A stretch of DNA of 64,000 nt from Thermoanaerobaculia bacterium. Lineage in GTDB: Bacteria; Acidobacteriota; Thermoanaerobaculia; Multivoradales; JAHEKO01. Under the pieces are notes generated by a model. That model was given only the letters and a program-made list of their open reading frames with translations, did not search any database and was not told the origin of the DNA. Below, in pieces: positions 1-64,000 of the stretch. Numbering within the stretch: the stretch's first letter is position 1; every line of letters starts with the position of its first letter. The stretch spans positions 11,120-75,119 of the forward strand of contig JBOGJI010000236.1 in NCBI GenBank assembly GCA_050747865.1, written 5' to 3'. A program made the translations under genes and the position numbers.

Positions 1-75
1 CGCCTTCGACGGTCTGGCCGTTCCGCCACACGGCAAACGTCCGGGACCCGACCCGCGTGGCTGGCGCGACGCGGC

Positions 76-1659
76 TCACAGCGCCTTGCCCTCCCCCCAG
101 GCGAGGACTCGAGCCTCGATGCGTTCGATGTCCTCCGTGGTGAGCCGGTTGTCATACACGCAGATCACGGGCACCCGCCAGCCCGGATAGCCCGAGGTGT
201 CGAGGAGGTCCTGCAACACGCGTTTCCGGTAGAAGCCGTCGATATCGACCTCCTGATGCGGCGCCGACTCGTACAGGCGCTTCGGCACCAGGAACACCGG
301 CAGCGCTCGCGGGTCGCGGAGTGACGACGTGAAGCTGCCGTTTGTTCGCTCGACGGGAACGACGAAGCCGGTGATCCCGTCCCCGGTCTTCTGGTGTAAC
401 AGGTCATAGAGGAAGGTCGCCCAGTTGTGGTCGCGCAACGCCGGCGAGCCGCTCGGATAGCCTGGATGCTCCTCGCCAGGTAGGTCGTAGTCGATTCGCC
501 CGGACTTGAACAGCTCGCCGAAACACCGGATGCGGCCGTTGCCATTGAGGGCCTTGCGCAGGTCCCGAAGATCGAGGTCCCCGAAGTCGATGAGGAAAAA
601 ATAGGGAACGCGGTTCCAGTCGAGATCACCGCGATCAGTATCGTGGTCGCAGCCTATGACGCGACGGTCGGCCAGCGCATGCCAGTGCAGATAGAGCAGG
701 CGCTCATAGCTCGCCATGTTCTTGGTCAGATCAAGCGCCGGCGCCGGCTCCTTGGTGCGCACGGCATATGCTTCGTCCAGGGCGTCGCGCAACGTGTGGG
801 CGTGTGGGGATAGCTTGCGAGCAAAGAAGAAGGGCTGTGCCTTGAGAAACGCCGCGTGATCGTTGTAGAAGACGAGTGGCTTGCCGTCGATCGAGAAATG
901 GTAGAAGGTGAGGCTGCTCTGGGTGATCTTCTCGTCCGGCGCGATGTCGGCAACGAGGGTCTGGAAGAAGTTCTCATCCGGGATCCAGGTACGCCGAAAG
1001 AACCGTCGTACGTGCGGTTCCCTGCTGCGCTGAAGGATCTCGAGTGCCGTTGGCCACGTCAGCGCCCACCACTGGGACCCGAGCCGCGGCTGGAGGCCGT
1101 CCGGCATCCTCTGGCGTAAGCCCAGGCGCTGCTGCAGCGCGATCGACCGGCCGAACAGCCGCGGATTACGCCTCCAGTTGAAGTAGAAGCGGTAGAGGAG
1201 GCGTTCGGCGTTGTAGCCGTGGACCACCCACTGTGCCTGGTTCGGATCGACGGACTCGATGTACTCGCGGCCGGCATTCTCGGCGAGGAACGCTCTCAGG
1301 TGACCGAGCGGGCGCAACGGATAGTCGGCACCACTCAGGAGGATCACGTAGTCGACCGTCTCGCCGCTGGCCGCGATCTCATCGAGGCAGGCGAGCGTCG
1401 CCTCGACCATCGACCAATCGCCCCATACAACGCGGTGACGCCGCGCGAAGCGGATTCGTGAGAGTCGTTCCGGGGGTAGTCTCCGCGCCATCTCCGCGGC
1501 AATGTCAGACTTGCTGTTGCGGTCCCAGTGAATGACGGCGAGATCGTTCTCGGCCGTCAGACGTGTGGCGAGCCGCATGAGATTGTCCGGATGCCCATGG
1601 GCGAGGACCGCGAAGGCGACTTTCATTAGCGCGTGTTCCTTCCTGGGTCGCTCCGCCAC
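76..1659 (-). CDS. Glycosyltransferase family 14-like protein (core-2/I-branching Branch domain) with an unassigned C-terminal domain
   Basis: 527-aa ORF. The N-terminal ~300 aa carry GT14-type motifs (HGHPDNLMRL, WGDWSMVEATL, DYVILLSGADYP). The C-terminal ~220 aa have no recognisable motif. Co-oriented with the next GT gene at a 17-nt gap. Confidence 0.5.
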   Translation of the reverse strand: MAERPRKEHALMKVAFAVLAHGHPDNLMRLATRLTAENDLAVIHWDRNSKSDIAAEMARRLPPERLSRIRFARRHRVVWGDWSMVEATLACLDEIAASGETVDYVILLSGADYPLRPLGHLRAFLAENAGREYIESVDPNQAQWVVHGYNAERLLYRFYFNWRRNPRLFGRSIALQQRLGLRQRMPDGLQPRLGSQWWALTWPTALEILQRSREPHVRRFFRRTWIPDENFFQTLVADIAPDEKITQSSLTFYHFSIDGKPLVFYNDHAAFLKAQPFFFARKLSPHAHTLRDALDEAYAVRTKEPAPALDLTKNMASYERLLYLHWHALADRRVIGCDHDTDRGDLDWNRVPYFFLIDFGDLDLRDLRKALNGNGRIRCFGELFKSGRIDYDLPGEEHPGYPSGSPALRDHNWATFLYDLLHQKTGDGITGFVVPVERTNGSFTSSLRDPRALPVFLVPKRLYESAPHQEVDIDGFYRKRVLQDLLDTSGYPGWRVPVICVYDNRLTTEDIERIEARVLAWGEGKAL

Positions 1660-1675
1660 CCGGTTAGGCAGTTCA

Positions 1676-2722
1676 TCAGAACCACCGACCGAGACTCATC
1701 AGCCCGAGGTCGACACACTGCTCCCAGCCGGTGAAGCGTGCCGACGCAGGATTCCACAGAACGAGCTTTTCCTCCTGAGTCAGGCCTGCCGCATAGAGTT
1801 TGTACTCGGCAGACTCGTTGTAATGCTCCTTGCGCTCCAGTTCCTCCTCCACCTTGGTACGGAACGAAGCGAAATGCTTGAAATGTAATAGACATCCCGT
1901 CGGCGCGAGACCCTGAGCGTAGTGGGGTCGATTGAGCCTTCGAGGAGTGAGGAAGTGCGTGGACGAGATATAGCTGTAGTATCTACGCCACTTCACCAAG
2001 GGAAACTTGTTGAGAGCGGGAGCGGCGCCGACATGGCCGTTGCTGTAGAAGACGCGTCGGCGGACGCCGCCCTGGATCCACCAGTCACCCATCGGCATCT
2101 TCCACTGGCAATAACCGTAGGGGTCGAACCATGGGCAGACCTCGAGCGGGTCCTGTCCGACGGTGTAGATCGCCTCGTCGAGAGGGCCCTGCGAATACAT
2201 GTCGAGGAGCAGGGTGAAGAACGAGAGTTTGCCGGTCTCGTCGAGGTGCGCCGTCAACTCGTGCAGGTTGCGGGTGTCGTAGTGCGGATGTACGAGAAAC
2301 TCGTCCACATCGATACGCAGACACCAGTGGTCGGTACCGTATCGGCGTAGCAGGTAGTTTGCCCAATGCTCGCCGAAGTTCGCGTGCTTGTAGCTGTCTT
2401 CCGTGTACCAAACGGAGCAGTCCGGCTCCGCTGCCACCAGATCGCGGAACCCATCGGTCGATCCATTGTCGACGAAGAGGAAATGATTGACGCCGAGGCG
2501 CCGATAGTAGCTTAGAAAGTATGGAATACGTGGCGCTTCGTCACGTAACACCACAACCGCGATGATGTCGTTCTCGCCGATCGCGCGGGTGCGGTCGTGG
2601 ATGCGGCGGAGGCGTATGCCGTACCTGTAGGACGCGGAGATCGGGCGGCCGAAATGGCTGATCAAGGACCGCAGTTCGCGGGGACGCAGACGGTGCAACA
2701 ACGCAGAGCCGGGGATACGCAT
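1676..2722 (-). CDS. GT-A fold glycosyltransferase (family 2-like)
   Basis: 348-aa ORF. Contains the NHFLFVDNGSTDG motif typical of GT2-type nucleotide-sugar transferases. Probably co-transcribed with the GT14-like gene downstream. Confidence 0.45.
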   Translation of the reverse strand: MRIPGSALLHRLRPRELRSLISHFGRPISASYRYGIRLRRIHDRTRAIGENDIIAVVVLRDEAPRIPYFLSYYRRLGVNHFLFVDNGSTDGFRDLVAAEPDCSVWYTEDSYKHANFGEHWANYLLRRYGTDHWCLRIDVDEFLVHPHYDTRNLHELTAHLDETGKLSFFTLLLDMYSQGPLDEAIYTVGQDPLEVCPWFDPYGYCQWKMPMGDWWIQGGVRRRVFYSNGHVGAAPALNKFPLVKWRRYYSYISSTHFLTPRRLNRPHYAQGLAPTGCLLHFKHFASFRTKVEEELERKEHYNESAEYKLYAAGLTQEEKLVLWNPASARFTGWEQCVDLGLMSLGRWF

Positions 2723-3091
2723 GCTGGTCAGCTACATGTCCTGGCCATGTGTGGACAGCCTCGACGGCACCATCGAGCCGCAGACGAAGCCCGGCCTGCC
2801 CGGCTCGTCGTGGCGGGCGCAGGCGGTGCGGGTGATCGAGGTGGCCGGGCGGTTGAGCCCGAAGACCTACGGGGGTTCGATCCTGGCTCCATGACGGTTC
2901 CCTCGCAACCGAGGAGGAGACAGGTTCGTGTTCGAGCTGAGGGAGGTCAGAAGTCTCCTCGCTCAATAGTGAGGGTACCATATCGCTCTGAGATTGGCGC
3001 CAGCCGAGACACCCTGTTGACTCGGAGTGGGGGTCGGTGATCTTGCGGGGTGTTCGCAGGGTGCCCCCGAGACGCGCCCGAGGCGGGAGGC

Positions 3092-3121
3092 TTGACACGC
3101 TCGCCGCCGACTCCATACACT
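3092..3121 (+). promoter_or_regulatory. sigma70-type promoter of groES-groEL (-35 TTGACA, 18-nt spacer, -10 TACACT)
   Basis: TTGACA at 3092-3097 and TACACT at 3116-3121, directly abutting the CIRCE element. This is the classical groESL arrangement. Confidence 0.5.
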
Positions 3122-3122
3122 G

Positions 3123-3149
3123 TTAGCAGTCGCCGCGGGTGAGTGCTAA
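3123..3149 (+). promoter_or_regulatory. CIRCE element (HrcA operator) TTAGCAGTC-N9-GAGTGCTAA
   Basis: Matches the TTAGCACTC-N9-GAGTGCTAA consensus with one mismatch. Lies between the promoter and the groES GTG start at 3223; the SD sequence GGAGGAG is at 3210-3216. Confidence 0.8.
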
Positions 3150-3222
3150 TGCGGTGACCGTGGCTTGGGACTCAAGTCAAGAGGGCAGAGCAACTTAATT
3201 CTATAGACGGAGGAGTCTGGCA

Positions 3223-3519
3223 GTGAATATTCGTCCCCTGCATGACCGCGTCGTGATCCGGCGCATCGAGGAGGAGGAGCAGGTGCGCGGGGGGATCATC
3301 ATCCCCGACACCGCCAAGGAGAAGCCTCAGGAGGCCGAGGTCGTGGCCGTCGGGCCCGGCAAGCTCCAGGAGGACGGCAACCGGCAGCCGATGGATGTCA
3401 ATCCCGGCGACCGGGTGCTGATCGGCAAGTACTCCGGCTCGGACATCAAGATCGGCGACCAGGATCTCGTCATCGTGCGCGAAGACGAGATCCTCGGCGT
3501 GCTGAACGGCTCGAAGTAA
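3223..3519 (+). CDS. groES: Co-chaperonin GroES (Hsp10)
   Basis: 98 aa, GTG start. Full-length match to the GroES family (LHDRVVIRR...[20 protein letters not shown]...GDRVL). Confidence 0.95.
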
Positions 3520-5172
<1,653 letters not shown>

Positions 5173-5201
5173 CGCCCGATCCTGTTCGTTATTCCTTCAG
5201 A

Positions 5202-5231
5202 GGGCCGGCCTTCGGGCCGGCCCTTTCTATT
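5202..5231 (+). terminator. Intrinsic terminator downstream of groEL
   Basis: GGGCCGGCC-TTCG-GGCCGGCCC hairpin followed by TTTCTATT, 30 nt after the groEL stop. Confidence 0.55.
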
Positions 5232-5238
5232 GATTGAC

Positions 5239-7164
5239 TCAGTCGACGTAGCCGAGGGCGCGTAGGCGATCGTCGGTGGACTCGCCAGACTTGTCCGCGG
5301 TTCCGGTGGGCGTGAATCCGAGGTAGCGGACCAGGCAGGGAGCGCCGGGGCCCGGGGCCTCGAGGATCGCCTGAAAGCGTTGGTCCTCCACGCGGGCAGG
5401 GCCGTAGAGGCGCACCTCGGTCTTCGGGATCGGGTCGGCCCTCCGGTTGAGCAAGGCGCCCACCGCCGGTCCGGCGAGCTCGGTGGCGGGACCGTCCGCC
5501 ACGGTCAGGCGGCAGGTGCCGGCGACGGCGGCGCGCAGCTCGTAGGGGCCTGAAGGCAGCTCGACGGAGATCGTAACCGCCGGCGCCCTCGGCGCGGCGG
5601 CCAACCAATACGTATTCCAACCGGTGTTCCGATGCCAGCGCGCGTCGCCCGGCGGCGGCGGCTGGTTGGTGTCGGCCACGGCCGCGGTGGGCTCGACCGC
5701 GAGGTGGCGGACGGCGATGGCAAAGGGCCCCTCGGGGGGGGTGTCGCGCCGCGACCGGGCGTGCCGCAGAAAGGGCTGACGCAGAGTCTCGTACCAGCTC
5801 GCCAGCAACTGGCGCGCGGTCTCCGGCCGCGCCGCTCGCAGATCACGCGTCTCGAGCGGATCCGCGCCGACGTCGAAGAGCTGGGCGTCGGTTCGCGCGG
5901 GACCCGGCAGGGCGTCCGCGGCCAACAACGCCGCCGGCCGGCTGTCTCCTTCCTCCGGTAGCACCAGATGGAACTGCGTCGTGCGCACCCCGTGCGGCGC
6001 ATAGACCGCATCGCCGGCCTGGCCGCCGTCCGTCTCCTCGCCGCCGAGCACAGCGGCCAGATCTCTGCCATCCACCCGCGCTCCCTCGGGCAACGCGACG
6101 TCCAGCAGCGACAGCATCGTCGGCATCACGTCGATAGAAGATGTCAGCCCGTGGTGGACCGTCGGCGCCAACCGCCGCGGGTAGTGCACGATCCACGGCA
6201 CACGCGCCAGCGCGTCGTACCAGACGCCGCCGTGCTCGAAGCGCCCGGGGACCTCAGCCAGGTGCTCGCCGTGGTCCGAGGTCACCACGATCAGCGTGTC
6301 CTCGAGCCAGCCGCGACGCCGCAGGTACCGAACCAGCCGCCCGACCTCGCGATCGGCGTGGCGCAGCCCGCCGTCGTAGAGCGCGTCGAGGTAGCGCCTC
6401 TCCTCGTCCGCGAGCGGGCGGCCGGGATCACGCACGCGTCCCTGCGGAGTGAACGCCTCCTGCGCCCGTTCCACGTCGATATCGCCGCCGAACGCCCGCG
6501 CCTCCGGCCCCCACGGGTGGGGAAAGTGGGTATCCATGTAGTGGAGATAGAGGAAGACGTCGTCGCCCCTGTGCCCATCCAGCCAGGTGATGGCCGCGTC
6601 GGTCACCTGTGCGGCCGTCGGGTAGCCGTAGAAGTTGTCGATCGGCGACTCGTCCCCCAGCCGCCGCAGCTCGTCGAACTCGGCGGCGAACGGCGTGTCC
6701 GGCCGCAGCCAGGCATGGGCGCTCAACGCCGCGGTGCGAAAGCCGGCCGCGGCGAGCGCCCGCGGCAGCGAGACCGCCTCCCGATCCACCTGCTGAAACA
6801 GGTTCCACGGCTCCTCCAGCGGCACGTTGTAGCTGTCCGGAAAGATGGGCGGCGTGAAGTAGCGCGAGTAGAGCAGCTGCGGCAGCGACGCCCGCGTCTC
6901 CGCCGCCAGCGCGAAGTGGTTGCGCGCCACCACCCCCTCCGCCGCCAGCGCGTCCAGCGCCGGCATCGTCTCCCGCCCATACCCATACGCCGACACCCGA
7001 TCCGCCCGCACCGCGTCGAGCATGACCAACACCGCCCGCCGCGGCCGCTCCGCCCCCCCACCGCCACACCCGTAAGCTGCCAGCACCCCAAGCAAGACCA
7101 GCCCCCATGAGCATCTCCGCGCATGACATGGCGAGGTGCCACGGGGCAAGCCGGCACGCCTCAT
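5239..7164 (-). CDS. Sulfatase-like hydrolase/transferase (alkaline-phosphatase superfamily), probable lipoprotein
   Basis: 641 aa. Sulfatase-domain landmarks: N-terminal metal-binding LVMLDAVRADR and C-terminal VVTSDHGEHL. Signal peptide with LAAYGC lipobox-like cysteine. No C/S-x-P-x-R formylglycine motif is evident. Confidence 0.65.
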   Translation of the reverse strand: MRRAGLPRGTSPCHARRCSWGLVLLGVLAAYGCGGGGAERPRRAVLVMLDAVRADRVSAYGYGRETMPALDALAAEGVVARNHFALAAETRASLPQLLYSRYFTPPIFPDSYNVPLEEPWNLFQQVDREAVSLPRALAAAGFRTAALSAHAWLRPDTPFAAEFDELRRLGDESPIDNFYGYPTAAQVTDAAITWLDGHRGDDVFLYLHYMDTHFPHPWGPEARAFGGDIDVERAQEAFTPQGRVRDPGRPLADEERRYLDALYDGGLRHADREVGRLVRYLRRRGWLEDTLIVVTSDHGEHLAEVPGRFEHGGVWYDALARVPWIVHYPRRLAPTVHHGLTSSIDVMPTMLSLLDVALPEGARVDGRDLAAVLGGEETDGGQAGDAVYAPHGVRTTQFHLVLPEEGDSRPAALLAADALPGPARTDAQLFDVGADPLETRDLRAARPETARQLLASWYETLRQPFLRHARSRRDTPPEGPFAIAVRHLAVEPTAAVADTNQPPPPGDARWHRNTGWNTYWLAAAPRAPAVTISVELPSGPYELRAAVAGTCRLTVADGPATELAGPAVGALLNRRADPIPKTEVRLYGPARVEDQRFQAILEAPGPGAPCLVRYLGFTPTGTADKSGESTDDRLRALGYVD

Positions 7165-8117
7165 GCGACAGAGGCCCGCCGCGCGCGAAACCAGTCAGCC
7201 GTCCGCGCCAAGCCGTCACGCAGCGTCAACGGCTCCGGAAGTCCCAGCTCGTCCCGAACACGCCGAGAATCAATGCACGAGCGCCGCTGCTCCCCAGGCT
7301 TCGCCGGCCCGTGCACCGCTTCCAGGCGATCCTCCCCGGCCGCCCGCCGCAGCTCCCGATACAGATCGACGACCGAAGTCTCCACCCCCGTACCGACGTT
7401 GTACACATGAAAGCCGCTCCGCCCAAGCGCCGCCACGTTCGCCCGCGCCACGTCGGACACATGCACGTAGTCGCGTGTCTGCAAGCCGTCGCCGTGGATC
7501 GTCGGCGCCTCGCCGGCCAGCAGCCGGTCGAGGAAGATGGCCACCACCCCCGCCTCCCCTTGCGGATTTTGCCTCTCCCCGTAGACGTTGGCGTAGCGCA
7601 GGCAGATCGCGTCGAGCCCGAGCGCGACGTGGAAGTAGTAGAGATACCGCTCGCCGGCCAGCTTCGACACCCCGTAGGGTGACACCGGACGGGTCGGATG
7701 GTCCTCGCCGGCCGGGAACCGCTCCTGCTCCCCGTAGATGGCGCCCCCCGTGGAGGCGAAGATCACCTGCTGCACGCCGCCTTCGACCGCCGCGCGCAAC
7801 AGGTTGAGCGTGCCCACGATGTTGACCTCCGCGTCGAAGCGGGGATCGGCGACCGAGCGGCGCACGTCCATCTGGGCGGCGTGGTGCAGTAGCACGTCGA
7901 AGCCGCCGCCGGAGACGAGCTCGGCGGCCTCCGCGGAGCGGATGTCCAGCTCGACGAGCTCGGCCGCCGCCGGCACGTTCTCCCGCCGCCCCGAAGATAG
8001 ATCGTCGAGGACCACGACCGAATGGCCCGCCGCCAACAGGCTGTCGGCGACGTGCGAGCCGATGAACCCGGCTCCGCCGGTGACGAGGGCGCGTTGAGGC
8101 TTCATGGGGTAGCTCAC
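7161..8117 (-). CDS. NAD-dependent epimerase/dehydratase (UDP-glucose 4-epimerase GalE-like)
   Basis: 318 aa. Rossmann motif VTGGAGFIGSH and catalytic YxxxK (SPYGVSK). Overlaps the sulfatase-like gene by 4 nt. The start could be the internal MKPQ. Confidence 0.8.
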   Translation of the reverse strand: MSYPMKPQRALVTGGAGFIGSHVADSLLAAGHSVVVLDDLSSGRRENVPAAAELVELDIRSAEAAELVSGGGFDVLLHHAAQMDVRRSVADPRFDAEVNIVGTLNLLRAAVEGGVQQVIFASTGGAIYGEQERFPAGEDHPTRPVSPYGVSKLAGERYLYYFHVALGLDAICLRYANVYGERQNPQGEAGVVAIFLDRLLAGEAPTIHGDGLQTRDYVHVSDVARANVAALGRSGFHVYNVGTGVETSVVDLYRELRRAAGEDRLEAVHGPAKPGEQRRSCIDSRRVRDELGLPEPLTLRDGLARTADWFRARRASVA

Positions 8118-8235
8118 GGGGCGGGCTATAGTACCCGCGCATGTCTGGGGGGTCCAAGCCTAGAGCCTGTGAATCCATCTCCCTGGCGCCCTTCGGGTTG
8201 CGGCGGCGTGGCCAGCGGCGCTGCGTTGGCGCTCC

Positions 8236-8721
8236 TTGACGATGCCCACGCATCGACAGCGTCGCGCCGCCTTGCGGCGCTGGCCACGGCGCTCGCAACG
8301 CGACCCACGGGAGATGGATTCACAGGCGCTCCGAGGGTGGCGGAGCCACGCCGCCACCCTCAGCTGGGCCTCGCTCACCGCCGTGGCGCTGCTGGTCCCG
8401 GCGGCGGATCTCGCCGGCTGGATGCCGGCGGTTCCCTGGATGCGCCTGGCCATGGTTTTCGCCGGCTGGGGTCTGGACAAGCTGGTGCACGGGGTGCTGT
8501 TCGGCGTGCTGGCCTGGCTGGCCGCGGGCTCGGCGCGCGTGCTGGCGCTGCGGCGGCCGGCGCTCACAGTCTTTCTCATCGCCGGGCTCTATGCCGTGGC
8601 GTTGGAGGCGGCGCAGCGCTGGGCCCCCGATCGGCGCGCCGACCCGTTCGACCTCGTGGCGGACCTCATCGGCGTCGCCCTGGGGCTCCTGGCCGCCAGG
8701 CGTATACTGCGCCGAGCATGA
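8236..8721 (+). CDS. VanZ-like family membrane protein
   Basis: Hydrophobic ~130-aa core with VanZ-type motifs (DKLVHGVLFGVLAWL ... DLVADLIGVALG). The track start is probably 5'-extended. The stop overlaps the metF ATG (ATGA). Confidence 0.5.
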   Translation: MTMPTHRQRRAALRRWPRRSQRDPREMDSQALRGWRSHAATLSWASLTAVALLVPAADLAGWMPAVPWMRLAMVFAGWGLDKLVHGVLFGVLAWLAAGSARVLALRRPALTVFLIAGLYAVALEAAQRWAPDRRADPFDLVADLIGVALGLLAARRILRRA

Positions 8722-9692
8722 AAGTCCTCGAGCACCTGGAGCGGGCCGACGGCCAGCTCATCAGCTTCGAGATCATCCCGCCGCTCAGGGGCGGGAGCTT
8801 CGAGAAGCTGCGCTCCCTGATCGAGGAGTTGATCGCCCTCGAGCCTCCATTCATCGACATCACCTCCCACGCCGCGCAGATCATGTACGACGAGACGCCG
8901 CAGGGCATCGTGCGGCGCATCAAGCGCAAACGCCCCGGGACCCTCGGCGTCTGTGCGCTCATCCAGAACAAATACAACGTCGACGCCGTGCCCCACGTCA
9001 TCTGCCACGGCTTCACCCGCGAGGAGACGGAAGACTTCCTCATCGAGCTCCACTACCTGGGAATCGACAACGTGCTGGCCATCCGGGGGGACGACTCCGG
9101 CTTCCAGAAACCCTTGCAGTTCGGGCGCACCGCCAACCGCTACGCCGAGGACCTGGTGCGCCAGATCTCCGAGCTGAACCGCGGCAAGTACCTCGAGGAG
9201 GAGCTGCTGGACGCCCAGTCGCTGGACTTCTGCGTCGGCATCGCGGGTTACCCCGAGAAGCACTTCGAGGCGCCGAACATGGAGACCGACCTGCGGTTCA
9301 CCAGGACCAAGGTGGAAGCCGGCGGCGACTACATCGTCACCCAGATGTTCTTCGACAACCGCCACTACTTCCGCTACGTGGAGCGGTGCCGCGAGATCGG
9401 CGTCGAGGTGCCGATCATCCCAGGGCTGAAGATCCTCACCTCGCACAAGCAGGTGACGAGCCTGCCGCGGACCTTCCACTGCGAGGTCCCCGCGGCGCTG
9501 GCCGACGAGGTGCTGGCCGCGGATCCCGACCGCGCCGCCGACATCGGCGTCGAGTGGGCGGTCGAGCAGTCCCGCGAGCTCCTGGAGGCCGGCGTCCCCG
9601 CCCTCCACTTCTACGTCATGCAGAGCGCCCACGCCGTCTCCGAGGTCGTCCGCCGCCTCGACCCCGTACGCGCCACACTCCGCAGCGCCTGA
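8718..9692 (+). CDS. metF: 5,10-methylenetetrahydrofolate reductase
   Basis: ATG at 8718 begins MKVLEHLERADGQLISFEIIPP, the hallmark MetF N-terminus, 324 aa. The track ORF 8022..9692 is an artefactual 5' extension. Confidence 0.85.
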   Translation: MKVLEHLERADGQLISFEIIPPLRGGSFEKLRSLIEELIALEPPFIDITSHAAQIMYDETPQGIVRRIKRKRPGTLGVCALIQNKYNVDAVPHVICHGFTREETEDFLIELHYLGIDNVLAIRGDDSGFQKPLQFGRTANRYAEDLVRQISELNRGKYLEEELLDAQSLDFCVGIAGYPEKHFEAPNMETDLRFTRTKVEAGGDYIVTQMFFDNRHYFRYVERCREIGVEVPIIPGLKILTSHKQVTSLPRTFHCEVPAALADEVLAADPDRAADIGVEWAVEQSRELLEAGVPALHFYVMQSAHAVSEVVRRLDPVRATLRSA

Positions 9693-9903
9693 TCCAGCCC
9701 GGTTGCGAGCGCGGTAACCGCGGTAACCGCGATTGACTTTCGCCGCCGGGTTCCGGTAGCGTCCGCGCCGCATTACGAGCGGTCCGGGGCTCCGCTCCCG
9801 GACACGGCAACCTGGGACCGACACCCAAGGTGCCCACCCGCCGCCCAGGGCGACGGGGATGTGGCCGGAATCGCCGGCAAGCAAATGTTCGGAGGATGGC
9901 TAA

Positions 9904-9934
9904 CCCGCTCGCAATGCCGAGCGGGATTTTTGTT
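9904..9934 (+). promoter_or_regulatory. Terminator/attenuator-like hairpin immediately 5' of the metH start
   Basis: CCCGCTCG-CAATGC-CGAGCGGG stem-loop at 9904-9925, followed by ATTTTTGTT, then ATG at 9935. It sits at the end of a 243-nt metF-metH spacer. Confidence 0.3.
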
Positions 9935-12900
9935 ATGGACACGACGACCTTTCCCGTCCGGATCCCCCCACGGCCGGCCGACCTCGACCAGCGCCGGGCG
10001 GCGCTGGAGGAGGCGCTCACCCGACGCGTCCTGGTGCTCGACGGCGCTACCGGCACTGCGCTGCAGGCCGCCGAGCTGACCGCGGAGGACTTCGGCGGCG
10101 CCGAGCTCGAAGGCTGCAACGAGCACCTGGTGGCGACGCGACCGGACGTCGTGGACGGCGTCCACGAGCGCTATCTCGCCGCCGGCTGCGACATCGTGGA
10201 GACCAACACCTTCGGCGGCACGCCGCTGGTGCTGGCCGAATACGGGCTGGAGACCCAAGCCTTCGAGCTCAACCGCCTGGCCGCCTCGATCGCCCGCGCC
10301 GCCTGCGCCCGACACGACCAGCCGGGCCGGCCGCGCTTCGTCTGCGGCTCCATGGGACCGACGACCAAGGCGATCTCGGTGACCGGCGGCGTCACCTTCG
10401 AGGAGCTGGTCCAGCACTTCCGCATCCAGGCCTTGGGCCTCATGGCCGGCGGCGCCGACTACCTGCTGCTCGAGACCTGCCAGGACACGCGCAACATCAA
10501 GGCCGGGCTGCTGGGGCTCGACGAGGCGTTCGGAGAGTGCGGCTGGCGCCTGCCGGCGGCGGTGTCGGCGACCATCGAGCCCATGGGGACCATGCTGGCG
10601 GGGCAGGACGCCGAGGCCCTGGCGGTCTCCCTGCTGCACGCCGATCTCCTCTACCTGGGCTTGAACTGCGCCACCGGCCCCGACCGCATGACGGATCCCA
10701 TCCGCACGCTCGCCGAGCTGGCGCGCACCCGCGTCGCCTGCGTGCCCAACGCCGGGCTGCCCGACGACGAGGGGCGCTACACCCAGGGTCCGGAGGTCTT
10801 CCGCGAGGTGATCGGCCGCTTCCTCGACGCCGGCTGGCTCAACCTGGTCGGCGGCTGCTGCGGCACCACTGAGGCCCACGTGGCCGCCCTCCGCGAGCTG
10901 GTCGCCGGCCGCCGGCCGCGTGCCCTCCCGCATCACCAGCGCGCCTGGGTCTCCGGCCTCGAGGCCGTCGAGCTGACCGACGACAACCGGCCGCTCTTGG
11001 TGGGCGAGCGCACCAACGTGCTGGGCAGCCGCAAGTTCAAGAGCCTGATCGCCGAAGGCGACTTCGAGGGAGCGGCGGAGATCGGCCGCGCGCAGGTGCG
11101 CGGCGGCGGGCAGGTGCTGGACGTCTGCCTGCAGGACCCCGATCGCGACGAGCTGGCCGACGCCTGCGGCTTCCTCGACCAGCTGGTGCGCCTGGTCAAG
11201 GTGCCGCTGATGCTCGACTCCACCGACGCGGCGGTGATGGAGCAAGCGCTCACCTATTGCCAGGGCAAGGCGGTTCTGAACTCCGTGAACCTGGAGGACG
11301 GTCTGGCGCGCTTTGAGCGGGTGGCGCCGCTGGCCCGCCGCTTCGGCGCCGCCCTGGTCGTCGGCTGCATCGACGAGCAGGGCATGGCGGTGACCCCCGA
11401 ACGCAAGCTCGAGGTCGCGCGCCGCAGCCACGAGCTGCTGACCGAGCGGTTTGGCATCCCGCCCGAAGATCTGTGGTTCGACTCCCTGGTCTTCCCCTGC
11501 GGCACCGGGGACGAGACCTACATCGGCTCGGGCGCCGCCACCATCGAGGGCGTGCGCCGCATCCATGCCGAGTTCCCGCTGTCGAAGACGATTCTCGGCG
11601 TCTCCAACGTCTCGTTCGGGCTGCCCACCGCCGGGCGCGAGGTGCTGAACGCGGTCTTCCTCTACCACGCGACCCGGGCCGGCCTCGACGCGGCGATCGT
11701 CAACACCGAGCGGCTGGCGCGCTACGCGGAGATCCCGCGGGAGGAGCGCGAGCTCGCCGAGCGGCTGCTGTTCCTGGAGCCGGGGGACGTGGCCGGTAGC
11801 GAGGCCGCGGTGGCCGCCTTCGCCGAGCACTTCCGCGGCCGCCAGGCGTCGGCGGTGGCGGCCCCGGACCGCTCGCAGCTGCCCCTGGAAGAGCGGCTGG
11901 CGCGGGCCATCGTCGAAGGCACGAAAGCGGGCCTGGAGGAGGACCTGAGCGCGGCGCTCGCCGACGAGCGCTGGCGCGCGGCGCTGGACATCATCAACGG
12001 TCCCTTGATGGCGGGTATGGCCGAAGTGGGCCGGCTGTTCAACGACAACCAGCTCATCGTCGCCGAGGTGCTGCAGTCGGCCGAGGTGATGAAGGCCGCG
12101 GTGTCGTTCCTCGAGCCGCACATGGAGACCGTCGGCGGCCACAACCGGGGCCGCGTGGTGCTCGCCACCGTCAAGGGAGACGTCCACGACATCGGCAAGA
12201 ACCTAGTGGAGATCATCCTCTCGAACAACGGCTTCGAGGTGGTGAACCTGGGGATCAAGGTCCCCAGCGAGCAGCTCATCGAGGCGGTGCGGCGGCACCG
12301 GCCGGACGTCATCGGGCTCTCGGGGCTGCTGGTCAAGAGCGCCCAGCAGATGGTGCTGACGGCGGAGGACTTCCGCGCCGCCGGCCTCACCGTGCCGCTT
12401 TTGGTCGGCGGCGCGGCGTTGACACGCCGGTTCACCCACAAGAAGATCGCCCCGGCCTACGGGGCGCTGTGCACCTGGGCACGCGACGCCATGCACGGCC
12501 TGCAGCTCGTCGAGCGCATCGTCAACCTCGAGGCGCGGGGCGAGCTCGAGGCTGAGATCGCCGAGCTGATGTCCGAGGACCAGCAGGCGGGGGAGGCGCC
12601 GGCTCCCGTCGGCCCGACCCCCGGCGGCCGGGCGCCTTCGGTGCGCACCGACGTCGACGTGCCGGCGCCGCCGGATCTCGACCGCCACGTGGAAGAGCTG
12701 GACCTCGACGCCGTCTGGTCCCTGCTCAATCCGCAGATGCTCTACGGCAAGCACCTCGGCTTCAAGCGCTCGGTCTATCGCGCCGCCGACGAGGGCGACG
12801 GCAAGTACCTGCGACTCGCCCGCCTGGTGGAGGAGCTCCAGGAGCTGGGTCGGTCAGGGGCCCTCGAGGCGGCGGCCGTGTGGCAGTTCTTCCGCGCCGA

Positions 12901-13429
12901 GACCGAAGGCGAGCGCCTGCGGCTGCTGGCGCCGAACGGCGGCGGAGCGGTCGCCGAGTGGGAGCTGCCCCGCCAGCGCGCCCGCGAGGGCCTCTGCCTG
13001 ACCGACTACGTGCTCGCCGGCGACCACGTGGCGCTGTTCGTCACCACCGCCGGCGCCGGCGTGCTCGAACGGGCCCGGCGGTGGAAAGAGGAGGGGGAGT
13101 ACCTCAAGAGCCACGCCTGGGCGGCGCTGGCCCTGGAGACCGCGGAGGCCGCCGCCGAGCTGCTGCACGAGCGCCTGCGCGCGGCCTGGGGCATCGCCGA
13201 CCCGCCGGAGCTGCCAGTGCGCGACAAGCTGGCGGCGCGCTACCGCGGCAAGCGCTACAGCTTCGGTTATCCGGCCTGCCCGGACCTCGCCGGCCAGCGC
13301 GCCCTGTTCGCCGCCCTCCGGCCGGAGGAGATCGGCGTGCACCTGACCGAGGGCGACATGATGGAGCCCGAGGCCTCGGTCTCCGCCCTCGTCTTCCACC
13401 ACCCCGACGCCCGCTACTTCGGCGTCTGA
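9935..13429 (+). CDS. metH: Cobalamin-dependent methionine synthase
   Basis: Homocysteine-binding, pterin-binding, B12-binding (GDVHDIGKNLV) and AdoMet-activation modules are present, ~1164 aa. The track ORF starts at 9830; ATG 9935 (MDTTTFPV) is preferred, and 9896 is an alternative. Confidence 0.9.
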   Translation: MDTTTFPVRIPPRPADLDQRRAALEEALTRRVLVLDGATGTALQAAELTAEDFGGAELEGCNEHLVATRPDVVDGVHERYLAAGCDIVETNTFGGTPLVLAEYGLETQAFELNRLAASIARAACARHDQPGRPRFVCGSMGPTTKAISVTGGVTFEELVQHFRIQALGLMAGGADYLLLETCQDTRNIKAGLLGLDEAFGECGWRLPAAVSATIEPMGTMLAGQDAEALAVSLLHADLLYLGLNCATGPDRMTDPIRTLAELARTRVACVPNAGLPDDEGRYTQGPEVFREVIGRFLDAGWLNLVGGCCGTTEAHVAALRELVAGRRPRALPHHQRAWVSGLEAVELTDDNRPLLVGERTNVLGSRKFKSLIAEGDFEGAAEIGRAQVRGGGQVLDVCLQDPDRDELADACGFLDQLVRLVKVPLMLDSTDAAVMEQALTYCQGKAVLNSVNLEDGLARFERVAPLARRFGAALVVGCIDEQGMAVTPERKLEVARRSHELLTERFGIPPEDLWFDSLVFPCGTGDETYIGSGAATIEGVRRIHAEFPLSKTILGVSNVSFGLPTAGREVLNAVFLYHATRAGLDAAIVNTERLARYAEIPREERELAERLLFLEPGDVAGSEAAVAAFAEHFRGRQASAVAAPDRSQLPLEERLARAIVEGTKAGLEEDLSAALADERWRAALDIINGPLMAGMAEVGRLFNDNQLIVAEVLQSAEVMKAAVSFLEPHMETVGGHNRGRVVLATVKGDVHDIGKNLVEIILSNNGFEVVNLGIKVPSEQLIEAVRRHRPDVIGLSGLLVKSAQQMVLTAEDFRAAGLTVPLLVGGAALTRRFTHKKIAPAYGALCTWARDAMHGLQLVERIVNLEARGELEAEIAELMSEDQQAGEAPAPVGPTPGGRAPSVRTDVDVPAPPDLDRHVEELDLDAVWSLLNPQMLYGKHLGFKRSVYRAADEGDGKYLRLARLVEELQELGRSGALEAAAVWQFFRAETEGERLRLLAPNGGGAVAEWELPRQRAREGLCLTDYVLAGDHVALFVTTAGAGVLERARRWKEEGEYLKSHAWAALALETAEAAAELLHERLRAAWGIADPPELPVRDKLAARYRGKRYSFGYPACPDLAGQRALFAALRPEEIGVHLTEGDMMEPEASVSALVFHHPDARYFGV

Positions 13430-13935
13430 GCCTCGGGTGAGGTTTCGCGAAGGCGGGTGGTCTCGCGCTGGACCATGTCGATGGTCTGGCGCATGAACTT
13501 GAGGATCAGCTCGAGCTGGCCGGCGCTGTATTGCTCGCACTGGGCGGACCAGCTCTGCTGGATGCCCTCGAACAGGGGGGCGACCTGCGAGTCTGTGCAC
13601 TCGGTGTTGACGAGGAGCAGGATCCGCCGGCGGTCCTTGGGGTCGATCTCGCGGCGCAGGAAGCCGGCCCGCTCCAGGCGGTCGGCGACGCCGGTGATGG
13701 CGCCGCTGGTCAGGCCGGTGGCTTTGGCCAGCTCGCCGGCCGATATCGGCCCGAGCTCGCGCAGGATGTCGAGACATTTCTGGTCGGTGGGGTGGAGCCC
13801 CAGCCGGTCCGCCACCGCCTGGTGGAACAGCACCGTGGCCCGTGCCTGGTGCCGCCCCGCCCAGCGCAGCTCCTCCATGAGCTGGCGCTTCTTCCCGTCA
13901 TCGTCGCCGTTCGCGCTCGTCTTCCTGCTTGACAT
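13414..13935 (-). CDS. MarR family transcriptional regulator
   Basis: 173 aa. Winged-HTH region ISAGELAKATGLTSGAITGVADRLERAGFLRREIDPKDRRR. Divergent from the efflux operon. Its 3' end overlaps metH by 16 nt. Confidence 0.8.
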   Translation of the reverse strand: MSSRKTSANGDDDGKKRQLMEELRWAGRHQARATVLFHQAVADRLGLHPTDQKCLDILRELGPISAGELAKATGLTSGAITGVADRLERAGFLRREIDPKDRRRILLLVNTECTDSQVAPLFEGIQQSWSAQCEQYSAGQLELILKFMRQTIDMVQRETTRLRETSPEAQTPK

Positions 13936-13968
13936 CGCTCCGCCGTTCGTTTACTCTGCCGACTTCTT

Positions 13969-14003
13969 AGCTCCTGGGTAGAGCAGGAGCTGAATTATTC
14001 AGC
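13969..14003. promoter_or_regulatory. Candidate MarR operator: overlapping perfect palindromes AGCTCCTG-N7-CAGGAGCT and GCTGAATTATTCAGC
   Basis: Lies in the 231-nt divergent marR / tolC-like intergenic region and is followed by an AT-rich ATTATA box. Confidence 0.4.
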
Positions 14004-14166
14004 GGCTGAAATTATACCACGGACCGACCGACGCCGGTCGCGCGCTCAACAGACCTGTCGATCACGCGGAGTCTCATTCGTCAAGAGGGCAGCGCGGCGG
14101 AAGCGCGGCGGCAAACGGAGCTGGCGAAACTCCGGCGAGAGCAGGCCGTAGTAGAGCAGGACACGG

Positions 14167-15558
14167 GTGTGGAGGAGCAAGCGACACGTGACTAGACGAC
14201 GCCTGATCATCGGCCTGTTGAGCGGCGCCCTGATCGCGCCCGGCGCGCGGGCGGCAGAGCGCCTCGACCTGCAGGCGGTTGTCCAGCGGGCGCTGGAGAA
14301 CAACCCGGACTATCTCGCCATCGCGGAGCGGGAGCGCGAGCTCGCGGCCCAGATCGACGCGGCTTGGGCGGACGCCTGGCCGCAGTTCTCGCTGAACGGG
14401 TTCTGGAACCGCTCGCGCAACCCGTCGTTGCTCAACAGCCCCGACTTCGAGGACATCATCGAGCAGTTCCCCGGTTTCAGGCCGAGCGTCCAGGAGCTGA
14501 ACGGGCTCAACGTGGAGGTCAGCCAGCTGCTCTACACGTTTGGCAAGATCCGCTCCGGCGTCGAGCTGGCCGAGCGTGCCGTCGAGGCGGGGAAGGCGCA
14601 GACCCAGACGGCCCTCCTCGACACCGCGCTGACGGCGGCGGAGGCGTATTTCGAGCGGCTCGCGGCTCAGGAGGCCCTGATCACCATCGACGCGCAGCGG
14701 CGGGCGCGGCAGGAGTCGCTCGACGTCGTGCAGGCCCGCTTCGATCTCGGCGACGCGACGCGCCTGGAGCTGCTACAGGCGCAAGCCGCCCTCGCCGAGG
14801 TCGAGCCGGCGGTGGCGGCCGCCGAGGGCCGTGTGGCGGTGGCGGAGAGCACCCTTGAGTCGGTGCTCGACCTGCCGTCGGAGAGTGAGGTGGAGGTGGT
14901 GCCGCCGACCTCCGGCCTTCCCGCCGTGCCGCAGATGCCGCCGTTGCTGGAAACGGCGCTGCGCTCGCGTTCGGAGCTGGCCGACCTGGCCCGCCAGCAA
15001 GAGGCGCTGGAGCTGCAGAAGCGCGTGGTCAAGGCCGACGGGCGCCCCCAGCTCGAGCTGACCGGCAACTACGGCCGCACGGTGCGCGAGCTCGAGAACT
15101 TGGACGATCCGCTGTTCGCGGACTGGCAGGTCAACGTGGGGCTCTCCTGGAGCTTTTTCGACGGCGGCCGGCGAGCCGGCGAGGTCGCCGCCTTGAGCAG
15201 CCAGCAGCGCCAGCTCGCGCTGCAGACGAAGGCCCTCGAAAACCGCATCCGGCTGGAGATCGAGCAGTCCTGGACCGGGTATCGCACCGAGCGGGATCGC
15301 CTGCGCGCCGCCGAGCGGTCGGCCGAGGCGGCGCGCGAGGCGACGCGGGTGGCCAGGGAGAGCTACGAGGAAGGCGTGTCCCTGCAGGCGGACTTGTTGG
15401 CGGCGCAGGAGCGGGAGACCGAGGCCGAGGTGGCCCGCGTCGAGGCCTACTATGGAGCCTGGCGCCAGGCGACGCGGCTCGTGCGTGCCACGGGGATGCG
15501 GCCGGATGGGTTGGGAGAGCTAGGGAACGGCGGCACGACGCCGCCCGTCGAGGAGTGA
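14167..15558 (+). CDS. TolC-family outer-membrane efflux protein
   Basis: 463 aa with paired OEP repeats. The likely true start is GTG at 14188, giving a VTRRRLIIGLLSGALIAPGARA signal peptide. Confidence 0.8.
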   Translation: MWRSKRHVTRRRLIIGLLSGALIAPGARAAERLDLQAVVQRALENNPDYLAIAERERELAAQIDAAWADAWPQFSLNGFWNRSRNPSLLNSPDFEDIIEQFPGFRPSVQELNGLNVEVSQLLYTFGKIRSGVELAERAVEAGKAQTQTALLDTALTAAEAYFERLAAQEALITIDAQRRARQESLDVVQARFDLGDATRLELLQAQAALAEVEPAVAAAEGRVAVAESTLESVLDLPSESEVEVVPPTSGLPAVPQMPPLLETALRSRSELADLARQQEALELQKRVVKADGRPQLELTGNYGRTVRELENLDDPLFADWQVNVGLSWSFFDGGRRAGEVAALSSQQRQLALQTKALENRIRLEIEQSWTGYRTERDRLRAAERSAEAAREATRVARESYEEGVSLQADLLAAQERETEAEVARVEAYYGAWRQATRLVRATGMRPDGLGELGNGGTTPPVEE

Positions 15559-15562
15559 AGTC

Positions 15563-16639
15563 ATGAGCACGAAGTGGAATCTGTTGACCCGGCGGTCGTC
15601 CGCCGCGGCGATCGTCTTCGCGGCCGGCACCCTGGCCGCCTTGCTCGGCGGTTGCGGCGCGGACGAGGTGCCGGCGGCGAGCAACGGAAACGTCACCGAG
15701 GAGCGGCTCACCCAGGTCCAGGTGGAGGCGGTGGAGCCGCGGCCCGCCGTCGAGACCATCGAGGTCGCGGCGGATGTGCTGGCCGACCGGCGCGCGACGC
15801 TGGCGGCGGAGGTGGCGGGGACCGTCGAGGCGGTGGAGGCGGATCTCGGTGATCGGGTGGGCGCCGGCGCGGTGCTCATCCGCATCGACACCAGCGGCAT
15901 CGCCACCGAGGTGGAGGAGGCGGAGGCCAACTTCCGGCAGGCCGAGGAGGATGCCGCCCGCGCCGAGGCCCTGTTCGAGAAGCGCTCGATCACCCGCGAC
16001 CGGCTGACCGCCGCGCGCACCGCGCTCGACGTGTCGCGGGCGCGCCTGGAGTCGGCGCATATCCGGCTCGGCGACTTGACGGTGCGCGCCCCCTGGGCCG
16101 GCGAGGTCGCCTCCCGCATGGTCGAGGTCGGCGACTACGTGGACGTCGGCGACGGCATGCTCGAGCTGGTGGCCGTCGATCGCCTGAAGATCCGCGCCGA
16201 GGTGGCGGCGGAGGACGCCCAATACATCGAGCAGGGAGAGCCCGCCACCCTGCGGCTGCAGGCCCTGCCCGGCGAGATCTTCGAGGCCGAGGTCGTGCGC
16301 ATCGGCGCCTCGCTGACCTCCACCTCGCGCACCCTGCCGATCGAGGTCGAGCTGGCGAACCCGGGCGGCCGCCTCAAGCCCGGCATGTTCGGGCGTCTGA
16401 CACTGCCCCGGCGGCAGCTCGAGGCGGCGTTGCTGGTGCCGCTGGCGGCGCTGGTCGACTACGAGGACGGCAAGGTCGTCTACGTGGTCGAGGACGGGGT
16501 GGCGCGGCGGCGGCCGGTCACGCCGGGGGCGGTGATCGGGGAGCGGGTGGCCGTCGAGGAGGGGCTCGCCGCCGGAGATCGGGTGATCGTTCGCGGTCAG
16601 GACCAGGTCGCCGACGGGCAGCAAGTGGAGGTCGTATGA
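15563..16639 (+). CDS. RND efflux periplasmic adaptor (membrane fusion protein, HlyD family)
   Basis: 358 aa. Lipoprotein signal LLGGC, followed by coiled-coil and beta-barrel MFP regions. Lies 4 nt after the TolC-like gene. Confidence 0.85.
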   Translation: MSTKWNLLTRRSSAAAIVFAAGTLAALLGGCGADEVPAASNGNVTEERLTQVQVEAVEPRPAVETIEVAADVLADRRATLAAEVAGTVEAVEADLGDRVGAGAVLIRIDTSGIATEVEEAEANFRQAEEDAARAEALFEKRSITRDRLTAARTALDVSRARLESAHIRLGDLTVRAPWAGEVASRMVEVGDYVDVGDGMLELVAVDRLKIRAEVAAEDAQYIEQGEPATLRLQALPGEIFEAEVVRIGASLTSTSRTLPIEVELANPGGRLKPGMFGRLTLPRRQLEAALLVPLAALVDYEDGKVVYVVEDGVARRRPVTPGAVIGERVAVEEGLAAGDRVIVRGQDQVADGQQVEVV

Positions 16640-19600
16640 GCCGGCTCACCGATGTCTCGTTGAAGCACCGCGCGACGGTGTTCTTCTCGATGCTGGTGGT
16701 GATCATCGCCGGCCTCTTCGCCTACTTGACTCTGCCGCGGGAGTCGAGCCCGGACGTCCAGATCCCGATGATCATCGTCTACACCCTCTACCCGGGGGCG
16801 GCGCCGGCCGATATCGAGTCGATCATCACCGAGCCGATCGAGCGCGAGCTCCAGGGCCTGGAGGACATGAAGGAGCTCACTTCGGTCTCCCAGGAGTCGG
16901 CGTCAGTGGTGACCATCGAGTTCGAGTCCGGCACCGACATCGACGACGCCCGGCAGAAGGTGCGCGACCGGGTGGACCAGGCGAAGGTGGACTTCCCCGA
17001 CGACGCCGAGGAGCCGGTGCTGCAGGAGATCAACTTCTCGGAGTTCCCCGTGGTACAGGTCAACCTGGCTGGGGACGTCGGACCGGCGGTGCTCAAGGAG
17101 CTGGCCGAGGACCTCCAGGACGAGCTGGAAACCGTGCCCGGCGTGCTGCGCGTCAACCTGGTCGGCGGCCTGGAGCGCGAGGTGCGCGTGGACGTCGACC
17201 TCGATCGTCTCAACTCCTACGGTCTCTCCCTCGACGCCATCGTGGGGGCCATCGGCCGCGAGAACGTGGCCATCCCGGGCGGTGATCTCGACGTGGGCGA
17301 TCAGAGCTTTTCGGTGCGCGTCCCCGGGGAAGTGGAGAACCCGCTGGAGATCGCCGACTTCGTGGTGAGCGCCAAGGGGGGCAACCCAGTGTACGTCCGC
17401 GACGTCGCCACTGTGACCTACGGCTTCAAGGACCGCGAGTCGCACGCCCGCATCAACGGCCAGGAGTCCGTCGCCGTGACGGTGCAGAAGCGCCTCGGCG
17501 CCAACATCATCGACGTCGTCGACGCGGTGAAGACCCAGGTGGCCGAGGAGCAGGAGAGCTGGCCGGCGAGCGTCAGAGCCACCGTCCTCGGCGACCAGTC
17601 GCGGGACATCCGCAACATGGTCGCTGACCTGGAGAACAACATTCTCTCCGGCCTCATCCTGGTGGTGGCGGTCTTGCTGCTCGCCATGGGCTTCCGGCCG
17701 GCGCTCTTCGTCGGCCTGGCGATCCCGTTTTCCATGCTGATCACGTTCTTCGTGTTGCAGGCCACCGGCGTCACCCTGAACATGGTGGTCCTGTTCGCCC
17801 TGGTGTTGGCGGTCGGCATGCTGGTCGACAACGGGATCGTGGTGGTGGAGAACATCTACCGCCACATGCAGGAGGGGAGCCTGCCGGACACGGCGGCATC
17901 GATCGCCACCCGGGAGGTCGGCGCGGCCATCCTCTTCTCGACCCTCACGACCTTCGCCGCCTTCTCGCCGCTCTATTTCTGGCCCGGGATCGTCGGCGAC
18001 TTCATGGTCTACATGCCAATGACAGTGTCGATCGCGCTCGGCGCCTCCCTGCTCGTGGCGTTCACCATGAATCCCGTGCTCTGCGCCCGCTTCCTCAAGG
18101 CGGCCCCGCGTTCCGCGGCCGCGGCAGGGGGCGAGGTGGCGGGGTGGCGGGGGAGCTGGGGGGCTGGGATCCTCGAGCGCTATCGCGGGATCCTCGGCTG
18201 GGCGCTCGATCACCGCTTGGCGACGGTCAACCTGGCGATCGGGGTCTTCGTGCTGATGTTCGTGCTCTTCGGCATGTTCGGCCCCGGCGTGGAATTCTTC
18301 CCAGAGACCGAGCCGACGCAGATCTTCGTCGACGTGGAGCAGCCGGCGGGCACCCGGCTGGAGGCGACGGACGAGCTGGCGGTGGAGCTGGAGGAGCGCC
18401 TGGAAGGACTGCCCGACGTCAACCTCCTGGCCTCCTCGGTGGGCGCCGGCAGCCAGAACGACTTCGGGGGCGGCCAGGGGGGCGGCGACTCCAATGTGGC
18501 GCGGCTGACCATCGACCTGCTCGAGCGCGAGGACCGCGAGCAGAACTCCTTCCTGACCATGGATCAGGTGCGCGAGCGCACCGCGGGGATCCCCGGCGCC
18601 ATCATCGAGGTGGACCGCCTCGAGGACGGCCCGCCGGTTGGGGAGCCGGTGCAGATCGAGGTCAGGGGCGAAGACTTCGCGACCCTCGGCGCGATCTCCC
18701 GGCGGATCCGCGAGTCCATCCGCGACATCGACGGGCTGGTGTCTCTGGACGACGACTTCGACCTGGCGCGGCCGGAGGCGCGGCTGCACGTGGACCGCAC
18801 CCAGGCGGCGCGCTTCGGGCTGTCGACGGCGGACATCGCCACGGCGGTGCGCACGGCGGTCAGCGGCACGGAGGCCTCGGAGTACCGCCGGCCCGGCCGC
18901 GACGAGGAGGACATCACGGTGCGGCTGCGCGAGGCGGATCGGCGGTCGCTCGCCGACCTGGAGCGCCTGCGCCTGCCGACGGCCTCGGGCGAGCTGGTGC
19001 CGCTGACCGCGGTGGCACGGCTCGAACGCACGGCGGCGCTCACGGCGATCAACCACAAGGAGCGGGATCGCGTGGTCACCATCACCGGGGACGTGACGAA
19101 CCCCACCTTGGCGCGGCCGGTGCGCGCGGAGGCGCAGCGGCGGCTGGAGGCGATCCGCGACCTGCTGCCAACGGGCTACCGGATGGAGTTCACCGGCGGC
19201 AGCGAGGACGAGCAGGAAGCGCAGGCGTTCCTCTCCAAGGCCTTCCTCTACGCTCTGTTGCTGGTGCTGGCGCTCCTGGTGGCGAAGTTCGACTCCCTGA
19301 AGCTCTCCGCCATCGTGATGACCTCGGTGGTCATGTCGATGGTCGGCGTGTTCTTCGGGCTGCTCGTCACCCGCCTGCCGTTCGGCATCATCATGACCGG
19401 CCTGGGAGTCATCTCGCTGGCCGGAGTGGTAGTGAACAACGCCATCGTGCTGCTCGACTACGGCGAGCAGCTGCGCGAGCGGGGTCTGCCGCGGCGCGAG
19501 CTGGTGATGCTCACGGGGCTACGGCGTTTCCGGCCGGTGATGCTGACGGCGGTGACCACGATTTTGGGGCTCATCCCCCTGGCCACGGGTTTCGGCTTCG

Positions 19601-19857
19601 ATTTCCGGAACTTCGTGTTCGTGACCGGGGGGGAGAGCTCGCAGTGGTGGAAGGGGCTGGCCATCGCCGTCATCTTCGGCCTGGCGCTGGCGACCTTCCT
19701 CACCCTGGTCGTGGTGCCGGTGCTCTACGACCTGGTGCTCGCCGGGCACGAGCGGCGGGCGCGCAAGCGCGGCGCCGGCGGGGACGAAGACGTCAACGGC
19801 GAGCTCGAGGATTCCCTGGCGGCTCTGGAGCGCGACGAAGGCGTCCTGGTCAGCTGA
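16636..19857 (+). CDS. RND efflux permease (AcrB/CzcA family)
   Basis: 1073 aa with 12 predicted TM segments and two large periplasmic loops. Typical AcrB N-terminus MSRLTDVSLKHRATVFFSMLVVIIAG. Overlaps the MFP gene by 4 nt. Confidence 0.9.
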   Translation: MSRLTDVSLKHRATVFFSMLVVIIAGLFAYLTLPRESSPDVQIPMIIVYTLYPGAAPADIESIITEPIERELQGLEDMKELTSVSQESASVVTIEFESGTDIDDARQKVRDRVDQAKVDFPDDAEEPVLQEINFSEFPVVQVNLAGDVGPAVLKELAEDLQDELETVPGVLRVNLVGGLEREVRVDVDLDRLNSYGLSLDAIVGAIGRENVAIPGGDLDVGDQSFSVRVPGEVENPLEIADFVVSAKGGNPVYVRDVATVTYGFKDRESHARINGQESVAVTVQKRLGANIIDVVDAVKTQVAEEQESWPASVRATVLGDQSRDIRNMVADLENNILSGLILVVAVLLLAMGFRPALFVGLAIPFSMLITFFVLQATGVTLNMVVLFALVLAVGMLVDNGIVVVENIYRHMQEGSLPDTAASIATREVGAAILFSTLTTFAAFSPLYFWPGIVGDFMVYMPMTVSIALGASLLVAFTMNPVLCARFLKAAPRSAAAAGGEVAGWRGSWGAGILERYRGILGWALDHRLATVNLAIGVFVLMFVLFGMFGPGVEFFPETEPTQIFVDVEQPAGTRLEATDELAVELEERLEGLPDVNLLASSVGAGSQNDFGGGQGGGDSNVARLTIDLLEREDREQNSFLTMDQVRERTAGIPGAIIEVDRLEDGPPVGEPVQIEVRGEDFATLGAISRRIRESIRDIDGLVSLDDDFDLARPEARLHVDRTQAARFGLSTADIATAVRTAVSGTEASEYRRPGRDEEDITVRLREADRRSLADLERLRLPTASGELVPLTAVARLERTAALTAINHKERDRVVTITGDVTNPTLARPVRAEAQRRLEAIRDLLPTGYRMEFTGGSEDEQEAQAFLSKAFLYALLLVLALLVAKFDSLKLSAIVMTSVVMSMVGVFFGLLVTRLPFGIIMTGLGVISLAGVVVNNAIVLLDYGEQLRERGLPRRELVMLTGLRRFRPVMLTAVTTILGLIPLATGFGFDFRNFVFVTGGESSQWWKGLAIAVIFGLALATFLTLVVVPVLYDLVLAGHERRARKRGAGGDEDVNGELEDSLAALERDEGVLVS

Positions 19858-19957
19858 CCCCTTCGCCTGAAGCGGCCGGCTTCCGTGCCGGCCGTGGCGC
19901 GCGGCCGGCAGAGACGCCGGCCGCTTCGGGTCCCATCGCAGCTACTACGATAGGCAC

Positions 19958-21097
19958 GTGGTCGACGCTGGCTTCGATCGTGTGCATGTCACCTACCGGT
20001 TTCCGCTGACCGCGGGCGAAGACCCGAAGGCCCGCGCGCGGGAGATGGCGCGGGAGCAGACGGTGGAGGTGCCGGAGGGGTGCTTTCCGCCGGAGTTCGA
20101 GGGTGCGGTGGTGGCCGAGGTGGCGGGTGTGGAACGCGTGGGCGAGGGCGTTGTGGAGGTGCGGCTCACCTACTCGCGGGAGGTCGCCGGGGGCGGGGTG
20201 CCGCAGCTCTTGAACCTGCTGCTGGGCAACGTGTCGATGTTCGAGCGGGTGCGGGTGGTGGACATCGGGTGGCCGGATTGGGTGGGGGAGATCGCGGCCG
20301 GGCCGGCCTTCGGGGTCGACGGGGTGCGCCGGCTCACGGGTGTGTTCGGGCGGCCGCTGCTCGCCACCGCGGTGAAGCCGCTGGGCCACACGGTCGAAGA
20401 GCTCGCCCGCCGCTGTCGGGAGTTCGTGCTCGGCGGCCTGGACATCGTGAAGGACGACCACTCCCTGGCCGACCAGGAGTGGGCGCCGTTCGCCGAGCGC
20501 GTGGCGCGCTGCCAGGAGGCGGTGGCGAAGGCGGGCGGCGAGGCCGGGTCGGAGGCGCTCTACGTGCCGCACCTGAGCGGGCCGTTCGAGGAGCTGCCGT
20601 GGCGCGTCGAGCGCTTGCGGGCCCTGGGCTGCCGGGCGGTGATGGTCCATCCGGCCATCCTCGGGTGGGACGTCGTGCGCTGGCTCGCAGCCGAGTCCGG
20701 GCTCGCAGTCTTCACCCACCCCACGTTCTCGGGACCCCTGTGGGCTGTCCCGGATACCGGCATCGCCCCCGAGATCCTGCTCGGCGACCTCCTGCGTCTG
20801 CTCGGCTCCGACGTCGTGGTATACCCGAACGCCGCCGGGCGGTTTCCCATTACGCTGCAGGAGGTGAATGCAATCGCCGCCCGCCTGCGCCGGCCGTGGG
20901 AGGGTATACGGCCGGCCCTACCGATGCTCGGAGGCGGCATCGACCTCGAACGCGTGGGAGAGTGGGCGTCACGTTTCGGCCCCGACACCGTCCTTCTCGT
21001 CGGCTCGAGCCTTTACGCCCAGGGCGACCTGCGCGCCGCCTCCTCCCGCCTACGCCAGGCAATTGAGACGCGATCCATAGGACGACACAGTTCATAA
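19958..21097 (+). CDS. RuBisCO-like protein (form IV RLP, RuBisCO large-subunit family)
   Basis: 379 aa. Carries GNVSMF...VVDIGWP, GRPLLATAVKPLG, GGLDIVKDDHSL (K201-equivalent retained, E204 replaced by H) and MLGGGID (the phosphate-binding GG loop). The N-terminal E60/T65/W66 carboxylase residues are absent and the N-domain is ~35 residues shorter. Confidence 0.75.
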   Translation: MVDAGFDRVHVTYRFPLTAGEDPKARAREMAREQTVEVPEGCFPPEFEGAVVAEVAGVERVGEGVVEVRLTYSREVAGGGVPQLLNLLLGNVSMFERVRVVDIGWPDWVGEIAAGPAFGVDGVRRLTGVFGRPLLATAVKPLGHTVEELARRCREFVLGGLDIVKDDHSLADQEWAPFAERVARCQEAVAKAGGEAGSEALYVPHLSGPFEELPWRVERLRALGCRAVMVHPAILGWDVVRWLAAESGLAVFTHPTFSGPLWAVPDTGIAPEILLGDLLRLLGSDVVVYPNAAGRFPITLQEVNAIAARLRRPWEGIRPALPMLGGGIDLERVGEWASRFGPDTVLLVGSSLYAQGDLRAASSRLRQAIETRSIGRHSS

Positions 21098-21193
21098 TGC
21101 GTTCTTCGACCGAGGAGAAGATGTTCCCGCGAGTAGGCATCCCGGCGACGACGAGATCCTCTGCCGCTACGGTGGCGGATACCGGCTGTGAAG

Positions 21194-21580
21194 CTACCAG
21201 ACCAGCTCGACGTCGTATGCGCTGAGCTTCGGATCCGCCGTCAGAATCGGAACCCGCTCATGCTGCGCCTGGGCGACCAGCATGCGGTCGAAGGGATCCC
21301 GATGATGCAGGGGCAGCTCGGCTACGCGGGCGCAGTGCTTGTGGCCGATCGGGAGCAGCTCGACACCCTGGTCGGTGACGAGCTCCGCGTACAGGCGCTC
21401 CAGGGGCCGGCCCAGCTCGAGCTTGCCGGTACGGAGCTTGACCGCGATCTCCCACGAGCTCGCGATGCTCCAGAGCAGCTCGTTGGCGCCGTCTTTCAGG
21501 ATTGCGTGGGCATGCCCCGATAGCCGCGTGTCGTCCCGCAGCCACCAGAGCATCGCGTGCGTGTCGACGAGGACCCTCAA
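21194..21580 (-). CDS. vapC: Type II toxin VapC (PIN-domain ribonuclease)
   Basis: 128 aa. PIN acidic residues are in register (VLVDTHAMLWW ... ILTAD). Overlaps the upstream antitoxin gene by 4 nt. Confidence 0.85.
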   Translation of the reverse strand: MRVLVDTHAMLWWLRDDTRLSGHAHAILKDGANELLWSIASSWEIAVKLRTGKLELGRPLERLYAELVTDQGVELLPIGHKHCARVAELPLHHRDPFDRMLVAQAQHERVPILTADPKLSAYDVELVW

Positions 21581-21810
21581 GGCTCAAGCGGCTCCAGCCA
21601 CGCCTCGTCGAGCTCTTCGTTGAAATCGTCCGCGATGCGCAGGCTGTCCCGCCAGGTGCCTGGCCGGCGTTCTGCAGCAGGGGGGGCGATGCGCACCAGG
21701 CGCGCCACCCGCCTGCCGTAGCGGGCGATGACCACTTCTTCACCAGCCTCGACCAGGGTCAGCAGGCGGGAGAGCTGGGTCTTCGCCTCCTGCACATTCA
21801 CGACCGTCAT
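21577..21810 (-). CDS. vapB: Type II antitoxin VapB (Phd/YefM family)
   Basis: 77 aa. N-terminus MTVVNVQEAKTQLSRLLTLVEAGEEVVIARYGRRVARLV is typical of Phd/YefM antitoxins. Confidence 0.8.
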   Translation of the reverse strand: MTVVNVQEAKTQLSRLLTLVEAGEEVVIARYGRRVARLVRIAPPAAERRPGTWRDSLRIADDFNEELDEAWLEPLEP

Positions 21811-21914
21811 GCGAAGAGTTTAGACCAGACCACTGACCAGGTCAACATCTACGCACCGGTGTTTGGAGCCATGTCCCTGGCCTCCCGCTGTGGTGGGAAT
21901 CCCCAAGATCCCAT

Positions 21915-23165
21915 TCAAATAGATCGGAATCGTCGCGTCACGACGCGGATTCCCAGGCCGACCGCGAGGACCGCGACTCCCGTGAGGATGACCGGCGGGG
22001 CCAGCGAGAGCGCCAGGACCGCGCAGGCGGTCACCCCGACGACGGGGATGGCATTGGAGTAGAGCTTCGCCTGTGTGGGCATGCGCAGCGCCGCCACGTT
22101 GGCGATGCCGTAGTAGATGAGGATGGTGAAGGAGGCGGCCGAGGCGACGCCGGCGAGCGTCCCGGTGGCCGCGACTACGGCGGCCACCGCCCCGATCGCC
22201 AGCACCGCGCGTCCCGGGACTCCGTGGCGGGGATGGATGTGGGCGAAGACGCCCGGCAGGTCGCCGCGGCGGGCCATGGCGAATCCCATGCGCGACAGCC
22301 CCAGGAGCTGGGAGAGGATGACGCCCAGCATGGCCGTCACGCCTCCTGCCGATACCACCGTGGCGATTCCGGGGGTGGGGAAGGATCTCGCGGCGACCTG
22401 CAGCGGTGCCGCGGTCGCTCCCAGGGCTTGCGAGCCGACGGCGCCGACCGCCACGGCGGCGACGCCCAGGTAGAGCAGGACGGCGCCACCGATGGTGATG
22501 ATGGTGGCGCGCGGGATGGTCCGCCGCGGCTCGCGCACCTCCTCAGCCAGGGTGGCGATGCGAGCGTAGCCGGTGTAGGCGAAGAAGAGGAGCGCCGCGG
22601 CCTCGAGGATGCCCTTCCAGCCGGTGGGCGCGAACGGGCGCAGGTGCTCCACCCGGAACGCGCCGGCACCGGTGGCGATGAAGATCAGGAGGGTGCCCAG
22701 CGACACCGCGACGATCAGGAAGTTCACACCGCTGGAGCGGCGGATGCCGAAGTAGTTGAGCGCGGTGAAGACGACGATCGCCGCCACGGCGATCGCCCGC
22801 GCCGGGATTCCGGGCAACAACGCGTCGAGATAGCCGGCGAGCCCGAGGGCGACGGTTCCGGCCGCGGCGATCTTGCTGGCCAGGAACATCCAGCCGGCGG
22901 CGAAGCCGGCCCAGGGGTTGAGGGCCCGGTAGCCGTATTCGTAGGTGCCGCCGGACTGCGGGTACTCGGCGGCGAGCTGCGCGGAGCTCAGGGCGTTGCA
23001 GGTGGCGGCCACGGCGGCGACACCCAAGGCGACGAGGAACGCCGGCCCGGCGACGCCCGCCGCCACCCCGGTGACCACGAAGATCCCCGCCCCGACGATG
23101 GCGCCGAAGCCGATCCCCACCGCGTCGAGCGTGCCGAGCTCGCGCCGCAGCCCGGCCGCAGTCAT
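21915..23165 (-). CDS. APC-family amino acid/polyamine permease
   Basis: 416 aa from the ATG at 23165 (MTAAGLRRELGTLDAVGIGFGAIVGAGIFVVTG), with 12 TM segments. The upstream part of the track ORF is a frame artefact. Confidence 0.8.
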   Translation of the reverse strand: MTAAGLRRELGTLDAVGIGFGAIVGAGIFVVTGVAAGVAGPAFLVALGVAAVAATCNALSSAQLAAEYPQSGGTYEYGYRALNPWAGFAAGWMFLASKIAAAGTVALGLAGYLDALLPGIPARAIAVAAIVVFTALNYFGIRRSSGVNFLIVAVSLGTLLIFIATGAGAFRVEHLRPFAPTGWKGILEAAALLFFAYTGYARIATLAEEVREPRRTIPRATIITIGGAVLLYLGVAAVAVGAVGSQALGATAAPLQVAARSFPTPGIATVVSAGGVTAMLGVILSQLLGLSRMGFAMARRGDLPGVFAHIHPRHGVPGRAVLAIGAVAAVVAATGTLAGVASAASFTILIYYGIANVAALRMPTQAKLYSNAIPVVGVTACAVLALSLAPPVILTGVAVLAVGLGIRVVTRRFRSI

Positions 23166-23992
23166 ATGGTGACGCCGAGGGGCTTCTTCAGGAGGAGGGC
23201 GGCGACGACGGTGAGGATGAAGAAGGCGATGAGCCAGTGGGTGTGCCAGCCGAGGAGGTTGACCTCGGCGTCCGGGTAGCGGAGCTCGATCGAGGTGACG
23301 GGGCCGCCCTTGGCGAGAGGGGCCTCGGCGGGGTAGAGGAGCTGAGCCCCGAGGCTTGCTCCCGGACGCACCGGAGATCGGCGGACGACCTGGTTCGAAA
23401 CGGTGAGGCTCTTGGTGTAGCTCGCGCCGCCGACGGCGAGCTCGAGCGTGTGCTCGCCCGGCTCGACCGCCCGCAGGCGCCAGACGAGCTTGCGCTCCGT
23501 GGGGATCCAGACGGCGGGTGTCTCCACCTCGGCACCGGAAGGGGCGTTCAGGGTGACAGCCGGCTTGCCGTCGGCGGATGCGGTCGCCTCGTCGAGCCGG
23601 ACTTGCAGCAGCGTCGTGTCTCCCGGGCGCAGGCCCTCGTAGCCATAGTGGAACTGGAGCTGGGCCACGAGCAGGAACAGGGGCGGCAGCAGCGCCACCA
23701 GGGGCACGAGAGTGTGGAGGAAGTAGCGGCCGGTGGCCCGCAAGATGCGCCCCTGGGCTCCGAGGAGGTTGCGCAGGTCGTCGTTGAACAGGCGGATCTC
23801 GAAGAAGCCGGCGAGCTGGCGCCGCCGCGCCGCCTCCAGGGCCTTCTGGTTCGAGGTCCACTTGAACAGCAGCAGCGCCAGCACGCCCACCACGGCCGAG
23901 ATCGGCACCAGGGTGAGCATGGGGGAGCGCCCGGCGAACGGCGCCAGGATGGCGTCGAAGACGGCGCGCAGGGGGGCGTGGATCAGCTCCAT
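23162..23992 (-). CDS. Hypothetical membrane protein
   Basis: 276 aa. Two N-terminal TM helices and one C-terminal TM helix flank a ~150-aa soluble domain. The stop overlaps the permease start (ATGA). Confidence 0.4.
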   Translation of the reverse strand: MELIHAPLRAVFDAILAPFAGRSPMLTLVPISAVVGVLALLLFKWTSNQKALEAARRRQLAGFFEIRLFNDDLRNLLGAQGRILRATGRYFLHTLVPLVALLPPLFLLVAQLQFHYGYEGLRPGDTTLLQVRLDEATASADGKPAVTLNAPSGAEVETPAVWIPTERKLVWRLRAVEPGEHTLELAVGGASYTKSLTVSNQVVRRSPVRPGASLGAQLLYPAEAPLAKGGPVTSIELRYPDAEVNLLGWHTHWLIAFFILTVVAALLLKKPLGVTI

Positions 23993-24019
23993 GATGTCGC
24001 TCGAGGTCCGGCTCCGGCG

Positions 24020-24214
24020 TCAGGAGATGTAGCCGAGCCCCTGGAGGCGCTTCTTGATCTCCTCTTCGCTGCTCGCGTCCTCGAGCTTGGCCAGCTCCTT
24101 CTCCAGCGCGTGGGTGATGAACTCTTCGGCGCCGGAATAGCCGGCGAGCTTCGCGTAGCGCTTGACCTTGCTCACCAGGTCCTGATCCAGCTTGATCTTC
24201 ACGGTTCCGAACAT
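24020..24214 (-). CDS. Small ribbon-helix-helix-like protein (putative regulator)
   Basis: 64 aa. A beta-strand-like TVKIKLDQDL segment is followed by two helices and the protein is Lys/Glu-rich. It is the first gene of a three-gene minus-strand unit. Confidence 0.3.
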   Translation of the reverse strand: MFGTVKIKLDQDLVSKVKRYAKLAGYSGAEEFITHALEKELAKLEDASSEEEIKKRLQGLGYIS

Positions 24215-24254
24215 CGTTGTGTCCTCCGCGGACGTCGAGCGGGAGGGCCCGGCG

Positions 24255-26258
24255 CTACCGCTCGTTTCCGGTGTCTCTCTGGGGGAATCCCTCGATGCCG
24301 AACTCGGCGAGGACGGCGGCGGCCAGGTCCTGAAGATCGGTCACCTCACGCGACAGCTTGCGGTTGGCGAACAGGATGCCCGGCACGGTGACCGAGTCCA
24401 TGTGATGGTGGCCGGTCCAGCCGCTGGTGTTGTTGGCCATCAACTCGGGGGACAGCTCACCGAGGCCGGATGCGTTGGCGTTGCCGTAGGTTCTGGCGTA
24501 GCCGATCACGGCGTCGGGGCCGACGTCCATGTATCCCCGGTCGTGGAAAGCCTTCTCGCTGATGAAGACTCGGCGAACGACTCGCTGCCCGTTCTCCGGA
24601 TCGACCACCTTCTCGAGCTTGGAGGCGATCTCCTCGAGCAGCGCCATCCTCTTCGATTCCGGCACCACGCCGTCCCGTTCGCGGCCCGCCAGGTTCACGT
24701 ATAGGCCGTTGACGCCGATGCCGTAGGCGCGCGTACGCGACCAGTCGGCGTTGGCAAAGATCGTCGCGTTGCGCCCCGGGGCAGGCGGCTTGGAGAGCAC
24801 CAGGTATCCCTCCTGCTCGAGCCAGGTGTTCAGGTTGAAAGCCCGGCGCCAGGGGGCGAAGCCGTGGTCCGACATGACGATCACCGTGGCCTCCGGGCCG
24901 GCCTTCTCCAGCGTCTTGCCCACGATTGCGTCGGCCTCTTCATAGAGCTGCGGGATCACCCATGCGTACTTCGGATCGGCTTGCGGATCGTCGCCCGGGT
25001 ACTCCGGATCCATCGATCCCCACAGGATGTGGCCCAACTGGTCCGTGTGGCCGAAGTAGTAGAAGAGCAGGCCCGAACGGAACCGTTCGAGCACGGGATC
25101 GAGTTGCTCTTCGATCTCCTCGCGGGCGATCTTCGCCTGGGCGAGAAACTCGTCCACGCTGAGCGCGTCTTCCGTCAACCCCTTGGTGTCCTCTGGGAAG
25201 CCCTGGGTGTAGAAGCGGCCGGTCGCGTCCGCCAGCTCGGCAGCGAACTCCTCCGGCGTGGTGATCGGCATGATCGGCGCGTAGGGGTCGAGGTTGATGG
25301 GACTGACGTACAGCTCCACCTCGGGACGGACGCTCCTCAAGTAGAAGCGGGCCTGGCCGGCGAGCTTCTGCGTCGGGACCATCTCGAACTCGACCGGCAC
25401 CCAGTTCGACCACTCGTCGGTCGCGAGCAGCCGCTCCTCGTCGCCGACGCGCAGCAGCGCCGCCGGCTCTTCGGGGTCGACGAAGAGCTGAAACTCGATC
25501 GTCAGGTCCTCGGGCTCCTCGAGGAACAGGTTCGGCGGGCCGTGCAGCTCACCGGTGGCGATGTCATCCCAGTAGTCGACCGGATAGAAGGCGCCGCCGC
25601 CCACCGTCCGTTCCTCGGAGAAGGGATCGGAGTTGTAGAACGAGAAGGTTCCGGCGGTGCCCACGATGTCCGGGGTGCCCATGCCCGAGAGCTCGTGGTC
25701 GGCGGTGCCCGTCGGCGGGAAGTTGGCCGGGATGCGCATCACGGTGGTCGGGACCCCGCGCTCGCGCAGCAGCTCCCAGAACGCCGTGCCGTGGCGCAGC
25801 AGCTCGACCTCGCCACCGCCCAGCGGGATTCGCCACTTGCCGAGGGTGAGCCCAGCGTCCGACCCCTCCGTACGGCTGGTCGACTCGTAGGGGATCCGGG
25901 TACTGGGGTCGCGGTGCACGAAGTCGAAGATGCCGTGACCGCCGGAGTCCATGCCGGTGATGAAGTCGGACCACGCCACCGGCGAAAGCGGCGGGATCGA
26001 GCTTCCCAGGGGCTGCGCCATGCCCTGCCGCGCCAAGCGCTGGAAGTTGGGCATGCGCCCTTCCGCCATCAGCTTCTGCACCAGCTCCCAGTCCATCCCA
26101 TCGAACCCCAGCACGACCACCCGCCGGCTGGACTCGGAAGACTCAGACGGCGCCCTCTGGCAGCCAATCGTCGCGATCAACAAGAGACCGGCGACCACAG
26201 CCAGTGCGACTGGCGCCAATGCTGGGCGCGGTGCCCCGCCCCGGCCCGACCACGACAC
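24255..26258 (-). CDS. Alkaline-phosphatase-superfamily enzyme (type I phosphodiesterase/nucleotide pyrophosphatase-like), lipoprotein
   Basis: ~667 aa from the GTG at 26258. Lipobox LLLIATIGC; metal-site motifs VVVLGFDGMDWE and MSDHGF. It is a paralog of the next gene. The track ORF to 26909 is a 5' frame artefact. Confidence 0.6.
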   Translation of the reverse strand: MSWSGRGGAPRPALAPVALAVVAGLLLIATIGCQRAPSESSESSRRVVVLGFDGMDWELVQKLMAEGRMPNFQRLARQGMAQPLGSSIPPLSPVAWSDFITGMDSGGHGIFDFVHRDPSTRIPYESTSRTEGSDAGLTLGKWRIPLGGGEVELLRHGTAFWELLRERGVPTTVMRIPANFPPTGTADHELSGMGTPDIVGTAGTFSFYNSDPFSEERTVGGGAFYPVDYWDDIATGELHGPPNLFLEEPEDLTIEFQLFVDPEEPAALLRVGDEERLLATDEWSNWVPVEFEMVPTQKLAGQARFYLRSVRPEVELYVSPINLDPYAPIMPITTPEEFAAELADATGRFYTQGFPEDTKGLTEDALSVDEFLAQAKIAREEIEEQLDPVLERFRSGLLFYYFGHTDQLGHILWGSMDPEYPGDDPQADPKYAWVIPQLYEEADAIVGKTLEKAGPEATVIVMSDHGFAPWRRAFNLNTWLEQEGYLVLSKPPAPGRNATIFANADWSRTRAYGIGVNGLYVNLAGRERDGVVPESKRMALLEEIASKLEKVVDPENGQRVVRRVFISEKAFHDRGYMDVGPDAVIGYARTYGNANASGLGELSPELMANNTSGWTGHHHMDSVTVPGILFANRKLSREVTDLQDLAAAVLAEFGIEGFPQRDTGNER

Positions 26259-26272
26259 CGGATGTGCGCCGC

Positions 26273-28456
26273 TCACGCCGCCGCCGCCTTGCGCGCGTGG
26301 GCCCGCTTCTTGCCGCCAGTCTTGCTCTCGGCGAACGGATCCCCGTGGATCAGTGTCGTGCCTTCCATGTGAGCCGGCACCTTGACACCGAACAGCTCGA
26401 GCGCCGTCGGGGCGATGTCCATGAGGGACGGATTCTCGACGCTGAGCGGCACGTTCGAGAACAGGACGCCCGGCACGATGCGCGGATCCACGCCGTGGTC
26501 GCCGCTCCACGCCTTGGTGTTGTCCTCGAACACCGGTCCCGACACCATGCCCGAGGCGCAGTCCCAGGAGATGCGGTAGCCGTGGTTGTAGCCGACCACG
26601 AAGTCGGGGCCGTGGGCCAGGTAGGGGCCCTTGTAGAGCTTGGCCGAGTCGAAGACCTCGTTGATGCCGGTCTCGCCGGTCTCGGCGTCGACGAGCCCGG
26701 AGAGCTTGCGGCAGATCTCGTCCTTGAGCTGCTGCGCCTCGCCGCCCGGCTCGACGATGCCCTCCGCCTCCCGCCCCTTGAGGTTCAAGAACATCCCCGT
26801 CAGCCCCACGGCGTAGACCCGCGTGCGCGACCAGTCGACGTCGCGTAGCCACTCGGAGCTGCCGTCGGTGCCCGGCTTCAAGGCCAGATAGCCGTTGTCG
26901 AGCAGCCACTTGTTCAAGTTGATGCCGCGGCGGAAGGAGGTGAAACCGTGATCGGAGAGGACGATCAGCACGTCGCCCTTGCCGAGGCGGCCCATGGCCC
27001 GCCCGACCAGGGCGTCGTTGCGCCGATACAGCTCCTCGATGGCGTCGCGGTGCTCCGCATTTTCAAGGCCGCGGGCGGCCGGGTGCCCGTCCTCGAGATA
27101 GCGCCAGAACATGTGCTGGATGCGGTCGGTGGCGTCGAACACGCACACCAGGCAGCCCTTGCGCAGCCGGTCCCAGGCGCCGAAGAACATCTCCTGCCGC
27201 TCGCGGTCGATGTCCCAGGTCTGCTCCAGGAAGGTCCCGTCGTCGACCACCCGCTCATTGAGCGCCCAGGTGTCCTCGGCCAGCCCGAGGGTGCTGTAGG
27301 GGCCGACGAGCTTGGCCAGGTAGGTGGCGTAGTAGCCGGGATGCGAGATCGGCATGGCGGGCTTTTCGGGATCGAACGACAGCGGCGTCACATACAGCGA
27401 GACGTGCTCGCCCGCCTCGGTGAGCTCGATCCGCGCCAGCCCCTTGACCTGGATGCCCGGCGCCGCCGGAAAGGAGAGCTTGACCCAGGGCGAGAGCTTG
27501 CCCCTCGTCAGCTCGACCCGCTCGCCGTCCGCCTCCAGGGTCCCCGTGCCGGCGGCGTGGTCGACCCGCAGGGTGAACGGCAGCTCCATCTCGGGCGCGC
27601 CGTCGCGGAACAGGTTCTCCGGCCCCTTGAGGGTACCCTGGAAGGTTCCGTTGCCATCGGCGGAGGTCAGCGGCAGGCGGATCCCGCCCTCCTTGAAGTC
27701 ACGTCCGGAGGTGGCGTCCGCGGGCCGGGTGGTGAAGTACTGGAACGTCCCCTGGGTCCCCAGCAGGTCGGGCGCCGCCATCGCCGACAGCTCGGCGCCG
27801 TAGAAGCGGTCGGGCGGAAACGTGATCGGCACCCGCAGCACCGTGGACCAGATGCGCGCCTCCCCGAGCAGGCTCCAGAACGGCTTGGACTTGCGCAGCA
27901 GCCGCAACTCGGGCTTGTGCAGGGGTATGCGCCACTTGCCGAGCTTCAAGAACCGCTTCACCGTGCCGATCTCGGTGGAGGAGAGCAGCGGCAGATAGGT
28001 CCTCAGGTCGCGGTTCAGGAAGTCGAAGATGTTGTGTTTGGCGGGGCTGACGCCGGTGGCGAACGACGACCAGGCGACCGGCGAGATCGAAGGGTAGGTC
28101 GTGGCCAGCCGGTGATAGCAGCCCTCCTCGGCAAGCCTGGCGAAGCTCGGGAGCTTACCCTCCTTCATGAAGCGATCGGTGAGCCGCGGGTCCTGGCCGT
28201 CGAGCCCGAGCACGATGAGCCGCCGGATCTTCGGCTTGGCGCGCCCGCGGTAGCGGAACGCCCGCCACAGCGCGCGGAACGGCCAGAGCAGCAGGGCGAA
28301 GACGGCGATCAGGACGGTGACGAAGACGACCGCGAAGGAGGAGAGCAGGGCGAACCCCGCTCCCGGGCCGATGTACGCAGCCGCGGGCGCCGCGGCACCG
28401 GCCAGCGCCAGCAACGCCATCGCGTTGCGGCGGCCGGATCGAGCGGGGGTAAACAT
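26273..28456 (-). CDS. Alkaline-phosphatase-superfamily enzyme (type I phosphodiesterase/nucleotide pyrophosphatase-like), membrane-anchored paralog
   Basis: 727 aa. N-terminal TM anchor; IVLGLDGQDP ... ISPVAWSSFATG ... LSDHGFTSF. Similar along its whole length to the 24255..26258 product. Confidence 0.65.
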   Translation of the reverse strand: MFTPARSGRRNAMALLALAGAAAPAAAYIGPGAGFALLSSFAVVFVTVLIAVFALLLWPFRALWRAFRYRGRAKPKIRRLIVLGLDGQDPRLTDRFMKEGKLPSFARLAEEGCYHRLATTYPSISPVAWSSFATGVSPAKHNIFDFLNRDLRTYLPLLSSTEIGTVKRFLKLGKWRIPLHKPELRLLRKSKPFWSLLGEARIWSTVLRVPITFPPDRFYGAELSAMAAPDLLGTQGTFQYFTTRPADATSGRDFKEGGIRLPLTSADGNGTFQGTLKGPENLFRDGAPEMELPFTLRVDHAAGTGTLEADGERVELTRGKLSPWVKLSFPAAPGIQVKGLARIELTEAGEHVSLYVTPLSFDPEKPAMPISHPGYYATYLAKLVGPYSTLGLAEDTWALNERVVDDGTFLEQTWDIDRERQEMFFGAWDRLRKGCLVCVFDATDRIQHMFWRYLEDGHPAARGLENAEHRDAIEELYRRNDALVGRAMGRLGKGDVLIVLSDHGFTSFRRGINLNKWLLDNGYLALKPGTDGSSEWLRDVDWSRTRVYAVGLTGMFLNLKGREAEGIVEPGGEAQQLKDEICRKLSGLVDAETGETGINEVFDSAKLYKGPYLAHGPDFVVGYNHGYRISWDCASGMVSGPVFEDNTKAWSGDHGVDPRIVPGVLFSNVPLSVENPSLMDIAPTALELFGVKVPAHMEGTTLIHGDPFAESKTGGKKRAHARKAAAA

Positions 28457-28594
28457 CGGTTGGCGCAGGACCGTACCGTCGGGATCGATTTCGGTTGGGA
28501 GTGGGTCCGCCGTCGCCTGACGAGGGAGCCGTCCGAGTCACTCGCTGCCCGTGAGACCGGTGCCCGGGCGTTTGGATGGTATAGGGTTTGCCGG

Positions 28595-29212
28595 GTGAGC
28601 GCAATCCGACGCCTCTGGTGGCGCGGCCTCTACGGGCCTCCGATCGTGGTCGTCTCCGGCCTGCCCCGCTCCGGCACCTCCATGGCCATGCGCATGCTCA
28701 AGGCGGGCGGGATCCCGACGGTCGAGGACGGTCAGCGCGGCGCCGACATCGACAATCCCCTGGGATACTTCGAGCACGAGCGGGTCATGCGCCTGGCGGA
28801 GGAGACCGACCGGGCGTGGCTCAAGCGAGCGCGCGGCAAGGCGGTCAAGATCATCTCCTACCTCTTGAAGGAGCTGCCGCGGCACAACAACTACCGGGTC
28901 ATCCTGCTGGAGCGCGAGATCGGGGAGGTCCTGGCCTCCCAGGCCAAGATGCTCGAGCGCCGCGGCGAAGTCAACCCGGTAGACGACGACAAGATGGCGG
29001 CGAACTACGAGTCGCTGGTCTGGCGCGTGAACTACCTGCTCAAGCGCTCACCGCACCTCGAGACCCTGCGGCTGCGCTACGCGGACGTCGTCGCCGATCC
29101 CCACGGCGAGGCCCGTCGCATCAATGACTTCCTGGGAGGCGGCCTGGACGTAGCGGCGATGGCCGCCGTCGTCGATCCCAACCTCTACCGCAACCGCGCC
29201 GAATCCGCCTGA
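28595..29212 (+). CDS. Sulfotransferase-family protein (Stf0-like)
   Basis: ~205 aa from the GTG at 28595. The PAPS 5'-phosphosulfate-binding loop is VVVSGLPRSGTSM. Divergent from the AP-superfamily pair. Confidence 0.55.
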   Translation: MSAIRRLWWRGLYGPPIVVVSGLPRSGTSMAMRMLKAGGIPTVEDGQRGADIDNPLGYFEHERVMRLAEETDRAWLKRARGKAVKIISYLLKELPRHNNYRVILLEREIGEVLASQAKMLERRGEVNPVDDDKMAANYESLVWRVNYLLKRSPHLETLRLRYADVVADPHGEARRINDFLGGGLDVAAMAAVVDPNLYRNRAESA

Positions 29213-29226
29213 TCCGGCTCGTCCCG

Positions 29227-29751
29227 CTAATGACCGTGGCGGCGGCTCATCCGTAGCTGGCCGCGGATCTCGCCGCCGGGGAACAGGTCGGTGTGGACAT
29301 TCACGTAGACGACCCCGTCTTCGATCGCCTCGCGGATCTCCTCCCACTCACCCGCATCGATCCCCTGACTGTCTGGGCCAATGACGTCGGCGGCCGTCAG
29401 CGTGCCGCTGATCGTCGCCGGGGCGGGCGGGCAGGCCTGCGTGCCCGGGGGGCCGTTGCCGAGGTTGGTGCACAGGAAGATCGAGATGCCGCCGTTGACG
29501 CTGCGCTGCCCGAGGTGCAGGTGCGACTGGGCGACCATCCCCTGGAGATCGGCGTAGCTCAGCTCGTACGTCAACTCCTCGCGGTCGACGCTGAACGTGG
29601 CCGCGAAGACGCCCTGTCCGTTGGTGGAGAGCGCCGGAACCTCCTCCGTGGGCGCCAGGCGGGCGCGAACGTTGCGGCCTGCCGCCGTGGCGTCGGTGGC
29701 CAGGAACACCGCGATGAGAGAGATAGGGATCACGACAAAGAGCTTCCGCAT
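29227..29751 (-). CDS. Secreted CHRD-domain protein
   Basis: 174 aa with a signal peptide. The CHRD signature is YVNVHTDLFPGGEIRGQL. Confidence 0.6.
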   Translation of the reverse strand: MRKLFVVIPISLIAVFLATDATAAGRNVRARLAPTEEVPALSTNGQGVFAATFSVDREELTYELSYADLQGMVAQSHLHLGQRSVNGGISIFLCTNLGNGPPGTQACPPAPATISGTLTAADVIGPDSQGIDAGEWEEIREAIEDGVVYVNVHTDLFPGGEIRGQLRMSRRHGH

Positions 29752-29883
29752 GGATCACCTCCTGGATCGGGCCGCCTACAGGCGGTGAGGGCACCCCACC
29801 GGCAACCGCGGCGGACGCCATGGTCGACACCCCGTGTGTCGCGACAGGCGGCGATCCGGTTCATCCGACGATAGGGTTGGGCC

Positions 29884-30909
29884 GTGCTGGTCGCCGATTT
29901 CGACTACCACCTGCCACCGGAACGCGTCGCCCAGGATCCCGCGCCGCGCGGCAGCAGCCGTCTGCTGGTCCTCGATGCGGAGGGAGAGCGCCGCCACCGG
30001 CGCGTCGACGACCTGCCCGAGCTGCTCTCGCCCGGCGACCTGCTGGTGGTCAACGATACGCGCGTCATCCCGGCGCGCCTGTTCGCGCGCCGCGAACCCG
30101 GCGGCGGCAGGGTGGAGCTGCTCCTCGCCGAGCAGGTGGCGGAACGGGAGTGGACCTGCTTGCTCAAGCCGGGGCGCAAGGCGAAGCCGGGCACCTGGTT
30201 GCGGCTGGACCGGGAGCTCGAGGCGGAGGTGACGGCACGCGGCGACGACGGGCGCCACACCGTGCGTTTCTCGCGCGCCATCGAGCCGTTCCTGGATCGC
30301 CTCGGCCACGTGCCCCTGCCGCCGTACATCCGCCGGCCCGACCGCCCCGAGGACCGCGAGCGCTATCAGACGGTCTTCGCCCGCCATGCCGGCGCCATCG
30401 CGGCGCCGACCGCCGGTCTGCACTTCACCGACGAGCTGCTGGGCCGCCTGCGCGACCGCGGCATCGAACAGGCCAGCGTGACTCTTCACGTAGGTCTCGG
30501 CACCTTCAAGCCGGTCACCGCCGAGCTGGTCCACGAGCACCGCATGGATGAGGAGCGTTACCTCCTGCCCGAGGCCACCGTGGAAGCAATCGCGCGGACC
30601 GGCGAACGCGGCGGCGAGGTCGTGGCCGTCGGCACCACGGTGGTGCGCACCCTGGAGGGCGTGGCGGCGCGGCACGATGGCCGCCTGGTCGCGGGCAGCG
30701 GCCGCACCGACCTGTTCATCTACCCCGGCTACCACGTCCAGGTGGTCGACCGCCTATTGACCAACTTCCACCTCCCGCGCTCCACCCTGCTGATGCTGGT
30801 CTGCGCCCTGGCCGGCCGCGACCCCATCCTGGTCGCCTATGACGAGGCGATCCGCCAGGGCTACCGCTTCTACTCCTACGGCGACGCCATGCTGGCTCGC
30901 CGTCAGTAG
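29884..30909 (+). CDS. queA: S-adenosylmethionine:tRNA ribosyltransferase-isomerase
   Basis: 341 aa. Full-length QueA similarity (FDYHLPPERVAQ ... GTTVVRTLE ... NFHLPRSTLLMLV). Confidence 0.9.
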   Translation: MLVADFDYHLPPERVAQDPAPRGSSRLLVLDAEGERRHRRVDDLPELLSPGDLLVVNDTRVIPARLFARREPGGGRVELLLAEQVAEREWTCLLKPGRKAKPGTWLRLDRELEAEVTARGDDGRHTVRFSRAIEPFLDRLGHVPLPPYIRRPDRPEDRERYQTVFARHAGAIAAPTAGLHFTDELLGRLRDRGIEQASVTLHVGLGTFKPVTAELVHEHRMDEERYLLPEATVEAIARTGERGGEVVAVGTTVVRTLEGVAARHDGRLVAGSGRTDLFIYPGYHVQVVDRLLTNFHLPRSTLLMLVCALAGRDPILVAYDEAIRQGYRFYSYGDAMLARRQ

Positions 30910-30996
30910 TAGGGATCAGGGGTCAGGGTCGGAAGGCAAGACTGTCACAATGATCTGGCCCCTGACCCCTCGCCCCCGACCCCTGGGTGGGCGGGG

Positions 30997-33435
30997 TCAG
31001 TAGGTGTCGTCGGGTGCGTCGCTGCCAAAGACCCGCTTGAGCCAGCGCCGGAACGGATGCCGCTTCTGCCCCTCCTCCGGCTGCATTCCCGGCTCCGCGT
31101 CGATCGTCTCGCCGTCGCCCCCGACCCGCTGCGGCTGCAGCACCCGGTTGAACCAGCCGCCGTGGAGGTGGCAGACGTAGGAGGGCACGGTTCCCTCGAG
31201 GAAGACCTCGGCCTGCACCTGCGGGCAGGCGTCGGTCGCCAGCCCGCCGCTCAAGGGATCGATCAGCGCGGTCGCCACGCCGGCGGGCTGCGCGAACTCC
31301 CGGTAGCCGCCCACCGGCCGCACCGCGTGCATGAAACGCGTCCAGATCGGCAACCCGGCCCGCGCCCCCGACATGCGGGTCGGCGAGTTGTCGTCGTAGC
31401 CGACCCAGACGACCGCCACCCGGTCCGGCGTGTAGCCGGCGAACCAGTTGTCCCGCCGGTCGTTGCTGGTGCCGGTCTTGCCGGCCAGCGGCCCAGTCAG
31501 GCCCATGCGCCGGGCCTCCGCTCCCGTCCCGCGATCGATGACGTCCTGTAGCAGCGCCGTGACCACATAGGTGGCCGCCGGCGAGACCGCGCGCTCGGGC
31601 GACCGCGGCGGCCGGCCGGCGACGCCTTGACCGTTGCCGTCGACCATGCCGCGCAGGCCGTGGAGCTCCGGTCTCAAGCCCCCGGCGGCGAGCGTGGCGT
31701 AGGCGGTCGCCATCTCGATCGGCGTGACCTCGAAGGCTCCGAGGGCGAGCGCCGGAACCGCCTGCAGCTCGCCTTCGACTCCCAGCCGCTGTGCCGTGTC
31801 CACGATCCCGGAGAGTCCGGTCTGCAGCGCCATCCTGGCGGTAGCGACGTTGTAGCTCTGCACCACGGCGCGGCGCGCCGTCACCCAGCCGTGGAACTTG
31901 CTGTCGTAGTTGCCGGGCGACCAGTTCCCACTGGTCAGCTGGACCGTGAGCGGCGAGTCCTCGATCAAGGTCGCCGGCGTGGCCTGCCGGCGCTCGAACG
32001 CGGTCAGGTAGACGATAGGCTTGAAGGCGCTGCCGGCCTGGCGGCGGGCCTGCCCCACGCGGTCGAACTGGCTGCGGGCGAAGTCCCTGCCGCCGACGTA
32101 GGCCAGGATCTCGCCGCTGCGCGGATCCGCCGACACCAGGGCGGCCTCTAGCGGCACGGCGGTCTCGCGCCCCTTCTCCCAACCGTTCTCCAGCGCCTCG
32201 ACTCCCCAGGCCACCGCCTCCTCCGCCGCCTGCTGATCCGCCGGCGACAGCGTCGTCAGCAGGCTATAGCCCCCCGCGGCGTGGGGATCCACGCCGAACC
32301 GATCCATCGCCTCCCGGCGAACGGCCTCGGCGAAGAAGGGCGCGCGCCGCTGCAAGGGGCTGGGGCTGACGGTGTCGACCGGCTCATGTTTCGCCGCCTC
32401 GGCGCGCTCCGCGTCCAGCCACTCGAGCTCCACCATGCGGTCGAGCACCCAATCGCGGCGCTCTTGGGCGCGCTCCGGGTGGAAGGCCGGATCGTAGTCT
32501 CCGGGGGCGCGGATCAGGGCGGCGAGCAGAGCTGCCTGGCCTAGTGTCAGCTCCCGCGGCGTGCGCTGGAAGTAGGCGCGGGCGGCCGAGCCTACGCCCA
32601 TGACGTTGACGCCCGCGCGCTGGCCCCAGTAGATCTCGTTGACGTAGGCCTGCAGGATCGCGTCCTTGCCGTAACGCAGCTCGACCAGGCTCGCGAGGAC
32701 AGCCTCGCGGAGCTTGCGGGAGAGCGTCCGCTCGTGCGTCAGGTAGAGGTTCTTGACCAGTTGCTGGGTCAACGTCGAGCCGCCCTGGCGGATCTCGCCG
32801 CCGCGCAGGTTCACCCACGCGGCGCGCAGGATGCCGCGCGCCGACAGCCCGCCGTGTTGGTAGAAGCGGGCGTCCTCCGCCGCCATCACCGCCGCGATCA
32901 GCTCCTCCGGGATCTGCTCCACCGGCACCGGCCAGCGGTCGAGCCGATCGGGGCCGTAATAGGCGGTGAGCAACGGCGGCTCGAGCAAGACGTCCTCCAC
33001 GGGACGGCCGTCGCGGTACAGCGAATGGACACGCCCGCCGGAGACGACGACGCCGAGCAGACCTTCCGGCAGCAGGCCGCCGGGGCCGGGGAAGCTGCGC
33101 AGATGCGCCAGCAGCCTCGCCCCCTCCAGGTGATATTCGCCGAGCTTCGGGCTTCGGGACCCGGTCGCCCGGTACCCGACCCGCGCCAGCTCCGACTCCA
33201 GCCGCTCCACGGATACCGGCATCCCCCGCGTCAGCCGCATGGAGGCGCCATAGAGCCGCGACGGCTGTGGGCCGACCTCCGGCCCCAGCTGCGCCGAGAG
33301 CCGCCAGTACGGCGCGAACAGCCACAGCCCGCCCGCCACGACGACACCCAACGCGATCGCCAGGACAAAGGCCAGTGAGCGCGGCTTCAGGCGACGCGCA
33401 CGTCCCCGTGAGCGCCCACGACGCCGAATCATCAT
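30997..33435 (-). CDS. Bifunctional penicillin-binding protein 1 (GT51 transglycosylase plus transpeptidase; PbpC-like)
   Basis: 812 aa. GT51 motifs (EDARFYQHGG, GGSTLTQQLVKN, RKLREAVLA); C-terminal transpeptidase with the SxxK-type serine and the KTGT box (KTGTSND). Confidence 0.85.
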   Translation of the reverse strand: MMIRRRGRSRGRARRLKPRSLAFVLAIALGVVVAGGLWLFAPYWRLSAQLGPEVGPQPSRLYGASMRLTRGMPVSVERLESELARVGYRATGSRSPKLGEYHLEGARLLAHLRSFPGPGGLLPEGLLGVVVSGGRVHSLYRDGRPVEDVLLEPPLLTAYYGPDRLDRWPVPVEQIPEELIAAVMAAEDARFYQHGGLSARGILRAAWVNLRGGEIRQGGSTLTQQLVKNLYLTHERTLSRKLREAVLASLVELRYGKDAILQAYVNEIYWGQRAGVNVMGVGSAARAYFQRTPRELTLGQAALLAALIRAPGDYDPAFHPERAQERRDWVLDRMVELEWLDAERAEAAKHEPVDTVSPSPLQRRAPFFAEAVRREAMDRFGVDPHAAGGYSLLTTLSPADQQAAEEAVAWGVEALENGWEKGRETAVPLEAALVSADPRSGEILAYVGGRDFARSQFDRVGQARRQAGSAFKPIVYLTAFERRQATPATLIEDSPLTVQLTSGNWSPGNYDSKFHGWVTARRAVVQSYNVATARMALQTGLSGIVDTAQRLGVEGELQAVPALALGAFEVTPIEMATAYATLAAGGLRPELHGLRGMVDGNGQGVAGRPPRSPERAVSPAATYVVTALLQDVIDRGTGAEARRMGLTGPLAGKTGTSNDRRDNWFAGYTPDRVAVVWVGYDDNSPTRMSGARAGLPIWTRFMHAVRPVGGYREFAQPAGVATALIDPLSGGLATDACPQVQAEVFLEGTVPSYVCHLHGGWFNRVLQPQRVGGDGETIDAEPGMQPEEGQKRHPFRRWLKRVFGSDAPDDTY

Positions 33436-33488
33436 GACGACCCCATGTTACGCAACAAGTACGCCAGTCCTGACCCCTGATCCCTCAT

Positions 33489-33518
33489 CCGGACCGCACG
33501 TGGTAACGTGCGGTCCGG
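33489..33518. promoter_or_regulatory. Perfect 12-bp inverted repeat CCGGACCGCACG-N6-CGTGCGGTCCGG abutting the ABC-F start codon
   Basis: Lies in the 83-nt divergent pbp / ABC-F intergenic region. Its 3' arm ends at the ATG (33519). Confidence 0.35.
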
Positions 33519-35177
<1,659 letters not shown>

Positions 35178-35180
35178 GTT

Positions 35181-36101
35181 CTAGCCCCCCGGAACCGCCA
35201 GGGCGTCGCGCAGCCCGTCGCCCAGGAGCTGAAAGCCCAGGGCGGTGACGGTGAGCGCGAGGCCGGGGAAGGCGGCCAGCCACCACGCGGAGAGGAGGTC
35301 GGGTGTGGCCTCGGCGGCCATGCCTCCCCAGCTCGGCTCCGGCGGCGGGATACCGAGGCCGAGGAAAGACAGTGCGGCTTCGGCGAGGATGGCCTCGCCC
35401 ACCATCGCGGTGGCGACGACGGCGATCGGCGTGGCCAGGTGGGGCACCAGATGGCGGACGACCAGGCGGGCGGGCCGCACTCCCGAGACCCGGGCAGCCT
35501 CGACGAAGGGGCGCCGCAGCAGGCTGCGCAGCTCGCCGTCGACGACGCGGGCGAGCGTCATCCAGCCGGTCGCGGCGAGGGTCAGGGTCACGGTCCACTT
35601 GCCGGGGGCCAGGAGGGCGGCGAGGGCGACGAGCAGGAAGAGACGGGGAAACGCGAGCAGGGCAGTGGTGCCCGTGGTGGCGGCGCTGCCGGTCCACCTG
35701 CCGAGGCCGGCGAGGATTCCGAATCCGACGCCCAGGAGGGTGGCGAGGAGGACGGCCCCTCCGGCGATCGTCAGAGAGCTCCGGGCGCCGTGGAGCAAAC
35801 GCGAGAGAACGTCGCGGCCCAGACCGTCGGTACCGAGTGGCAGCAGGAGCGGGCGATGCGTGGCGACATCGGGCCACGCGCTGCCGTCGAGGACGACGCG
35901 GCTGCCCGGAGGGCGGGCCCCGACGGCTGTGGTGTCGACGCTCTGGTCGGCGGAGAACGGCGCGAGGCAGGGGCCAACCAGTCCGAGCACCAGGAACAAG
36001 GCGACCGGAATCCCTCCCGGCGCCAGGGCGCGCCACCGCCGGCCGGCGATCGACGGGCGGGCGTAACTCGCCGCCGCAGGCGGCCGTGGCTCAAGCCGCA
36101 T
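35181..36101 (-). CDS. ABC transporter permease (OppC/DppC-like)
   Basis: The start is taken at MRLEPR (track ORF 35181..36206). Contains the EAA-like loop AARVSGVRPARLVVRHLVPH. Overlaps the upstream permease gene by 11 nt. Confidence 0.7.
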   Translation of the reverse strand: MRLEPRPPAAASYARPSIAGRRWRALAPGGIPVALFLVLGLVGPCLAPFSADQSVDTTAVGARPPGSRVVLDGSAWPDVATHRPLLLPLGTDGLGRDVLSRLLHGARSSLTIAGGAVLLATLLGVGFGILAGLGRWTGSAATTGTTALLAFPRLFLLVALAALLAPGKWTVTLTLAATGWMTLARVVDGELRSLLRRPFVEAARVSGVRPARLVVRHLVPHLATPIAVVATAMVGEAILAEAALSFLGLGIPPPEPSWGGMAAEATPDLLSAWWLAAFPGLALTVTALGFQLLGDGLRDALAVPGG

Positions 36102-37023
36102 GGCGCAGCCTCGGGTCGAGGGCGGCCTGCAGCAGATCGGCGAGCAGCAGGGCGGCCACGACGGCCACGGCGCCGAGCGCCGTGGTGGCCATGACCACGG
36201 GGACATCGCGGGCGAGGACGGCCTCCCAGGTGACGCGTCCGAGGCCGGGCCAGGCGAACACCACCTCGGTGATCAACGATCCGGAGAGCAGGGCCGGCAG
36301 GGCGACGCCGAGGCTCTGGCAGAGGGACGGCGCGGCGTGGGGGAGGGCGTGGATCCACAGGATCCGGGCCGGCCCGGCGCCGCGGGCTCGGGCGGCGCGG
36401 ACGAAGTCGCGGTCCAGGGCGTCGCGCACCAGGTTGCGTGTCAGGCGCAGGACCGGCCCGAGGGAGCCGATGCCCAGAACCAGGGCCGGGAGCACGAGGT
36501 GGCGCAGCCGGTCGCTCCCCTCTCCCGGCCCTCCGGGCGGCAGCCATCCCAATCGCAAGCTGAACATGAGGATCGCCATCAGCCCGAGCCAGAACAGGGG
36601 CAAGCTGTAGAGCCCCTGGGACACCCCCCGCGCGAGCCTGTCGATCCAGCCCTGTCGCCGCGCCGCCAACAGGCCACCGGCGATGCCGAGCGTGAACTGC
36701 ACGATCAGGGCGGCGCCGGTGAGCGTCAGGGTGTAGGGAAGCGATCGGCCGATCACCTCGCGTACCGACACATGGAGCCGCAGGGAGACGCCCCAGTCCC
36801 CGCGCGCGACGGCGGCGAGCCAGCGGCCGTACCTCTCGGGCACCGGCGCGTCGAGGCCCCAGGCGCGGCGGAACAGGTCGCGTTGGGCACGCGGGACTCG
36901 CGGGTCGAGCGTCCGCTGGGCGGGATCTCCGGGCGCCAGGTCCAGCAGGAGGAAAGTGAGGGAGAGGACGAGCCAGACCAGGATCAGGCCGGAGAGCAGG
37001 CGCCGCGGAACGCCGCGTATCAC
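36091..37023 (-). CDS. ABC transporter permease (OppB/DppB-like)
   Basis: 310 aa, 6 TM. Typical N-terminus LLSGLILVWLVLSLTFLLLDLAPGDP. Confidence 0.8.
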   Translation of the reverse strand: MIRGVPRRLLSGLILVWLVLSLTFLLLDLAPGDPAQRTLDPRVPRAQRDLFRRAWGLDAPVPERYGRWLAAVARGDWGVSLRLHVSVREVIGRSLPYTLTLTGAALIVQFTLGIAGGLLAARRQGWIDRLARGVSQGLYSLPLFWLGLMAILMFSLRLGWLPPGGPGEGSDRLRHLVLPALVLGIGSLGPVLRLTRNLVRDALDRDFVRAARARGAGPARILWIHALPHAAPSLCQSLGVALPALLSGSLITEVVFAWPGLGRVTWEAVLARDVPVVMATTALGAVAVVAALLLADLLQAALDPRLRHAA

Positions 37024-37057
37024 GGGGCGTGCGGGCGGCCCGGGCGCGCCGTGGATG

Positions 37058-38716
37058 TCATGAGCCGCGGCTGTCGCGCGGGGCGAGCCGCCAGTCCTCG
37101 AGATGGAAGAACGGGCTCAGCGCGTTCGGCCGAGCTCCACGGAGCCGGCGGCTGGCGACGGTGAGCCGCCGGGGCTCCCACAGAAAGGTGTACGGCTGCT
37201 CCTCGTGCAGGACGCGCTGCATGCGGTGGAGCATCGGCAGGGCAACCCGCGGGCCGGGCGCCTGGCGCACGCGGTCGATCAGATCGTCGAGCTCGGCGTT
37301 CGCGTAGCTGCCGAAGTTGTAGCCGTCATCGATCGAGGAGCTGTGGAAGGCGTAGGTCAGATCGAGCGTCGTGTCCACGGCCCAGGCGCCGATGAAAGCG
37401 TCGAAATCGTGCGCCTCGGTCACCGCGTTCAGGGTCTGGAACTCGAGCGTGCGAATCGTCGCCTGTGCACCGACCCGCCGCAGGTCCTGCTGGATGAGCA
37501 CGGCGGCGTCGCGGCGCAGCGGGTTGTCGGCATTGACCAGGAGTTCGAAGCGCAGGGGCAGACCGTCGCGTTCGCGCACGCCGTCCGCGTCGCGGTCGAT
37601 CCAACCCGCCCGCCGCAGCAGCGAGCGCGCCGCCTGCGGGTCGTGCGGCCAGGGCTCGAGATCCGGATCCGCCGCCCACACACTCTGCAGGATGGGGGAG
37701 ACGCCCACCCGGGCGTGCCCGCGCCACAACACGGCCACCAGCCGTCGGCGATCGATGGCCTGGGTCAGGGCGCGGCGGACCGCGGCGTCGCGGAACCAGG
37801 GCCGGGCCGTGTTCCAACACAGGTACTCGTAATGCCGGGTCCAGTAGCTGTCCACCGCGAGACCCCGGCGGTGCATCAGCCGCTCGGCATCCGCCGGTCG
37901 GATGCCGTCGACGAAATCCACCTCCCGCGCCTCGGCGTGCAGGAGCCGCACGGACGGATCGGGCAGGACCCGGAAGACCACGCGGTCGAGCCGCGGGCGC
38001 GCCGCCTGGTGGTAGAACGGGTTGGGCGCCAGCTCCAGGCGCTCGCCCGGGCGCCAGCCGGCGACGCGGAACGGGCCGCTGGTGACCAGGCGCTGACGAA
38101 ACCAGTCCTCCGAGCCCTGCCAGCGCGCGAACGGCAGGCGCCCCCAGGCGTGCGCGGGCAGGATCGGGCCTTCGTTGAGATCGGCGAGCTGTGTCGGGTA
38201 AGCGTGGGTGAACCACACCTCGATCCGGTGCGGGCCGCGCGCCTCGATCGACCGGATCGCCTGCTTGCTGTGGGCGTAGGCCCAGGCGACGGCGGGGTGG
38301 ATCTGGGCGCGCCAGGTCCAGACGACGTCCTCGGCGGTGACCGGCTCGCCGTCGCTCCAACGCGCGTCGGGACGCAGCTCGACAGTGAGCGCCAGGCGGT
38401 CCGGCGAGAAGCGCCAGCTGGCGGCCAGGCGCGGCGCGAAGCTCGGCGGCCCGGCGGAGAAGTCGGGCCGCTCTTCGAACAGGCGGAGGAACAGGAGGTC
38501 ATGGATCTGGGTGCTGACGCCGCTGGCTCCCGAGATCAGCGGGTTGACCCCCTCGATGTCGCTGGCGAGGGCGACGACGATCCGCGGGCCCCCGGTCGCG
38601 CCCTGGCGCGTGGCGGAGGCGGTCGTCGCCTCCCCTCGGCCGCAGCCGGCGAGACCGACCATCGCGAGGGCGACGGTCGCTGCTCTCAGGTGTGTCCGAC
38701 TCGTCTCGGTTGGCAT
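37058..38716 (-). CDS. ABC transporter substrate-binding protein, family 5 (peptide/nickel type), lipoprotein
   Basis: 552 aa. Lipobox LAGC. SBP_bac_5 fold residues are present throughout. Confidence 0.8.
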   Translation of the reverse strand: MPTETSRTHLRAATVALAMVGLAGCGRGEATTASATRQGATGGPRIVVALASDIEGVNPLISGASGVSTQIHDLLFLRLFEERPDFSAGPPSFAPRLAASWRFSPDRLALTVELRPDARWSDGEPVTAEDVVWTWRAQIHPAVAWAYAHSKQAIRSIEARGPHRIEVWFTHAYPTQLADLNEGPILPAHAWGRLPFARWQGSEDWFRQRLVTSGPFRVAGWRPGERLELAPNPFYHQAARPRLDRVVFRVLPDPSVRLLHAEAREVDFVDGIRPADAERLMHRRGLAVDSYWTRHYEYLCWNTARPWFRDAAVRRALTQAIDRRRLVAVLWRGHARVGVSPILQSVWAADPDLEPWPHDPQAARSLLRRAGWIDRDADGVRERDGLPLRFELLVNADNPLRRDAAVLIQQDLRRVGAQATIRTLEFQTLNAVTEAHDFDAFIGAWAVDTTLDLTYAFHSSSIDDGYNFGSYANAELDDLIDRVRQAPGPRVALPMLHRMQRVLHEEQPYTFLWEPRRLTVASRRLRGARPNALSPFFHLEDWRLAPRDSRGS

Positions 38717-38803
38717 GCTCTCGACTCCTTAGAATCTAAACATGCGCAATAGTCTATCACATGCGCGAGCGGTGCGCCAGCGAGCGGAAAAATGCGGCCA
38801 GCC

Positions 38804-38833
38804 GAAAAAGAAAGACCCCGCGTGCGCGGGGTC
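38804..38833 (-). terminator. Intrinsic terminator of hsp20
   Basis: On the minus strand: GACCCCGCG-CAC-GCGGGGTC followed by TTTCTTTTTC, ~50 nt after the Hsp20 stop. Confidence 0.6.
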
Positions 38834-38888
38834 TCGTCAGAGCCGCGGACCCAGCGTTGAGCGCCGGGGCCAGTAGACTGCCGCCGCC

Positions 38889-39341
38889 TCAGGCGATGTC
38901 GATCTTGCGCGCCCGCGCCTCTTCGGACTTGGGCAGCACGATCTTCAGCAGGCCGTTCTCGAACTGTGCCTCGACGCGTGACCGGTCGACGTTGCGCGGC
39001 AGGGTGAAGGAGCGGCTGAAGCGGCCGTAGGCGCGCTCGATGCGGTGGTAGCTCTCGCGCTTCTCGTCTTTCTCGAAGCGGCGCTCGCCGCTCAACTTGA
39101 GGACGTTGTCCTCGAGCGTGATGTCCACGTCCTGCTTGCGCAGGCCGGGCAGCTCGGCGGTCACGGTCAACGTGTCGTCGGCTTCATGGACATCGACGGC
39201 GGGGATCCAGGCCCTATCGCTCACCTCCTCGGACGCCGTCAGCGGCGACAGGAAGTCGTTGAAGGCCTGGTCGAAGAGCCGGTGGATGCGCGAGCTCCAC
39301 AGATCGGCGGGGTTCCAACGGGTCAGGCTGGAAGTCGTCAT
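38889..39341 (-). CDS. Hsp20/alpha-crystallin small heat-shock protein
   Basis: 150 aa. Alpha-crystallin domain VDVHEADDTLTVTAELPGLRKQDVDITLEDNVLKLSGER. Confidence 0.9.
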   Translation of the reverse strand: MTTSSLTRWNPADLWSSRIHRLFDQAFNDFLSPLTASEEVSDRAWIPAVDVHEADDTLTVTAELPGLRKQDVDITLEDNVLKLSGERRFEKDEKRESYHRIERAYGRFSRSFTLPRNVDRSRVEAQFENGLLKIVLPKSEEARARKIDIA

Positions 39342-39417
39342 GAAACTGCTCTCCTCCTGTATGACTGTTGTTCTCTGTGCCCGCCGGCACCATCTCGGGC
39401 GACGGGCATCGCCTTAC

Positions 39418-39446
39418 ATGATAGTGAAACGCTAAGATCACATCAA
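39418..39446 (-). promoter_or_regulatory. sigma70-like promoter of hsp20 (-35 TTGATG, 17-nt spacer, -10 TATCAT)
   Basis: Read on the minus strand ~75 nt upstream of the hsp20 ATG. An SD (AGGAGGA) precedes the start. Confidence 0.35.
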
Positions 39447-39519
39447 GTATTCCGGTCGCTGCGGCAATATCTGATGCACATAGACTTAGATAGTGACCCG
39501 TGTCAGCGTCGTGCGGGGA

Positions 39520-39588
39520 GTGGCAAGTGGCAGGTGGCAGGTGACACGCGCGGCGTGCCGTCAGAGCGGCCGACCTGCCACTTGCCAC
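39520..39588. repeat. 16-bp perfect inverted repeat built from GGCA(A/G)GT heptads (GTGGCAAGTGGCAGGT ... ACCTGCCACTTGCCAC)
   Basis: Three tandem heptads (GGCAAGT GGCAGGT GGCAGGT), then a 37-nt spacer, then the reverse complement of the first two heptads. Ends 47 nt upstream of the histidine kinase ATG. Confidence 0.4.
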
Positions 39589-39634
39589 CGAGTGGCCCAG
39601 CAACCGCCCCTGCCCTTTGCGGTAGATTGAGACG

Positions 39635-41053
39635 ATGCGTCGGCGCTTCCGGCCCCCGGTCTCCAGGCGCCCGACCACGCGCCTCCGGCGCGTGGTGCCC
39701 GCGGCGCTCCTGGCCCTGGGACTGTTCGTCGCCCTTGACCTCAGCCTGTTCGGCTGGCTCATCTTCCGTTCCCTCTCCCAGCATGAGATCGAGCGCGTCT
39801 TGCTCGACACCCGGGAGCAGGCCGAGGACCTGGCCGAGCGCATCGCCGACCGCGCCGAGCGGACCGGACAAGACATCTACACGGCGATCGCGGTGGAGCG
39901 CGAGACCCGCTCCTACTTGAACTCCATCCTGCAGCAGCGGGATCTGGTGCAGAGGATCGAGGTCACCGACGAGAACGACGTGCTGGTCTACAAGGCGGAC
40001 GTCTACGCGACCATCCCCAACCCCGAGGCGCCCAGCCCCGGGACGCCCAGCCGGGAGCTGCCCGGCCAGCTCGAGACCGAGACCGTGGAGCGGACCACGA
40101 CCTACCCGCTGGAGGTGCCGATCGGGGACATCGGCATGATCCGCATTGGCATCAGCCAGCACGAGCTGGAGGAGCGGATCGACGTGCTGCGGCGCGCCCT
40201 GGTGCGCCAGGCCGGCGTCATCGCCGCGGTCACCCTGCTCGCCCTGATCCTGGGCGGCGTGGCTTTCGGCTGGCTGTGGCGCCGCACGCAGCGCGCCGAG
40301 GAGACGGCGCGCGAGCGCGAGCGCCTCGCCTATCTCGGCACCCTGGCCTCGGGACTGGCGCACGAGATCCGCAACCCGCTGAACTCGCTGAGCCTCAACA
40401 TGCAGCTCATCGAGGAGGAGGTCGGCGAGGTCCACGCCCCCGGGGAGCCGGCCGGCCGCCGCGGCCTGCTGGCCATCACCCGGTCCGAGCTCGCCCGCCT
40501 GGAGCGGCTGGTCAGCGACTTCCTGGCCTACGCCAGGCCGCCGGAGCTGCGGCCCGAGGTGGTCGCGGCCGCGGATCTGATGGAGCGCGCCCGCCAGGTC
40601 CTGGCGGCGCAGATCGCCGAGCGTGGCGCCAAGGTGTCGCTGCTCGACTCCAGCGAGGGGGCGTGGGTGCAGGTCGACCCCGCCCAATTCTCGCAGCTCC
40701 TGCTCAATCTGGTGCACAACGCCCTGGCCGCCACCGAGGGCACGCCGCGGGCGCCGCGCGTCGAGCTCAGCGTCGGCCGCCGGCCCGGGCGCGTGGTGTT
40801 CCAGGTGACCGACAATGGACGCGGCATCCCCCAGGAGGAGCGGGGACGCATCTTCGAGCTCTTCTATTCGACCCGCAAGGGGGGCACCGGCCTCGGCCTG
40901 GCGATCGTCGACCGCATCGCCCGCGCCCACGACGCCGAGCTCGAGGTCGTCAGCATGCGGGACTCGGGCACGACCTTCCGCGTCCTGGTCCCCGCGCTGC
41001 CGCAGCCCGTGACCGTCCCCGCCCGCGCCCGCCCTGCCACCGAGCCGGCCTGA
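39635..41053 (+). CDS. Sensor histidine kinase (orphan)
   Basis: 472 aa. N-terminal TM; H-box GLAHEIRNPLNSL; N and G boxes (LVHNALAAT, DNGRGIP, GTGLGLAIV). No response-regulator gene is adjacent. Confidence 0.8.
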   Translation: MRRRFRPPVSRRPTTRLRRVVPAALLALGLFVALDLSLFGWLIFRSLSQHEIERVLLDTREQAEDLAERIADRAERTGQDIYTAIAVERETRSYLNSILQQRDLVQRIEVTDENDVLVYKADVYATIPNPEAPSPGTPSRELPGQLETETVERTTTYPLEVPIGDIGMIRIGISQHELEERIDVLRRALVRQAGVIAAVTLLALILGGVAFGWLWRRTQRAEETARERERLAYLGTLASGLAHEIRNPLNSLSLNMQLIEEEVGEVHAPGEPAGRRGLLAITRSELARLERLVSDFLAYARPPELRPEVVAAADLMERARQVLAAQIAERGAKVSLLDSSEGAWVQVDPAQFSQLLLNLVHNALAATEGTPRAPRVELSVGRRPGRVVFQVTDNGRGIPQEERGRIFELFYSTRKGGTGLGLAIVDRIARAHDAELEVVSMRDSGTTFRVLVPALPQPVTVPARARPATEPA

Positions 41054-41056
41054 AAC

Positions 41057-41896
41057 TCATCCAGGTTGGAAGCCGGCCGCGCGCTCGACCGCGGCCGCGA
41101 AGCGGCAGGGGCACTCCCAGTGCAGGCCGTGCGAGCATCCCGGAACGATCTCCAGGTGCGCCAGGGGCAGGGCGGCGGCCATCTGGTGCGCGTGGGTCGC
41201 AGGGAAGAGTCCGTCGTGCTCTCCCCAGACGAGGCCGGTGGGCACCGCCAGGCTCGCCAGGTCGCCGCGGGTGAAGGTGTCTTCCTCGCGGGTCCGCTCC
41301 AGGATCGAACGGACCGCCGGGGAGCGGTAGGCATCGAGGAAGGCGCCGCGGGACCAGCGCAGCACGACGGGCGGGCGGAGGAAGATCGCCCGGTAGAGCC
41401 GGTCCACGTCGTCCCGGGTTCGCAGCGTCACCAGCGTGCGCACGTGGTCCCAATCCTGATCGTGCCAGCCCGCCGAGTCGATGAGGACGAGCCGCTCCAC
41501 CAGCTTCGGCCTGTCGAGGGCCAGCCGCGCCGCCATCCAGCCCCCCAGGCTCATCCCCAGGACCGTCACCGGCGGCCGGAGATCCAGGGCCGGGAGCAGC
41601 GCCGCCAGGACGTCGGCGGCCTCGGCGACCTGGACCGCCGGCAGGGGACCGGAAGTGCCGCCGAGCGCGGACAGCTCGGGCACGATCAGGCGCCGGCACC
41701 GCCGGAAGCGGCGCAGCAACGCCATCCAGCTCGCCGCGGTGGCGCCGAGGCCGTGCAGCAGCAGCCACGGCGGCGCCTCCCGTGGGCCCAGCTCGTACAC
41801 GGCCATCCGGTAGCGCCCGGCGTCCACTCGGCGGCGCCGGGCGCCGACTCCCCGCAGCCAGACCCGGGTCCAGTGCGAATACAGGCGCAGGAGCAT
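41057..41896 (-). CDS. Alpha/beta-hydrolase fold protein
   Basis: ~280 aa from the ATG at 41896 (MLLRLYSHW). Nucleophile elbow GMSLGG; C-terminal catalytic HG (SHGLH). Confidence 0.65.
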   Translation of the reverse strand: MLLRLYSHWTRVWLRGVGARRRRVDAGRYRMAVYELGPREAPPWLLLHGLGATAASWMALLRRFRRCRRLIVPELSALGGTSGPLPAVQVAEAADVLAALLPALDLRPPVTVLGMSLGGWMAARLALDRPKLVERLVLIDSAGWHDQDWDHVRTLVTLRTRDDVDRLYRAIFLRPPVVLRWSRGAFLDAYRSPAVRSILERTREEDTFTRGDLASLAVPTGLVWGEHDGLFPATHAHQMAAALPLAHLEIVPGCSHGLHWECPCRFAAAVERAAGFQPG

Positions 41897-41929
41897 GAAG
41901 GCGGATCGTAACGGAGATACGATCCGCCG

Positions 41930-43888
41930 ATGGCCGCACGTACCACCCGCTGGGCCCTGGCCGCGGTGCTGCTCCTCGGCGGCCTCCTCCGCTTCACGGC
42001 GCTCGACTACGGGTTGCCGCGCACCGATCTCGGCACCGACGAGCAGATCACGCGCATGCGCGTCCTCCACGGCACGGACACCGGGCGTCTGGTGACGCCG
42101 AAGTACAACTGGCCGCAGCTCAACATCTATGCCTCGCGAACCGCGATCCGCGTCGCGCGCTGGATCGAGAGCCTGCTGGGCGTCGAGGCCCACAACGTGT
42201 TGTGGATCGGGCGCGCGTACACGGCGGTCCTCGGCATGCTGACGCTGGGTCTGGTCTACCTGGTCGGCAGGCGGCTGTTCGACCCCGCGGTGGGCGTGGC
42301 GAGCGCCGGCTTGCTGGCGGTCATGCCGTTGCACGCCAACCGCTCCCGGCTGTGGGTGCCGGACGTCCCCATGACAGCCGCCTACGCCCTCGCCCTGCTG
42401 GCCGCCGTGTGGGCGCTGGAGCGGCCCTCCTGGAGGCGCTTCGCGCTGGCGGGGGTGGCGATCGGGCTGGCTGCCGCCTTCAAGTACAACGGCGCCGGGG
42501 CCTGCCTGGCGCTGGTCCTCGCCGCTGCGATCGCGGCGCGCGCTGCCGGGGGCCTCCGCTCATGGGCCGTGGCGCTCGGCCGGCTGACCGCGGCGGCGCT
42601 GACGTCGATCGCCGTCTTCGTAGCCTGCGATCCTCCAGTGGTGGCGCAGCTCGACCGGCTGGTCCATGGCGTCACCTGGATCGGCGACATCTACACCCGC
42701 GAGCCCTCCACCGGACCGCTGGGCTGGCACACCATGAGCTACATCCTGCGCTCCTTCTTCGCCGGCGGCTATGAGGGGGTGGGCGCCTGGACCTGCCTGC
42801 TCGCTGTCTTCGGTCTGGTGCTGCTGGCGCTGCGGCGGGACCGGGCGGCGGCTTTGGCGGTGGTGCCGGGGTTTCTCTATCTCCTTGGCTACAGCCTGGT
42901 GCTGCGCAACCCGTTCGAGCGGATATTCGTGCCGCTGCTGCCGCACCTGGCGCTGGCCGCCGGCTACGGCACGGTCGTCGCGGCCCGCGCCCTGGCGCGG
43001 CCAGTCGAGTCGCCGCGTCTGCGCGCCGCCGTCGCCGGATGCCTGATCACGATGGCCGTCGTCGCCGCGGCTCCGCAGGCGATGGTCCATGCGTTGGCCG
43101 CCCGAGGCGGCGACACCCGGCTCGACGCCCTGGCCTGGATGCACGACAACGTCCCTGTGGGCGCCTCCGTGCTCTGCGAGTGGGACATGGTGCAGCCCCC
43201 GCACGGCCGCTACTACGGCGGCGACAAGCCGCCGAATCTCTACAACGTCTCCTCCGACCCGGCCGCCTTGGCGGCGCGATGGGACTACGTCATCGCCTCG
43301 AGCCGCACCTACGAGTGGGTGTACCGGCAGCGCTCACGCCCCGGCTTCGACCGCCGCGCCGCTTTCTACGATGCCCTGTTCGACCATCCGCGCTTCGAGG
43401 AGGTGGCGCGTTTCACACCGGGTCCCAGGCGCTACGGGCCGGACCTGCGCGTCTTGCGCAGTCGCCCGCCACGGGGTCCGAGCTTCCCGCCGGACGCGAC
43501 GACCATGCGGCTGGAGGGGTGGGCCTGGCTCTCGTCGCGGCGGCTGCGTTCGCGCAGCCAGCCAGGCGCCTACCGGATGTGGCGCCCTGGCGACAGGATC
43601 ACCGGGAGAGCGGTCGTCGACCGGCCGGGCTGTTACGAGCTCGTGCTTTCCACCATGGCGGCGCGGCCGTCGGAGCTGGCGGTCAGTCTCGGCTCCCGCA
43701 GCCGGACCTTGCGGCTCCATGGCGCGCGGGAGGTGCGGCTGCCGGCGGGCCTGCCGGCGGGTCAGGTCTGGTGGCGCCTGGACACCGCTTCCGGGAGGCA
43801 CCGCGGAGGAGTGATCAAGCTCTGGGATCTGCGTCTGAAGCGCCTCAGCTCCGACCCCACGGCAGGACGATGTAGTGGGGGTCGGTGA
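41930..43888 (+). CDS. GT-C fold glycosyltransferase (GT39 / ArnT / PMT-like), polytopic membrane protein
   Basis: 652 aa. The N-terminal ~420 aa contain ~11 TM helices and a first-loop acidic motif LGTDEQ. The C-terminal ~230 aa are soluble. Confidence 0.6.
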   Translation: MAARTTRWALAAVLLLGGLLRFTALDYGLPRTDLGTDEQITRMRVLHGTDTGRLVTPKYNWPQLNIYASRTAIRVARWIESLLGVEAHNVLWIGRAYTAVLGMLTLGLVYLVGRRLFDPAVGVASAGLLAVMPLHANRSRLWVPDVPMTAAYALALLAAVWALERPSWRRFALAGVAIGLAAAFKYNGAGACLALVLAAAIAARAAGGLRSWAVALGRLTAAALTSIAVFVACDPPVVAQLDRLVHGVTWIGDIYTREPSTGPLGWHTMSYILRSFFAGGYEGVGAWTCLLAVFGLVLLALRRDRAAALAVVPGFLYLLGYSLVLRNPFERIFVPLLPHLALAAGYGTVVAARALARPVESPRLRAAVAGCLITMAVVAAAPQAMVHALAARGGDTRLDALAWMHDNVPVGASVLCEWDMVQPPHGRYYGGDKPPNLYNVSSDPAALAARWDYVIASSRTYEWVYRQRSRPGFDRRAAFYDALFDHPRFEEVARFTPGPRRYGPDLRVLRSRPPRGPSFPPDATTMRLEGWAWLSSRRLRSRSQPGAYRMWRPGDRITGRAVVDRPGCYELVLSTMAARPSELAVSLGSRSRTLRLHGAREVRLPAGLPAGQVWWRLDTASGRHRGGVIKLWDLRLKRLSSDPTAGRCSGGR

Positions 43889-44774
43889 GCGGCCCCAGCG
43901 CCGGCAGGTCGAGCCAGGTCAGCAGGATCAACCCGAAGACCAGCAGCGCGAGCAGGACGAAGAGCGAACGCTCGCGGAACAGCCGCTCGGGCGACTCGGC
44001 GGCCGACTCCGGGCGCAGGCCGATGTGCAGGTAGGCGCCGAACAGGGCGGCGAAGAGGGGGAAGGCCAGCAGGTACTCGATGCGGTACTTGACCAGGAAG
44101 ATGGCGAGGAAGAAGGCGGCCATCAGGGCGTAGAGGAAGGCCGACACCAGCAGCGAGCCCTCCGAATAGGCGCCGAAGGAGCGCCGGTAGCGCACCAGGG
44201 CGTCGACGCCGACGCGAGCCGACACCGACCGGTATTCGGCGAAGCGTTTGGTGGCCATCAGGAAGGCGCCGCCCATCCAATAGGTGAGCAACAGGGTGCT
44301 GGGCGGCAGGGTGGTGCCGTCCACCATGGCCCAGCCGAGGATCAGCCGGATGGGGTTGTTGATCGACTCGCTGAGCACGTCGAGCACCGGCACTTTCTTG
44401 AAGCGCAGCGGCGGCACGTTGTAGGCCAGCCCGCTCAAGCCGAAGGCGACGGCGAAGACGGTGAAGAGCTTGCCCACGGTCAACGCCAGGGCCACCCCCG
44501 CCGCGAGCAGCAGGCCGTATTCCAGATAAACGACCAGGGGCGAGAGGCGCTTGCGCACGGCCGGACGGCTGGCCTTGCGCGGGTGATGGGCATCGAAGCC
44601 CGCGTCCAGCCACTCGTTGAGCACGTAGTTAGCGGAGGCGACCAGGGCGGCGCTGGCGAACCCCAGCAGCAGCACCCAGGCCGAGGGCCAACGGCCGGGA
44701 CGGAGCAGGAGCACGGCGAGCACGATCCCCGGCACGATGAAGACGTGCTTGATCCAGTGGTCGAGCCGCGCCAT
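43845..44774 (-). CDS. UbiA-family prenyltransferase (decaprenyl-phosphate phosphoribosyltransferase-like)
   Basis: The start is taken at MARLDHWIKHVFIV (track ORF to 44906). Contains NEWLDAGFD..HHPRKASRP (the NDxxDxxxD / HPxKxxRP signatures). The 3' end overlaps the GT-C gene by 44 nt (convergent). Confidence 0.65.
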   Translation of the reverse strand: MARLDHWIKHVFIVPGIVLAVLLLRPGRWPSAWVLLLGFASAALVASANYVLNEWLDAGFDAHHPRKASRPAVRKRLSPLVVYLEYGLLLAAGVALALTVGKLFTVFAVAFGLSGLAYNVPPLRFKKVPVLDVLSESINNPIRLILGWAMVDGTTLPPSTLLLTYWMGGAFLMATKRFAEYRSVSARVGVDALVRYRRSFGAYSEGSLLVSAFLYALMAAFFLAIFLVKYRIEYLLAFPLFAALFGAYLHIGLRPESAAESPERLFRERSLFVLLALLVFGLILLTWLDLPALGPLTDPHYIVLPWGRS

Positions 44775-45015
44775 GGCCAGGTAGTCGATCCAGCTGCCCG
44801 GGGGTCGCGTGTCGCGACCCGCCGGGACCGCGACGACGGGCGCGACCCCCGCGGCGACGGCCGGGCCGCCACCGGGATCGTTGGCTGTTGGGGGCGGGGC
44901 GACCATGAGGCGCGCTTATAGCACAGCGCGGATCCGCCACCCCGGTCCGCGGGCGGACCGTCGCACACCGAGCGAGGTGGCCGAGGCGGCGAACGGCCGC
45001 CGACCCCATCCGCAA

Positions 45016-45045
45016 TTGACGGTAGCTGGCCGCGCGTGGTAGCTT
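45016..45045 (+). promoter_or_regulatory. Candidate sigma70 promoter of the rplU operon (-35 TTGACG, 18-nt spacer, -10 TAGCTT)
   Basis: Lies ~45 nt upstream of a GC hairpin and SD (GGAGG) preceding the rplU ATG at 45088. Confidence 0.3.
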
Positions 45046-45087
45046 CTCTCGTTCCGCCGCGCACGGCGGCGGTGGAGGTTTCCCACA

Positions 45088-45405
45088 ATGTATGCAGTCA
45101 TCGAGACCGGCGGCAAGCAGTACCGCGTTGCGCCGGGCGACATCATCGAGGTCGAGCGCGGGCTCGAGGCGACGGCTGACGACGGCGGCGTCGAGTTCTC
45201 GCGTGTCCTGCTCGTCGGCGGCGACGAGCAGGCGCGGGTGGGAGCGCCGCTGGTCGACGGGGCGCGGGTGAAGGCGACGGCGCTCGCCGAGACCCGGGGC
45301 CCCAAGGTGCGGGTCTTCAAGATGAAGCGGCGCAAAGGCTACCGCCGCACCCGCGGCCATCGTCAGGACCTCGTGCGCGTGCGCATCGACGAGATCGTCG
45401 CCTGA
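45088..45405 (+). CDS. rplU: 50S ribosomal protein L21
   Basis: 105 aa. [14 protein letters not shown]... is the canonical L21 sequence. Confidence 0.95.
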
Positions 45406-45423
45406 GACGGAGGAGATCCTGAC

Positions 45424-45681
45424 ATGGCACACAAGAAGGGACAGGGCTCGAGCCGCAACGGCCGGGACTCCAACCCCCAGTTCCTTGGCGTCAAGCGATT
45501 CGGCGGCGAGCAGGTCGGCGGCGGCACTATCCTGGTGCGCCAACGGGGCACCAAGTTCTTCCCCGGCGTCAACGTGGGGCGCGGCAAGGACGACACTCTG
45601 TTCGCCAAGGCGGACGGTATCGTGCGGTACACGACCAGCCGCGGACGGCGGCTGGTGAGCGTGCTGCCGGCCGAGCAGTAG
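45424..45681 (+). CDS. rpmA: 50S ribosomal protein L27
   Basis: 85 aa. [28 protein letters not shown] is the canonical L27 sequence. Confidence 0.95.
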
Positions 45682-45719
45682 CGGCCGGGGTCGTCCCGGC
45701 CGTCCCCGCGACAAACACA

Positions 45720-46736
45720 TTGGTCTTCCTCGACGAGGCCGTCATCCAGGTTCAGGGTGGACGGGGGGGGAACGGCTGCCTGGCCTTCCGGCGCGAGAAA
45801 TACGTGCCTCGCGGCGGTCCGTCGGGAGGGGACGGCGGCCACGGGGGCTCGGTCTACCTGGAGGGAGACGAGGGGCGCAACACCCTCTATCACCTCCGTT
45901 TCCGCCAGCTCTACGCGGCCGAGCGCGGCCGCCACGGCGAGGGCTCGCTGCGCACCGGGCGCTCGGGTGAGGATCTGATCGTGCAGGTGCCCCTGGGAAC
46001 CGTGGTGCGGGACGCCGACAGCGGCGAGCTCCTGGGGGAGATCGTGGAGCCCGGGGCCCGCTTGCTGGTCGGCCGGGGCGGCCGCGGCGGGCGCGGCAAC
46101 GCCCGTTTCGCCACCGCCACCAACCAGGCACCCCGGCGAACCGAGCCGGGGGAGGAGGGCGAGGAGCGCCACCTCAAGCTGGAGCTCAAGCTCCTCGCCG
46201 ATGCCGGCCTGGTGGGTCTGCCGAACGCCGGCAAGTCGACGTTGATCAGCGCCATCTCGGCGGCGCACCCCAAGATCGCCGACTATCCGTTCACCACCCT
46301 GGTGCCCCAGCTAGGCGTCGTCGACGCCGGTCTCGGCGGCGAGCCCTTCGTCGTCGCCGACCTCCCCGGCCTGATCGCCGGCGCCGCGCAGGGCGCCGGC
46401 CTGGGCACCCAGTTCCTGCGCCACGTCGAGCGCTGCCGGGTGCTGCTGCACCTGGTCGACTTGGCGGCGGGGGAGGCGAGAGTGGAGGAGGAGCTGCGCA
46501 CGGTGGAGCGGGAGCTCGAGAGCTTCCAGCCGGAGCTCCTGGCGCGTCCCCGCCTGCTGGTCGGCAGCAAGCTGGACGCCGCCGATCCCGAGCGTCGGCA
46601 GGCCCTGGCCGCGGCGGGCCGGGCGCGCGAGCTCGCCGTCCTGGAGCTGAGCGCGGTCAGCGGCGAGGGACTGCCGCGGCTGATCGCCGCCGTCCGCGAC
46701 CGCCTGGAGTCGAACGGGCCGGAGGCGGGCGCATGA
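45720..46736 (+). CDS. obg: GTPase Obg/CgtA
   Basis: 338 aa. Gly-rich Obg fold ([16 protein letters not shown]); G domain GLPNAGKST ... DLPG. Confidence 0.9.
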
Positions 46737-47356
46737 AGCTGGGACTGTTCGGCGGCAGCTTCGACCCCATCCACCGCGGGCACGTCGAGCCGGTGCTCGA
46801 CGCGGCGCGGGCGCTGGGGCTGGCGCGCGTCCTCTACCTGCCCACGGCGCGGCCGCCGCACAAGACCGATCAGGCGCTGGCTCCGGCCGCGGCCCGCTAC
46901 GCCATGGTGGAGATGGCGCTGCTCGAGCACCCGGAGCTGCGGGTCGACGATTTCGAGATGCGCGCCGACGGTCCCAGCTACACCATCGACACCGTGCGCC
47001 ACTTTCAGAAAGTGTCCCCGGACGCGCGCCTGCACTATCTGATCGGCGGCGACGCCTTGCCGGGGCTGCCGACCTGGCGGAGCGCCGAGGAGCTCCTGCG
47101 GCGGGTCGATCTGGTGGTCCTGGCCCGTCCGGGATGGCGGCTCGACGAGGCGCTCGATCGACTCTCTCCTGACACCCGTTCCCTGCTCGCGGCGGCCAGC
47201 GTCCACCGCATCGACAACCGCCTCTGCGACGTCTCCTCGACCCGGCTGCGAGAGCAGCTCGCGCGCGGCGCGCGGGAGGAGGCGCGCCATGCCCTCGACC
47301 CGCTGGTGCTAAGGTACGCGCTCAAATACGGTCTCTATCAAGCGAGCGATGCCTGA
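46733..47356 (+). CDS. nadD: Nicotinate-nucleotide adenylyltransferase
   Basis: 207 aa. [11 protein letters not shown] (the H/TxGH motif). Overlaps obg by 4 nt. Confidence 0.85.
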
Positions 47357-47729
47357 CAGTCCGGCAACCACCCCCACCGTGCACGAGATGGTTCAGGAGG
47401 CGGTGACGGCGGCGCAGGATCGCAAGGCCATCGATGTCCGCGTCCTCGCCCTCGCCGAGGTCGCCGACTTCACCGACTACTTCCTGGTCTGCTCGGGGGC
47501 CACCGAACGGCAGGTGCAGGCGATCAGCGACGCGGTGGAGGAACGCCTGCGCCAGCGCGGCATGCGACCGCTGCACGTCGAGGGCTACCGGCACGGATGG
47601 TGGACGCTGCTCGACTACGGCGACTTCGTCTTCCACGTCTTCACCGACGAGAAGCGGGCTTATTACGGTCTCGAGCGTCTGTGGGCGGACGCCGCGGACG
47701 TGAGCGATCGGTTCACCCATCTTGAGTAG
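47349..47729 (+). CDS. rsfS: Ribosomal silencing factor RsfS (Iojap family)
   Basis: 126 aa. ADFTDYFLVCSGATERQVQAISDAVEE ... WTLLDYGDFVFHVF. Confidence 0.85.
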   Translation: MPDSPATTPTVHEMVQEAVTAAQDRKAIDVRVLALAEVADFTDYFLVCSGATERQVQAISDAVEERLRQRGMRPLHVEGYRHGWWTLLDYGDFVFHVFTDEKRAYYGLERLWADAADVSDRFTHLE

Positions 47730-48699
47730 GGCGCGAGGAGGCGTCGCGGAGGCGATGAGCCCGGAGGCGCGCAGCCCGGCTGCAAGCGAGCCTCGAGATG
47801 CGGACGTGTTGACCCGCTACATCGGGGACTGGCCCGCGCTGCGGCCCTTGGCGGCCCTGGCGCGGCGCGGCGCGCCGACGGAGGCGACGGTCCTGATCCT
47901 GGGCGAGGCGGGGACCGGGCGCAGCCGGCTTGCCGCAGCCATCCACGCCGCCAGCCGCCGCGCCGAGGGACCGCTGGTGGAGGTGGACTCGGCGACGCTG
48001 CCGGCCGATCTCTTCGAGGCCGAGCTGTTCGGCTTTCGCGCCGGCGCCTTCACCGGCGCGCAGCGGGACCACGCGGGACGTGTGGCGCGGGCGGACGGCG
48101 GCACCCTGGTGCTCGATCATGTCGAAGAGCTGCCCGCTGCCGCCCAGCCCAAGCTGCTGCGCCTGCTCGCCGAGCACCGCTACGTGCCGCTGGGGGGCGG
48201 CGAGCAGCGGGCCGATGTTCGCTTCGTGGCGATCGCGGCTGAGGATCTCGGCGAGCGCGCCCGCCGCGGCAGCTTTCGCGGCGACCTCTACCACCGCTTG
48301 GCGGTGGTGACGCTGCGGCTGCCGCCGCTGCGCGACAGGCGCCGCGAGCTGCCGCAGCTGGCGCAGTCCCTGATCGCCGAGCTGGCGGCCAAGCTGGGGC
48401 GTGAGGCGCCCGAGCTCGCGCCCGAGGCGAGCGAGTGGATGCGGCGCTACTCCTGGCCGGGCAACCTACGCGAGCTGCGCAACCTGCTGGAGCGCGAGCT
48501 GCTGCTGCACCCGGACGGCCCGCTCGCCCCCGCCCCGCCGCAGGGCGGCGATCCACCGCGGCTGCTGTCCGAGACCGAGCGCCAGGCCATCGTCGAGGCC
48601 CTGGCCTGGACGCGCGGCCGCCAGGGCGAGGCGGCGCGCCTCCTCGGCATCAGCCGCAAGACGCTGTGGGACAAGAGGCGGCGCTATGGGTTGCCGTAG
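47722..48699 (+). CDS. sigma54-dependent transcriptional activator lacking an N-terminal regulatory domain (PspF-like bEBP)
   Basis: 325 aa. Walker A GEAGTGRS; GAFTGA loop (ELFGFRAGAFTGA); Walker B-like GGTLVLDHV (DH in place of DE); WPGNLREL; C-terminal Fis-type HTH. Overlaps rsfS by 8 nt. Confidence 0.75.
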   Translation: MSRARGGVAEAMSPEARSPAASEPRDADVLTRYIGDWPALRPLAALARRGAPTEATVLILGEAGTGRSRLAAAIHAASRRAEGPLVEVDSATLPADLFEAELFGFRAGAFTGAQRDHAGRVARADGGTLVLDHVEELPAAAQPKLLRLLAEHRYVPLGGGEQRADVRFVAIAAEDLGERARRGSFRGDLYHRLAVVTLRLPPLRDRRRELPQLAQSLIAELAAKLGREAPELAPEASEWMRRYSWPGNLRELRNLLERELLLHPDGPLAPAPPQGGDPPRLLSETERQAIVEALAWTRGRQGEAARLLGISRKTLWDKRRRYGLP

Positions 48700-50092
48700 C
48701 CGCGGCCGGCACCTGTCGGGTTGGCTGTGCGCCGGCCTGTCGGCCGTGGCGCTGCTGGCGCCGACGGCCCCGGCGGCGGCGCAGGACGGCGTCTGGGCGC
48801 TGGCGGAGCGTCTGACCGCGATCGGGCCGCGGGTCCCGGGTAGCGTGGAGAGCCGCACGGCTCGCCGCCTGCTGCTCGACGCGATGGCAGCCGGGGGGCT
48901 CGAGGATCTGGCCGCCTGGCAGACTCCCGGCGATCCCCCGGTGGTCAATCTGACCGGTGTGGTGCCCGGCGCCGGCGGCCCGGAGGTCCTGCTCACGGCC
49001 CATTACGACACGGTGGCGGACAGCCCCGGCGCGCTCGACGACGCGGCGGGCTGCGCGGTGGCGATCCGCGCGGCCGAGCGCCTGGTCGGCAGCGGTGTCA
49101 GGCTCGCCGTCCGGGTCGTCCTCTTCGACGCCGAGGAGGGGGGGCTGCACGGCAGTCGGGCGTACGTCGAGTCCCTGGCCGGCAGGCCGGAGATCGCCGC
49201 GGTGCTGAATCTGGACAGCCTCGGATCCCGCAAGGCGAGGCGCGCGGTCGTGCACGTGGCGCCGCCCGCCGCGGATGCCGCGCTGGCGCCCCCGGCCTGG
49301 CTGGTCGACGCCGCGCTCACGGCGGCGAAGCGCTCGCGCTTCCCGCTCGAAGTGGGGGAGGCGACCCTGGCGGTCCCGGGCCAGCTCGTGGAGCGCTACG
49401 GCCGCCTCGCCTACGCCAGCGACGCCTCTACTTTCCTCGCCGCCGGGCTGCCGGCGGTCCTGCTCTCCGACGCGACACTCACCGATCTGGGACCGGGGGT
49501 GCACACGCCCGCCGACACCGCCAGGCAGCTCGAGGCCGAGCGTCTGGAGGAGTGGCGCGACTTCGTCGTCGCGCTGGTGGAGGAGATCGACGCCAGGGGT
49601 CCACGGCCGGCGGAGCAGCCGGCGGAGCGGCAGTACCTCGTCGTCGCCGGACACCTGTGGACGCGCCCGTTCCTGTGGCTGGTCGGGGGCCTCTTGGGGG
49701 CGACCCTGGCGGGGCGGGTGCTGCGCCTGCGTCCGAACCCGGCGCCGGCGCGGCGGGGCGCCGCGGCGCTGGCGTTTCTCGCCCTCGCCGCGCTGGCCTG
49801 GGTGGTCTCGCCGCTCGCCTCAGCGGTGCTGCTGACCCCGGCGATGCTCATCGGCATCGTCGCCCCGCGGCCGATCGGCCGGGGTATTCCCGGCCTCGTC
49901 GGTGGCGTCCTGCCCACCCTCGTGCTGGCCGGCCTCGGGGTTTGGACGCTGGCGGCCGGCCATGTCTTCGGCCCGGGTCCGGAGGCCTGGAGGCTGCTCC
50001 CCGCGCTGGCCGCGGTCGCGGTCTACGGCGCCTGGAGATGGAGCGTCAGCGCCCCCGCCACTGCGCGGGGCGCTTCTCGAGAAACGCCTTGA
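48686..50092 (+). CDS. M28-family metallopeptidase domain fused to a C-terminal multi-TM domain
   Basis: ~468 aa from the ATG at 48686 (MGCRSRG). Signal peptide; zinc ligands in LLTAHYDTVADSPGALDDAAGCAV and FDAEEGG; ~5 C-terminal TM helices. Overlaps the bEBP stop by 14 nt. Confidence 0.65.
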   Translation: MGCRSRGRHLSGWLCAGLSAVALLAPTAPAAAQDGVWALAERLTAIGPRVPGSVESRTARRLLLDAMAAGGLEDLAAWQTPGDPPVVNLTGVVPGAGGPEVLLTAHYDTVADSPGALDDAAGCAVAIRAAERLVGSGVRLAVRVVLFDAEEGGLHGSRAYVESLAGRPEIAAVLNLDSLGSRKARRAVVHVAPPAADAALAPPAWLVDAALTAAKRSRFPLEVGEATLAVPGQLVERYGRLAYASDASTFLAAGLPAVLLSDATLTDLGPGVHTPADTARQLEAERLEEWRDFVVALVEEIDARGPRPAEQPAERQYLVVAGHLWTRPFLWLVGGLLGATLAGRVLRLRPNPAPARRGAAALAFLALAALAWVVSPLASAVLLTPAMLIGIVAPRPIGRGIPGLVGGVLPTLVLAGLGVWTLAAGHVFGPGPEAWRLLPALAAVAVYGAWRWSVSAPATARGASRETP

Positions 50093-50822
50093 CGCCCTCC
50101 CGCATGTCGTCGGTCGAGAAGCACAGGCAGAAGAGGTCCCGCTCGTAGGCCAGGCCGTCGGCGAGCGGCAGGCGCTCGGCGGCGCGCACCGCCTGCTTCG
50201 CCACCTTCAGGGTCAGCGGGCTCATGGCCGCGACCTTGGCCGCCAGGGCCAGGGTCCTCTCCCTGAGCTCGGCGGCCGGCACCACCATCTCGACCAGGCC
50301 GATCGATGCCGCCTCGACGGCGTCGATCATCTCCCCCGACAGCACCAGGCGTAGAGTCTGCCCGGTGCCGATCAGGCGCGGCAGGCGCTGGGTGCCGCCG
50401 CCGCCGGGGATCAGCCCCAGCTTGATCTCGGGCTGCCCGAAGCGCGCCGTCTCGGCGGCGATGCGCAGGTCGCAGGAGGCGGCCAGCTCGCAGCCGCCGC
50501 CCAGACAGAAGCCCTGGATCATGGCGATGACCGGCTTCGGGTATTCGGCCATGACGTCGAAGATGCGCGGGCTCGCCATGGCCTGGCGCTGGTCCATCGG
50601 CGTGCGGCCGTCGAACTCGCCGATATCGGCGCCGGCAATAAACGCCTTCTCCCCGGTGCCGGTCAAGACCACGCAGCCGACCGAGTCGTCCTCCTCGATC
50701 TCCGCCAGCAGCTCCAGGGCGCGGTCGCGCACCTCCTGGTTGAGCGCATTCAGCTTGTCCGGACGGTTGACGGTGAGGATCGCGACCCGTCCCTCCTGCT
50801 CTTTCAGCACCACGTCCGACAT
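50046..50822 (-). CDS. Enoyl-CoA hydratase/isomerase (crotonase) family protein
   Basis: 258 aa. Oxyanion-hole and catalytic motifs FIAGADI ... GGGCELAASCDLRIAAE ... KLGLIPGGGGTQRL. Confidence 0.85.
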   Translation of the reverse strand: MSDVVLKEQEGRVAILTVNRPDKLNALNQEVRDRALELLAEIEEDDSVGCVVLTGTGEKAFIAGADIGEFDGRTPMDQRQAMASPRIFDVMAEYPKPVIAMIQGFCLGGGCELAASCDLRIAAETARFGQPEIKLGLIPGGGGTQRLPRLIGTGQTLRLVLSGEMIDAVEAASIGLVEMVVPAAELRERTLALAAKVAAMSPLTLKVAKQAVRAAERLPLADGLAYERDLFCLCFSTDDMREGVKAFLEKRPAQWRGR

Positions 50823-50846
50823 ATCGTCTCCTCTCTTTCGACTCCC

Positions 50847-51617
50847 TTAGCGATGGCGCCACGAGGGCGGCCGCTTCTGCCGGAAGGCCATCAGGCCCTC
50901 CTCCATGTCTTCGATCCGCGTGAGCTCCTGCAGATAGAGGCGCTCGCACTCGGCGACCGCCTGCCCGTGCGACTCTTCCTCGCCGGCGCGCACGGCCCGC
51001 TTGATGAGCCGCGCCACCGGCCGGCTGGCGGCCAGCAGCTCGCCGGTGAGCCGTTCGAGGCCGGCCTCGAACTGGCCGGCCGGGGCGAGGCGCTGGACCA
51101 TCCCGATCCGCGCCGCCTCGCGGCCGTCGAGCTCCCGTCCGGTGACCAGGAGATCGAGCGCGGCGCCGGGCCCGATCCGGCGCGGATAGAGGGCGGCGGC
51201 GTAGGGGGGAAAGCAGCCCAGCTTCACCTCCGGCTGGCCGAGCCGCGCGTCCTCCTCGGCCAGGACCAGGTCGCAGGCGGCGGCCAGCTCCAGCCCGCCT
51301 CCCAGGCAATAGCCTTGTACGGCGGCCAGGGTCAAGGCGGGCAGGGCCCGCAGGCGCTCCAGGGCGGCGTGGAAGCGGGTGAGCATCTCGGCAATGCGCT
51401 CGGCGACGTGGTCGTCGACCGCCACCCCGGCGGAGAAGGCGCGGGGTGAGGCGGAGCGCAGCACCAGCAGCTGCAGCTCGTCGTCGGTCGTCAGCTCGGC
51501 GACCGTGTCGCCCAGCTTTTGCAGTGTCGCGAGATCGAGGATGTTGAGCGGCGGCCGATCGAGGATCAGGGTCGCCAACCGCCCGTCCCGCTCCAGGCGC
51601 ACCGCCTCGCTCATCGT
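50847..51617 (-). CDS. Enoyl-CoA hydratase/isomerase family protein
   Basis: ~256 aa from MSEAVRLERDGRLATLILDRPPLN. GGGLELAAACDLVLAEE. The track ORF (to 52181) is 5'-extended through an alternative frame. Coordinates are +/-2 nt because of a local sequence/track discrepancy (see noticed_but_rejected). Confidence 0.75.
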   Translation of the reverse strand, partial: TMSEAVRLERDGRLATLILDRPPLNILDLATLQKLGDTVAELTTDDELQLLVLRSASPRAFSAGVAVDDHVAERIAEMLTRFHAALERLRALPALTLAAVQGYCLGGGLELAAACDLVLAEEDARLGQPEVKLGCFPPYAAALYPRRIGPGAALDLLVTGRELDGREAARIGMVQRLAPAGQFEAGLERLTGELLAASRPVARLIKRAVRAGEEESHGQAVAECERLYLQELTRIEDMEEGLMAFRQKRPPSWRHR

Positions 51618-52327
51618 CCCGCGGCAAACAGCTCGGCGGCCGCCAGGAAATCCGCGAACAGCAGGCGCTGGAGCTCCAAGGCGACGAGATTCTCCGGATG
51701 CCATTGCACCCCGCGCAGCCACCAGCCGTCCCGGGGGTCGACATCGGCGCCGGCCGCCGCCTCGACCACGCCGTCCGCCGCGGTGGCCAGGACGGTGAGC
51801 TCCGGCGCCACGCGGCGCAGGGCCTGATGATGGCGGGTATTGACCTGCGGCTTGGTTTCGCCGTCGCGGCGCAGCCGGTCGGCCAGGGGATGGCCGACGG
51901 CGGCGGCGTGCACGGTATGGGACAGCGCGTCGCGCGGCCCCTTGAGGTCGTGCCGCAGGGCTCCCGGCACCTGGACGCCCAGGTCCTGCCACAGCGAGCC
52001 GCCGAGGAAGACGTTGAGCACCTGCAGGCCGCGGCAGATCGCCCACACCGGCACGCGCTCGCCCCGCGCCGCCTCCAGGGCCTCCCACTCGACGCGATCG
52101 AGCTCGGGCAGGAGCTTGAGGCCGGCGTCGTGGAGCGGCTCCTCGCCGTAGCGCTGCGGCTCCACGTCCGGCCCGCCGCACAGCACCACCCCGGCTGCCT
52201 CGACGACCCGCCGTCCCGCCCCTTCCGCCTCCTGCGGCGTGATCACGTCCGCCTGCAGGCCGTCCAGCCCGCCGGCGGCCAGCGCCGCCAGATACGGCTC
52301 GGCGTGCTCCCGGTCCTCACAGACCAT
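51611..52327 (-). CDS. Class I glutamine amidotransferase-like hydrolase (peptidase C26, gamma-glutamyl-GABA hydrolase PuuD-like)
   Basis: 238 aa from the ATG at 52327 (MVCEDRE). Nucleophile elbow AICRGLQ and C-terminal HPE (VQWHPEN). Confidence 0.7.
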   Translation of the reverse strand: MVCEDREHAEPYLAALAAGGLDGLQADVITPQEAEGAGRRVVEAAGVVLCGGPDVEPQRYGEEPLHDAGLKLLPELDRVEWEALEAARGERVPVWAICRGLQVLNVFLGGSLWQDLGVQVPGALRHDLKGPRDALSHTVHAAAVGHPLADRLRRDGETKPQVNTRHHQALRRVAPELTVLATAADGVVEAAAGADVDPRDGWWLRGVQWHPENLVALELQRLLFADFLAAAELFAAGR

Positions 52328-52341
52328 GGCGATGGAGCGTC

Positions 52342-53565
52342 TCACGCGCTCACCTCGCCGGCCGGCGTCCGCTCCACCAGCGCCGCGAGCCCCATGCCGC
52401 CCGAGACGCAAAGCGTCGCGATGCCCAGACGGCCGCCGCGCCGCGCCATGCCATGCAGCAGGGTGACCAGGATGCGGGTGCCGGTGCAGCCGATCGGATG
52501 GCCCAGGGCGATGGCGCCCCCGTCCGGGTTGACCCGCGCGCGATCGAATGGCAGCTCCTCGAGGCAGGCCAGCACCTGGCTGGCGAACGCCTCGTTGAGC
52601 TCCACCTCGTCGATCGCCTCGATGTCCAGCTCGTTGCGTTCGAGCAGCCGCCGCACCGCCGGCACCGGCCCGATCCCCATGATACGCGGATCGACGCCGA
52701 CCTCGACCCAGTCGAGCAGCCGCCCTGCCTCCACCACCCCGTGTCCCTCCGCGGCCTCGCGGCGGGCCACCAGCACGGCCGCGGCCCCGTCGGTGATCCC
52801 CGAGGCGTTGCCCGCCGTCACCGTGCCCGACTCCCGCGGTGTTCTCCGGAATACCGCCGGCAGCTTGGCCAGGCTCTCCAGCGTGACGGCGTCCCGCGGA
52901 TGCTCGTCCCGATCGACCACCGTCTCCCCCTTGCGCCCCGCCACCGTCACCGGCACGATCTCGCCGGCGAACCGCCCCTCGGCCCGCGCCCGCTCGCACC
53001 GGCGCTGGCTCTCCAAGGCGTATTCGTCGCTCGCCAGCCGATCGATCCCCGCCTCCATGGCCAACTCCTCGGCGGTTTCGCCCATCACCAGCTCGGAGAG
53101 CGGATCGCAGAACCCGTCCCGGTACATCCCGTCCACGATCTCCTGATTGCCCAGCCGGTACCCCCAACGCGCCCGCGGCAGCAGATACGGTGTGTTCGAC
53201 ATCGACTCCGTACCCCCGGCGAGCACCACGTCCGCCTCCCCCAACCGGATCGCTCGCGCCGCCGAGAACACCGCCTGCAACCCCGACCCGCAGGCCTGAT
53301 TCACCGTGTACGCCGGCCGCTCCACCGGCACCCCCGCCCGATATGCGATCTGCCGCGCCGTGTTCGGCCCACCCCCGGCCTGCCGCGCATGCCCGAAGAT
53401 CACCCGATCCACTCTCTCCGGCCCCACCCCCGCCCGCTCCAGACAGGCCCGCGCCGCCGCCGTCCCCAGATCCGCCGCCGACAGCTCCGCCAATACCCCC
53501 CCGAACTTCCCGATCGGAGTCCGCACCGGCGCAACAAGAACCAGGTCGCCGGCGGAGCGCGTCAC
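52342..53565 (-). CDS. Acetyl-CoA C-acyltransferase (thiolase II)
   Basis: 407 aa from the GTG at 53565. Acyl-Cys motif NQACGSGLQAV; VAPVRTPIGKFGG; GHPIGCTG; CVSGGMG. Confidence 0.85.
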   Translation of the reverse strand: MTRSAGDLVLVAPVRTPIGKFGGVLAELSAADLGTAAARACLERAGVGPERVDRVIFGHARQAGGGPNTARQIAYRAGVPVERPAYTVNQACGSGLQAVFSAARAIRLGEADVVLAGGTESMSNTPYLLPRARWGYRLGNQEIVDGMYRDGFCDPLSELVMGETAEELAMEAGIDRLASDEYALESQRRCERARAEGRFAGEIVPVTVAGRKGETVVDRDEHPRDAVTLESLAKLPAVFRRTPRESGTVTAGNASGITDGAAAVLVARREAAEGHGVVEAGRLLDWVEVGVDPRIMGIGPVPAVRRLLERNELDIEAIDEVELNEAFASQVLACLEELPFDRARVNPDGGAIALGHPIGCTGTRILVTLLHGMARRGGRLGIATLCVSGGMGLAALVERTPAGEVSA

Positions 53566-55028
53566 CGACCCACCCAGACGGACTTGGTCTCGGTGTAGAA
53601 GGACAGGGCCTCGCGGCCCAGCTCGCGGCCGAAGCCGGACTGCTTGTAGCCGCCGAAGGGAGCCCCCGGGTCGTACCAGTTGTACTGGTTGATCCACACG
53701 GTGCCGGCCTCGAGCAGACGCGCCGCGCGATGGGCCTTGCCGATGTCGCGCGTCCAGACGCCGGCGGCGAGCCCGTAGATGGAGGCGTTGGCCTGGGCGA
53801 TCGCCTCCTCGACGTCGTCGAAGGCGATGGTCACCAGCACCGGCCCGAAGATTTCCTCGCGGGCCACCGTCATGTCGTTGGAGACACCGTCCAGGATCGT
53901 CGGCAACATGAAATGCCCCTTGCCGTCGACCGACGCCGCCTCGCCGCCGACCACCACCTCGGCGCCCTCCTCGCGCCCGGCCGCCACATAGCCGAGCACG
54001 CTCTCCCGCTGGCGCGCCGAGACCAGGGAGCCGAGCCGCGTCTTGGGATCCAGCGGATCGGCGGGCGCCAGGCGGCTCGTCCGCTCGATGAGCTTGTCGA
54101 GCAGCTCGTCGTGCACGCTGCGCTCGACGAACAGGCGGGAGCCAGCGGCGCAGACCTCGCCCTTGCCGTAGAAGATGCCGTTGTAGGCGCCCTTGACCGC
54201 GGCGTCGAGGTCGGCGTCGGCGAAGACGATGTTCGGCGACTTGCCGCCCAGCTCCAGGGTCAGGCGCTTGACCGTCTCGGCGGCGTCGCGCATCACCTGC
54301 TGGCCGACCTGGGTCGAGCCGGTGAACGTCACCTTGGCGACCTGCGGGTGGCGGCAGAGCGCCCCGCCCGCCTCCGACCCCGAGCCGGGCAGCACGTTGA
54401 GCACGCCCGCTGGCAGGCCGGCCTCCACGGCGAGCTCGGCGAACCGCAAGGCGGTCAGCGGCGTGTAGCTCGCCGGCTTGTGGATCACCGTGTTGCCGCA
54501 GGCCAGAGCCGGCGCGATCTTCCACGCCGCCTGGATGAGCGGGAAGTTCCAGGGAGTGATCGCCGCCACCACGCCCATGGGCTCGCGCAGCGTGTAGGCG
54601 AGCTCGAACGGCCCGTCCACGGCCATCGCCTCACCGGTGATCTTGTCCGCCCAGCCGGCGAAGTAGCGCAGGCAGTTGATGACCATCGGCAGGTCGACGT
54701 AGCGCGACTCGAAGATCGGCTTGCCGTTGTCGAGGGTCTCGAGCCGCGCCAGCTCGTCGATCCGCGCCTCGACCGTGTCGGCGATGCGCCACAGCAGCTC
54801 GCCGCGCTGGCGCCCGGAGAGCTTGGCCCAGTCGCCGGTGAGCGCCTCGCGCGCGGCGCTCACCGCGCGGTCGACATCCGCCGCCGAGGCCGCGGCGACC
54901 TCGCACAGCGGCTCCTCGGTCGCCGGGTTCTCGGTGACGAAGCTGCCCCCCGTGGGCTCGACCCACTCGCCGCCGACGAACAGCTTGGGCGGCGGGTAGG
55001 CTGGAGATGCGGCCGTATCCACGCTCAT
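53562..55028 (-). CDS. NAD(P)-dependent aldehyde dehydrogenase
   Basis: ALDH family (FTGSTQVG, ELGGKSP, catalytic C in GEVCAAG). The start is preferred at 55028 (MSVDTAAS), which has an AGGAGA SD. The track ORF begins at 55049. Confidence 0.85.
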   Translation of the reverse strand: MSVDTAASPAYPPPKLFVGGEWVEPTGGSFVTENPATEEPLCEVAAASAADVDRAVSAAREALTGDWAKLSGRQRGELLWRIADTVEARIDELARLETLDNGKPIFESRYVDLPMVINCLRYFAGWADKITGEAMAVDGPFELAYTLREPMGVVAAITPWNFPLIQAAWKIAPALACGNTVIHKPASYTPLTALRFAELAVEAGLPAGVLNVLPGSGSEAGGALCRHPQVAKVTFTGSTQVGQQVMRDAAETVKRLTLELGGKSPNIVFADADLDAAVKGAYNGIFYGKGEVCAAGSRLFVERSVHDELLDKLIERTSRLAPADPLDPKTRLGSLVSARQRESVLGYVAAGREEGAEVVVGGEAASVDGKGHFMLPTILDGVSNDMTVAREEIFGPVLVTIAFDDVEEAIAQANASIYGLAAGVWTRDIGKAHRAARLLEAGTVWINQYNWYDPGAPFGGYKQSGFGRELGREALSFYTETKSVWVGR

Positions 55029-55126
55029 CTTCTGCACACCTCTCCTCATTGTACCGGCCGGCGGGCACCGCGCGGCGAAGCCGCGTGGCCCGTCGGCCGT
55101 CTCTTCGGCCGAGACAAGCTCGGCCG

Positions 55127-55951
55127 CTACGCTCCCTTGAACTCGGGAGCGCGCTTGTCGATGTAGGCCGCCAGCCCTTCCTTGGCGTCGCCGCTGGTGA
55201 ACAGCTGCTGCTGCAGCTCGCGCTCGATGGCGAGCCCGCTCTCGAACGGGACCTCCCAGCCGGACTGCACCGAGCGCTTGATGCGGCCGACCGCCTTGGC
55301 GGCCTTGCCGGGCGGGCAGAACTGCCGGGCGAAAGCCTGGACCTGATCCAGGAAGTCATCGCCGTCGAAGATGCGGTTGACGATCCCCAGCTCCTCGCCG
55401 CGTTCGTACGAGACCAGCTCGCCGCTGACCATCAAGTCGATGGCGCGCGACTTGCCGACGATGCGCGACAGGCGCTGTGTGCCGCCGGTGCCGGGCAGGA
55501 CGCCGAGGTTGATCTCCGGCAGCCCCAGCTTGCCGCTGCCCTTCCTGGCGATGCGCAGGTCGGCGGCCATCGCGATCTCCAGCCCGCCGCCCACGGTGTG
55601 GCCGTTCAGGGCCGCGATCACCAGCTTCGGAGTCTGCTCCAGACGGTTCAGGGTCTCGTTGGCGTGCAGGCAGAAGTAGTACTTGAAGGTCGGATCGGAC
55701 TCCTTGAGCATGGCGATGTTGGCGCCGGCGCAGAAGAACTTCTCCCCGGAGCCGGTGAGCACGATCACGTGGACGTCGTTGTCGAACCGCGCCTCCAGGA
55801 TGGCGGCGTCGAGCTGCCGCATCATCTCGTGGGTGTAGGTGTTGGCGGGCGGGTCGTCGAGGGTCAGCCACGCGACCCCCTCCCGGACTTCGTAGTGCAC
55901 CAGCGTGCGCGGTTCCTGGCTCATATCGGCAGTCGGCTCGGCCATCGTCAC
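55127..55951 (-). CDS. Enoyl-CoA hydratase/isomerase family protein
   Basis: 274 aa. FCAGANI ... GGGLEIAMAADLRIA ... INLGVLPGTGGTQRL. Confidence 0.85.
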   Translation of the reverse strand: MTMAEPTADMSQEPRTLVHYEVREGVAWLTLDDPPANTYTHEMMRQLDAAILEARFDNDVHVIVLTGSGEKFFCAGANIAMLKESDPTFKYYFCLHANETLNRLEQTPKLVIAALNGHTVGGGLEIAMAADLRIARKGSGKLGLPEINLGVLPGTGGTQRLSRIVGKSRAIDLMVSGELVSYERGEELGIVNRIFDGDDFLDQVQAFARQFCPPGKAAKAVGRIKRSVQSGWEVPFESGLAIERELQQQLFTSGDAKEGLAAYIDKRAPEFKGA

Positions 55952-56136
55952 TCCTCGAACAGCGGGTTGAATGTTGGAACTAGGGTTTCAGCAACTGGGC
56001 CCTGAGCAGCCCGGCTTGAGAGCCATTGTGTCATGGCACCGGGCGGTGCGGCAACCGAAGCGGATACCGTCAGCAACGGTTCGCGAGGCGTGATACGGCG
56101 TGTTGAGGGCTTCGATTCCCTGGCGCGGGGCGGATG

Positions 56137-57414
56137 TCACGCCAGGACCTGCACCTCGGGGATGGCGACCACGAACTGGCCTCCCCATTCTTGTACGCCC
56201 GACATCTGCTCGACCACCTCGTCCCTGAGGTTCCAGGGCAGGATCAGGATGTAGTCGGGCCGGGTGTCGAAGATGCGCTCGGGCGGATGGATCGGAATGC
56301 GTGTCCCGGGGAGCAGGTGTCCCTGCTTGTGCGGCGAGATATCGACCGTGTAGTCGAGGGTCTCGACCCCGATTCCGCAATAGTTGAGCAAGGTGTTCCC
56401 TTTCGCCGGAGCGCCATAGCCGACGATGCGTTTACCTTCCCCCTTTGCCTTTGCCAGGAAGCCCAGGAGCTTGCGCTTGGTCGCCCGCACCCGCGCGTCG
56501 AAGGCGCGATAGGTCTCGAGGTCCGCGAGCCCGAACGTCTCCTCGCGCGCCAGCAGCTCGACCACCCTCTCTCCCCCCTGCCCGGGCTCATCGTCCGCTC
56601 CCTCGCCGGCGCGCCGCGCGTAGATGCGCAGCGATCCGCCATGGGTATGTAGCTCCTCGACGTCGAACACTTCCAGCCCGTGATGCGCGAGGACCCGGCG
56701 CACCGTGCCGAAGGAGAAGTACGAATAGTGCTCGTGATAGATGGTGTCGAACTGATTCTCCGCCATCAGCCGCATCAGGTGCGGGAACTCCATCGTCAGC
56801 ACGCCTTGCTCCGCGAGCACGGTGCTCAGGCCGCCGACGAAGTTGTTGAGGTCCGGCACGTGAGCCAGCACATTGTTGCCGATCAGGAGATCCGCCCGCC
56901 ACCCCTCGGCCGCCAGCTCCCGTGCTATGGCCTCGTCAAAGAAGCGCACTCGCGTCGGGACTCCCGCCTCCTCCGCCGCCCGCGCGACGTTCGCCGCAGG
57001 CTCGATACCGAGCACGGGGACGCCGCGATCGCGGAAGGAGCGCAGCAGGTAGCCGTCGTTGCTCGCCACCTCCACCACCCGTGACGTGGCGTCGTAGCGG
57101 AAGCGCTCGATCATCGAATCGACGAAGTTCTGCGCATGCTCGAGCCACGTGCGCGAATACGAGGAGAAATACGCGTATTCGCTGAACAGCTCCTGTGGCT
57201 TCAAGACCTCAAGGATTTGTACCAGGTAGCAGGAGCCGCAGACATAGGCGACCAGCGGGTAGAAGACATCGGGCAAGTGCGCCTTCTCGGGTGGCACGTA
57301 GGCATTCGCCGGCGGCGACAGCCCCAGGTCGGCGAACGTCTCGGTCAACTCGGCGCAGCAGAAGCGGCAAAACTTCTCGATCACAACCACAAAGTTACAA
57401 CTACGACCAAGCAA
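56137..57414 (-). CDS. Zinc-ribbon C-methyltransferase (Methyltransf_13/14 family, NDP-hexose C-methyltransferase-like)
   Basis: N-terminal CxxC...CxxC (CRFCCAEL ... CGSCYLVQ), a class I SAM-MT core (VVEVASNDG) and the C-methyltransferase C-terminal domain. The probable true start is GTG at 57384 (M-IEKFCRFC) rather than the track TTG at 57414. Confidence 0.65.
   Translation of the reverse strand: MLGRSCNFVVVIEKFCRFCCAELTETFADLGLSPPANAYVPPEKAHLPDVFYPLVAYVCGSCYLVQILEVLKPQELFSEYAYFSSYSRTWLEHAQNFVDSMIERFRYDATSRVVEVASNDGYLLRSFRDRGVPVLGIEPAANVARAAEEAGVPTRVRFFDEAIARELAAEGWRADLLIGNNVLAHVPDLNNFVGGLSTVLAEQGVLTMEFPHLMRLMAENQFDTIYHEHYSYFSFGTVRRVLAHHGLEVFDVEELHTHGGSLRIYARRAGEGADDEPGQGGERVVELLAREETFGLADLETYRAFDARVRATKRKLLGFLAKAKGEGKRIVGYGAPAKGNTLLNYCGIGVETLDYTVDISPHKQGHLLPGTRIPIHPPERIFDTRPDYILILPWNLRDEVVEQMSGVQEWGGQFVVAIPEVQVLA
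57383..57403 (-). promoter_or_regulatory. Direct-repeat motif copy 1 (minus strand TAGTTGT-N7-TGGTTGT; start codon GTG formed by the last heptad)
   Basis: Plus strand ACAACCAcaaagttACAACTA. See the findings section. Confidence 0.4.
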
Positions 57415-57464
57415 GGGTCAAGAGCCGATGGACGCGAACGCGTGCCGCGGTCACGGTCTCGCGC

Positions 57465-59282
57465 TCAGCCGCCGTCAGCCGGGTGCCGACCCATCAGAAC
57501 GGGGTGCTGTCGGCGCTCCCTTCGGGCAGCACCTCTTCGGGCACCTTTTCGGGGATCGATCGGCTCCGGGAACGTCAGGGCCAGCCGAAGGTTCTCGAAG
57601 AAACGGTGACGATTGAACACCTTCCGCTCGATGACCTCGATGCTGGCCAGGTTGGCGCTCACCCAAGGCGGCGCGATGCCCGACTCGACGGCCCGCCGGA
57701 ACGACCCGATGCGCGGACGGTTGTCGGCCGCGAGCTCGATGTGACCGATGGCCCGCGCCATCGGCACGAGGTCCCACTTGTGTCCAGGCCGGTCATGCGG
57801 CACCTTGGCGCGCGCCAGGAACGGCTCCGTCAGGCCGAGACTGTGTATGGCCCGTTCCTGTGCTCGGCCGTAGAGCCCCGCGCACCAGAAATCGACCACG
57901 AGCCCGCGATGCGGCGGCTGCGCCGCCGACACGGCGGCCTCGCGGTACGACGTCTTCCTATCGACCTTGTCGCAGCCGCCCCACGGCGGACACGCGAGGT
58001 CCGGGTGATGGCGATGAGCCGCGGCATCGTTGATCAAGACCGGCCTCCGGCTGGGCCCCTTGTCGGGTCTCACGACCTGGATCGGGGACCCGAGAGTGCC
58101 GAGAATCGGATGGCGATCGAGCTGACGCGGGTAGCGCGTGAAGACGGCGCCCATCACCAACAGCGCGGCGACGACTGGTGCGACACGCGGCACGCGCCAG
58201 CGGATCCGGGCCACGAGGTGCTCCGGCAGCCCGGCCGTAGCCGCCACGGCGAGGCAAACCGGGAACGCGAGATAGCGATAGTGCCGAGAATCCCCACCGA
58301 TCTTGACGACGAAGGCCGTGACCGAGGCCGCGAGACAAATCAGCACGACACGCTCGGGTAGGTGCAAGGGCGGCCTCGCGAAACCGCGCCGTGCGGCGGC
58401 GCGATCGCTCCACGCGAGCAGCCCGAAGCCGGTCGCGGCGGCGCCGAGCAGCCAGTGCAGGCCGTAGGCGTTGGCCGTGTCGAGGAGATAGACCACACCC
58501 TGCCGGAGCAAGTTGACGTTCTTCAGATAGAAGGTGTTAGGCAGCAGCTCGGCGTAGTACCAGATGCGCAAGGCGATCCAGGTGCCCGTCGTGAGCAGCG
58601 TCGAGAGCAGGAGGGCCCAGGGCACCCGCCGGGTGCGCCAGCCGCACCAGGCCACGAGCAGCAGCCATGGCACCGCCAGCTCGGGCCGAACCAGCGGACC
58701 CAGGCCGGCTGCCAGCTGCGGCCAGCGATCCTGAGGGCGAAACACGACGAGTGCGAACACCGCCGCCATCACTTGCACGAGGGGAGTCTCGACGCCCGAG
58801 GTGAAGTAGCAAAGCACGGCGTAGTTGGTAGCCAGAAGCAGCAGCGGCAAGGAGAACGGCGCGACGCCCTGCGGCGCCACATGGCGGTTGACGCGCACGA
58901 GCAGCGCCCAGAACGCCACGCATGACAGCACGCCCAGCACGCGGACGGCGAGCCACCACCCAGAACCGACCGCCCTCGCCACGAGGAGCGTCAGCATCCA
59001 GAGAGGGCTGCTGAACCCCTCGACGTATTCGCCAGCGTTGTAGACCAGGCCGCGGCCCGCATAGAGCGCGTTGTCGACGAAGCGAAAGTAGACGAACGAG
59101 TCGTCGATCAGCCAGGAGTACTGAACGGTCAGGACGACGAGCACGAAGAGCGCCAGCCACTCCGCCGCCGTCCGGCGCAGGCGAGGCGAGCTCGGGGCCA
59201 GGTCGGGGCGGCCCCCGTCAATCATCGAAGCGTGCGAGCGGGTTGTTGCACGGTGTGATGGACGGGGCGTAGAAGCCGACAT
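57465..59282 (-). CDS. Polytopic membrane protein, possibly GT-C-like, with a C-terminal soluble domain and conserved tail
   Basis: 605 aa. ~10 TM helices in the first ~330 aa. First-loop acidic motif LIDDSFVYFRF. The C-terminus ends RRQHPVLMGRHPADGG. The start may be the internal MIDGG. Confidence 0.35.
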   Translation of the reverse strand: MSASTPRPSHRATTRSHASMIDGGRPDLAPSSPRLRRTAAEWLALFVLVVLTVQYSWLIDDSFVYFRFVDNALYAGRGLVYNAGEYVEGFSSPLWMLTLLVARAVGSGWWLAVRVLGVLSCVAFWALLVRVNRHVAPQGVAPFSLPLLLLATNYAVLCYFTSGVETPLVQVMAAVFALVVFRPQDRWPQLAAGLGPLVRPELAVPWLLLVAWCGWRTRRVPWALLLSTLLTTGTWIALRIWYYAELLPNTFYLKNVNLLRQGVVYLLDTANAYGLHWLLGAAATGFGLLAWSDRAAARRGFARPPLHLPERVVLICLAASVTAFVVKIGGDSRHYRYLAFPVCLAVAATAGLPEHLVARIRWRVPRVAPVVAALLVMGAVFTRYPRQLDRHPILGTLGSPIQVVRPDKGPSRRPVLINDAAAHRHHPDLACPPWGGCDKVDRKTSYREAAVSAAQPPHRGLVVDFWCAGLYGRAQERAIHSLGLTEPFLARAKVPHDRPGHKWDLVPMARAIGHIELAADNRPRIGSFRRAVESGIAPPWVSANLASIEVIERKVFNRHRFFENLRLALTFPEPIDPRKGARRGAARRERRQHPVLMGRHPADGG

Positions 59283-59583
59283 ACGAAATGAGGCGGGATT
59301 CGTCGGCGTCGAACCTGAAGAAGTCGGTCGAGAGCAGAAACTGTGCCCGAACGCGATCGGGCCACCGGTCGCGTCCGGGCAACCGCCCGACGTAGCGCCG
59401 ATAGTCCGTCTCGAACGCGTCCAGCGCGGCAGGATCGAGGTTCAGATATGCGAATGCGGCTTGCCTCGCCTCGTCGCTTTCCGTTGGTGACGCTCGCCGG
59501 CGCCTCCATAGCGACACGCCGAGAAGCGGCACCCCGACGGCCACGCCGAGCAGCTGCAGGAGACGGCGGCGAGTGAGCGCCAT
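59218..59583 (-). CDS. Small Tat-signal protein (candidate hitchhiker/small subunit of the adjacent GMC flavoprotein)
   Basis: 121 aa. Twin-arginine signal MALTRRRLLQLLGVAVGVPLLG. The ATG lies 1 nt after the GMC stop (translational coupling). Confidence 0.4.
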   Translation of the reverse strand: MALTRRRLLQLLGVAVGVPLLGVSLWRRRRASPTESDEARQAAFAYLNLDPAALDAFETDYRRYVGRLPGRDRWPDRVRAQFLLSTDFFRFDADESRLISYVGFYAPSITPCNNPLARFDD

Positions 59584-59584
59584 G

Positions 59585-61042
59585 TCAGGCCGCGCCTCCG
59601 GACCTCAACAGCTTGTCGGCCGCTCGCAGAGACAGCGCCGCGATCGTCAGCGTGGGATTGGCCGGCGCCGCGGTCGGAAACGTGCTGCTGCCCAGGACGA
59701 GGAGATTGCGAACGCGGTGGTGCACGAGGCCGGCGTCGACGACGCCGTCCGCGGCAGTGCGTCCCATCGGGGTGGTGCACTGGATGTGGGCTTCGGTCGC
59801 GCCCCGATCGCGCCAGATCTCGAACCGCTCCACCGGCAGAGCGGCGAGCACGCGCGTCAGATTGGCTGCGAGCGCGGCGATGCCGCGCTCGGCATACGCG
59901 GAGTGGCGCTTGAACTCCACTGCCGGCTGCTCCGCGTCGGCATCGTCAACGGTGACGCGATTGTCGGCCTGCGGCAGATCCTCGTAGATGAACTGCAAGT
60001 GCAGCTGCTCGCGCCATCTGCCCCGTTCGTGCCGGAGCTCCGGGACGTTCCAGGTCTCCATCATGGCGGCCGCGCGATCGCGTCGATGATCGCCGCCGTA
60101 CAGCATGTAGCCAAGGCCCGTGATGCTGGTGCTGCCCTGGAAATTGTCGACTCCGTCGAGCATGACGTCGACCGCGACCGAGACCTGTTCGACGAGGCCG
60201 CGTCCGACCTTGTCGTCGGTCAGGTCCGATCGCAGGAGGAGGTAGGGGTTGAAGATCGCGTTCGCCCCAAGGCCCGCGAGCTCCGTGGGGACGAAGTGGT
60301 CGGCGCCGCCTCGCCGGTAGCGGATCCCCGTCAGCGTGCTGCCGGCGACTTCGACGGCTTGGACATGTGCGCCCGTGAGCAGCGTGACACGCGGATCCCG
60401 ATAGAGATGCGTCAGCTCATTGAGAATGGTGAACTTCGAGTCGATGGGGCACTTATGGCAAATCCCGTTCGCACAGCAACGCGGACGGCCCGAAGGCAGT
60501 GCGCGGCTCGGACGCGCCGCCGGCTGCTGAAAGAAGCGATCGGGGAAGTGCCGCTTGAACAAGCGATCGGGATCGGTGAAACGGTGCGGCGGCAGCGGGT
60601 AGGGACGGCTGCGCGGGTATGGCGAGCCGTCGGCGGGACCCGAGACCGCCATGATCTCCTCGGCGTCGCAGTAGTACTCCTCCAGATCCTCGTACACCAC
60701 GGGCCAGTCGCGACCGACTCCGTATAGGGAATGAAGGCGGAAGTCCTCGGGCAGCATACGCGGTGTGCACGCCCACCAGCAGTTGGATCCTCCGCCGAAG
60801 GCCAGACGAAACGTCCACTTCTTCCACGGGCTGCGGTTCCGGAAGCTCCTGTCGGCCGCTCTTCTGAGTCCACGGTCGTGCTCAGTGTGCCATCGATGGG
60901 AGTACATCTCGCCGCGCTCGAGCACGAGCACGCGGGTCCGGCGGCCGGCCCGTTCGAGATACCGGTGCAGGAAGAACGTCGCGGCGAACCCGGTGCCCAC
61001 GAGTACGAGATCGTAGGCGCCTTCTAGCATGGATACAACCAT
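59585..61042 (-). CDS. GMC-family FAD-dependent oxidoreductase
   Basis: 485 aa. N-terminal Rossmann motif DLVLVGTGFAA. GMC C-terminal domain (HIQCTTPMG, LLVLGSSTFPT, NPTLT). Confidence 0.8.
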   Translation of the reverse strand: MVVSMLEGAYDLVLVGTGFAATFFLHRYLERAGRRTRVLVLERGEMYSHRWHTEHDRGLRRAADRSFRNRSPWKKWTFRLAFGGGSNCWWACTPRMLPEDFRLHSLYGVGRDWPVVYEDLEEYYCDAEEIMAVSGPADGSPYPRSRPYPLPPHRFTDPDRLFKRHFPDRFFQQPAARPSRALPSGRPRCCANGICHKCPIDSKFTILNELTHLYRDPRVTLLTGAHVQAVEVAGSTLTGIRYRRGGADHFVPTELAGLGANAIFNPYLLLRSDLTDDKVGRGLVEQVSVAVDVMLDGVDNFQGSTSITGLGYMLYGGDHRRDRAAAMMETWNVPELRHERGRWREQLHLQFIYEDLPQADNRVTVDDADAEQPAVEFKRHSAYAERGIAALAANLTRVLAALPVERFEIWRDRGATEAHIQCTTPMGRTAADGVVDAGLVHHRVRNLLVLGSSTFPTAAPANPTLTIAALSLRAADKLLRSGGAA

Positions 61043-61055
61043 ATTGTTACAACCA
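61035..61055 (-). promoter_or_regulatory. Direct-repeat motif copy 2 (minus strand TGGTTGT-N7-TGGTTGT, 4 nt before the ATG)
   Basis: Plus strand ACAACCAtattgttACAACCA. See the findings section. Confidence 0.4.
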
Positions 61056-61118
61056 AAAGCTTACAAAGAAAGCGCGAAACCGGGACGGGGCGAGCGCCCC
61101 GCGCTTGCGGTGTCGCGC

Positions 61119-61730
61119 TCAGCCGCCGTCGCGGGAGTGCCGACCCATCAAAACGGCGTGCCGTCGCCGCTCGCTGTCGAGGGCTCGGCCTCGATCGCTG
61201 ACGAACGCGAGGATCTCGCGCATGTCGAGCACTAGAGAGAGCGCAGGCGTCTCCGGGCGCGTCAGAATGTGGGCCAGGTCTTTCTGGTTGCGGATGCAAA
61301 TTGCGCGCTCGTGGACTACGACGTAGCGCGCCGTCTCGAGTTCCCTGTCGACCTGCTTGAGCGTGTCCAGCAAGGAGCGCAGCGTCGCCACCGACACGCC
61401 CTGCTCCCGTAGGGAGCGGGCGATCCGCAGGCGGAGGACGTCGGCGAACCCGTACCGGCGCTCCCGCCCCCTGCCCCTGCCGGCGCCCTTGAAGACGCTC
61501 GGCCGCAAGAACCCCGTACGGCCCCAGGAATCCACCGTGAAAAAGGGAACGTCGCTGAGCCACGCCGCTTCCCGCGAGGTGAATCCCTCGCCGCCGTCTT
61601 CTCCGCCTGACCTCGCCGGCGGGGTCGCTTCTTCGGCTGTCGGTCCGGTTCGCCTCATCGCTCCCCGAGACGAGATGTTCGCGGTGGCATCTGCACCATC
61701 GTATCGCCAGCATACAGGAGCCCGCCACAC
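61119..61730 (-). CDS. MerR-like HTH transcriptional regulator with conserved C-terminal tail
   Basis: MerR-type HTH (FTSREAAWLSDVPFFTVDSWGRTGFLRPS...RRYGFADVLRLRIARSLREQGVSVATLRSLL). Likely start at MRRTGP. Ends RRRHAVLMGRHSRDGG. Confidence 0.5.
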   Translation of the reverse strand: MWRAPVCWRYDGADATANISSRGAMRRTGPTAEEATPPARSGGEDGGEGFTSREAAWLSDVPFFTVDSWGRTGFLRPSVFKGAGRGRGRERRYGFADVLRLRIARSLREQGVSVATLRSLLDTLKQVDRELETARYVVVHERAICIRNQKDLAHILTRPETPALSLVLDMREILAFVSDRGRALDSERRRHAVLMGRHSRDGG

Positions 61731-61742
61731 GTCCGGCCGGCT

Positions 61743-63878
61743 TCACGGTTGGATCTCCAGCCAGACTGGCGAGGTCCACGCGCGCACCGTGCGGCCACGG
61801 GTCGGCTCCGACAGTTGTGCACGCAGGTAGTAGATGACCTCGCCCGAGCTGCTGTCGAGCCGATCGACGAACCGATCGTCGAGGAGGCGGTCGATCTCCC
61901 GCCACTCCTTGGCCACTTGCCATCCCGCCTCGGGATCTGAGAAGCGCATCAGCTGAGCGAGCTCGATCTGTCCGGCGGCTGCCAGCAGGACGCGGCCGTC
62001 GGGGTCGCTGCCACATCTGCCGGTACCCCCCATGGGGGTTCCCGAAACCTCGAATTCGAGATAGATCCGCCGGCCGGTCGTGGCGTAGGTCCGACGAGCC
62101 ACGATGGCGTCGAAGATGGCCTCTCGTTCCAACCTGGGGGCCAGCACGGCGGTCAACCCGGCGTGAGGCTGGCCCGGCTGGGCCGTGTGGTTGTCGCTGC
62201 CGGCCACCGTGCCGACACGGTGGCCGAGGGCCCAGGCGTCGCGGGCGTAATGCGGTCCGGGCTGGGGATGTGACGGCAGGTAGCCGACCTTGTTGTATGC
62301 CAGGGCATCTTGGGGGTCGTCGTATTCGGAGCTGCCGTGCAGCGAATAGATCTCGAGGTTGGGCCGCAGCTCGATCGCGGTCGGTCCGGGCGGGCGCCAG
62401 TCTACCCACGGACCGTGCCGGCGTCGTTCGTAGGGAGGTGGCGGGCCCAATCCCGCGTGCCGCACGATCCTCGGCCAGCTCGCCGCGGTGGTGCGACCGA
62501 GGTGGTGGGGGATGGTGAAGGCCGTACCCGGCTCGAGCCGTTTCCACAGATTGGCCACCGACCCGAGGCGTCGTGGGTTCCACGGCACGCCCTCTTCCGA
62601 GCGGAAGTAGACGCAGTGGTGCCCGTCGTGGAACGTGCACTCATAGCCCAGGAGGGTGACGAAGCGTCCGGGGTCGTAGAAGCGCCGCACGCGCCGCCGG
62701 ATCGTCTGCCACTCCTGGGGTGTGATGCCGTCTTTCTCGCGGCGCCAGTTCACGTCGTCCTCGGAGTGCTCCGTCGGTGCCAGGAAGTCCAGGCGGGTGA
62801 TGTCCCGGGCATATCGGAAGTCGTCGTGCCCGACCGCGTCCTTGCTGATCGCGGAGTGGGAGTGCAGGTCCCCCCAGAAGATCCGTTCGGCCGGCGGTTT
62901 CGCATACACTCGGATCGGGTCCCCAGCGATCCGCCGCTCCGCTTCGCCGCCTTCCGCGGCGAGACGCAAGACGGCGACCGGCCAGTGGAAGCCGGTCCGC
63001 CGCGGCACCCATCGGAAACGCACGGCTCCGCGCTCCAGGGCTCCGGCGCTGGGCGGGAGCGCGGACGCGGCGAGACCGGCGGCGACGACTTTGCCGCGGG
63101 CGCGAGCCAGGTTGGCGAAGCGGTCGAACACGGTGAGCTGCAGCTCGACCGCTTCTCCGACGACCACCTGACTGGGTCCGAACAGGGCGAAATCCGTGGC
63201 CGCGGCCGCGTCGACCCGGTAGCGAGCAGGGCGTGGGAGCAGCCGGTACGCACCCTCGCCGCTGCGGTCCACCGCCGCCCGGATGGAGTCCTCGCCCGCG
63301 AGGTAGGGGGCCGTCGTGTTGTGCAGCGTGAGCCGGACTTCGTCGCCGGCGCGCAGATGGCCGCCCTCCACCGTCACCGCGGCGATGTGCGGATACCGCG
63401 TCGTCTTACCGTCGAAGTTGCGCTGCTGCAGCTTCACGTCGAGCTCGACGTCGGCACGCGAGGCGGCCGCCGACACGAAGTGGGCGGCGCCCGGTTGTAC
63501 CTGCTGGAACGGCTTCGGCCACGGGTAGAGCTCCGCGAACCAGGCCTTAGGGAGGTCGAAAAGCAAGCCGCCGGCCGTGGCGATGCCTCCCGCGCCGACC
63601 GTGAAGTGCACCGTGTAGGTCCCCACCTGGGCAGCGGTCATGTGGTCGGGCTCGACGCGGATCGCCCCTGTAGCGGCTCCGATGACCAGGCGCGAAGGGG
63701 TCGGCTCGAAGGCCTCGTCGAGTCCTTCCGCCAGCACCACGAGCTCCCCCTGCCGACCGCGATCGTCGGAGTGCCTGGCAGCGAGACCTCGCTGCACAGG
63801 CCGCCAGACCAGCAGGGTGATCGTCAAGAGGCCGGCCAGGACCATCGCGGCCCGCAGGCTGCGAACAAAGCGCGACAC
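61743..63878 (-). CDS. DUF3604 / PHP-like metal-dependent hydrolase domain protein with N-terminal signal-anchor and beta-rich domain
   Basis: 711 aa, GTG start. N-terminal TM MVLAGLLTITLLVW. The C-terminal ~400 aa carry the PHP/DUF3604 metal motif FWGDLHSHSAISKDA and further His/Asp clusters (PTEHSEDD, IPHHLG, GSDNH). Confidence 0.6.
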   Translation of the reverse strand: MSRFVRSLRAAMVLAGLLTITLLVWRPVQRGLAARHSDDRGRQGELVVLAEGLDEAFEPTPSRLVIGAATGAIRVEPDHMTAAQVGTYTVHFTVGAGGIATAGGLLFDLPKAWFAELYPWPKPFQQVQPGAAHFVSAAASRADVELDVKLQQRNFDGKTTRYPHIAAVTVEGGHLRAGDEVRLTLHNTTAPYLAGEDSIRAAVDRSGEGAYRLLPRPARYRVDAAAATDFALFGPSQVVVGEAVELQLTVFDRFANLARARGKVVAAGLAASALPPSAGALERGAVRFRWVPRRTGFHWPVAVLRLAAEGGEAERRIAGDPIRVYAKPPAERIFWGDLHSHSAISKDAVGHDDFRYARDITRLDFLAPTEHSEDDVNWRREKDGITPQEWQTIRRRVRRFYDPGRFVTLLGYECTFHDGHHCVYFRSEEGVPWNPRRLGSVANLWKRLEPGTAFTIPHHLGRTTAASWPRIVRHAGLGPPPPYERRRHGPWVDWRPPGPTAIELRPNLEIYSLHGSSEYDDPQDALAYNKVGYLPSHPQPGPHYARDAWALGHRVGTVAGSDNHTAQPGQPHAGLTAVLAPRLEREAIFDAIVARRTYATTGRRIYLEFEVSGTPMGGTGRCGSDPDGRVLLAAAGQIELAQLMRFSDPEAGWQVAKEWREIDRLLDDRFVDRLDSSSGEVIYYLRAQLSEPTRGRTVRAWTSPVWLEIQP

Positions 63879-63897
63879 AACCAGATGTTTACAACCA
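63877..63897 (-). promoter_or_regulatory. Direct-repeat motif copy 3 (minus strand TGGTTGT-N7-TGGTTGT; start codon GTG formed by the last heptad)
   Basis: Plus strand ACAACCAgatgtttACAACCA. See the findings section. Confidence 0.4.
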
Positions 63898-64000
63898 GCG
63901 GCGCGGGTGAGTCAAGCAACGGGAGCCTTCGCACCGGGTATAGTGTCCCAGGGGTCCGGACAATGGGTGACGAAGCTGCGCCACGGCGCGAGACGAGAGG

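Follow-up and report, generated by a model that had tools for sequence, protein, structure and literature searches.

A RuBisCO-like protein, very probably of the DeepYkr type, in an apparently rearranged methionine locus of a Thermoanaerobaculia bacterium

What might a RuBisCO-like protein (RLP) be doing right behind the genes of an efflux pump? The question is raised by a stretch of 64,000 nucleotides from a Thermoanaerobaculia bacterium, analysed here in its whole length and henceforth called the window. Its forward strand carries, at positions 19958..21097, an open reading frame with a GTG start that codes for 379 amino acids. The product is identical to MGH9381376.1, a GenBank protein from a Thermoanaerobaculia metagenome-assembled genome (MAG), and the codon-position GC pattern of the gene is like that of its neighbours (GC3 0.88). 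A preliminary description of this DNA had read it as a stand-alone form IV RLP, wedged between an RND permease gene and a vapBC pair. It had also taken the KDDH motif of the active site, in which a glutamate ligand of the metal is replaced by histidine, as unusual and as the mark of a divergent reaction.

That the protein belongs to the RuBisCO large-subunit superfamily is the easier part of the answer. The profile search proposed at the time assigns it there: the Pfam model PF00016 (RuBisCO_large) recognises it with 73.5 bits (E=2.3e-20), above a cut-off of 30.1, and the motifs then quoted, GNVSMF, AVKPLG, DIVKDDHS and MLGGGID, are all present. Structural modelling, also proposed, goes the same way. 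The AF2 model, built with 20 relatives as input, has a pLDDT of 91.5. Compared by Foldseek with RLP and RuBisCO chains it gives TM scores of 0.85-0.91, and its top fold match in the PDB is 3qfw (TM 0.91, rmsd 2.0 Å). By its PF00016 match and its predicted fold, then, the protein is a member of this superfamily.

Is it a carboxylase? Forms I-III require a catalytic set made of E60, T65, W66, N123, K175, K177, K201, D203, E204, H294, R295, H327, K334, S379, G380 and G381. We mapped these positions by aligning the protein to the form III enzyme of P. horikoshii (2cwx), an alignment that runs over the full length and includes the N-terminal domain, which is present in our RLP. Six residues are shared outright, E33 standing for E60, N91 for N123, K140 for K175, K165 for the carbamylatable lysine K201, D167 for D203 and H254 for H294, and the glycine pair G326, G327 keeps G380, G381. 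The remainder of the set is altered. V38 and P39 replace T65 and W66, H168 replaces E204, P255 replaces R295, V288 replaces H327, R295 replaces K334, G325 replaces S379, and K177 is lost, with no counterpart in the protein. The pattern described earlier around the metal site (K175, K201 and D203 kept, K177 not kept, E204 changed to H) is thus recovered, as is the absence of T65 and W66. The E60 segment, by contrast, had been thought to be missing. It is not: the stretch AREQTVEVP aligns to ASESSIGTW of 2cwx, and E33 is invariant within the DeepYkr-type family discussed below. With its catalytic residues replaced, the protein is not expected to carboxylate, and it reads, as first proposed, as a non-carboxylating form IV protein. 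A bona fide carboxylase of forms I-III was rejected as a candidate because the catalytic set is incomplete; the form III model TIGR03326, which asks for 497 bits, gives it 131.

Which RLP is it, then? Among PDB sequences the top match is 3QFW, an RLP of 378 residues from Rhodopseudomonas palustris (E=1e-54, 189.6 bits). The MtnW enolases, which come next (E=1e-38, 136 bits), and the form III enzymes trail it clearly, and identity is 35% to 3QFW vs 31-33% to MtnW. A database search brings up over 300 relatives, each some 370 residues long, and a scan restricted to one genome per species finds a relative in at least 582 species-representative genomes. JGI labels one of them S-methyl-5-thioribulose 1-phosphate isomerase, and also uses the name "ribulose-bisphosphate carboxylase large chain" for relatives. 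No NCBIfam model claims our protein, those for MtnW, form III and OiaX all scoring far under their cut-offs; OiaX, the RLP decarboxylase of the apiose pathway, was rejected because its model, NF042437, requires 700 bits and gives 74.5. In a neighbour-joining tree rooted on two MtnW (YkrW) sequences, and drawn with the Photo, NonPhoto, GOS and AMC clades left out, 3QFW is nested inside the family of our protein and MtnW is the outgroup. Conservation can also be counted. In 60 cupin-linked sequences, 62 columns reach a conservation of 90% or more; the protein agrees with the family at 58 of these columns and departs from it at four (A157V, N193G, C303V, G350S). The signature residues N91, K140-P141, K165-D-D-H168, H254-P255, G294-R295-F296 and G326-G327 are in place, and every position that separates the DeepYkr-type family from MtnW is kept. 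All this makes it very probable that the protein belongs to that family.

The histidine that had looked so odd now finds its place. K165-D166-D167-H168 is invariant among 20 diverse aligned relatives (20/20), a histidine stands at the E204 position in 86/86 locus sequences, and 3QFW also carries KDDH. Because of this invariance and of its presence in 3QFW, the change from E204 to H is the normal signature of the DeepYkr-type family and not an oddity of this gene, so that the divergent reaction suggested earlier loses its ground.

What members of this family do has been worked out in two organisms. The DeepYkr RLPs of R. rubrum (Rru_A1998) and R. palustris (RLP1) are 1,3-isomerases of 5-methylthioribulose-1-phosphate, MTRu-1-P (PMC5893883; PMC4958253). 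The kcat of the R. palustris enzyme is 1.3 s-1 (PMC5893883). The reaction makes MTXu-5-P and MTRu-5-P in a ratio of about 3:1, a result published only for R. rubrum and for R. palustris RLP1 (PMC5893883). In the MTA-isoprenoid shunt, a cupin frees the methylthio group of 1-methylthioxylulose-5-phosphate, which yields DXP (PMC5893883; PMC4958253). 3QFW appears to be the RLP1 paralogue assayed in PMC5893883, since 2QYG is titled rlp2 and 3QFW falls among cupin-linked sequences.

Our protein resembles Rru_A1998 and R. palustris RLP1 in its length (about 370-380 residues, with a short N-terminus), in KDDH, in the equivalents of N123 and E60, in the H-P, G-G-R-F and G-G-G motifs, and in linkage to methionine genes. 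It differs in that its identity to 3QFW reaches only the value given above, in that its host belongs to another phylum (Acidobacteriota, class Thermoanaerobaculia), in the four substitutions just listed and in its position behind an RND efflux operon, not in an RLP-cupin pair. By analogy with these two enzymes, the protein is likely to act in vivo as an MTRu-1-P 1,3-isomerase in an MTA salvage route. Mg2+ would be bound by carbamylated K165 and by D167, H168 occupying the position of the third ligand, as in Rru_A1998 and RLP1. The substrate would be 5-methylthio-D-ribulose-1-phosphate, the product of MtnA, derived from the SAM by-product MTA. A 1,3-proton transfer would then make 1-methylthio-D-xylulose-5-phosphate. 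In the full shunt the cupin would follow, releasing the methylthio group towards methionine, together with DXP.

Together, the RLP and this cupin, the 1-methylthioxylulose-5-phosphate methylsulfurylase, define the MTA-isoprenoid shunt. We assembled a neighbourhood set of 80 genome loci (designated by L-numbers), called their ORFs and clustered the neighbours. A cupin is fused to the RLP or lies directly downstream of it in 58 of the 80; two of the other 22 are too short to judge, which leaves 58 of 78 evaluable loci with the cupin and 20 where it is missing from the RLP locus, the window and its nearest relatives being among these. The linked cupin has about 135-145 residues, is encoded on the same strand and mostly overlaps the RLP gene by 4 nt; fusions are seen in five loci (L046, L058, L069, L079, L083). 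A profile built on the linked cupins brings up proteins whose name at NCBI and JGI is S-methyl-(1-)thioxylulose 5-phosphate methylthiotransferase. Nitrococcus and Halorhodospira, two genera named for the RLP-cupin gene organisation (PMC4958253), are represented in our set by L019 (45% identity) and L043 (43%), both with the cupin. Methionine-salvage genes surround the RLP in further family loci: MtnA adjoins it in L076 and L077, and L001, from the Holophagales, reads RLP-cupin-O-acetylhomoserine sulfhydrylase-MetX-aspartokinase. A split transketolase adjoins RLPs in loci from Chloroflexota and Actinomycetota. In the window, no cupin of the linked family was found within the 64 kb (hmmsearch --max), nor was MtnA (IF-2B) or MtnP, in keeping with the earlier remark that pathway partners are absent from this stretch. 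Ten cupin candidates, from the best 120 of more than 5568 profile matches, were compared with the accession range of MGH9381376.1, and none falls within it.

Why does the gene stand alone? The preliminary description had mentioned that metF and metH lie upstream and left it undecided whether this was meaningful. Comparison of the window genes with related loci by tblastn suggests that it is. In the window, metF (8022..9692, forward strand; PF02219, E=3.9e-60) has its MTHFR domain at residues 238-546, and relatives match the ORF only at residues ~205-547; the true start of the gene is probably downstream of the ORF start. The gene for cobalamin-dependent methionine synthase, metH, follows on the same strand (ORF 9830..13429), with all five MetH Pfam domains, and is 70-87% identical to the metH found upstream of the RLP in six related loci (L003, L006, L008, L017, L022, L037). 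Next come a marR-family regulator on the reverse strand (13414..13935; PF01047), divergent from the efflux operon, and that operon itself, OEP-MFP-RND, on the forward strand (14167-15558, 15563-16639 and 16636-19857; PF02321, PF16576 and PF00873). The RLP starts 100 nt after the end of the permease gene, in the same orientation, as had been described. Beyond it, on the reverse strand and convergent with it, are vapC (PIN; 21194-21580) and vapB (PhdYeFM; 21577-21810), identified from their ORFs and from Pfam assignments made on the called genes of an identical Logan contig. Further away, about 10 kb from the RLP, is a pair formed by a PBP1 gene (30997-33435, reverse strand) and an ABC-F ATPase gene (33519-35177, forward strand), both assigned by Pfam.

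Related genomes display this order in several states. Two of them (L022, L037) read metF-metH-RLP-cupin, followed at some distance by ABC-F(-) and PBP1(+). Three others (L003, L008, L017) have metF-metH-RLP and the same ABC-F(-)-PBP1(+) pair, without the cupin; in L008 a subtilase gene stands between metH and the RLP. None of these five contains the pump cassette, and metH is upstream of their RLP, directly adjacent to it in four. The pump appears in L020 and L073, which read OEP-MFP-RND, then RLP-ABC-F-PBP1, and in the arrangement metH-marR(-)-OEP-MFP-RND-RLP that the window shares with L006, with metF before metH in the window, while the L006 sequence begins inside metH. L005 begins at marR, in the same position as it has in L006 and the window, and then follows the window order. 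The pump cassette is 83% identical to that of the window in L005 and L006, and 64-65% identical in L020 and L073. Seven loci (L003, L008, L017, L020, L022, L037, L073) have the ABC-F(-)/PBP1(+) pair, which would anchor the ancestral syntenic block, at 0.5-5 kb downstream of the RLP; L005 alone shares the genes that come in between in the window, an amino-acid permease and two PF01663 phosphodiesterases. The vapBC pair is missing from all relatives; in L005, L006 and L007 the RLP is followed by other genes, and the pair would be, by this comparison, an insertion specific to the window.

The simplest reading of these arrangements makes the RLP of the window a positional orthologue of the one in a SAM-controlled metH-RLP-cupin operon. 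The marR-OEP-MFP-RND cassette would have entered downstream of metH and upstream of the RLP, the cupin would have been lost from the locus in the lineage of the window, and vapBC would have been inserted downstream; to these events, as synteny suggests them, the gene would owe its stand-alone look. The wedged position is as it had been described; on this reading it comes from the rearrangement of a conserved metF-metH-RLP(-cupin) block and is no sign of a new role.

Control by SAM is suggested by an RNA element. A local search of the window finds a SAM-I/IV riboswitch-like element upstream of metH, at 9765..9894 on the forward strand, with a score of 37.1 bits (E=2.3e-4), under the Rfam gathering score of 41.1; the true start of metH is probably located after this element. 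In L022 and L037, the two loci with the complete order, a SAM-I/IV riboswitch scoring above the gathering score precedes metH, and matches below it occur at the equivalent place in L008 (39.8 bits) and L003 (27.3 bits).

Selection on the gene can be gauged as well. Compared with its orthologues in L005 and L006, which are 81-82% identical, it displays a dN/dS of 0.18-0.22 over a dS of about 0.67, a ratio equal to that of the adjacent RND gene. With a value of about 0.18 the RLP is under purifying selection, and the gene is therefore preserved although no cupin stands next to it.

This persistence is what gives some weight to another interpretation: with the same fold and the same proton transfer, the protein might use another substrate, or feed another downstream route, in lineages devoid of the cupin. 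Two examples come to mind. The substrate could be 5-deoxy-D-ribulose-1-phosphate, derived from 5'-deoxyadenosine, the by-product of radical-SAM enzymes, and converted directly to DXP with no need of a cupin, or 1-methylthioxylulose-5-phosphate could be passed to an enzyme that is not a cupin. Besides purifying selection in the absence of a neighbouring cupin, the 20 cupin-less loci among the 78 evaluable ones speak for it, as does a deep cupin-less subclade in which the linked genes are instead MtnA, a split transketolase and, in a single case, a radical SAM gene (L076, L072, L062). Yet active-site and signature residues are identical between cupin-linked and cupin-less members. Furthermore, loci of both kinds are interleaved in the tree and have one syntenic block in common, which fits a simple relocation or lost adjacency, and the cupin may sit elsewhere in the genome. 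We hold this general possibility to be unlikely, though the least unlikely of those that compete with MTRu-1-P isomerisation in MTA salvage. Its more precise version, in which the RLP of cupin-less lineages has left the cupin-dependent shunt altogether, either making DXP from 5-deoxyribulose-1-phosphate or handing 1-methylthioxylulose-5-phosphate to an unrecognised enzyme other than a cupin, for example the split transketolase, is a little less likely still. If true, it would amount to an undescribed salvage route for SAM by-products; a literature search returned no papers on RLP-transketolase clusters or on the MTA-isoprenoid shunt in Acidobacteria.

The neighbourhood of the pump might also be given a functional meaning, the RLP having been recruited to a MarR-controlled RND efflux operon for a role in stress or detoxification tied to the pump. 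Indeed, the order and orientation of RND and RLP are kept in five genomes (window, L005, L006, L020, L073), with a gap of about 25-100 nt in the first three (about 25 nt at the L005 junction). Against this, another ORF or a GH127 gene intervenes between pump and RLP in L020 and L073, metH and no pump stands upstream of the RLP in five related genomes, and no known RLP chemistry is linked to efflux. The window also has a very stable, GC-rich hairpin between the stop codon of the RND gene and the start of the RLP (19865..19931, forward strand), an inverted repeat with 29-nt arms. It folds with a minimum free energy of -66.8 kcal/mol (z=-5.2), a stability that none of 200 shuffled sequences matches. 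The hairpin is without a U tract, and it may possibly be a terminator, an attenuator or a structure of the mRNA end. Its comparison with Rfam gives only chance-level matches to miRNA and CRISPR-repeat families, a scan for promoter and terminator consensus sequences around the RLP gene finds nothing, and a dispersed REP-like repeat was rejected as an explanation, the hairpin being present in a single copy in the window. On balance, a role tied to the pump is improbable, far more so than a change of substrate.

Still less credible is the canonical alternative, an MtnW/YkrW-type enolase acting on 2,3-diketo-5-methylthiopentyl-1-phosphate in methionine salvage. PRK09549 (MtnW) is the top NCBIfam model for the protein (E=4.6e-52), and MtnW (form IV-YkrW; PDB 2OEK, 4NAS, 2ZVI), at the 31-33% identity already cited, shares with it the RLP fold, the carbamylatable lysine, the D203 equivalent and, if the prediction is right, a function in methionine salvage from MTA. 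However, the scores stay well below what MtnW models demand (NF007095, 177 bits vs a cut-off of 409; TIGR03332, 130 vs 514). At the positions that matter, MtnW, which has about 410 residues, carries K where our protein has N (N123), KDDE where it has KDDH and G-S-V where it has G-R-F; and no mtnB, mtnX or mtnD is found nearby. A decaying relic, left behind after the loss of its cupin partner, is just as hard to believe: the 64 kb do contain no partner gene and the RLP has been displaced from a riboswitch-controlled operon, but its frame is intact, it matches 58 of 62 conserved positions, its model reaches a pLDDT of 91.5 and its dN/dS of 0.18 over a dS of about 0.67 is that of the RND gene.

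The interpretation from which we started is thus partly supported. What the locus teaches about this acidobacterial group is that its RLP would ancestrally have belonged to a SAM-riboswitch metH-RLP-cupin operon. About a quarter of the family loci lack an adjacent cupin. The DeepYkr family is very widespread, being represented in at least 582 species, and the protein of the window would be a new member of an RLP family that has already been characterised. Its practical value lies in a correction of annotation: the protein is of a type that would isomerise in methionine/SAM salvage, and carboxylase-type labels could pass for evidence of carbon fixation in MAGs of Acidobacteriota.

The methionine genes upstream of the gene for the RuBisCO-like protein (RLP) may begin elsewhere than at their called starts. 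Between metF and metH lies an element resembling a SAM-I/IV riboswitch (9765-9894), which scores 37.1 bits, just below the gathering score of 41.1, and which has counterparts in four of the loci carrying relatives of the window RLP (L022, L037, L008 and L003). The metH ORF, as mechanically called from 9830, shares its first 65 nt with this element, so the real start of metH is probably located further downstream. The metF ORF (8022-9692) encodes 556 aa, with the MTHFR domain restricted to residues 238-546, and its relatives align only from about residue 205 onward. Its N-terminal part is either the outcome of a miscalled start in high-GC sequence or an unannotated N-terminal extension.

Closer to the RLP gene, a GC-rich hairpin (19865-19931), nested and perfect-looking, with 29-nt arms, begins 8 nt after the stop codon of the RND permease gene. 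It folds at -66.8 kcal/mol (z=-5.2 against shuffled sequences). It is devoid of a U tract, it matched no Rfam family and no second copy was found within the 64-kb window. In L005, the locus of a close syntenic relative, the RND-RLP junction is shorter and does not have the hairpin. On the other side of the gene, and convergent with it, vapC (PIN) and vapB (PhdYeFM) occupy the minus strand (21194-21810). This pair looks like a recent toxin-antitoxin insertion: L005, elsewhere syntenic with the window, has no vapBC, and there an amino-acid permease gene is directly 3' of the RLP gene. A sulfatase gene, a tandem pair of PF01663 genes (phosphodiesterase/alkaline-phosphatase superfamily) and a sulfotransferase-domain ORF are also present in the window (5239-7164 and 24255-29212); the tandem pair and the sulfotransferase-domain ORF are shared with L005.

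Within the family at large, five loci encode RLP and cupin as a single ORF of 526-573 aa, the cupin being C-terminal (L046 1394-3100, L058 6407-8014, L069 9995-11575, L079 1157-2743 and L083 9980-11698). The hosts are Firestonebacteria/FCPU426 and magnetotactic Nitrospirota. Both enzymes belonging to the MTA-isoprenoid shunt are joined here in a Rosetta-stone fusion. On a Holophagales chromosome (L001 10001-15711), RLP and cupin are followed by a Cys/Met PLP enzyme of the O-acetylhomoserine sulfhydrylase type, a MetX-like alpha/beta hydrolase and aspartokinase, a compact cluster spanning the shunt and methanethiol re-assimilation. In a Planktophila MAG (L082 923-4021), a class II aldolase-SDR fusion directly 5' of RLP is similar to the DHAP shunt's Ald2 type. 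That shunt, too, consumes methylthioribulose-1-phosphate, so that two alternative fates of this metabolite may be encoded side by side.

Finally, a deep-branching RLP subclade (Chloroflexus, Anaerolineaceae, Acidimicrobiaceae) is without the cupin. At three loci, RLP lies behind a split transketolase, with N and C subunits (L076 6943-11098, L072 7887-11089 and L062 3530-6492). The first of these also has MtnA and a SorC-type regulator, the last RbsD and a radical SAM gene. A literature search for a link between RLP and transketolase found no paper; this cupin-less, transketolase-linked subclade may be an undescribed variant of salvage.

Follow-up and report, generated by a model that had tools for sequence, protein, structure and literature searches.

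A direct repeat of 9-nt units as the probable operator of a CvkR-like regulator at three adjacent promoters of an acidobacterial gene cluster

The MerR-type protein CvkR (Alr3614) of Anabaena PCC 7120 represses type V-K CAST systems (PDB 7XN2; PMC9938897). It acts as a symmetric homodimer on a compact inverted repeat, AnnACATnATGTnnT, its site at PtnsB overlaps the -10 element and the transcription start site, the mRNAs of the regulator and its targets are leaderless, and autoregulation is not supported (PMC9938897). BldC of Streptomyces, a protein of 68 aa that consists only of the winged helix-turn-helix (wHTH), binds cooperatively to variable numbers of head-to-tail direct repeats with a contiguous, AT-rich operator unit of 9 bp (AATTnnnnC), and is the one MerR-like protein previously published as acting on direct repeats (PMC5859096).

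In the 64-kb window analysed here (the whole stretch of DNA), a direct repeat of TGGTTGTAA units is, as judged from sequence, most likely the binding site of a MerR-like regulator encoded in the same gene cluster; being a direct repeat, such a site would be unusual for the MerR family. Vicinamibacteria-type Acidobacteriota are abundant in soil and known chiefly through metagenomes, and to our knowledge almost nothing has been described of their transcription factors, operators, or promoter architecture. The 179-aa protein and its 21-35-bp candidate sites thus provide a concrete and cheaply testable regulator-operator pair. The cluster lies on the minus strand and encodes a DUF3604/CehA-McbA-type metallohydrolase (61743..63878, with a start at GTG 63878 or ATG 63845), the regulator (61119..61658), a GMC oxidoreductase (59585-61030), a 121-aa small subunit with a Tat signal (59218-59583), a 586-aa membrane protein (57465-59225), and a C-methyltransferase (Methyltransf_13/_23/_14; 56137..57384).

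A sequence-only reading had quoted three TGGTTGT-N7-TGGTTGT repeats at gene starts, and each was recovered exactly on the minus strand: TAGTTGTaactttgTGGTTGTG at 57403-57382 (site 1), TGGTTGTaacaataTGGTTGTatccATG at 61055-61028 (site 2), and TGGTTGTaaacatcTGGTTGTG at 63897-63876 (site 3). The site 1 array covers 57403-57383 (unit A, TAGTTGTAACTTTG; unit B, TGGTTGTG). The site 3 array, located in the divergent ThiS/DUF3604 intergenic region of about 85 nt, covers 63897-63877 (unit A, TGGTTGTAAACATC, with its heptad at 63897-63891; unit B, TGGTTGTG, with its heptad at 63883-63877), and its heptads are unchanged in strain L028 despite five substitutions just upstream. The heptad period of 14 nt holds at all three sites, and a third heptad in the same register extends the site 2 array to three units (TCTTTGTAAGCTTT, TGGTTGTAACAATA, and TGGTTGTATCC; 61069-61035). 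With up to two mismatches, TGGTTGT-N7-TGGTTGT has four matches in the window relative to 0.06 expected, a number reached in none of 100 shuffles; the fourth match is this third heptad (TCTTTGT at 61069-61063). All four fall within 6.5 kb of each other on the minus strand, in a single orientation and at gene starts, and the genes directly behind the arrays are those for DUF3604, the GMC oxidoreductase, and the C-methyltransferase. Additionally, five of the eight exact TGGTTGT heptads in the 64 kb fall within the three sites.

The description of the element as a direct repeat rather than a palindrome is borne out by the lack of any inverted repeat of at least 8 nt in the seven array regions examined. 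A palindrome hidden inside the unit (TGGTT-GT-AACCA) was seen in two loci from other genomes, L042 and L046, but positions 10-14 are nearly uninformative and it is no general feature. Integron attC sites are imperfect inverted repeats with RYYYAAC ... GTTRRRY cores. The idea that the sites delimit gene blocks as attC or mobile-cassette junctions was rejected on the absence of inverted repeats and the misfit of GTTGTAA to GTTRRRY.

If the regulator binds the repeat, the two would be expected to occur together in other genomes. Homologues of the regulator (48-67% identity) were taken from other metagenome-assembled genomes by protein similarity only, with the motif ignored, and a profile search of metagenomes with the regulator alignment yielded six loci. 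Ten of 12 lineages carry 2-4 TGGTTGTA(A/G) units beside the regulator gene or heading its operon, mostly with a period of 14. For instance, L032-36 (67% identity) have TGGTTGTAAACATG-TGGTTGTACAATG-TGGTTGTAACGCC in a divergent region, 38-73 nt from the regulator start, and L046 and L047/48 have three units with a period of 14, also in a divergent region. Similarly, in L037, L043, L044, and L045 (about 48-50% identity), three to four units with a period of 14 head a sulfatase-regulator operon, upstream of a -10-like TGTAGAT and about 85-95 nt before a called start that is preceded by a Shine-Dalgarno (SD) sequence. In L040-42, two to three dispersed units lie 20-200 nt from the regulator gene. 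Heptads are absent from the fetched DNA of two regulator lineages (L038/39 and L049-51). Regulator loci contain exact TGGTTGT at a density of 0.35/kb, compared with 0.092/kb across control loci totalling 489 kb (P about 1e-7), and GGTTGTAA at 0.27/kb versus 0.010/kb; no same-strand TGGTTGT pairs within 40 nt were found in the 489 kb of controls.

A matrix was built solely from these external units and run over the 64-kb window. Its top two matches are at 61055 (site 2 unit B, 21.3 bits) and 63897 (site 3 unit A, 20.2 bits), and the next best, at 13.4 bits, is inside a coding region. In this matrix the conserved unit is 9 nt (TGGTTGTAA) rather than the heptad alone, and unit positions 10-14 carry almost no information. 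The repeat had been proposed to be an operator for a tandem-binding regulator, likely the MerR-like protein of the cluster, that makes the three transcription units one regulon. This prediction gains comparative support, since the homologue loci carry the same repeat with the 14-bp period and the foreign matrix finds the window sites. Upstream of GMC orthologues, the motif is not conserved, either in GTDB loci L001-L027 (40-66% identity) or in metagenome loci L029-31 (75-78% identity); the latter, with no regulator gene in the fetched sequence, have no heptads and a TAGAAT-type -10 instead. Therefore, the motif follows the regulator and not the GMC gene. The GMC, small subunit, and membrane protein genes form the same three-gene module behind the array in L032; the first operon gene of this locus was considered as a DUF3604 orthologue, but on comparison is related to the membrane protein. 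The alignment of the membrane protein with L030 covers its N-terminal half only.

Array-bearing loci were chosen via the regulator gene, and because co-occurrence is conditioned on this gene, it does not separate a binder from a target. A different transcription factor, such as a response regulator that reads direct repeats, could thus bind the arrays with the MerR-like gene as a conserved target, and MerR proteins indeed do not typically use direct repeats, whereas OmpR/PhoB-type regulators do (PMC5859096). However, the MerR-like gene is the sole gene common to all array-bearing loci, whose neighbours differ (DUF3604, sulfatase, ALGX/GDSL, GMC operons, and unknowns), and no response-regulator gene was seen adjoining the arrays in these loci. 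The boxes of OmpR/PhoB regulators have a period of 10-11 bp, compared to 14 bp here. Binding by a different factor is thus considered unlikely.

All three array-linked genes have a TAnnnN hexamer exactly 7 nt upstream of their starts (TAACTT-N7-GTG, TAAACA-N7-GTG, and TATGGT-N7-ATG). Putative core promoters, assigned from sequence, are TTGACT (63915-63910), an 18-nt spacer, and TAAACA (63891-63886) before GTG 63878 for the DUF3604-regulator operon (63915-63886); TTGTAA (61066-61061), a 17-nt spacer, and TATGGT (61043-61038) before ATG 61030 for the GMC operon (61066-61038); and TTGACC (57421-57416), an 18-nt spacer, and TAACTT (57397-57392) before GTG 57384 for the methyltransferase (57421-57392), all on the minus strand. 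L032 shares a TTGACTC...TGGTTGTAAACAT arrangement with the first of these. A generic sigma-70 promoter/terminator scan reported zero promoters at its threshold, and TAAACA and TAACAA are poor -10 hexamers because the final T is missing.

These promoters raise the possibility that the heptads are themselves core promoter elements, with TTGTAA as the -35 or -10 of a leaderless-type promoter or as an alternative sigma box, and that no regulator site is involved. TTGTAA resembles TTGACA, the distance from heptad to start codon is fixed in the window, and at site 2 the sequence TTGTAA-N17-TATGGT-N7-ATG is assembled wholly from the repeat. However, the register of promoter and heptads at site 2 differs from that at sites 1 and 3, a separate upstream TTGACY -35 box is present at sites 1 and 3 and in L032, and two heptads with a period of 14 bp cannot coincide with both -35 and -10. 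Furthermore, copy number (2-4) and spacing (13, 14, 23, and 33-38) vary among genomes, and ordinary promoters in these genomes use TAGAAT, TAGGAT, or TATAGT boxes. A role of the heptads as core promoter elements alone is therefore improbable.

As noticed earlier, two start codons overlap a heptad: GTG 57384 and GTG 63878 each take their first two bases from its end and add a G. For the C-methyltransferase, GTG 57384 is also the start that gene calling on a second strain chose independently, and it places the zinc-binding domain at residue 6; GTG 63878 is the most upstream start possible for the DUF3604 open reading frame. The GMC start is ATG 61030 behind site 2, with an alternative at ATG 61042 within the array. 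The suggested lack of an SD sequence agrees with the absence of GGAG or GAGG within 20 nt before all three starts; such motifs precede eight of 14 other called genes (ClpX, ClpP, ECH, Aldedh, the 121-aa gene, Lon, GATase, and the regulator gene) and are missing from six, such that the contrast is statistically weak. Leaderless or near-leaderless mRNAs from the three array-linked genes are plausible, because the starts have no SD in an SD-using genome and TAnnnN lies 7 nt before each. Likely leaderless starts in such a genome bear on start-codon annotation: the DUF3604 start, called at ATG 63845 in L028, was shifted 11 codons downstream by the gene caller. Abutment of the start codon is no general property of the motif, because arrays in other genomes precede the called start by up to about 85-95 nt.

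The repeat could alternatively act in the mRNA, in SD-independent translation initiation or in RNA-protein binding at the 5' end, given that it abuts start codons in place of an SD, is AU-rich in a 70% GC genome, and is always sense relative to some downstream gene. Yet the arrays of L037 and L043-45 are probably not transcribed, because they are upstream of the -10-like TGTAGAT, about 85 nt before an SD-preceded start, and those of L040 and L041 are antisense to the adjacent regulator gene. An Rfam scan of 54000-64000 (E<=1) also gave nothing relevant, so no known RNA element is evident at the arrays. A role in mRNA is thus very unlikely.

Two features escaped the sequence-only reading: the unit is really 9 nt, and sites 1 and 2 are inside a duplication of about 140 nt. 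An 82-nt block on the minus strand at 61094-61175, which spans the end of the regulator coding sequence and the spacer ahead of site 2, is 80% identical to 57440-57521. This second block comprises the last 17 regulator codons and the downstream spacer, and it is joined in frame to the membrane-protein open reading frame at the latter's end. Together with site 1, the derived copy makes up a duplicated promoter/operator cassette of about 140 nt. On this comparison, site 1 is the product of a duplication of the regulator gene 3' end and the site 2 promoter. Because both lie inside the duplication, sites 1 and 2 are not independent occurrences. The 82-nt repeat was also considered as an RNA or REP element and rejected, because its sequence is the last coding part of the regulator gene, with a tail that is conserved in the homologue P0122 and, by that alignment, ancestral in the family.

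The similarity among the sites could therefore be a by-product of local duplication, i.e., a copied promoter cassette with no shared regulation, as the duplicated 82 nt with 80% identity would allow for sites 1 and 2. In contrast, site 3 shares the array and -35 box only and has a different upstream gene (ThiS), and at least eight other lineages carry the array between flanks of unrelated sequence. The 36 nt between the 82-nt block and the array have also diverged between the copies, whereas the heptads are kept. Duplication without shared regulation thus has only a slight probability.

The regulator contains an N-terminal MerR-type wHTH (Pfam MerR_1, E 1.8e-9, 38 bits versus a cut-off of 21.6), and its AF2 model (pLDDT 81, with wHTH helices above 90) consists of the wHTH, three beta strands, and a C-terminal helix. 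After alpha4, the strands are at 112-115, 119-122, and 142-145 and the helices at 125-133 and 146-177; the long antiparallel coiled-coil dimerisation helix (alpha5) is absent from the model. Canonical MerR structures align with it over the wHTH only, or with an rmsd of 12-17 A. Among PDB structures, Foldseek ranks CvkR (7XN2) first over the full length (E 7e-6, 153 aligned columns, TM 0.54/0.63), and a profile search against PDB sequences likewise ranks 7xn2_A first (E 6e-4). Members of the regulator family have 154-183 aa, with a conserved and confidently modelled C-terminal domain. The predicted fold thus matches a CvkR-like structural subfamily of atypical MerR type.

Overall, it is probable that TGGTTGTAA units arranged head-to-tail every 14 bp are the operator of this CvkR-like regulator (61119-61658), and that three promoters form one autoregulated, repressed regulon with probably leaderless mRNAs and a history of cassette duplication. 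Arrays of two to three units would overlap the -10 and the transcription/translation start of three adjacent promoters, those of [DUF3604-regulator], [GMC-small subunit-membrane protein], and [C-methyltransferase]. On this model, several molecules of the regulator would sit next to one another on the DNA and most probably stand in the way of RNA polymerase, i.e., repress rather than activate, with release presumably by some signal, and the mRNAs would be leaderless or have leaders of at most 6 nt. The methyltransferase may have joined the regulon when the segment of about 140 nt (regulator 3' end, spacer, and array) was copied before its gene, which, if binding is true, would be a natural example of regulon growth by copying of a promoter/operator cassette. 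Further points count against this model. CvkR is a symmetric homodimer on an inverted repeat, an arrangement not readily reconciled with the reading of direct repeats; a 14-bp period is no helical repeat; and arrays before the -10-like TAGAT, 85-95 nt from the called start, fit an activator as well as a repressor.

The locus shares features with several known systems. In Actinobacteria and Deinococcus-Thermus, leaderless promoters have TANNNT 6-8 nt upstream of the start codon (Zheng et al. 2011, as cited in PMC9938897). The three genes here are similar, with TAnnnN 7 nt before GTG or ATG and no SD, but two of the three hexamers have no conserved final T, and in this acidobacterium most of the other genes do have an SD. 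Canonical MerR activators (MerR, CueR, SoxR, and BmrR) likewise have a Pfam MerR_1 domain and an operator within the core promoter. However, their operator is a palindrome centred in a spacer of 19-20 bp, whereas the arrays here have no palindrome and cover the -10 and +1, the inferred spacers are 17-18 bp, and the regulator model has no antiparallel coiled-coil dimerisation helix.

CvkR and the regulator have in common an N-terminal wHTH with a basic G-K/R-G-R wing and, where MerR has its coiled coil, a C-terminal domain made up of three beta strands and a final helix, and CvkR is a precedent for SD-less, possibly leaderless starts. Nevertheless, sequence identity is only 17%, and the operator of CvkR is an inverted repeat as opposed to 9-nt direct units with a 14-bp period and no palindrome. 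The context of CvkR is CRISPR/transposon-related; here, in an acidobacterial host, there is none, the neighbours being DUF3604, GMC oxidoreductases, sulfatase, GDSL/ALGX, and methyltransferase. Autoregulation, unsupported for CvkR, is suggested here by an array that heads the regulator's own operon.

BldC is not among the PDB matches of the regulator in the sequence profile or Foldseek searches, which points to no specific sequence relationship, and it differs from the regulator family in that the latter has 154-183 aa with a folded C-terminal domain and units 14 bp apart. A bolder and distinctly tentative reading is that CvkR-like proteins with a folded dimerisation domain line up cooperatively, as asymmetric dimers or with one dimer per unit, on head-to-tail 9-nt units every 14 bp that directly cover leaderless promoters. 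Such a way of reading DNA, undescribed for these proteins, would mean that the MerR superfamily acquired direct-repeat recognition a second time, independently of BldC. It would also make a compact repressor/leaderless-promoter cassette that can be copied before new genes, as for the methyltransferase. BldC and the regulator share the MerR-type wHTH, and the DNA side, with its 2-4 direct units, would fit a BldC-like mode of binding; if binding is true, direct-repeat recognition in the MerR superfamily extends beyond BldC to a full-length, CvkR-like architecture.

The three minus-strand sequences quoted by the sequence-only reading were identical on re-reading of the window: at 57403-57382 (site 1, heading a C-methyltransferase gene), 61055-61028 (site 2, heading a GMC oxidoreductase operon), and 63897-63876 (site 3, heading a DUF3604-regulator operon). 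Its pattern, TGGTTGT-N7-TGGTTGT, indeed occurs far beyond chance, with four matches (at most two mismatches) in 64 kb compared to a mean of 0.06 in dinucleotide-preserving shuffles (n=100), none of which reached four. All four are on the minus strand within 57383-63897, the fourth being an additional third heptad of site 2 (TCTTTGT, 61069-61063) that keeps the 14-nt register. Of the eight exact TGGTTGT occurrences in the window, which is ~70% GC, these sites account for five. The arrays are direct tandem repeats of a conserved unit; in a matrix of units from other genomes, the information-rich core is T-G-G-T-T-G-T-A-A, and positions 10-14 are almost free. No inverted repeat of at least 8 nt was present in the seven array regions examined. 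Units reading TGGTTGTAACCA in two loci fetched from other genomes (L042, 743-754; L046, ~2620-2631) are perfect 5+2+5 palindromes, and site 1 reads TAGTTGTAACTT, with both halves changed in matching fashion. The right half of such palindromes is not conserved across the family, and these units may reflect chance or the remnant of an ancestral inverted-repeat operator.

Pfam and NCBIfam annotation upheld the previously listed genes. All are on the minus strand, and encode the C-methyltransferase (56137-57384), a 586-aa membrane protein (57465-59225), a 121-aa protein with a twin-arginine signal (59218-59583), the GMC oxidoreductase (59585-61030), a MerR_1-domain regulator (61119-61658), and a DUF3604/CehA-McbA-type metallohydrolase (61743-63878). 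The closest GMC homologues among reference genomes are from Acidobacteriota/Vicinamibacterales MAGs (63-66% identity). Another strain of the same species (L028; NCBI GCA_975374965.1) differs at 13 of 12,948 positions and reaches beyond the window end, placing site 3 within the short intergenic stretch, just ~85 nt, between DUF3604 and a divergent ThiS gene. Five of the differences are within this ThiS/DUF3604 region; two of them directly adjoin the first heptad, and the heptads themselves are unchanged, a sparing that is not significant alone (P ~0.2). Twelve of the 13 fall in three tight clusters (63898-63950, 60030-60077, and 58488-58539) of 3-5 substitutions over ~50 nt apiece, a pattern that points to short tracts of recombination or to a consensus of mixed strains rather than evenly spread mutation. 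Beyond the window, just upstream of the trigger-factor gene tig, L028 ~6564-6610 contains …ggggttcgagtcccccc…, which resembles a tRNA gene in its T-arm and 3' end.

The motif does not track the GMC gene. No heptads were found upstream of GMC orthologues (40-78% identity), the closest of which (L029-31) carry a CTAGAATAG box in their place and have a longer leader. The motif does track the MerR-like gene, homologues of which were fetched by protein similarity alone. In loci with 67% identical regulators (L032-36), TTGACTCGCTCAGCGCTT-TGGTTGTAAACATG-TGGTTGTACAATG-TGGTTGTAACGCC lies in a divergent region, 38-73 nt from the regulator start, and is directed into an operon whose genes encode a membrane protein, a GMC oxidoreductase, and a small subunit; in L032, this operon is the three-gene module of the window with its gene order changed. 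At 48-50% identity (L037, L043, L044, and L045), three to four units with a period of 14 (for instance, AGGTTGTAGAAGTT-TGGTTGTAAGAGCT-TGCTTGTAAAGCGA) head a sulfatase-regulator operon, the same array-hydrolase-regulator layout as in the window. L046 and L047/48 have three units, also with a period of 14, in a divergent region upstream of the regulator, while L040, L041, and L042 have two to three units spaced by 23-38 nt at 20-200 nt from the regulator gene. No heptads were found within the DNA covered by L038/39 and L049-51. As a separate observation, the membrane proteins of L032 (module 3305-5063) and the window (module 57465-61030) have only a short N-terminal motif in common (DD..., GLVYN.GE.VEG; 45% over 42 aa), and L032 has a second GMC/small-subunit pair nearby.

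Using a TGGTTGT pattern defined from the window only, non-redundant regulator loci have 23 exact heptads in 65 kb (0.35/kb) compared to 0.092/kb in 489 kb of control loci (Poisson P ~1e-7), a conservative test because the controls are less GC-rich. Of these heptads, 21 are in arrays or clusters that adjoin the regulator gene or head its operon, and GGTTGTAA occurs at 0.27/kb compared to 0.010/kb in controls. No same-strand heptad pair within 40 nt was present in the controls. In the reverse direction, a weight matrix from 26 external units only was scanned over the window, and scored 21.3 bits at 61055 and 20.2 bits at 63897, whereas the next-best match (13.4 bits, at 26583) is within a long coding ORF. 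The sequence-only reading had named the MerR-like regulator as the obvious candidate binder. Arrays are beside most regulator homologues, without pairs in control loci, and this co-occurrence across genomes favors the regulator as the putative binder; that some other transcription factor binds the arrays is unlikely. We consider it probable that the CvkR-like MerR-type regulator has the arrays as its operator. They would unite the three transcription units into one autoregulated regulon, which would have grown through duplication of a promoter/operator cassette.

A segment of ~140 nt is duplicated, with sites 1 and 2 at the 3' ends of its two copies. It includes an 82-nt direct repeat (57440-57521 and 61094-61175; 80% identical) that spans the last 17 codons and stop of two unrelated ORFs, the regulator and the 586-aa membrane protein, plus downstream spacer, such that both proteins share the terminal tail ...VLMGRHxxDGG*. 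The tail is genuine in the regulator, since that of its 67% identical homologue P0122, ...SERRRHGRLVGRRSGVE, aligns with ...SERRRHAVLMGRHSRDGG. Therefore, the regulator 3' end, spacer, and site-2 array were copied to a position ahead of the methyltransferase gene, creating an in-frame fusion to the 3' terminus of the membrane-protein ORF. Sites 1-3 do not represent three independent events, and what site 3 shares with sites 1 and 2 is limited to the array and a TTGACY box. Duplication without any function is a very improbable account of the arrays, which also accompany regulator homologues in other genomes.

No Shine-Dalgarno (SD) sequence was found before any of the three array-linked starts; clear SD motifs are upstream of ClpX, ClpP, ECH, Aldedh, the 121-aa gene, Lon, GATase, and the regulator gene. 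Independent gene calls in L028 use the GTG within the heptad as the methyltransferase start and ATG 61030 as that of GMC, but start DUF3604 11 codons downstream, at ATG 63845. The latter drops the arginine-rich n-region (VSRFVRSLRAA) of an apparent signal anchor, and GTG 63878 is the more natural start, probably skipped by the gene caller because it has no SD. Starts much farther downstream are not feasible, since residue 6 is already the first of the methyltransferase zinc-binding domain, and the Rossmann strand of the GMC protein starts at ~residue 6. Sites 1 and 3 and L032 can be read as TTGACY - 18 nt - TAACTT/TAAACA - 7 nt - GTG, and site 2 as TTGTAA - 17 nt - TATGGT - 7 nt - ATG, where a transcript starting at the position equivalent to sites 1 and 3 would have a 6-nt leader. 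Two of the three putative -10 hexamers are without the final T. This arrangement is consistent with mRNAs that are leaderless or nearly so and with an operator covering -10 and +1, a repressor geometry; leaderless starts and repression each have a somewhat better than even probability. In the sulfatase-type loci, the array is upstream of a TGTAGAT/TATAGAT box, ~85 nt before an SD-preceded start, and could work by covering the -35 region, as repressor or activator. That the array abuts the start codon is thus a trait of the window's species and not of the motif. That the heptads are themselves promoter boxes is improbable, and an RNA-level element is less probable still. In these acidobacterial loci, ordinary promoters seem to have -10 boxes of G/TG-TAGAAT, TAGGAT, TATGAT, or TATAGT (L029 ~125-137, L030 ~193-205, L031 ~365-377, L049 ~1283-1291, and L038 ~6466-6474), followed by 20-60 nt leaders with SD sites. 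Beside site 3, the divergent ThiS gene has TATAGT ~20 nt ahead of its ATG (window ~63938-63943, plus strand).

The wider regulator family comprises 569 clusters of 50% identity at E<=1e-10, and the close subfamily only eight at E<=1e-30. An alignment of regulator homologues shows good conservation through the wHTH, including a basic GRGRGRGR wing, followed by a C-terminal domain of ~70 aa. In the AlphaFold model (pLDDT 81, pTM 0.73), the MerR wHTH precedes three beta strands, a helix, and a long terminal helix that replaces the MerR coiled coil. CvkR (7XN2) is the sole strong PDB match (Foldseek E 7e-6, 153 columns, TM 0.54/0.63) and also the top sequence-profile match (E 6e-4). CvkR is a repressor that forms a homodimer via its beta strands and binds the inverted repeat AnnACATnATGTnnT, one site overlapping the -10 and TSS, and the mRNAs translated for cvkR and for its target cas12k are leaderless (PMC9938897). 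In contrast to this inverted-repeat operator, the arrays of the window are direct repeats.

Follow-up and report, generated by a model that had tools for sequence, protein, structure and literature searches.

An apparently co-regulated gene block in a Thermoanaerobaculia genome centered on a recurrent dehydrogenase and GT-C glycosyltransferase trio

A block of six genes in a Thermoanaerobaculia (Acidobacteriota) MAG encodes a GMC flavoprotein dehydrogenase, its small twin-arginine (Tat) subunit, and an AftB-like GT-C glycosyltransferase, together with a C-methyltransferase, a DUF3604 hydrolase, and a MerR-like protein. Of these, only the GMC protein, the small subunit, and the AftB-like GT-C are found together again in distant genomes; the remaining three genes are local additions. 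No description of such a trio was found, and it appears to be undescribed. The first-pass annotation had proposed a sugar-tailoring module; its gene identities, the GMC/Tat pair, the GT-C assignment, and a shared upstream motif stood, whereas a single six-gene envelope pathway did not. With moderate confidence, the block is read here as a lineage-specific, apparently co-regulated mosaic around the recurrent trio.

Gene content and organization of the block

The block lies in a window of 64 kb, the whole stretch of DNA that was analyzed. All six genes are real and lie on the minus strand, and the five original statements on gene content hold at the positions listed in Table 1. Starts had been described as coupled throughout, which is true of the GMC and small-subunit genes (1-nt gap) and of the small-subunit and GT-C genes (8-nt overlap), but the other junctions have gaps of 80 to 88 nt. 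The four large genes have atypically low and mutually similar GC3 values (0.82 to 0.85), compared with 0.95 to 0.96 in the genes immediately downstream and roughly 0.9 or higher in most of the window's genes.

Table 1. Features of the block and their positions in the 64-kb window
Feature	Position	Strand	Length	Basis or remark
Zinc-ribbon SAM C-methyltransferase, NDP-ketosugar type, cytoplasmic	56137..57384	-	415 aa	Methyltransf_13/23/14
Motif copy 3 (GTTGTAACTTTGTGGTTGT)	57383..57401	-		Overlaps methyltransferase GTG start; TTGACC before
82-nt repeat, copy A	57440..57521	-	82 nt	GT-C ORF 3' end, stop codon, intergenic start
AftB-like GT-C glycosyltransferase, polytopic	57465..59225	-	586 aa	AF2, Foldseek, family profile, conserved residues
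Small Tat-signal subunit, begins MALTRRRLL	59218..59583	-	121 aa	ATG 1 nt past GMC TGA; RR motif
GMC flavoprotein dehydrogenase	59585..61030	-	481 aa	GMC_oxred_C; family profile; Cys cluster
Motif copies 2a and 2b	61035..61067	-		Overlapping, 14-nt register; end 4 nt before GMC ATG
82-nt repeat, copy B	61094..61175	-	82 nt	MerR ORF 3' end, stop codon, intergenic start
MerR_1-type helix-turn-helix protein	61119..61658	-	179 aa	Pfam MerR_1 1.8e-9; start per sister-assembly gene call
DUF3604/PHP-type metal hydrolase, membrane-anchored, Ig-like domains	61743..63878	-		Pfam, NCBIfam, AF2
Motif copy 1 (GTTGTAAACATCTGGTTGT)	63877..63895	-		5' end of DUF3604 gene; TTGACT before

The C-methyltransferase matches Methyltransf_13 (1e-19), Methyltransf_23, and Methyltransf_14 (4.5e-62) in Pfam, and consists of a zinc-ribbon N-terminal domain, a class I SAM methyltransferase domain, and a C-terminal Methyltransf_14 domain. 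This is the architecture of NDP-hexose C-methyltransferases of the TylC3/TcaB9 type. Its orthologues (65 to 74% identity) are embedded in nucleotidyltransferase/epimerase/reductase operons of the order NTP_transferase, methyltransferase, dTDP_sugar_isom, DUF4910, and SDR, so that domains and orthologue operons agree on the NDP-sugar type first assigned to it. Unlike NDP-hexose C-methyltransferases, the gene here is apart from all partner genes, with none of the nucleotidyltransferase, RmlC-like, DUF4910, or other operon partners found in the window. Its earlier placement in a periplasmic pathway is rejected, because a SAM-dependent enzyme that lacks a signal peptide cannot work there; it also has its own conserved, unrelated context.

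The longest DUF3604 ORF has 711 aa, and the start annotated in a sister assembly (63845) gives 700 aa. The Pfam DUF3604 match (1.4e-14) scores over its cut-off, and the NCBIfam CehA/McbA metallohydrolase match (4.8e-15; 55.8 bits) lies under its cut-off of 80. The PHP metal-ligand motifs (D337/H339/H341, H371, E413, H420, H458/H459, and D562/H564) are conserved in 41 homologues. In the AF2 model (pLDDT 91), residues 2 to 35 form a helix and residues 60 to 325 form beta-sandwich domains, after which comes a PHP-like domain; 3e38 matches the protein in both sequence-profile (E 0.006) and fold (E 1.4e-7) comparisons. The N-terminal helix, the metal motifs, and this fold match bear out the initial reading as a signal-anchored DUF3604/PHP-type hydrolase, which shares its metal-binding motifs and fold with the CehA-McbA/3e38 metallohydrolases and differs from them in having a membrane anchor at its N-terminus and some 260 residues of Ig-like beta-sandwich domains. 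A single mention of DUF3604 was found in the literature, in a Chlamydia transposon-mutant study. The MerR-like regulator is likewise present, as shown by its MerR_1 helix-turn-helix, and no homologue of it occurs in any other fetched locus.

The dehydrogenase pair and the AftB-like glycosyltransferase

The GMC protein has no signal peptide, and its N-terminus opens directly with the GxGxxG FAD motif. Its family profile matches the alpha subunit of FAD-glucose dehydrogenase (FAD-GDH; 6a2u/8hdd) with an E value of 9e-59 and the large subunit of fructose dehydrogenase (FDH; 7w2j) with an E value of 8e-52, with the Cys cluster aligned in both cases. Of the 3Fe-4S-type cysteines, C185, C191, and C194 do not vary among 23 homologues, and at least 90% of these retain C186. 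C185, C191, C194, and C186 align with Cys212, Cys218, Cys222, and Cys213, respectively, of the Burkholderia cepacia FAD-GDH (BcGDH) alpha subunit, whose roles in 3Fe-4S binding have been reported (PMC6719666). The GMC protein is thus a homolog of the catalytic subunits of the FAD-glucose and fructose dehydrogenase complexes and is predicted from its sequence to have kept the 3Fe-4S cluster.

The twin-arginine pair of the small subunit is invariant in 23 of 23 family members, six of which match the Pfam TAT_signal model, and C112, close to the C-terminus, is nearly invariant in the same set. Beyond the signal peptide, the small subunit shows no Pfam or PDB sequence similarity, including to gamma subunits and Gluconate_2-dh3. 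The 1-nt spacing between the GMC stop and the ATG of this Tat protein, pointed out at first pass, was confirmed, and the two form an FAD-dehydrogenase pair of the "hitchhiker" type. The small subunit presumably carries the GMC protein across the membrane, and we infer that the pair is exported.

The membrane protein has no match in the Pfam or NCBIfam scans. Its first-loop DD motif had been called reminiscent of GT-C enzymes, and structure prediction agrees: the AF2 model (pLDDT 87) has the GT-C fold, with a multi-helix membrane domain, an extracytoplasmic first loop, and a C-terminal periplasmic domain. In a Foldseek search, AftB (9dlf/9dlh) ranked on top (E 3e-10; TM 0.53 to 0.56), followed by ALG9, Emb (EmbA/B/C), ArnT, and AftD, with AftA also matched. 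In addition, the family profile matches AftB (9dlf_C) with an E value of 4.4e-24, covering AftB residues 54 to 390. The D41-D42 motif is invariant across 31 homologues, in which R180 is also invariant and R317 is conserved in at least 90%. D42, R180, and R317 align with AftB D62, R221, and R372, of which the first is the catalytic Asp and the others are phosphate-binding (PMC12041299). Fold, profile, and key residues identify the membrane protein as a GT-C homolog of mycobacterial AftB.

Recurrence of the trio, the shared motif, and the 82-nt repeat

In a census of gene neighborhoods that took in 82 loci for the GMC gene and 79 for the GT-C gene, the set of GMC protein, small subunit, and AftB-like GT-C recurs but the six-gene set does not. 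The small subunit is nearly constant across the GMC loci, and in no fewer than 58 of the 82 its gene immediately follows the one for the GMC protein. In 19 of the 82 loci (>80 bits in 16 of the 19), a gene for an AftB-like GT-C is at most 1.5 kb away from that for the GMC protein, on either side and on either strand. Among the 27 GMC loci with enough flanking sequence, it is found within 1.5 kb in 9 and undetected at that distance in 18, so the GMC/small-subunit pair also works in other contexts. In six GMC loci there are also genes for UbiA-HAD, a DprE1-like protein (363 bits), and a DprE2-like protein, which usually form an operon divergent from the GMC, small-subunit, and GT-C genes. In two loci (L038 and L081), the same GT-C subfamily adjoins a GMC gene of another, non-orthologous lineage that has a Tat small protein of its own; L038 also has a DprE1-like gene. 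The GT-C subfamily of this block usually stands alone in the 79 loci and lies beside a GMC gene in just 2 of about 80 other loci. The GT-C family also has members in Planctomycetota, Myxococcota, Binatia, and other groups, and some of them adjoin GtrB-like GT2 genes in place of DprE1/DprE2/UbiA; for this reason a pentofuranose donor remains a candidate only. C-methyltransferase, DUF3604, and MerR genes occur in 0 of 82 GMC loci, and methyltransferase and MerR genes in 0 of 79 GT-C loci. DUF3604 recurs once, beside a closer GT-C relative that was fetched separately. The closest relative found holds the GT-C, DUF3604, and a GMC/small-subunit pair together, with neither methyltransferase nor MerR in the 13.5 kb seen.

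The upstream motif noted at first pass is real and common to three unit starts. In the 64 kb, GTTGTAA-N5-TGGTTGT is matched exactly three times, and one further copy, which departs from the motif at a single position, overlaps the GMC site. Every copy lies at the 5' end of the DUF3604, GMC, or methyltransferase gene, and none occurs elsewhere in the window. When up to three mismatches are allowed, the expected number of matches is 0.42, and none of 100 shuffles attains 4. The motif is also conserved in a second, non-identical assembly. It is a direct repeat in 14-nt register and not the dyad or palindrome that a MerR operator would be. A TTGACY element lies 18 to 19 nt upstream of a weak -10-like hexamer at two of the three sites, and no sigma-70 consensus promoter was found. 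The best explanation, which we consider somewhat probable, is that there are three transcription units, DUF3604-MerR, GMC-small subunit-GT-C, and C-methyltransferase, each preceded by the same cis motif, through which they may be co-regulated.

The two copies of the 82-nt repeat are direct and 80% identical. The repeat takes in the final ~20 codons of the MerR gene and encodes the last ~25 residues of the GT-C, a tail that is missing from 30 of 30 aligned homologues. Its RNA fold is not significant (z between +1.5 and -1.6), and it has no Rfam match. The C-terminal tail described at first pass as shared is an 82-nt DNA duplication.

Proposed role and relation to known systems

In the proposed model, the middle of the three units forms the functional core. 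Its GMC protein, with FAD and the predicted 3Fe-4S cluster, would fold in the cytoplasm and bind the small subunit, whose twin-arginine signal would take it across the membrane. The exported dehydrogenase may then work beside the AftB-type GT-C on the external side of the membrane, where the GT-C would move a sugar, most likely a pentofuranose such as arabinofuranose by analogy with AftB, from a polyprenyl-phosphate donor to an envelope glycan. The dehydrogenase would oxidize a sugar hydroxyl of the donor, the acceptor, or the product, with electrons leaving via the 3Fe-4S cluster to an acceptor encoded outside the cluster. The coupling of dehydrogenase and GT-C, whether physical or functional, and the substrate are inferred. 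The anchored DUF3604 hydrolase with its Ig-like domains may be an accessory envelope enzyme. The C-methyltransferase would act on an NDP-ketosugar in the cytoplasm; its gene was probably brought to this position, where a duplicate of the promoter cassette precedes it.

That all six genes form one envelope pathway, with methyltransferase, dehydrogenase, GT-C, and hydrolase acting sequentially on one carbohydrate under MerR control, is quite improbable. The common strand, the motif at three starts, the similar low GC3 of the four large genes, and the closest relative, which keeps GT-C, DUF3604, and a GMC/small-subunit pair together, are consistent with it. However, that same relative lacks methyltransferase and MerR in the sequence seen, as do all loci of the census, methyltransferase orthologues belong to a conserved NDP-sugar operon of their own, and this enzyme needs cytoplasmic SAM while the dehydrogenase is predicted to be exported. 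It is also unlikely that the genes are unrelated neighbors, in which case the GMC/small-subunit pair would be a catabolic, respiratory periplasmic sugar or polyol dehydrogenase and its adjacency to the GT-C and the other genes would have no functional meaning. The nearest solved relatives of the GMC protein, FAD-GDH and fructose dehydrogenase, are indeed catabolic complexes, and in 18 of the 27 well-flanked GMC loci no GT-C was detected within 1.5 kb and the neighbors vary. Yet the small-subunit stop overlaps the GT-C start, the adjacency occurs in 19 loci in varied orientations and in a second GMC lineage, the trio co-occurs with DPA-type operons, and no cytochrome c subunit ties the enzyme to a respiratory chain.

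A narrower form of the preferred dehydrogenase/GT-C model is that the exported GMC enzyme oxidizes the lipid-linked pentofuranose donor as a periplasmic counterpart of DprE1, thereby altering the sugar that the GT-C installs. GMC genes do co-occur with AftB-like GT-Cs and DprE1/DprE2/UbiA operons, and there is precedent for pentofuranose donors being diversified by auxiliary epimerases (PMC11127046). This form is nevertheless doubtful, since a DprE1 homolog is also present in seven loci (the six GMC loci and L038), so that the GMC enzyme does not replace DprE1, and the periplasm offers no reductant to complete the epimerization. More broadly, and tentatively, the trio may represent a widespread, unrecognized class of extracytoplasmic glycan-building systems, in which a Tat-exported, cofactor-loaded dehydrogenase carries out NAD(P)-independent redox editing on the extracytoplasmic side. 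It would act on a polyprenyl-phosphate pentofuranose donor, in a DprE1-like step located in the periplasm, or on a freshly attached sugar. If so, many uncultured phyla would have keto or otherwise modified pentofuranoses in their envelopes.

Homology of the GMC protein to the catalytic subunits of Burkholderia cepacia FAD-GDH (gamma-alpha-beta) and Gluconobacter fructose dehydrogenase extends over ~400 residues, and the locus shares with this type a small twin-arginine partner and a catalytic subunit without its own signal peptide. The conserved C-terminal Cys of the small subunit is analogous to BcGDH gamma Cys152. In BcGDH, the small gene precedes the catalytic gene, whereas here it follows the GMC gene. 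Unlike FAD-GDH and FDH, the locus has no cytochrome c subunit gene nearby (none in the cluster in Pfam and NCBIfam scans, and a CxxCH ORF within 3 kb of the GMC gene in just 4 of 82 loci), no sequence similarity could be detected between its small subunit and known gamma or hitchhiker subunits, and its third conserved partner is a GT-C glycosyltransferase.

That partner is homologous in sequence and fold, over the whole protein, to mycobacterial AftB, the terminal beta-1,2-arabinofuranosyltransferase of CAZy family GT89, and keeps the DD motif and both phosphate-binding arginines. Relatives of the trio adjoin DprE1/DprE2/UbiA homologs, as in the decaprenyl-phospho-arabinose pathway. Unlike the mycobacterial AftB system, the host is an acidobacterial MAG; donor-synthesis (UbiA, DprE1/2, GtrB-like) and flippase genes are absent from the cluster, and DPA-type genes from the entire window.

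Kelly et al. (2024; PMC11127046) described three-component extracytoplasmic pentofuranose glycosylation systems with GT136 enzymes, with no mention of GMC enzymes. By analogy, the trio may follow the same logic of a lipid-linked pentofuranose donor, a periplasmic-side GT-C, and optional auxiliary redox enzymes. It differs in that the GT-C is AftB-like rather than GT136, in that the cluster has no synthase or MATE flippase, and in that the auxiliary enzyme is an exported flavin/FeS dehydrogenase rather than a cytoplasmic SDR epimerase.

Gene map and predicted products of the trio

The six-gene block, which the first-pass annotation proposed to be a single self-regulated envelope sugar-tailoring module, was mapped from the window sequence and the gene annotation of a second, non-identical assembly that also carries it (sister assembly L001) and reveals its limits. 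In L001, the block is bordered upstream by a divergent ThiS gene and tig/clpP/clpX/lon and downstream by enoyl-CoA hydratase, aldehyde dehydrogenase, and thiolase genes. The domain assignments of the first-pass gene list agree with the Pfam/NCBIfam-type families listed, and the coupled starts that it described are present at the GMC/small protein junction (1-nt gap) and the small protein/GT-C junction (8-nt overlap) but not at the others, which have gaps of 80 to 88 nt. The GT-C protein is 100% identical to a hypothetical protein from a Thermoanaerobaculia (Acidobacteriota) MAG. No PADLOC match to a defence system was found. Elsewhere in the window, there are a PMT_2-type GT-C gene, which lies outside the block, and a GT2 and Branch-family gene pair with a low GC3 (0.76 to 0.81).

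Coordinates of the genes, sequence features, and comparison loci
Feature	Sequence	Position	Strand	Product
DUF3604 gene	window	63878 (or 63845)-61743	minus	711 (or 700) aa
MerR-like gene	window	61658-61119	minus	179 aa
GMC gene	window	61030-59585	minus	481 aa
Small protein gene	window	59583-59218	minus	121 aa
GT-C membrane protein gene	window	59225-57465	minus	586 aa
C-methyltransferase gene	window	57384-56137	minus	415 aa
82-nt repeat, copy after GT-C	window	57440-57521
82-nt repeat, copy after MerR-like gene	window	61094-61175
GC-rich hairpin	window	61087-61100
PMT_2-type GT-C gene	window	41930-43888	plus
GT2 and Branch-family pair	window	76-2722	minus
DprE1-like gene, GT-C, and second-lineage GMC	L038	8469-13713
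Divergent promoter region	L081	8627-8727
Polysaccharide cluster	L087	140-21446
Compact six-gene cluster	L127	974-7867
Compact six-gene cluster	L135	6361-13731
Compact six-gene cluster	L162	2571-9826
Methyltransferase operon, including a DUF4910/DUF2172/HTH_47 gene	L170, L171, L172	~7200-11800 in each

A profile of 23 GMC homologues matches the catalytic subunit of Burkholderia FAD-glucose dehydrogenase (E value, 9e-59) and the large subunit of fructose dehydrogenase (E value, 8e-52). The GMC motif RPRCCANGICHKCPI aligns with the cysteine cluster of the Burkholderia cepacia enzyme (BcGDH), in which Cys212, Cys218, and Cys222 hold a 3Fe-4S cluster and Cys213 is disulfide bonded to Cys152 of the Tat "hitchhiker" gamma subunit (PMC6719666). 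All four cluster cysteines are conserved in the alignment of GMC homologues, and the GMC protein itself lacks a signal peptide. In the small-protein family (23 members), the RR pair is invariant and a Cys close to the C terminus is nearly invariant; by analogy, this Cys could act like the gamma Cys152 of BcGDH. Sequence searches of the family against Pfam and the PDB gave no match beyond the Tat signal, and the same searches did not identify the small protein as a homologue of known gamma subunits.

Over 300 members of the GT-C family were detected, in Planctomycetota, Myxococcota, Binatia, Krumholzibacteriota, and further groups; no member is annotated or has a Pfam domain. The AF2 model of the window protein, built on 31 homologues, has a pLDDT of 87, and its best Foldseek match in the PDB is AftB (E value, 3e-10; TM score, 0.53 to 0.56), followed by ALG9, EmbA/B/C, ArnT, AftD, and AftA, with transporters scoring far worse, which bears out the resemblance to GT-C enzymes pointed out in the first pass. 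The family sequence profile also matches AftB (E value, 4e-24). In the AftB structure, D62 of the DD motif is the catalytic nucleophile, and R221 and R372 are essential phosphate binders (PMC12041299). These residues align with D42, R180, and R317 of the window protein; the first two are invariant in the alignment, and the third is nearly invariant. The Foldseek ranking, the family profile, and these conserved residues together identify the membrane protein as an AftB-type GT-C glycosyltransferase.

Recurrence of the trio and possible link to arabinofuranose donor synthesis

The small subunit gene lies directly downstream of the GMC gene in at least 58 to 68 of 82 GMC loci. In 19 of the 82, an HMM search identified an AftB-like GT-C gene no more than 1.5 kb from the GMC gene, and 16 of these 19 proteins score above 80 bits with the AftB-like GT-C HMM; if the count is restricted to the 27 well-flanked GMC loci (≥2 kb upstream and ≥2.5 kb downstream), 9 have the GT-C gene within this distance. 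It occurs on either side of the GMC gene and on either strand. The GT-Cs of the GMC loci form a sister subfamily with approximately 30% identity to the window GT-C in the N-terminal half, and they retain the DD...NxGExVEG motif. When synteny was anchored on the GT-C gene (79 genome loci with 10-kb flanks), a GMC gene was found in one locus only (L038), and no family is a neighbour of the GT-C subfamily in more than 7 of approximately 80 loci.

A second GMC lineage, which lacks the Cys cluster and has its own Tat/lipoprotein-like small protein, follows the window's GT-C subfamily in L038 and L081. In L038, a Bdellovibrionota locus, a DprE1-like gene is divergent from the genes for the GT-C, the second-lineage GMC protein, and a 130-aa Tat/lipobox protein. 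The GT-C encoded in L081 (71% identity) is the closest relative that was found, and this locus also has two DUF3604 paralogues, each with 46 to 47% identity to the window protein. Because the pairing recurs with non-orthologous dehydrogenases, gene neighbourhood favours a functional connection of the exported GMC enzymes with AftB-like GT-Cs, and the recurrence in L081 gives modest support to a link to DUF3604.

Six of the 82 GMC loci also encode a prenyltransferase of the HAD-UbiA type (575 bits to PRK08238), an FAD oxidase resembling DprE1 (363 bits with the DprE1 model, which is below the model cutoff of 500), and a DprE2-like SDR, typically in one operon divergent from the trio of GMC, small protein, and GT-C genes. 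The operon and the trio are a tidy six-gene unit predicted to make and use a polyprenyl-phospho-pentofuranose, and compact clusters of these six genes are seen on metagenome contigs (L127, L135, and L162). The 64-kb window contains no genes of the decaprenyl-phospho-arabinose pathway.

The trio of L087, from a genome of 5.4 Mb, is embedded in a large polysaccharide cluster (GT2, GT4, sulfotransferase, and deacetylase) that encodes several more polytopic proteins of 450 to 740 aa without a Pfam match. In six GMC loci (L114, L129, L142, L143, L152, and L163), another polytopic protein of approximately 500 aa, without a Pfam or NCBIfam match, is encoded near the GMC/small protein pair and may be an alternative membrane partner.

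Accompanying genes and the putative duplicated promoter cassette

The methyltransferase has thousands of close homologues (65 to 79% identity), and its orthologues in three acidobacterial genomes (L170, L171, and L172) lie in a strongly conserved operon in the order phosphodiesterase, NTP_transferase, methyltransferase, dTDP_sugar_isom (RmlC-like), DUF4910, and SDR, which is probably a branched-chain sugar pathway with an uncharacterized product. Genes of the RmlC-like, DUF4910, and epimerase families also surround a 74%-identical homologue, and none of these operon partners is present in the window. The operon context of the orthologues confirms the predicted NDP-sugar role of the enzyme in the cytoplasm and shows, at the level of gene content, a conserved context unrelated to the trio. 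The DUF3604 family comprises 4,228 representative clusters, and the PHP-type metal ligands are conserved in the homologues. The AF2 model of the DUF3604 protein (pLDDT, 91) has an N-terminal helix at residues 2 to 35, Ig-like beta-sandwiches resembling invasin and S-layer domains, and then a PHP-like domain and a C-terminal beta domain that match 3e38; by analogy, the Ig-like domains may be of the kind that binds surface polymers.

A window scan placed every copy of GTTGTAA-N5-TGGTTGT at the start of one of three genes, DUF3604, GMC (where two copies overlap), and the methyltransferase gene, with TTGACY preceding it at a fixed distance in two of the three sites. The sister assembly retains the motif and is, among all fetched loci, the only other one with the motif or the 82-nt repeat. 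Because the first gene of each unit has no obvious Shine-Dalgarno sequence when read by eye, the motif is most simply interpreted as a putative promoter/operator. The shared upstream motif of the first-pass annotation is present at three unit starts, but it is a direct repeat and does not resemble a MerR operator. The shared C-terminal tail is likewise present. Each copy of the 82-nt repeat comprises the final ~20 codons, the stop codon, and the beginning of the spacer, giving the GT-C and MerR-like proteins nearly identical tails (…VLMGRHxxDGG*). None of the 30 aligned GT-C homologues extends into the tail, and a genuine shared peptide was rejected on this ground; since the homologues lack it, the tails look like a by-product of the duplication of a DNA (promoter) cassette.

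A structured RNA or riboswitch in the repeat or the upstream regions was also considered and rejected, with no Rfam match at an E value of ≤1 except for a spurious IRES match, and the fold energies of the repeat are like those of shuffled sequences (z scores, +1.5 to −1.6). Scans for sigma-70 consensus promoters and intrinsic terminators gave nothing useful. A GC-rich hairpin (GGGGCG-CT-CGCCCC) that the consensus scan did not call lies just past the MerR stop codon, followed by a T-rich stretch, and is a possible terminator separating the first unit from the second. In L081, the second-lineage GMC operon is preceded by an AT-rich intergenic region with divergent promoters that includes TGTAACAAT; this sequence equals the core of the window motif copy upstream of GMC, a match short enough to be due to chance. 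With respect to possible horizontal transfer, the bulk GC content of the block genes is 67 to 68%, versus a window mean of approximately 70%, and nearby housekeeping genes are similar. The GC3 of the four large block genes is 0.82 to 0.85, compared with 0.95 to 0.96 for the adjacent enoyl-CoA hydratase and aldehyde dehydrogenase genes and ~0.9 or more for most window genes, suggesting that the block genes differ in origin or in level of expression.

The first-pass observation holds, and its single-module interpretation is half right. The association of exported GMC dehydrogenases and Tat small subunits with AftB-like GT-Cs is real and, as far as we could find in the literature, undescribed. 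The methyltransferase, DUF3604, and MerR-like genes are absent from all 82 GMC loci and, together with the small protein gene, from all 79 GT-C loci (10-kb flanks); judged by these neighbourhoods, the methyltransferase and MerR-like genes are local additions, and DUF3604 is largely so. The added genes are apparently tied in here by the shared promoter cassette. The locus is a clean example of such a duplicated cassette, the duplication of which appears to have recruited a displaced gene into a regulon. The substrate, electron acceptor, and reaction order are inferred.

Comparison with known systems

The mycobacterial cell wall, a drug target, and the diversity of O antigens both depend on the glycosylation by GT-C enzymes that uses lipid-linked pentofuranoses. 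If the association described here is true, it would carry AftB-like chemistry well past Actinobacteria and provide a testable function for the large "choline dehydrogenase-like" protein family and for two unannotated families, the Tat proteins of 121 to 136 aa and the membrane proteins of ~550 aa, which have thousands of members in metagenomes. Known FAD-dehydrogenase complexes have a cytochrome c subunit, whereas none is encoded near the GMC gene here, and a CxxCH ORF lies within 3 kb in 4 of the 82 GMC loci. To our knowledge, the auxiliary redox enzymes of lipid-linked pentofuranose pathways either act in the cytoplasm or have a disputed location; a flavin/iron-sulfur dehydrogenase that is exported by Tat and genetically tied to AftB-type transferases would point to a redox step at the outer side of the membrane.

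Follow-up and report, generated by a model that had tools for sequence, protein, structure and literature searches.

Gene arrangement and the repeated block

The window (the whole 64-kb stretch of DNA analysed) carries a minus-strand gene cluster with the order DUF3604, merR, GMC oxidoreductase, a 121-aa gene, a GT-C-like membrane protein and a C-methyltransferase. A short block of sequence is present twice in this cluster: copy B precedes the GMC oxidoreductase gene and copy A precedes the C-methyltransferase gene, each being followed by a direct-repeat motif described below. The two copies are direct repeats around a 3.65-kb segment containing three genes. The genes and the repeated elements are:

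61119..61658 (ORF to 61730), minus strand: MerR-like regulator gene, 179 aa as called
61099..61175, minus strand: block copy B (parental type); the MerR-like gene's own last 17 codons and stop, plus about 20 nt of its 3' flank
61030-59585, minus strand: GMC oxidoreductase gene, ATG start
57465..59282, minus strand: ORF of the GT-C-fold membrane protein, 605 aa from the first ATG
57529..57553, minus strand: 12-nt tandem repeat, 2.1 copies; encodes the linker GARRGAARR, which joins the native DPRK end to block A
57445..57521, minus strand: block copy A (derived); its first 54 nt close the GT-C-like ORF (last 17 codons and stop), and ~22 nt follow the stop
57384-56137, minus strand: C-methyltransferase gene, GTG start

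An earlier note on this DNA had pointed to a repeat shared by the two gene ends, and the repeat is real. The 77-base piece of copy A, 3.65 kb from copy B, survives exact realignment with 84.6% identity over 78 columns with one gap (blastn, 57445-57521 against 61099-61175, E = 6e-18); a repeat search of the window gave an ungapped match of 82 nt at 80% identity (57440-57521 against 61094-61175). The global alignment score of the block is 52, a value reached in 0 of 2000 shuffles (mean -2.5, sd 4.2), and the 20-nt core GTGCCGACCCATCARAACGG has two exact copies in the window, with 0.02 expected. The block is sharply bounded, the adjacent DNA of the two copies being now unalignable: likeness between A and B is at the level of shuffles both in the 50 nt 5' of the block (p = 0.28) and in the 41 or 43 nt that separate it from the motif (p = 0.48). 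An independent assembly (L006) has the same gene arrangement, and both its blocks are identical to those of the window.

Both ORFs cross the block in the same frame and end at the same TGA (57465-57467 and 61119-61121), so that the membrane protein and the MerR-like protein do carry the same C-terminal tail, ERRQHPVLMGRHPADGG and ERRRHAVLMGRHSRDGG, in which 12 of 17 residues agree, VLMGRH and DGG among them. The lengths of 605 and 203 aa first attributed to the two proteins need revision, as gene callers use an internal Met in each and give 586 aa (start at 59225) and 179 aa; in an exact look-up, the 605-aa form was not on record and the 586-aa form led to L006. A TGA is found inside the block in all three frames; therefore, every ORF that enters the block ends inside it, and the common frame of the two ORFs requires no selection. 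Plus-strand coding was also considered, since three ORFs cross the blocks on that strand, and was rejected, their frames differing between A and B.

The similarity had been thought to reach only about 12 nt past the stop codon, and its actual reach is about 20-25 nt, with 19 of the first 25 positions identical. Upstream of the stop 44 of 54 positions are identical, and the nine base changes of this coding part are distributed 4/2/3 over the three codon positions, with no bias towards the third. Synonymous differences had been read as a hint of selection on the peptide; only two of the six changed codons are synonymous, however, the other four being non-synonymous. Because identity is comparable before and after the stop, most codon changes are non-synonymous and the changes are spread over the codon positions, the similarity is, on this comparison of two sequences, at the nucleotide level and not at the peptide level. 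In a strain of 99.93% identity only two SNPs were seen over 3 kb, and one of them replaces the final residue of the tail (G to D, turning DGG into DGD).

The number of copies is low: two were found in 69 kb of the source genome (the 64-kb window and a 5.2-kb extension from L006). A scan for the exact core in 596 Gb of reference genomes and JGI metagenomes, two collections that do not include the source genome, returned one chance hit in each, with unrelated flanks. A search of the 42-residue concatenated tails against 5.8 billion proteins had no matches; it also failed to recover the two known carriers, and is thus uninformative.

The two gene ends and their orthologs

The MerR-like protein matches PF13411 (MerR_1) with E = 1.8e-09, above the gathering score, and has the N-terminal MerR-type helix-turn-helix; its best solved relative by sequence is Alr3614/CvkR, at E = 0.016 only. 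At its C-terminus, the pattern S[ED]R[RQ]RHxxLxGR occurs at the same position in the two closest orthologs (P0002 and P0003, 67-68% identity). Of the tail, these close orthologs keep just RxRHxxLxGR; orthologs at greater distance terminate before it. At the nucleotide level, the merR 3' end of one relative (L001) aligns to window positions 61157-61215 and so overlaps block B by 19 nt. Copy B is collinear with the 3' coding sequence of the merR orthologs, hence it is not an insertion, and the alignments indicate that the tail is native to the MerR-like gene.

The opposite is found for the membrane protein. Except for three whose longer tails are unrelated, its orthologs end 3-10 residues past a conserved IDP, and none of the 14 aligned orthologs (43-70% identity) has the tail; thus, the ortholog check proposed earlier finds the tail, in part, on the regulator side only. 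Relative to these orthologs copy A is extra sequence: the native end of the protein is ...FPEPIDPRK, beyond which 26 codons have been added. Since the tail is present in merR orthologs and missing from membrane-protein orthologs, copying would have proceeded from merR to the membrane protein gene. The closest membrane-protein relative among those compared is 70-71% identical and has a different gene order.

The junction between the native end and block A is formed by the 12-nt tandem copy of the native DPRK codons, and a tandem repeat in this position is typical of slippage or illegitimate recombination. The annotated linker frame has a GC3 of just 33%, which is due to the repeated unit gat-ccc-cga-aaa. 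Another reading of the linker and of the start of block A was considered, in which the minus-strand frame is shifted by one base and encodes EKVPEEVLPEGSADSTPF followed by a stop, with a gene-like GC by codon position of 0.72/0.44/0.83; in this frame a stop lies 26 codons upstream. A frameshift at CCCCGAAAAGG may be an alternative for this region; the two assemblies agree on the sequence, and the shifted frame was not adopted.

No Pfam or NCBIfam match was found for the membrane protein. Its AlphaFold model (pTM 0.80) shows an N-terminal multi-helix membrane domain and a C-terminal soluble domain, the architecture of the GT-C fold. The top Foldseek match is AftB (E = 8.7e-07, TM 0.52-0.56), followed by ALG9, ArnT, EmbB/C, AftD and OST/PglB. 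Fold comparison of the model therefore supports the GT-C-like label that the protein had received in the earlier note, and the protein can be described as glycosyltransferase-like by predicted fold. The C-terminal domains of GT-C enzymes face the periplasm. The two tails would thus probably sit in different compartments, that of the membrane protein on the periplasmic side and that of the regulator in the cytoplasm. In the model, the tail has a pLDDT of about 40-58.

The direct-repeat motif and predicted RNA structures

Each block lies 41-43 nt upstream of a TGGTTGTAA direct-repeat motif located at the start of the next gene. The motif occurs three times in the window, with 0.00 expected, at the starts of three transcription units. 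Leaderless messages are suspected. The motif copies, the TTGAC[CT] sequences and the predicted hairpins that follow the two stop codons are:

57382..57403, minus strand: motif TAGTTGTAACTTTGTGGTTGTG, 41 nt past block A, running into the GTG start codon of the C-methyltransferase
57416-57421, minus strand: TTGACC (-35-like), preceding the motif next to block A
61034..61055, minus strand: motif TGGTTGTAACAATATGGTTGTA, 43 nt past block B, ending 3 nt short of the GMC oxidoreductase ATG
63876..63897, minus strand: third motif copy TGGTTGTAAACATCTGGTTGTG, in front of the DUF3604-merR genes; TTGACT at 63910-63915
57440..57462, minus strand: predicted small GC-rich hairpin directly after the stop of copy A
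61094..61116, minus strand: predicted equivalent hairpin after the merR stop of copy B, with a moderately T-rich stretch behind it

Just upstream of motif TGGTTGTAACAATATGGTTGTA there is a third degenerate repeat, TTTGTAAG. The third motif copy has no block associated with it.

The motif recurs in relatives, where it adjoins a MerR-like gene in three of the four inspected. The merR divergent regions of L001 and L009 contain three copies each, while in L016 its only three occurrences in 11 kb all lie within about 85 nt (17-82 nt) upstream of a merR ortholog of 51% identity. The block was absent, by blastn, from the motif-bearing regions of these three genomes. Because of this position beside the MerR-like gene in three of four relatives, the motif is probably the operator of the MerR-like protein, which would use it to control the cluster; it is also more likely than the block to be the functional part of the repeated region. 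The motif is a direct repeat and not a dyad, and it overlaps the -10/start region, 12 nt after TTGAC[CT]; it therefore differs from the usual MerR-family arrangement of a dyad in the 19-20-bp spacer between -35 and -10. A promoter and terminator scan of positions 56000-64000 returned no sigma-70-type site and a single terminator-like site, which lies outside the block.

Two other kinds of site were considered. A sigma-54 promoter in the block was rejected by eye, GGCAC-N5-TGAC being present in A and missing from B; an integron attC-like site was rejected, the motif GTTGTAA being unlike GTTRRRY and no integrase being present.

As to RNA structure, a two-sequence consensus fold places a hairpin after the stop in both copies with one compensatory pair, two sequences being too few to support a covariation argument. 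This hairpin is possibly a terminator or a 3'-end hairpin, a prediction with no statistical support: the RNA structure check that had been proposed gave fold energies no better than shuffles for either copy on either strand (z from -1.0 to +1.4), and Rfam had no match in the window at gathering thresholds. Copy A has neither inverted termini nor a palindromic body, and copy B contains just an internal 13-nt pair of 77% identity.

Origin of the shared tail and comparison with known systems

Block A is probably what remains either of a duplicated segment comprising the merR 3' end and a promoter, or of a merR paralog that has been lost, and it has become joined in frame to the membrane protein gene. 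It would then be a relic that copies the last part of the MerR-like gene, the stop codon included, together with ~20-25 nt of the adjoining 3' flank. Two routes can be envisaged: a segment of about 140 nt (merR end and promoter/operator) may have been copied in front of the methyltransferase gene, or a second merR paralog may once have stood there, and a deletion may have joined its last 17 codons to the membrane protein gene. In either case the membrane protein gene would have lost its own stop, and its ORF would now cross the 12-nt tandem repeat into the block and end at the merR TGA, the merR frame having been entered by chance, a one-in-three event. The shared tail would probably be a by-product, without function of its own. 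No intermediate state, such as a second merR before a methyltransferase gene, was found; the membrane-protein orthologs of L007, L013 and L015 have no downstream methyltransferase gene.

Local duplication was the third of the explanations proposed earlier, and it fits best; it need not be recent, as had been supposed, the copies differing by 15-20% and their flanks being unalignable. A plain recent duplication would be expected to decay evenly, whereas the block is kept at ~81%, the spacer is dissimilar and the motif is conserved at 41 vs 43 nt. This mosaic conservation suggests that, once duplicated, the block stayed under constraint for a while, in a working merR paralog or as a functional element. 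Motif A is no nearer to motif B than to motif C; for this reason, the co-duplication of promoter and block is not proven.

The same mosaic, a conserved block next to a random spacer, would also be expected if the block were a functional nucleotide module (a terminator/insulator or an upstream regulatory site) tied to the MerR-controlled promoter and selected at both sites, with the ORFs merely running into it. The equal identity of coding and post-stop parts, the nearly constant distance to the motif and the post-stop hairpin with its compensatory pair agree with this proposal, which is nevertheless unlikely: the third motif promoter and the motif regions of L001, L009 and L016 do without the block, the fold energies are at shuffle level with no Rfam family, and no terminator-like or sigma-70-like pattern falls within it. 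A smaller chance still is given to the possibility that the block is a selected module obligatory with the MerR-controlled promoter (a 3'-end or terminator plus an upstream site, against read-through), or that the tail mimics the regulator C-terminus in the membrane protein; it is retained because the block is far better conserved than the spacer and its distance to the operator motif is kept.

Two further proposals had been made earlier, and both fare poorly. Some short mobile repeats are known to extend over the 3' ends of genes and to contribute in-frame residues, and the block could belong to a dispersed family of this kind (REP-, MITE- or RPE-like), inserted at two gene ends, the 69 kb of source genome being the whole sample examined. 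Yet that sample holds two copies only, each public collection gave one hit by chance, terminal inverted repeats and palindromic structure are missing, and copy B is orthologous merR coding sequence, which makes this origin highly improbable. Least credible is a functional peptide, i.e., a sorting, degradation or partner-docking signal common to the regulator and the membrane protein. The common frame and the 12 identical residues speak for it; against it stand the lack of the tail in the 14 membrane-protein orthologs and the earlier end of the more distant merR orthologs, the equal similarity of coding and non-coding parts, with no third-position bias and no excess of synonymous change, and the strain variant DGD. 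The remaining four cluster proteins end differently, none of them carrying the tail; the tail is modelled with low confidence, and a GT-C fold with AftB as best match predicts a C-terminal domain in the periplasm, while the regulator is cytoplasmic.

The shared tail thus looks like an ordinary relic of local duplication, a case of ordinary genome tinkering. In itself it matters little. It illustrates clearly how one gene can acquire the end of another by rearrangement nearby, so that unrelated proteins seem to have a signal in common, and it is a useful caution for annotation and motif hunting in GC-rich genomes, where lost stops give long extensions. More useful is a by-product of the analysis, the TGGTTGTAA motif at three promoters of the gene cluster (GT-C, GMC oxidoreductase, DUF3604, C-methyltransferase); as it is also found upstream of MerR-like genes in several Thermoanaerobaculia, a class without cultured members, it is a candidate operator for a regulator family that is still uncharacterised.

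Among known systems, the proposed relic resembles the general mechanism of gene-end extension by stop loss: the native stop is gone and the ORF continues into foreign DNA until the first in-frame stop, the added residues are missing from orthologs, and a short tandem repeat marks the junction. It differs in that the captured DNA is the end of the neighbouring regulator, so that two unrelated proteins of one cluster end alike. Rickettsia palindromic elements, Correia, REP and MITE sequences are also short nucleotide repeats which, within coding sequence, give residues to unrelated proteins; those elements, however, are multi-copy and palindromic or bounded by inverted repeats, while here two copies are seen, inverted termini are missing and one copy is native coding sequence. 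Identical short C-termini on unrelated proteins are likewise known from the ssrA tag, PEP-CTERM, LPXTG and GlyGly-CTERM. Such signals occur on many proteins, are conserved among orthologs and mostly come with a hydrophobic helix; in contrast, the tail described here is basic, has no hydrophobic stretch and is found on two proteins only, being missing from orthologs.

For the regulator, the comparison is with BldC-type MerR-like proteins, which bind direct repeats in a head-to-tail manner (PMC5859096). Here too a MerR-type helix-turn-helix protein is putatively associated with direct repeats, not inverted ones, at promoters (TGGTTGTAA, 2-3 copies). Unlike BldC, which consists of 68 residues with no further domains (PMC5859096), the present regulator has 160-180 residues and a conserved C-terminal half.

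A repeat across two stop codons

In the part of the window that holds the cluster, every gene is on the minus strand, according to an ORF listing, Pfam and NCBIfam scans, and the genes called on an independently assembled sequence of the same organism; the membrane protein has no Pfam or NCBIfam match. Source names on identical or related proteins identify the host as a Thermoanaerobaculia (Acidobacteriota) MAG.

Genes of the cluster
63878 (or 63845)-61743, minus strand, DUF3604 / CehA-McbA-like metallohydrolase
61658-61119, minus strand, MerR-like regulator (merR)
61030-59585, minus strand, GMC oxidoreductase
59583-59218, minus strand, 121-aa protein
59225 (or 59282)-57465, minus strand, membrane protein, 586/605 aa
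57384-56137, minus strand, C-methyltransferase

The membrane protein and the MerR-like regulator were reported in an earlier note to share a C-terminal tail, encoded by a repeat of about 80% identity running over the stop codon, and the similarity persists on realignment. A repeat search of the window returned a direct repeat of 82 nt at 80% (57440-57521 and 61094-61175), and blastn gave 84.6% identity over 78 columns (57445-57521 and 61099-61175; E = 6e-18); the alignment score was reached by none of 2000 shuffles, and exact matches to the 20-nt core number two in the window, where 0.02 would be expected. Both ORFs traverse the repeat, named block A in the membrane protein gene and block B in merR, in the same frame and stop at the same TGA, giving the C-termini ...ERRQHPVLMGRHPADGG and ...ERRRHAVLMGRHSRDGG. 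An assembly artefact is excluded, since a second assembly, L006, which matches the window at 99.9% over 12.9 kb, shows this arrangement too, and neither block differs there from its counterpart in the window. It is sharply bounded: neither the 50 nt 5′ of the block (p = 0.28) nor the spacers 3′ of it, of 41 nt in A and 43 nt in B (p = 0.48), are more similar between the copies than shuffled sequence.

Over 12.9 kb, L006 departs from the window in 13 places, which form clusters. Five lie at 63898-63950, in the promoter of the DUF3604 gene, and touch a -35-like hexamer and bases just 5′ of a motif described below; four more lie in a 48-nt stretch of the GMC gene (60030-60077) and another three in 52 nt of the membrane protein gene (58488-58539). 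Such clustering is suggestive of short recombination tracts or a mixture of strains. No repeat in the window is longer than an inverted one of 104 nt (2761-2864 and 10261-10364; 88% complementary, arms 7.4 kb apart), and a 101-nt direct repeat (50416-50516 and 51217-51317; 75% identity, 801 nt spacing) lies inside two adjacent enoyl-CoA hydratase-like ORFs, which are probably tandem paralogs.

Native and derived copies

Members of the MerR-like family are common across Thermoanaerobaculia (83 matches in a protein search) and mostly end soon after a conserved ...RARAL... stretch. Two orthologs, the closest ones at 67-68% identity, run on with SDRQRHAHLTGR... and SERRRHGRLVGR..., sharing RxRHxxLxGR with the window protein; in a DNA alignment, L001, the locus of a relative, matches window positions 61157-61215 with the 3′ end of its merR gene, reaching 19 nt into block B. 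Block B is thus native to merR. The family of the membrane protein is likewise widely distributed (425 matches in a protein search), with hundreds of members across several phyla and names on the matches including Phycisphaerae, Myxococcales and Binatia. In 14 aligned orthologs (43-70% identity) the conserved sequence ends ...LALTFPxKIDP and the proteins stop 3-10 residues later, except three with unrelated longer tails; the HxVLMGRH tail is found in none of the 14, and DNA homology to the orthologous genes ends at ATCGATCC. Block A is thus the derived copy, giving the membrane protein a 26-residue extension.

The native end of the membrane protein gene, gat-ccc-cga-aaa (DPRK), is followed by two diverged copies of the same 12-nt unit, which encode the linker GARR-GAARR, and then by block A; TRF places a tandem repeat of 12-nt units at 57529-57553 (2.1 copies, 92% matches). 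GC3 is 0.85 in the gene body versus 0.33 in the linker, the low value being inherited from the repeated unit gat-ccc-cga-aaa. Slippage repeats are common at illegitimate-recombination junctions. The junction is identical in two assemblies, with no sign of sequence error. In the frame shifted by one, the linker and the start of block A (57494-57571, minus strand) read EKVPEEVLPEGSADSTPF-stop, with gene-like GC by codon position (0.72/0.44/0.83), and a frameshift at CCCCGAAAAGG would join this frame to the membrane protein.

Three explanations had been offered for the shared tail, namely a C-terminal recognition tag, a small repeated element and a local duplication, and only the last is retained. 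In all three minus-strand frames a TGA lies inside the block, which terminates any ORF running into it; the chance of landing in the merR frame was one in three. Identity does not drop past the stop (44/54 in the coding part versus 19/25 in the first 25 nt after it), and the synonymous differences once read as compatible with peptide selection concern only two of the six changed codons, the nine base changes of the coding part falling 4/2/3 at codon positions 1/2/3. In L012, a third assembly from the same species (99.93% identical over 3 kb), one of two SNPs turns the last merR codon from GGC to GAC (G to D), and AlphaFold assigns the extension pLDDT values of about 40-58. Selection on the peptide is not indicated by any of these results. 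The AlphaFold model of the membrane protein (pTM 0.80) matches GT-C glycosyltransferases, best the mycobacterial arabinofuranosyltransferase AftB (E = 8.7e-07, TM 0.52-0.56 over full length), followed by ALG9, ArnT, EmbB/C, AftD and OST/PglB, and the protein (57465-59282) is thus predicted to have a GT-C fold. Since the C-terminal soluble domain of GT-C enzymes faces the periplasm or lumen, and the regulator is cytoplasmic, a docking or degradation partner common to both tails is unlikely.

A dispersed element is likewise unsupported in the sequence covered. Across the 64-kb window and a further 5.2 kb past its end, available from L006, the block has two copies, and an exact scan for the core found one site each, with unrelated flanks, in reference-genome and JGI metagenome collections that do not contain the source genome; these are chance matches. 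Terminal inverted repeats and Rfam matches were not found in the block, and the proposed RNA structure check gave no folding better than shuffles on either strand; a small hairpin directly after the stop, with one compensatory pair, is predicted in both copies, and in two GC-rich sequences it carries little weight.

Direct repeats at gene starts

Past the spacer lies a second, shorter similarity, the 22-nt motif T[AG]GTTGTAAC-N5-TGGTTGT, which has a third copy with no block 5′ of it.

Copies of the motif
57382-57403, minus strand, at block A, its end coincides with the methyltransferase start codon, GTG
61034-61055, minus strand, at block B, stops 3 nt short of the GMC start codon, ATG
63876-63897, minus strand, third copy, upstream of the DUF3604-merR pair

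The motif is a direct repeat of TGGTTGTAA, with 2-3 units spaced 13-14 nt (32 nt in L016), at the starts of three transcription units, and of four relatives inspected, three (regulators 51-68% identical) have it beside the MerR-like gene. L001 (merR 67% identical) has three tandem units (5027-5066) between merR and a neighbouring divergent operon, 12 nt after TTGACT, as at the third motif site of the window, and promoter B, the region at the GMC start, aligns to this divergent region (83% over 42 nt). L009 (68%) has three degenerate units in the equivalent region and a second triple downstream of merR, in convergent orientation (the two triples at 2362-2400 and 3110-3150). In L016 (51%), GGTTGTAA occurs just three times in 11 kb, at a spacing of 32 nt (4583-4656), each time 17-82 nt upstream of the merR ortholog; in L017 (46%) the motif was not found. 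Being kept beside the regulator gene across this divergence and marking three transcription units, the motif is most simply a candidate operator of the MerR-like regulator, a member of an uncharacterised family. The methyltransferase start (57382-57384) lies at the motif end and the GMC start (61028-61030) within 3 nt of it, neither with a Shine-Dalgarno sequence, which suggests leaderless or near-leaderless mRNAs.

Origin of block A and known systems

The explanation adopted here is that block A is a relic of merR 3′-end sequence. The cluster is often rearranged in relatives, where duplicated modules are possible, L001 having two GMC modules around one merR; no methyltransferase gene was found adjoining the membrane-protein gene in the relatives examined, so it probably joined the cluster within this lineage. 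A segment of about 140 nt, comprising merR end, hairpin, spacer and operator/promoter, may have been copied in front of the methyltransferase gene. Alternatively, that position may once have held another merR paralog, with a promoter of its own downstream, before a deletion took out the DNA from the stop of the membrane protein to the last 17 codons of the paralog. The second route accounts better for the mosaic conservation: the block would have been preserved for as long as it was coding, the spacer would have been free to drift, and the operator would have been kept by function; it would also explain TTGACC, present in promoter A, at the methyltransferase start, and absent from promoter B. 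No intermediate state was found among relatives, and both routes stand. That the block is itself a selected cis module is improbable, an idea kept in view by its much better preservation than the adjacent spacer and its constant distance to the operator motif. Block A and the shared tail are a fresh instance of a well-known kind of event.

The best solved relative of the MerR-like protein by sequence is Alr3614/CvkR, at only E = 0.016. Classical MerR regulators use a dyad inside a long -35/-10 spacer, whereas the direct repeats found here, if bound as predicted, would set this protein apart. In this feature it would resemble BldC, which binds direct repeats head-to-tail (PMC5859096).
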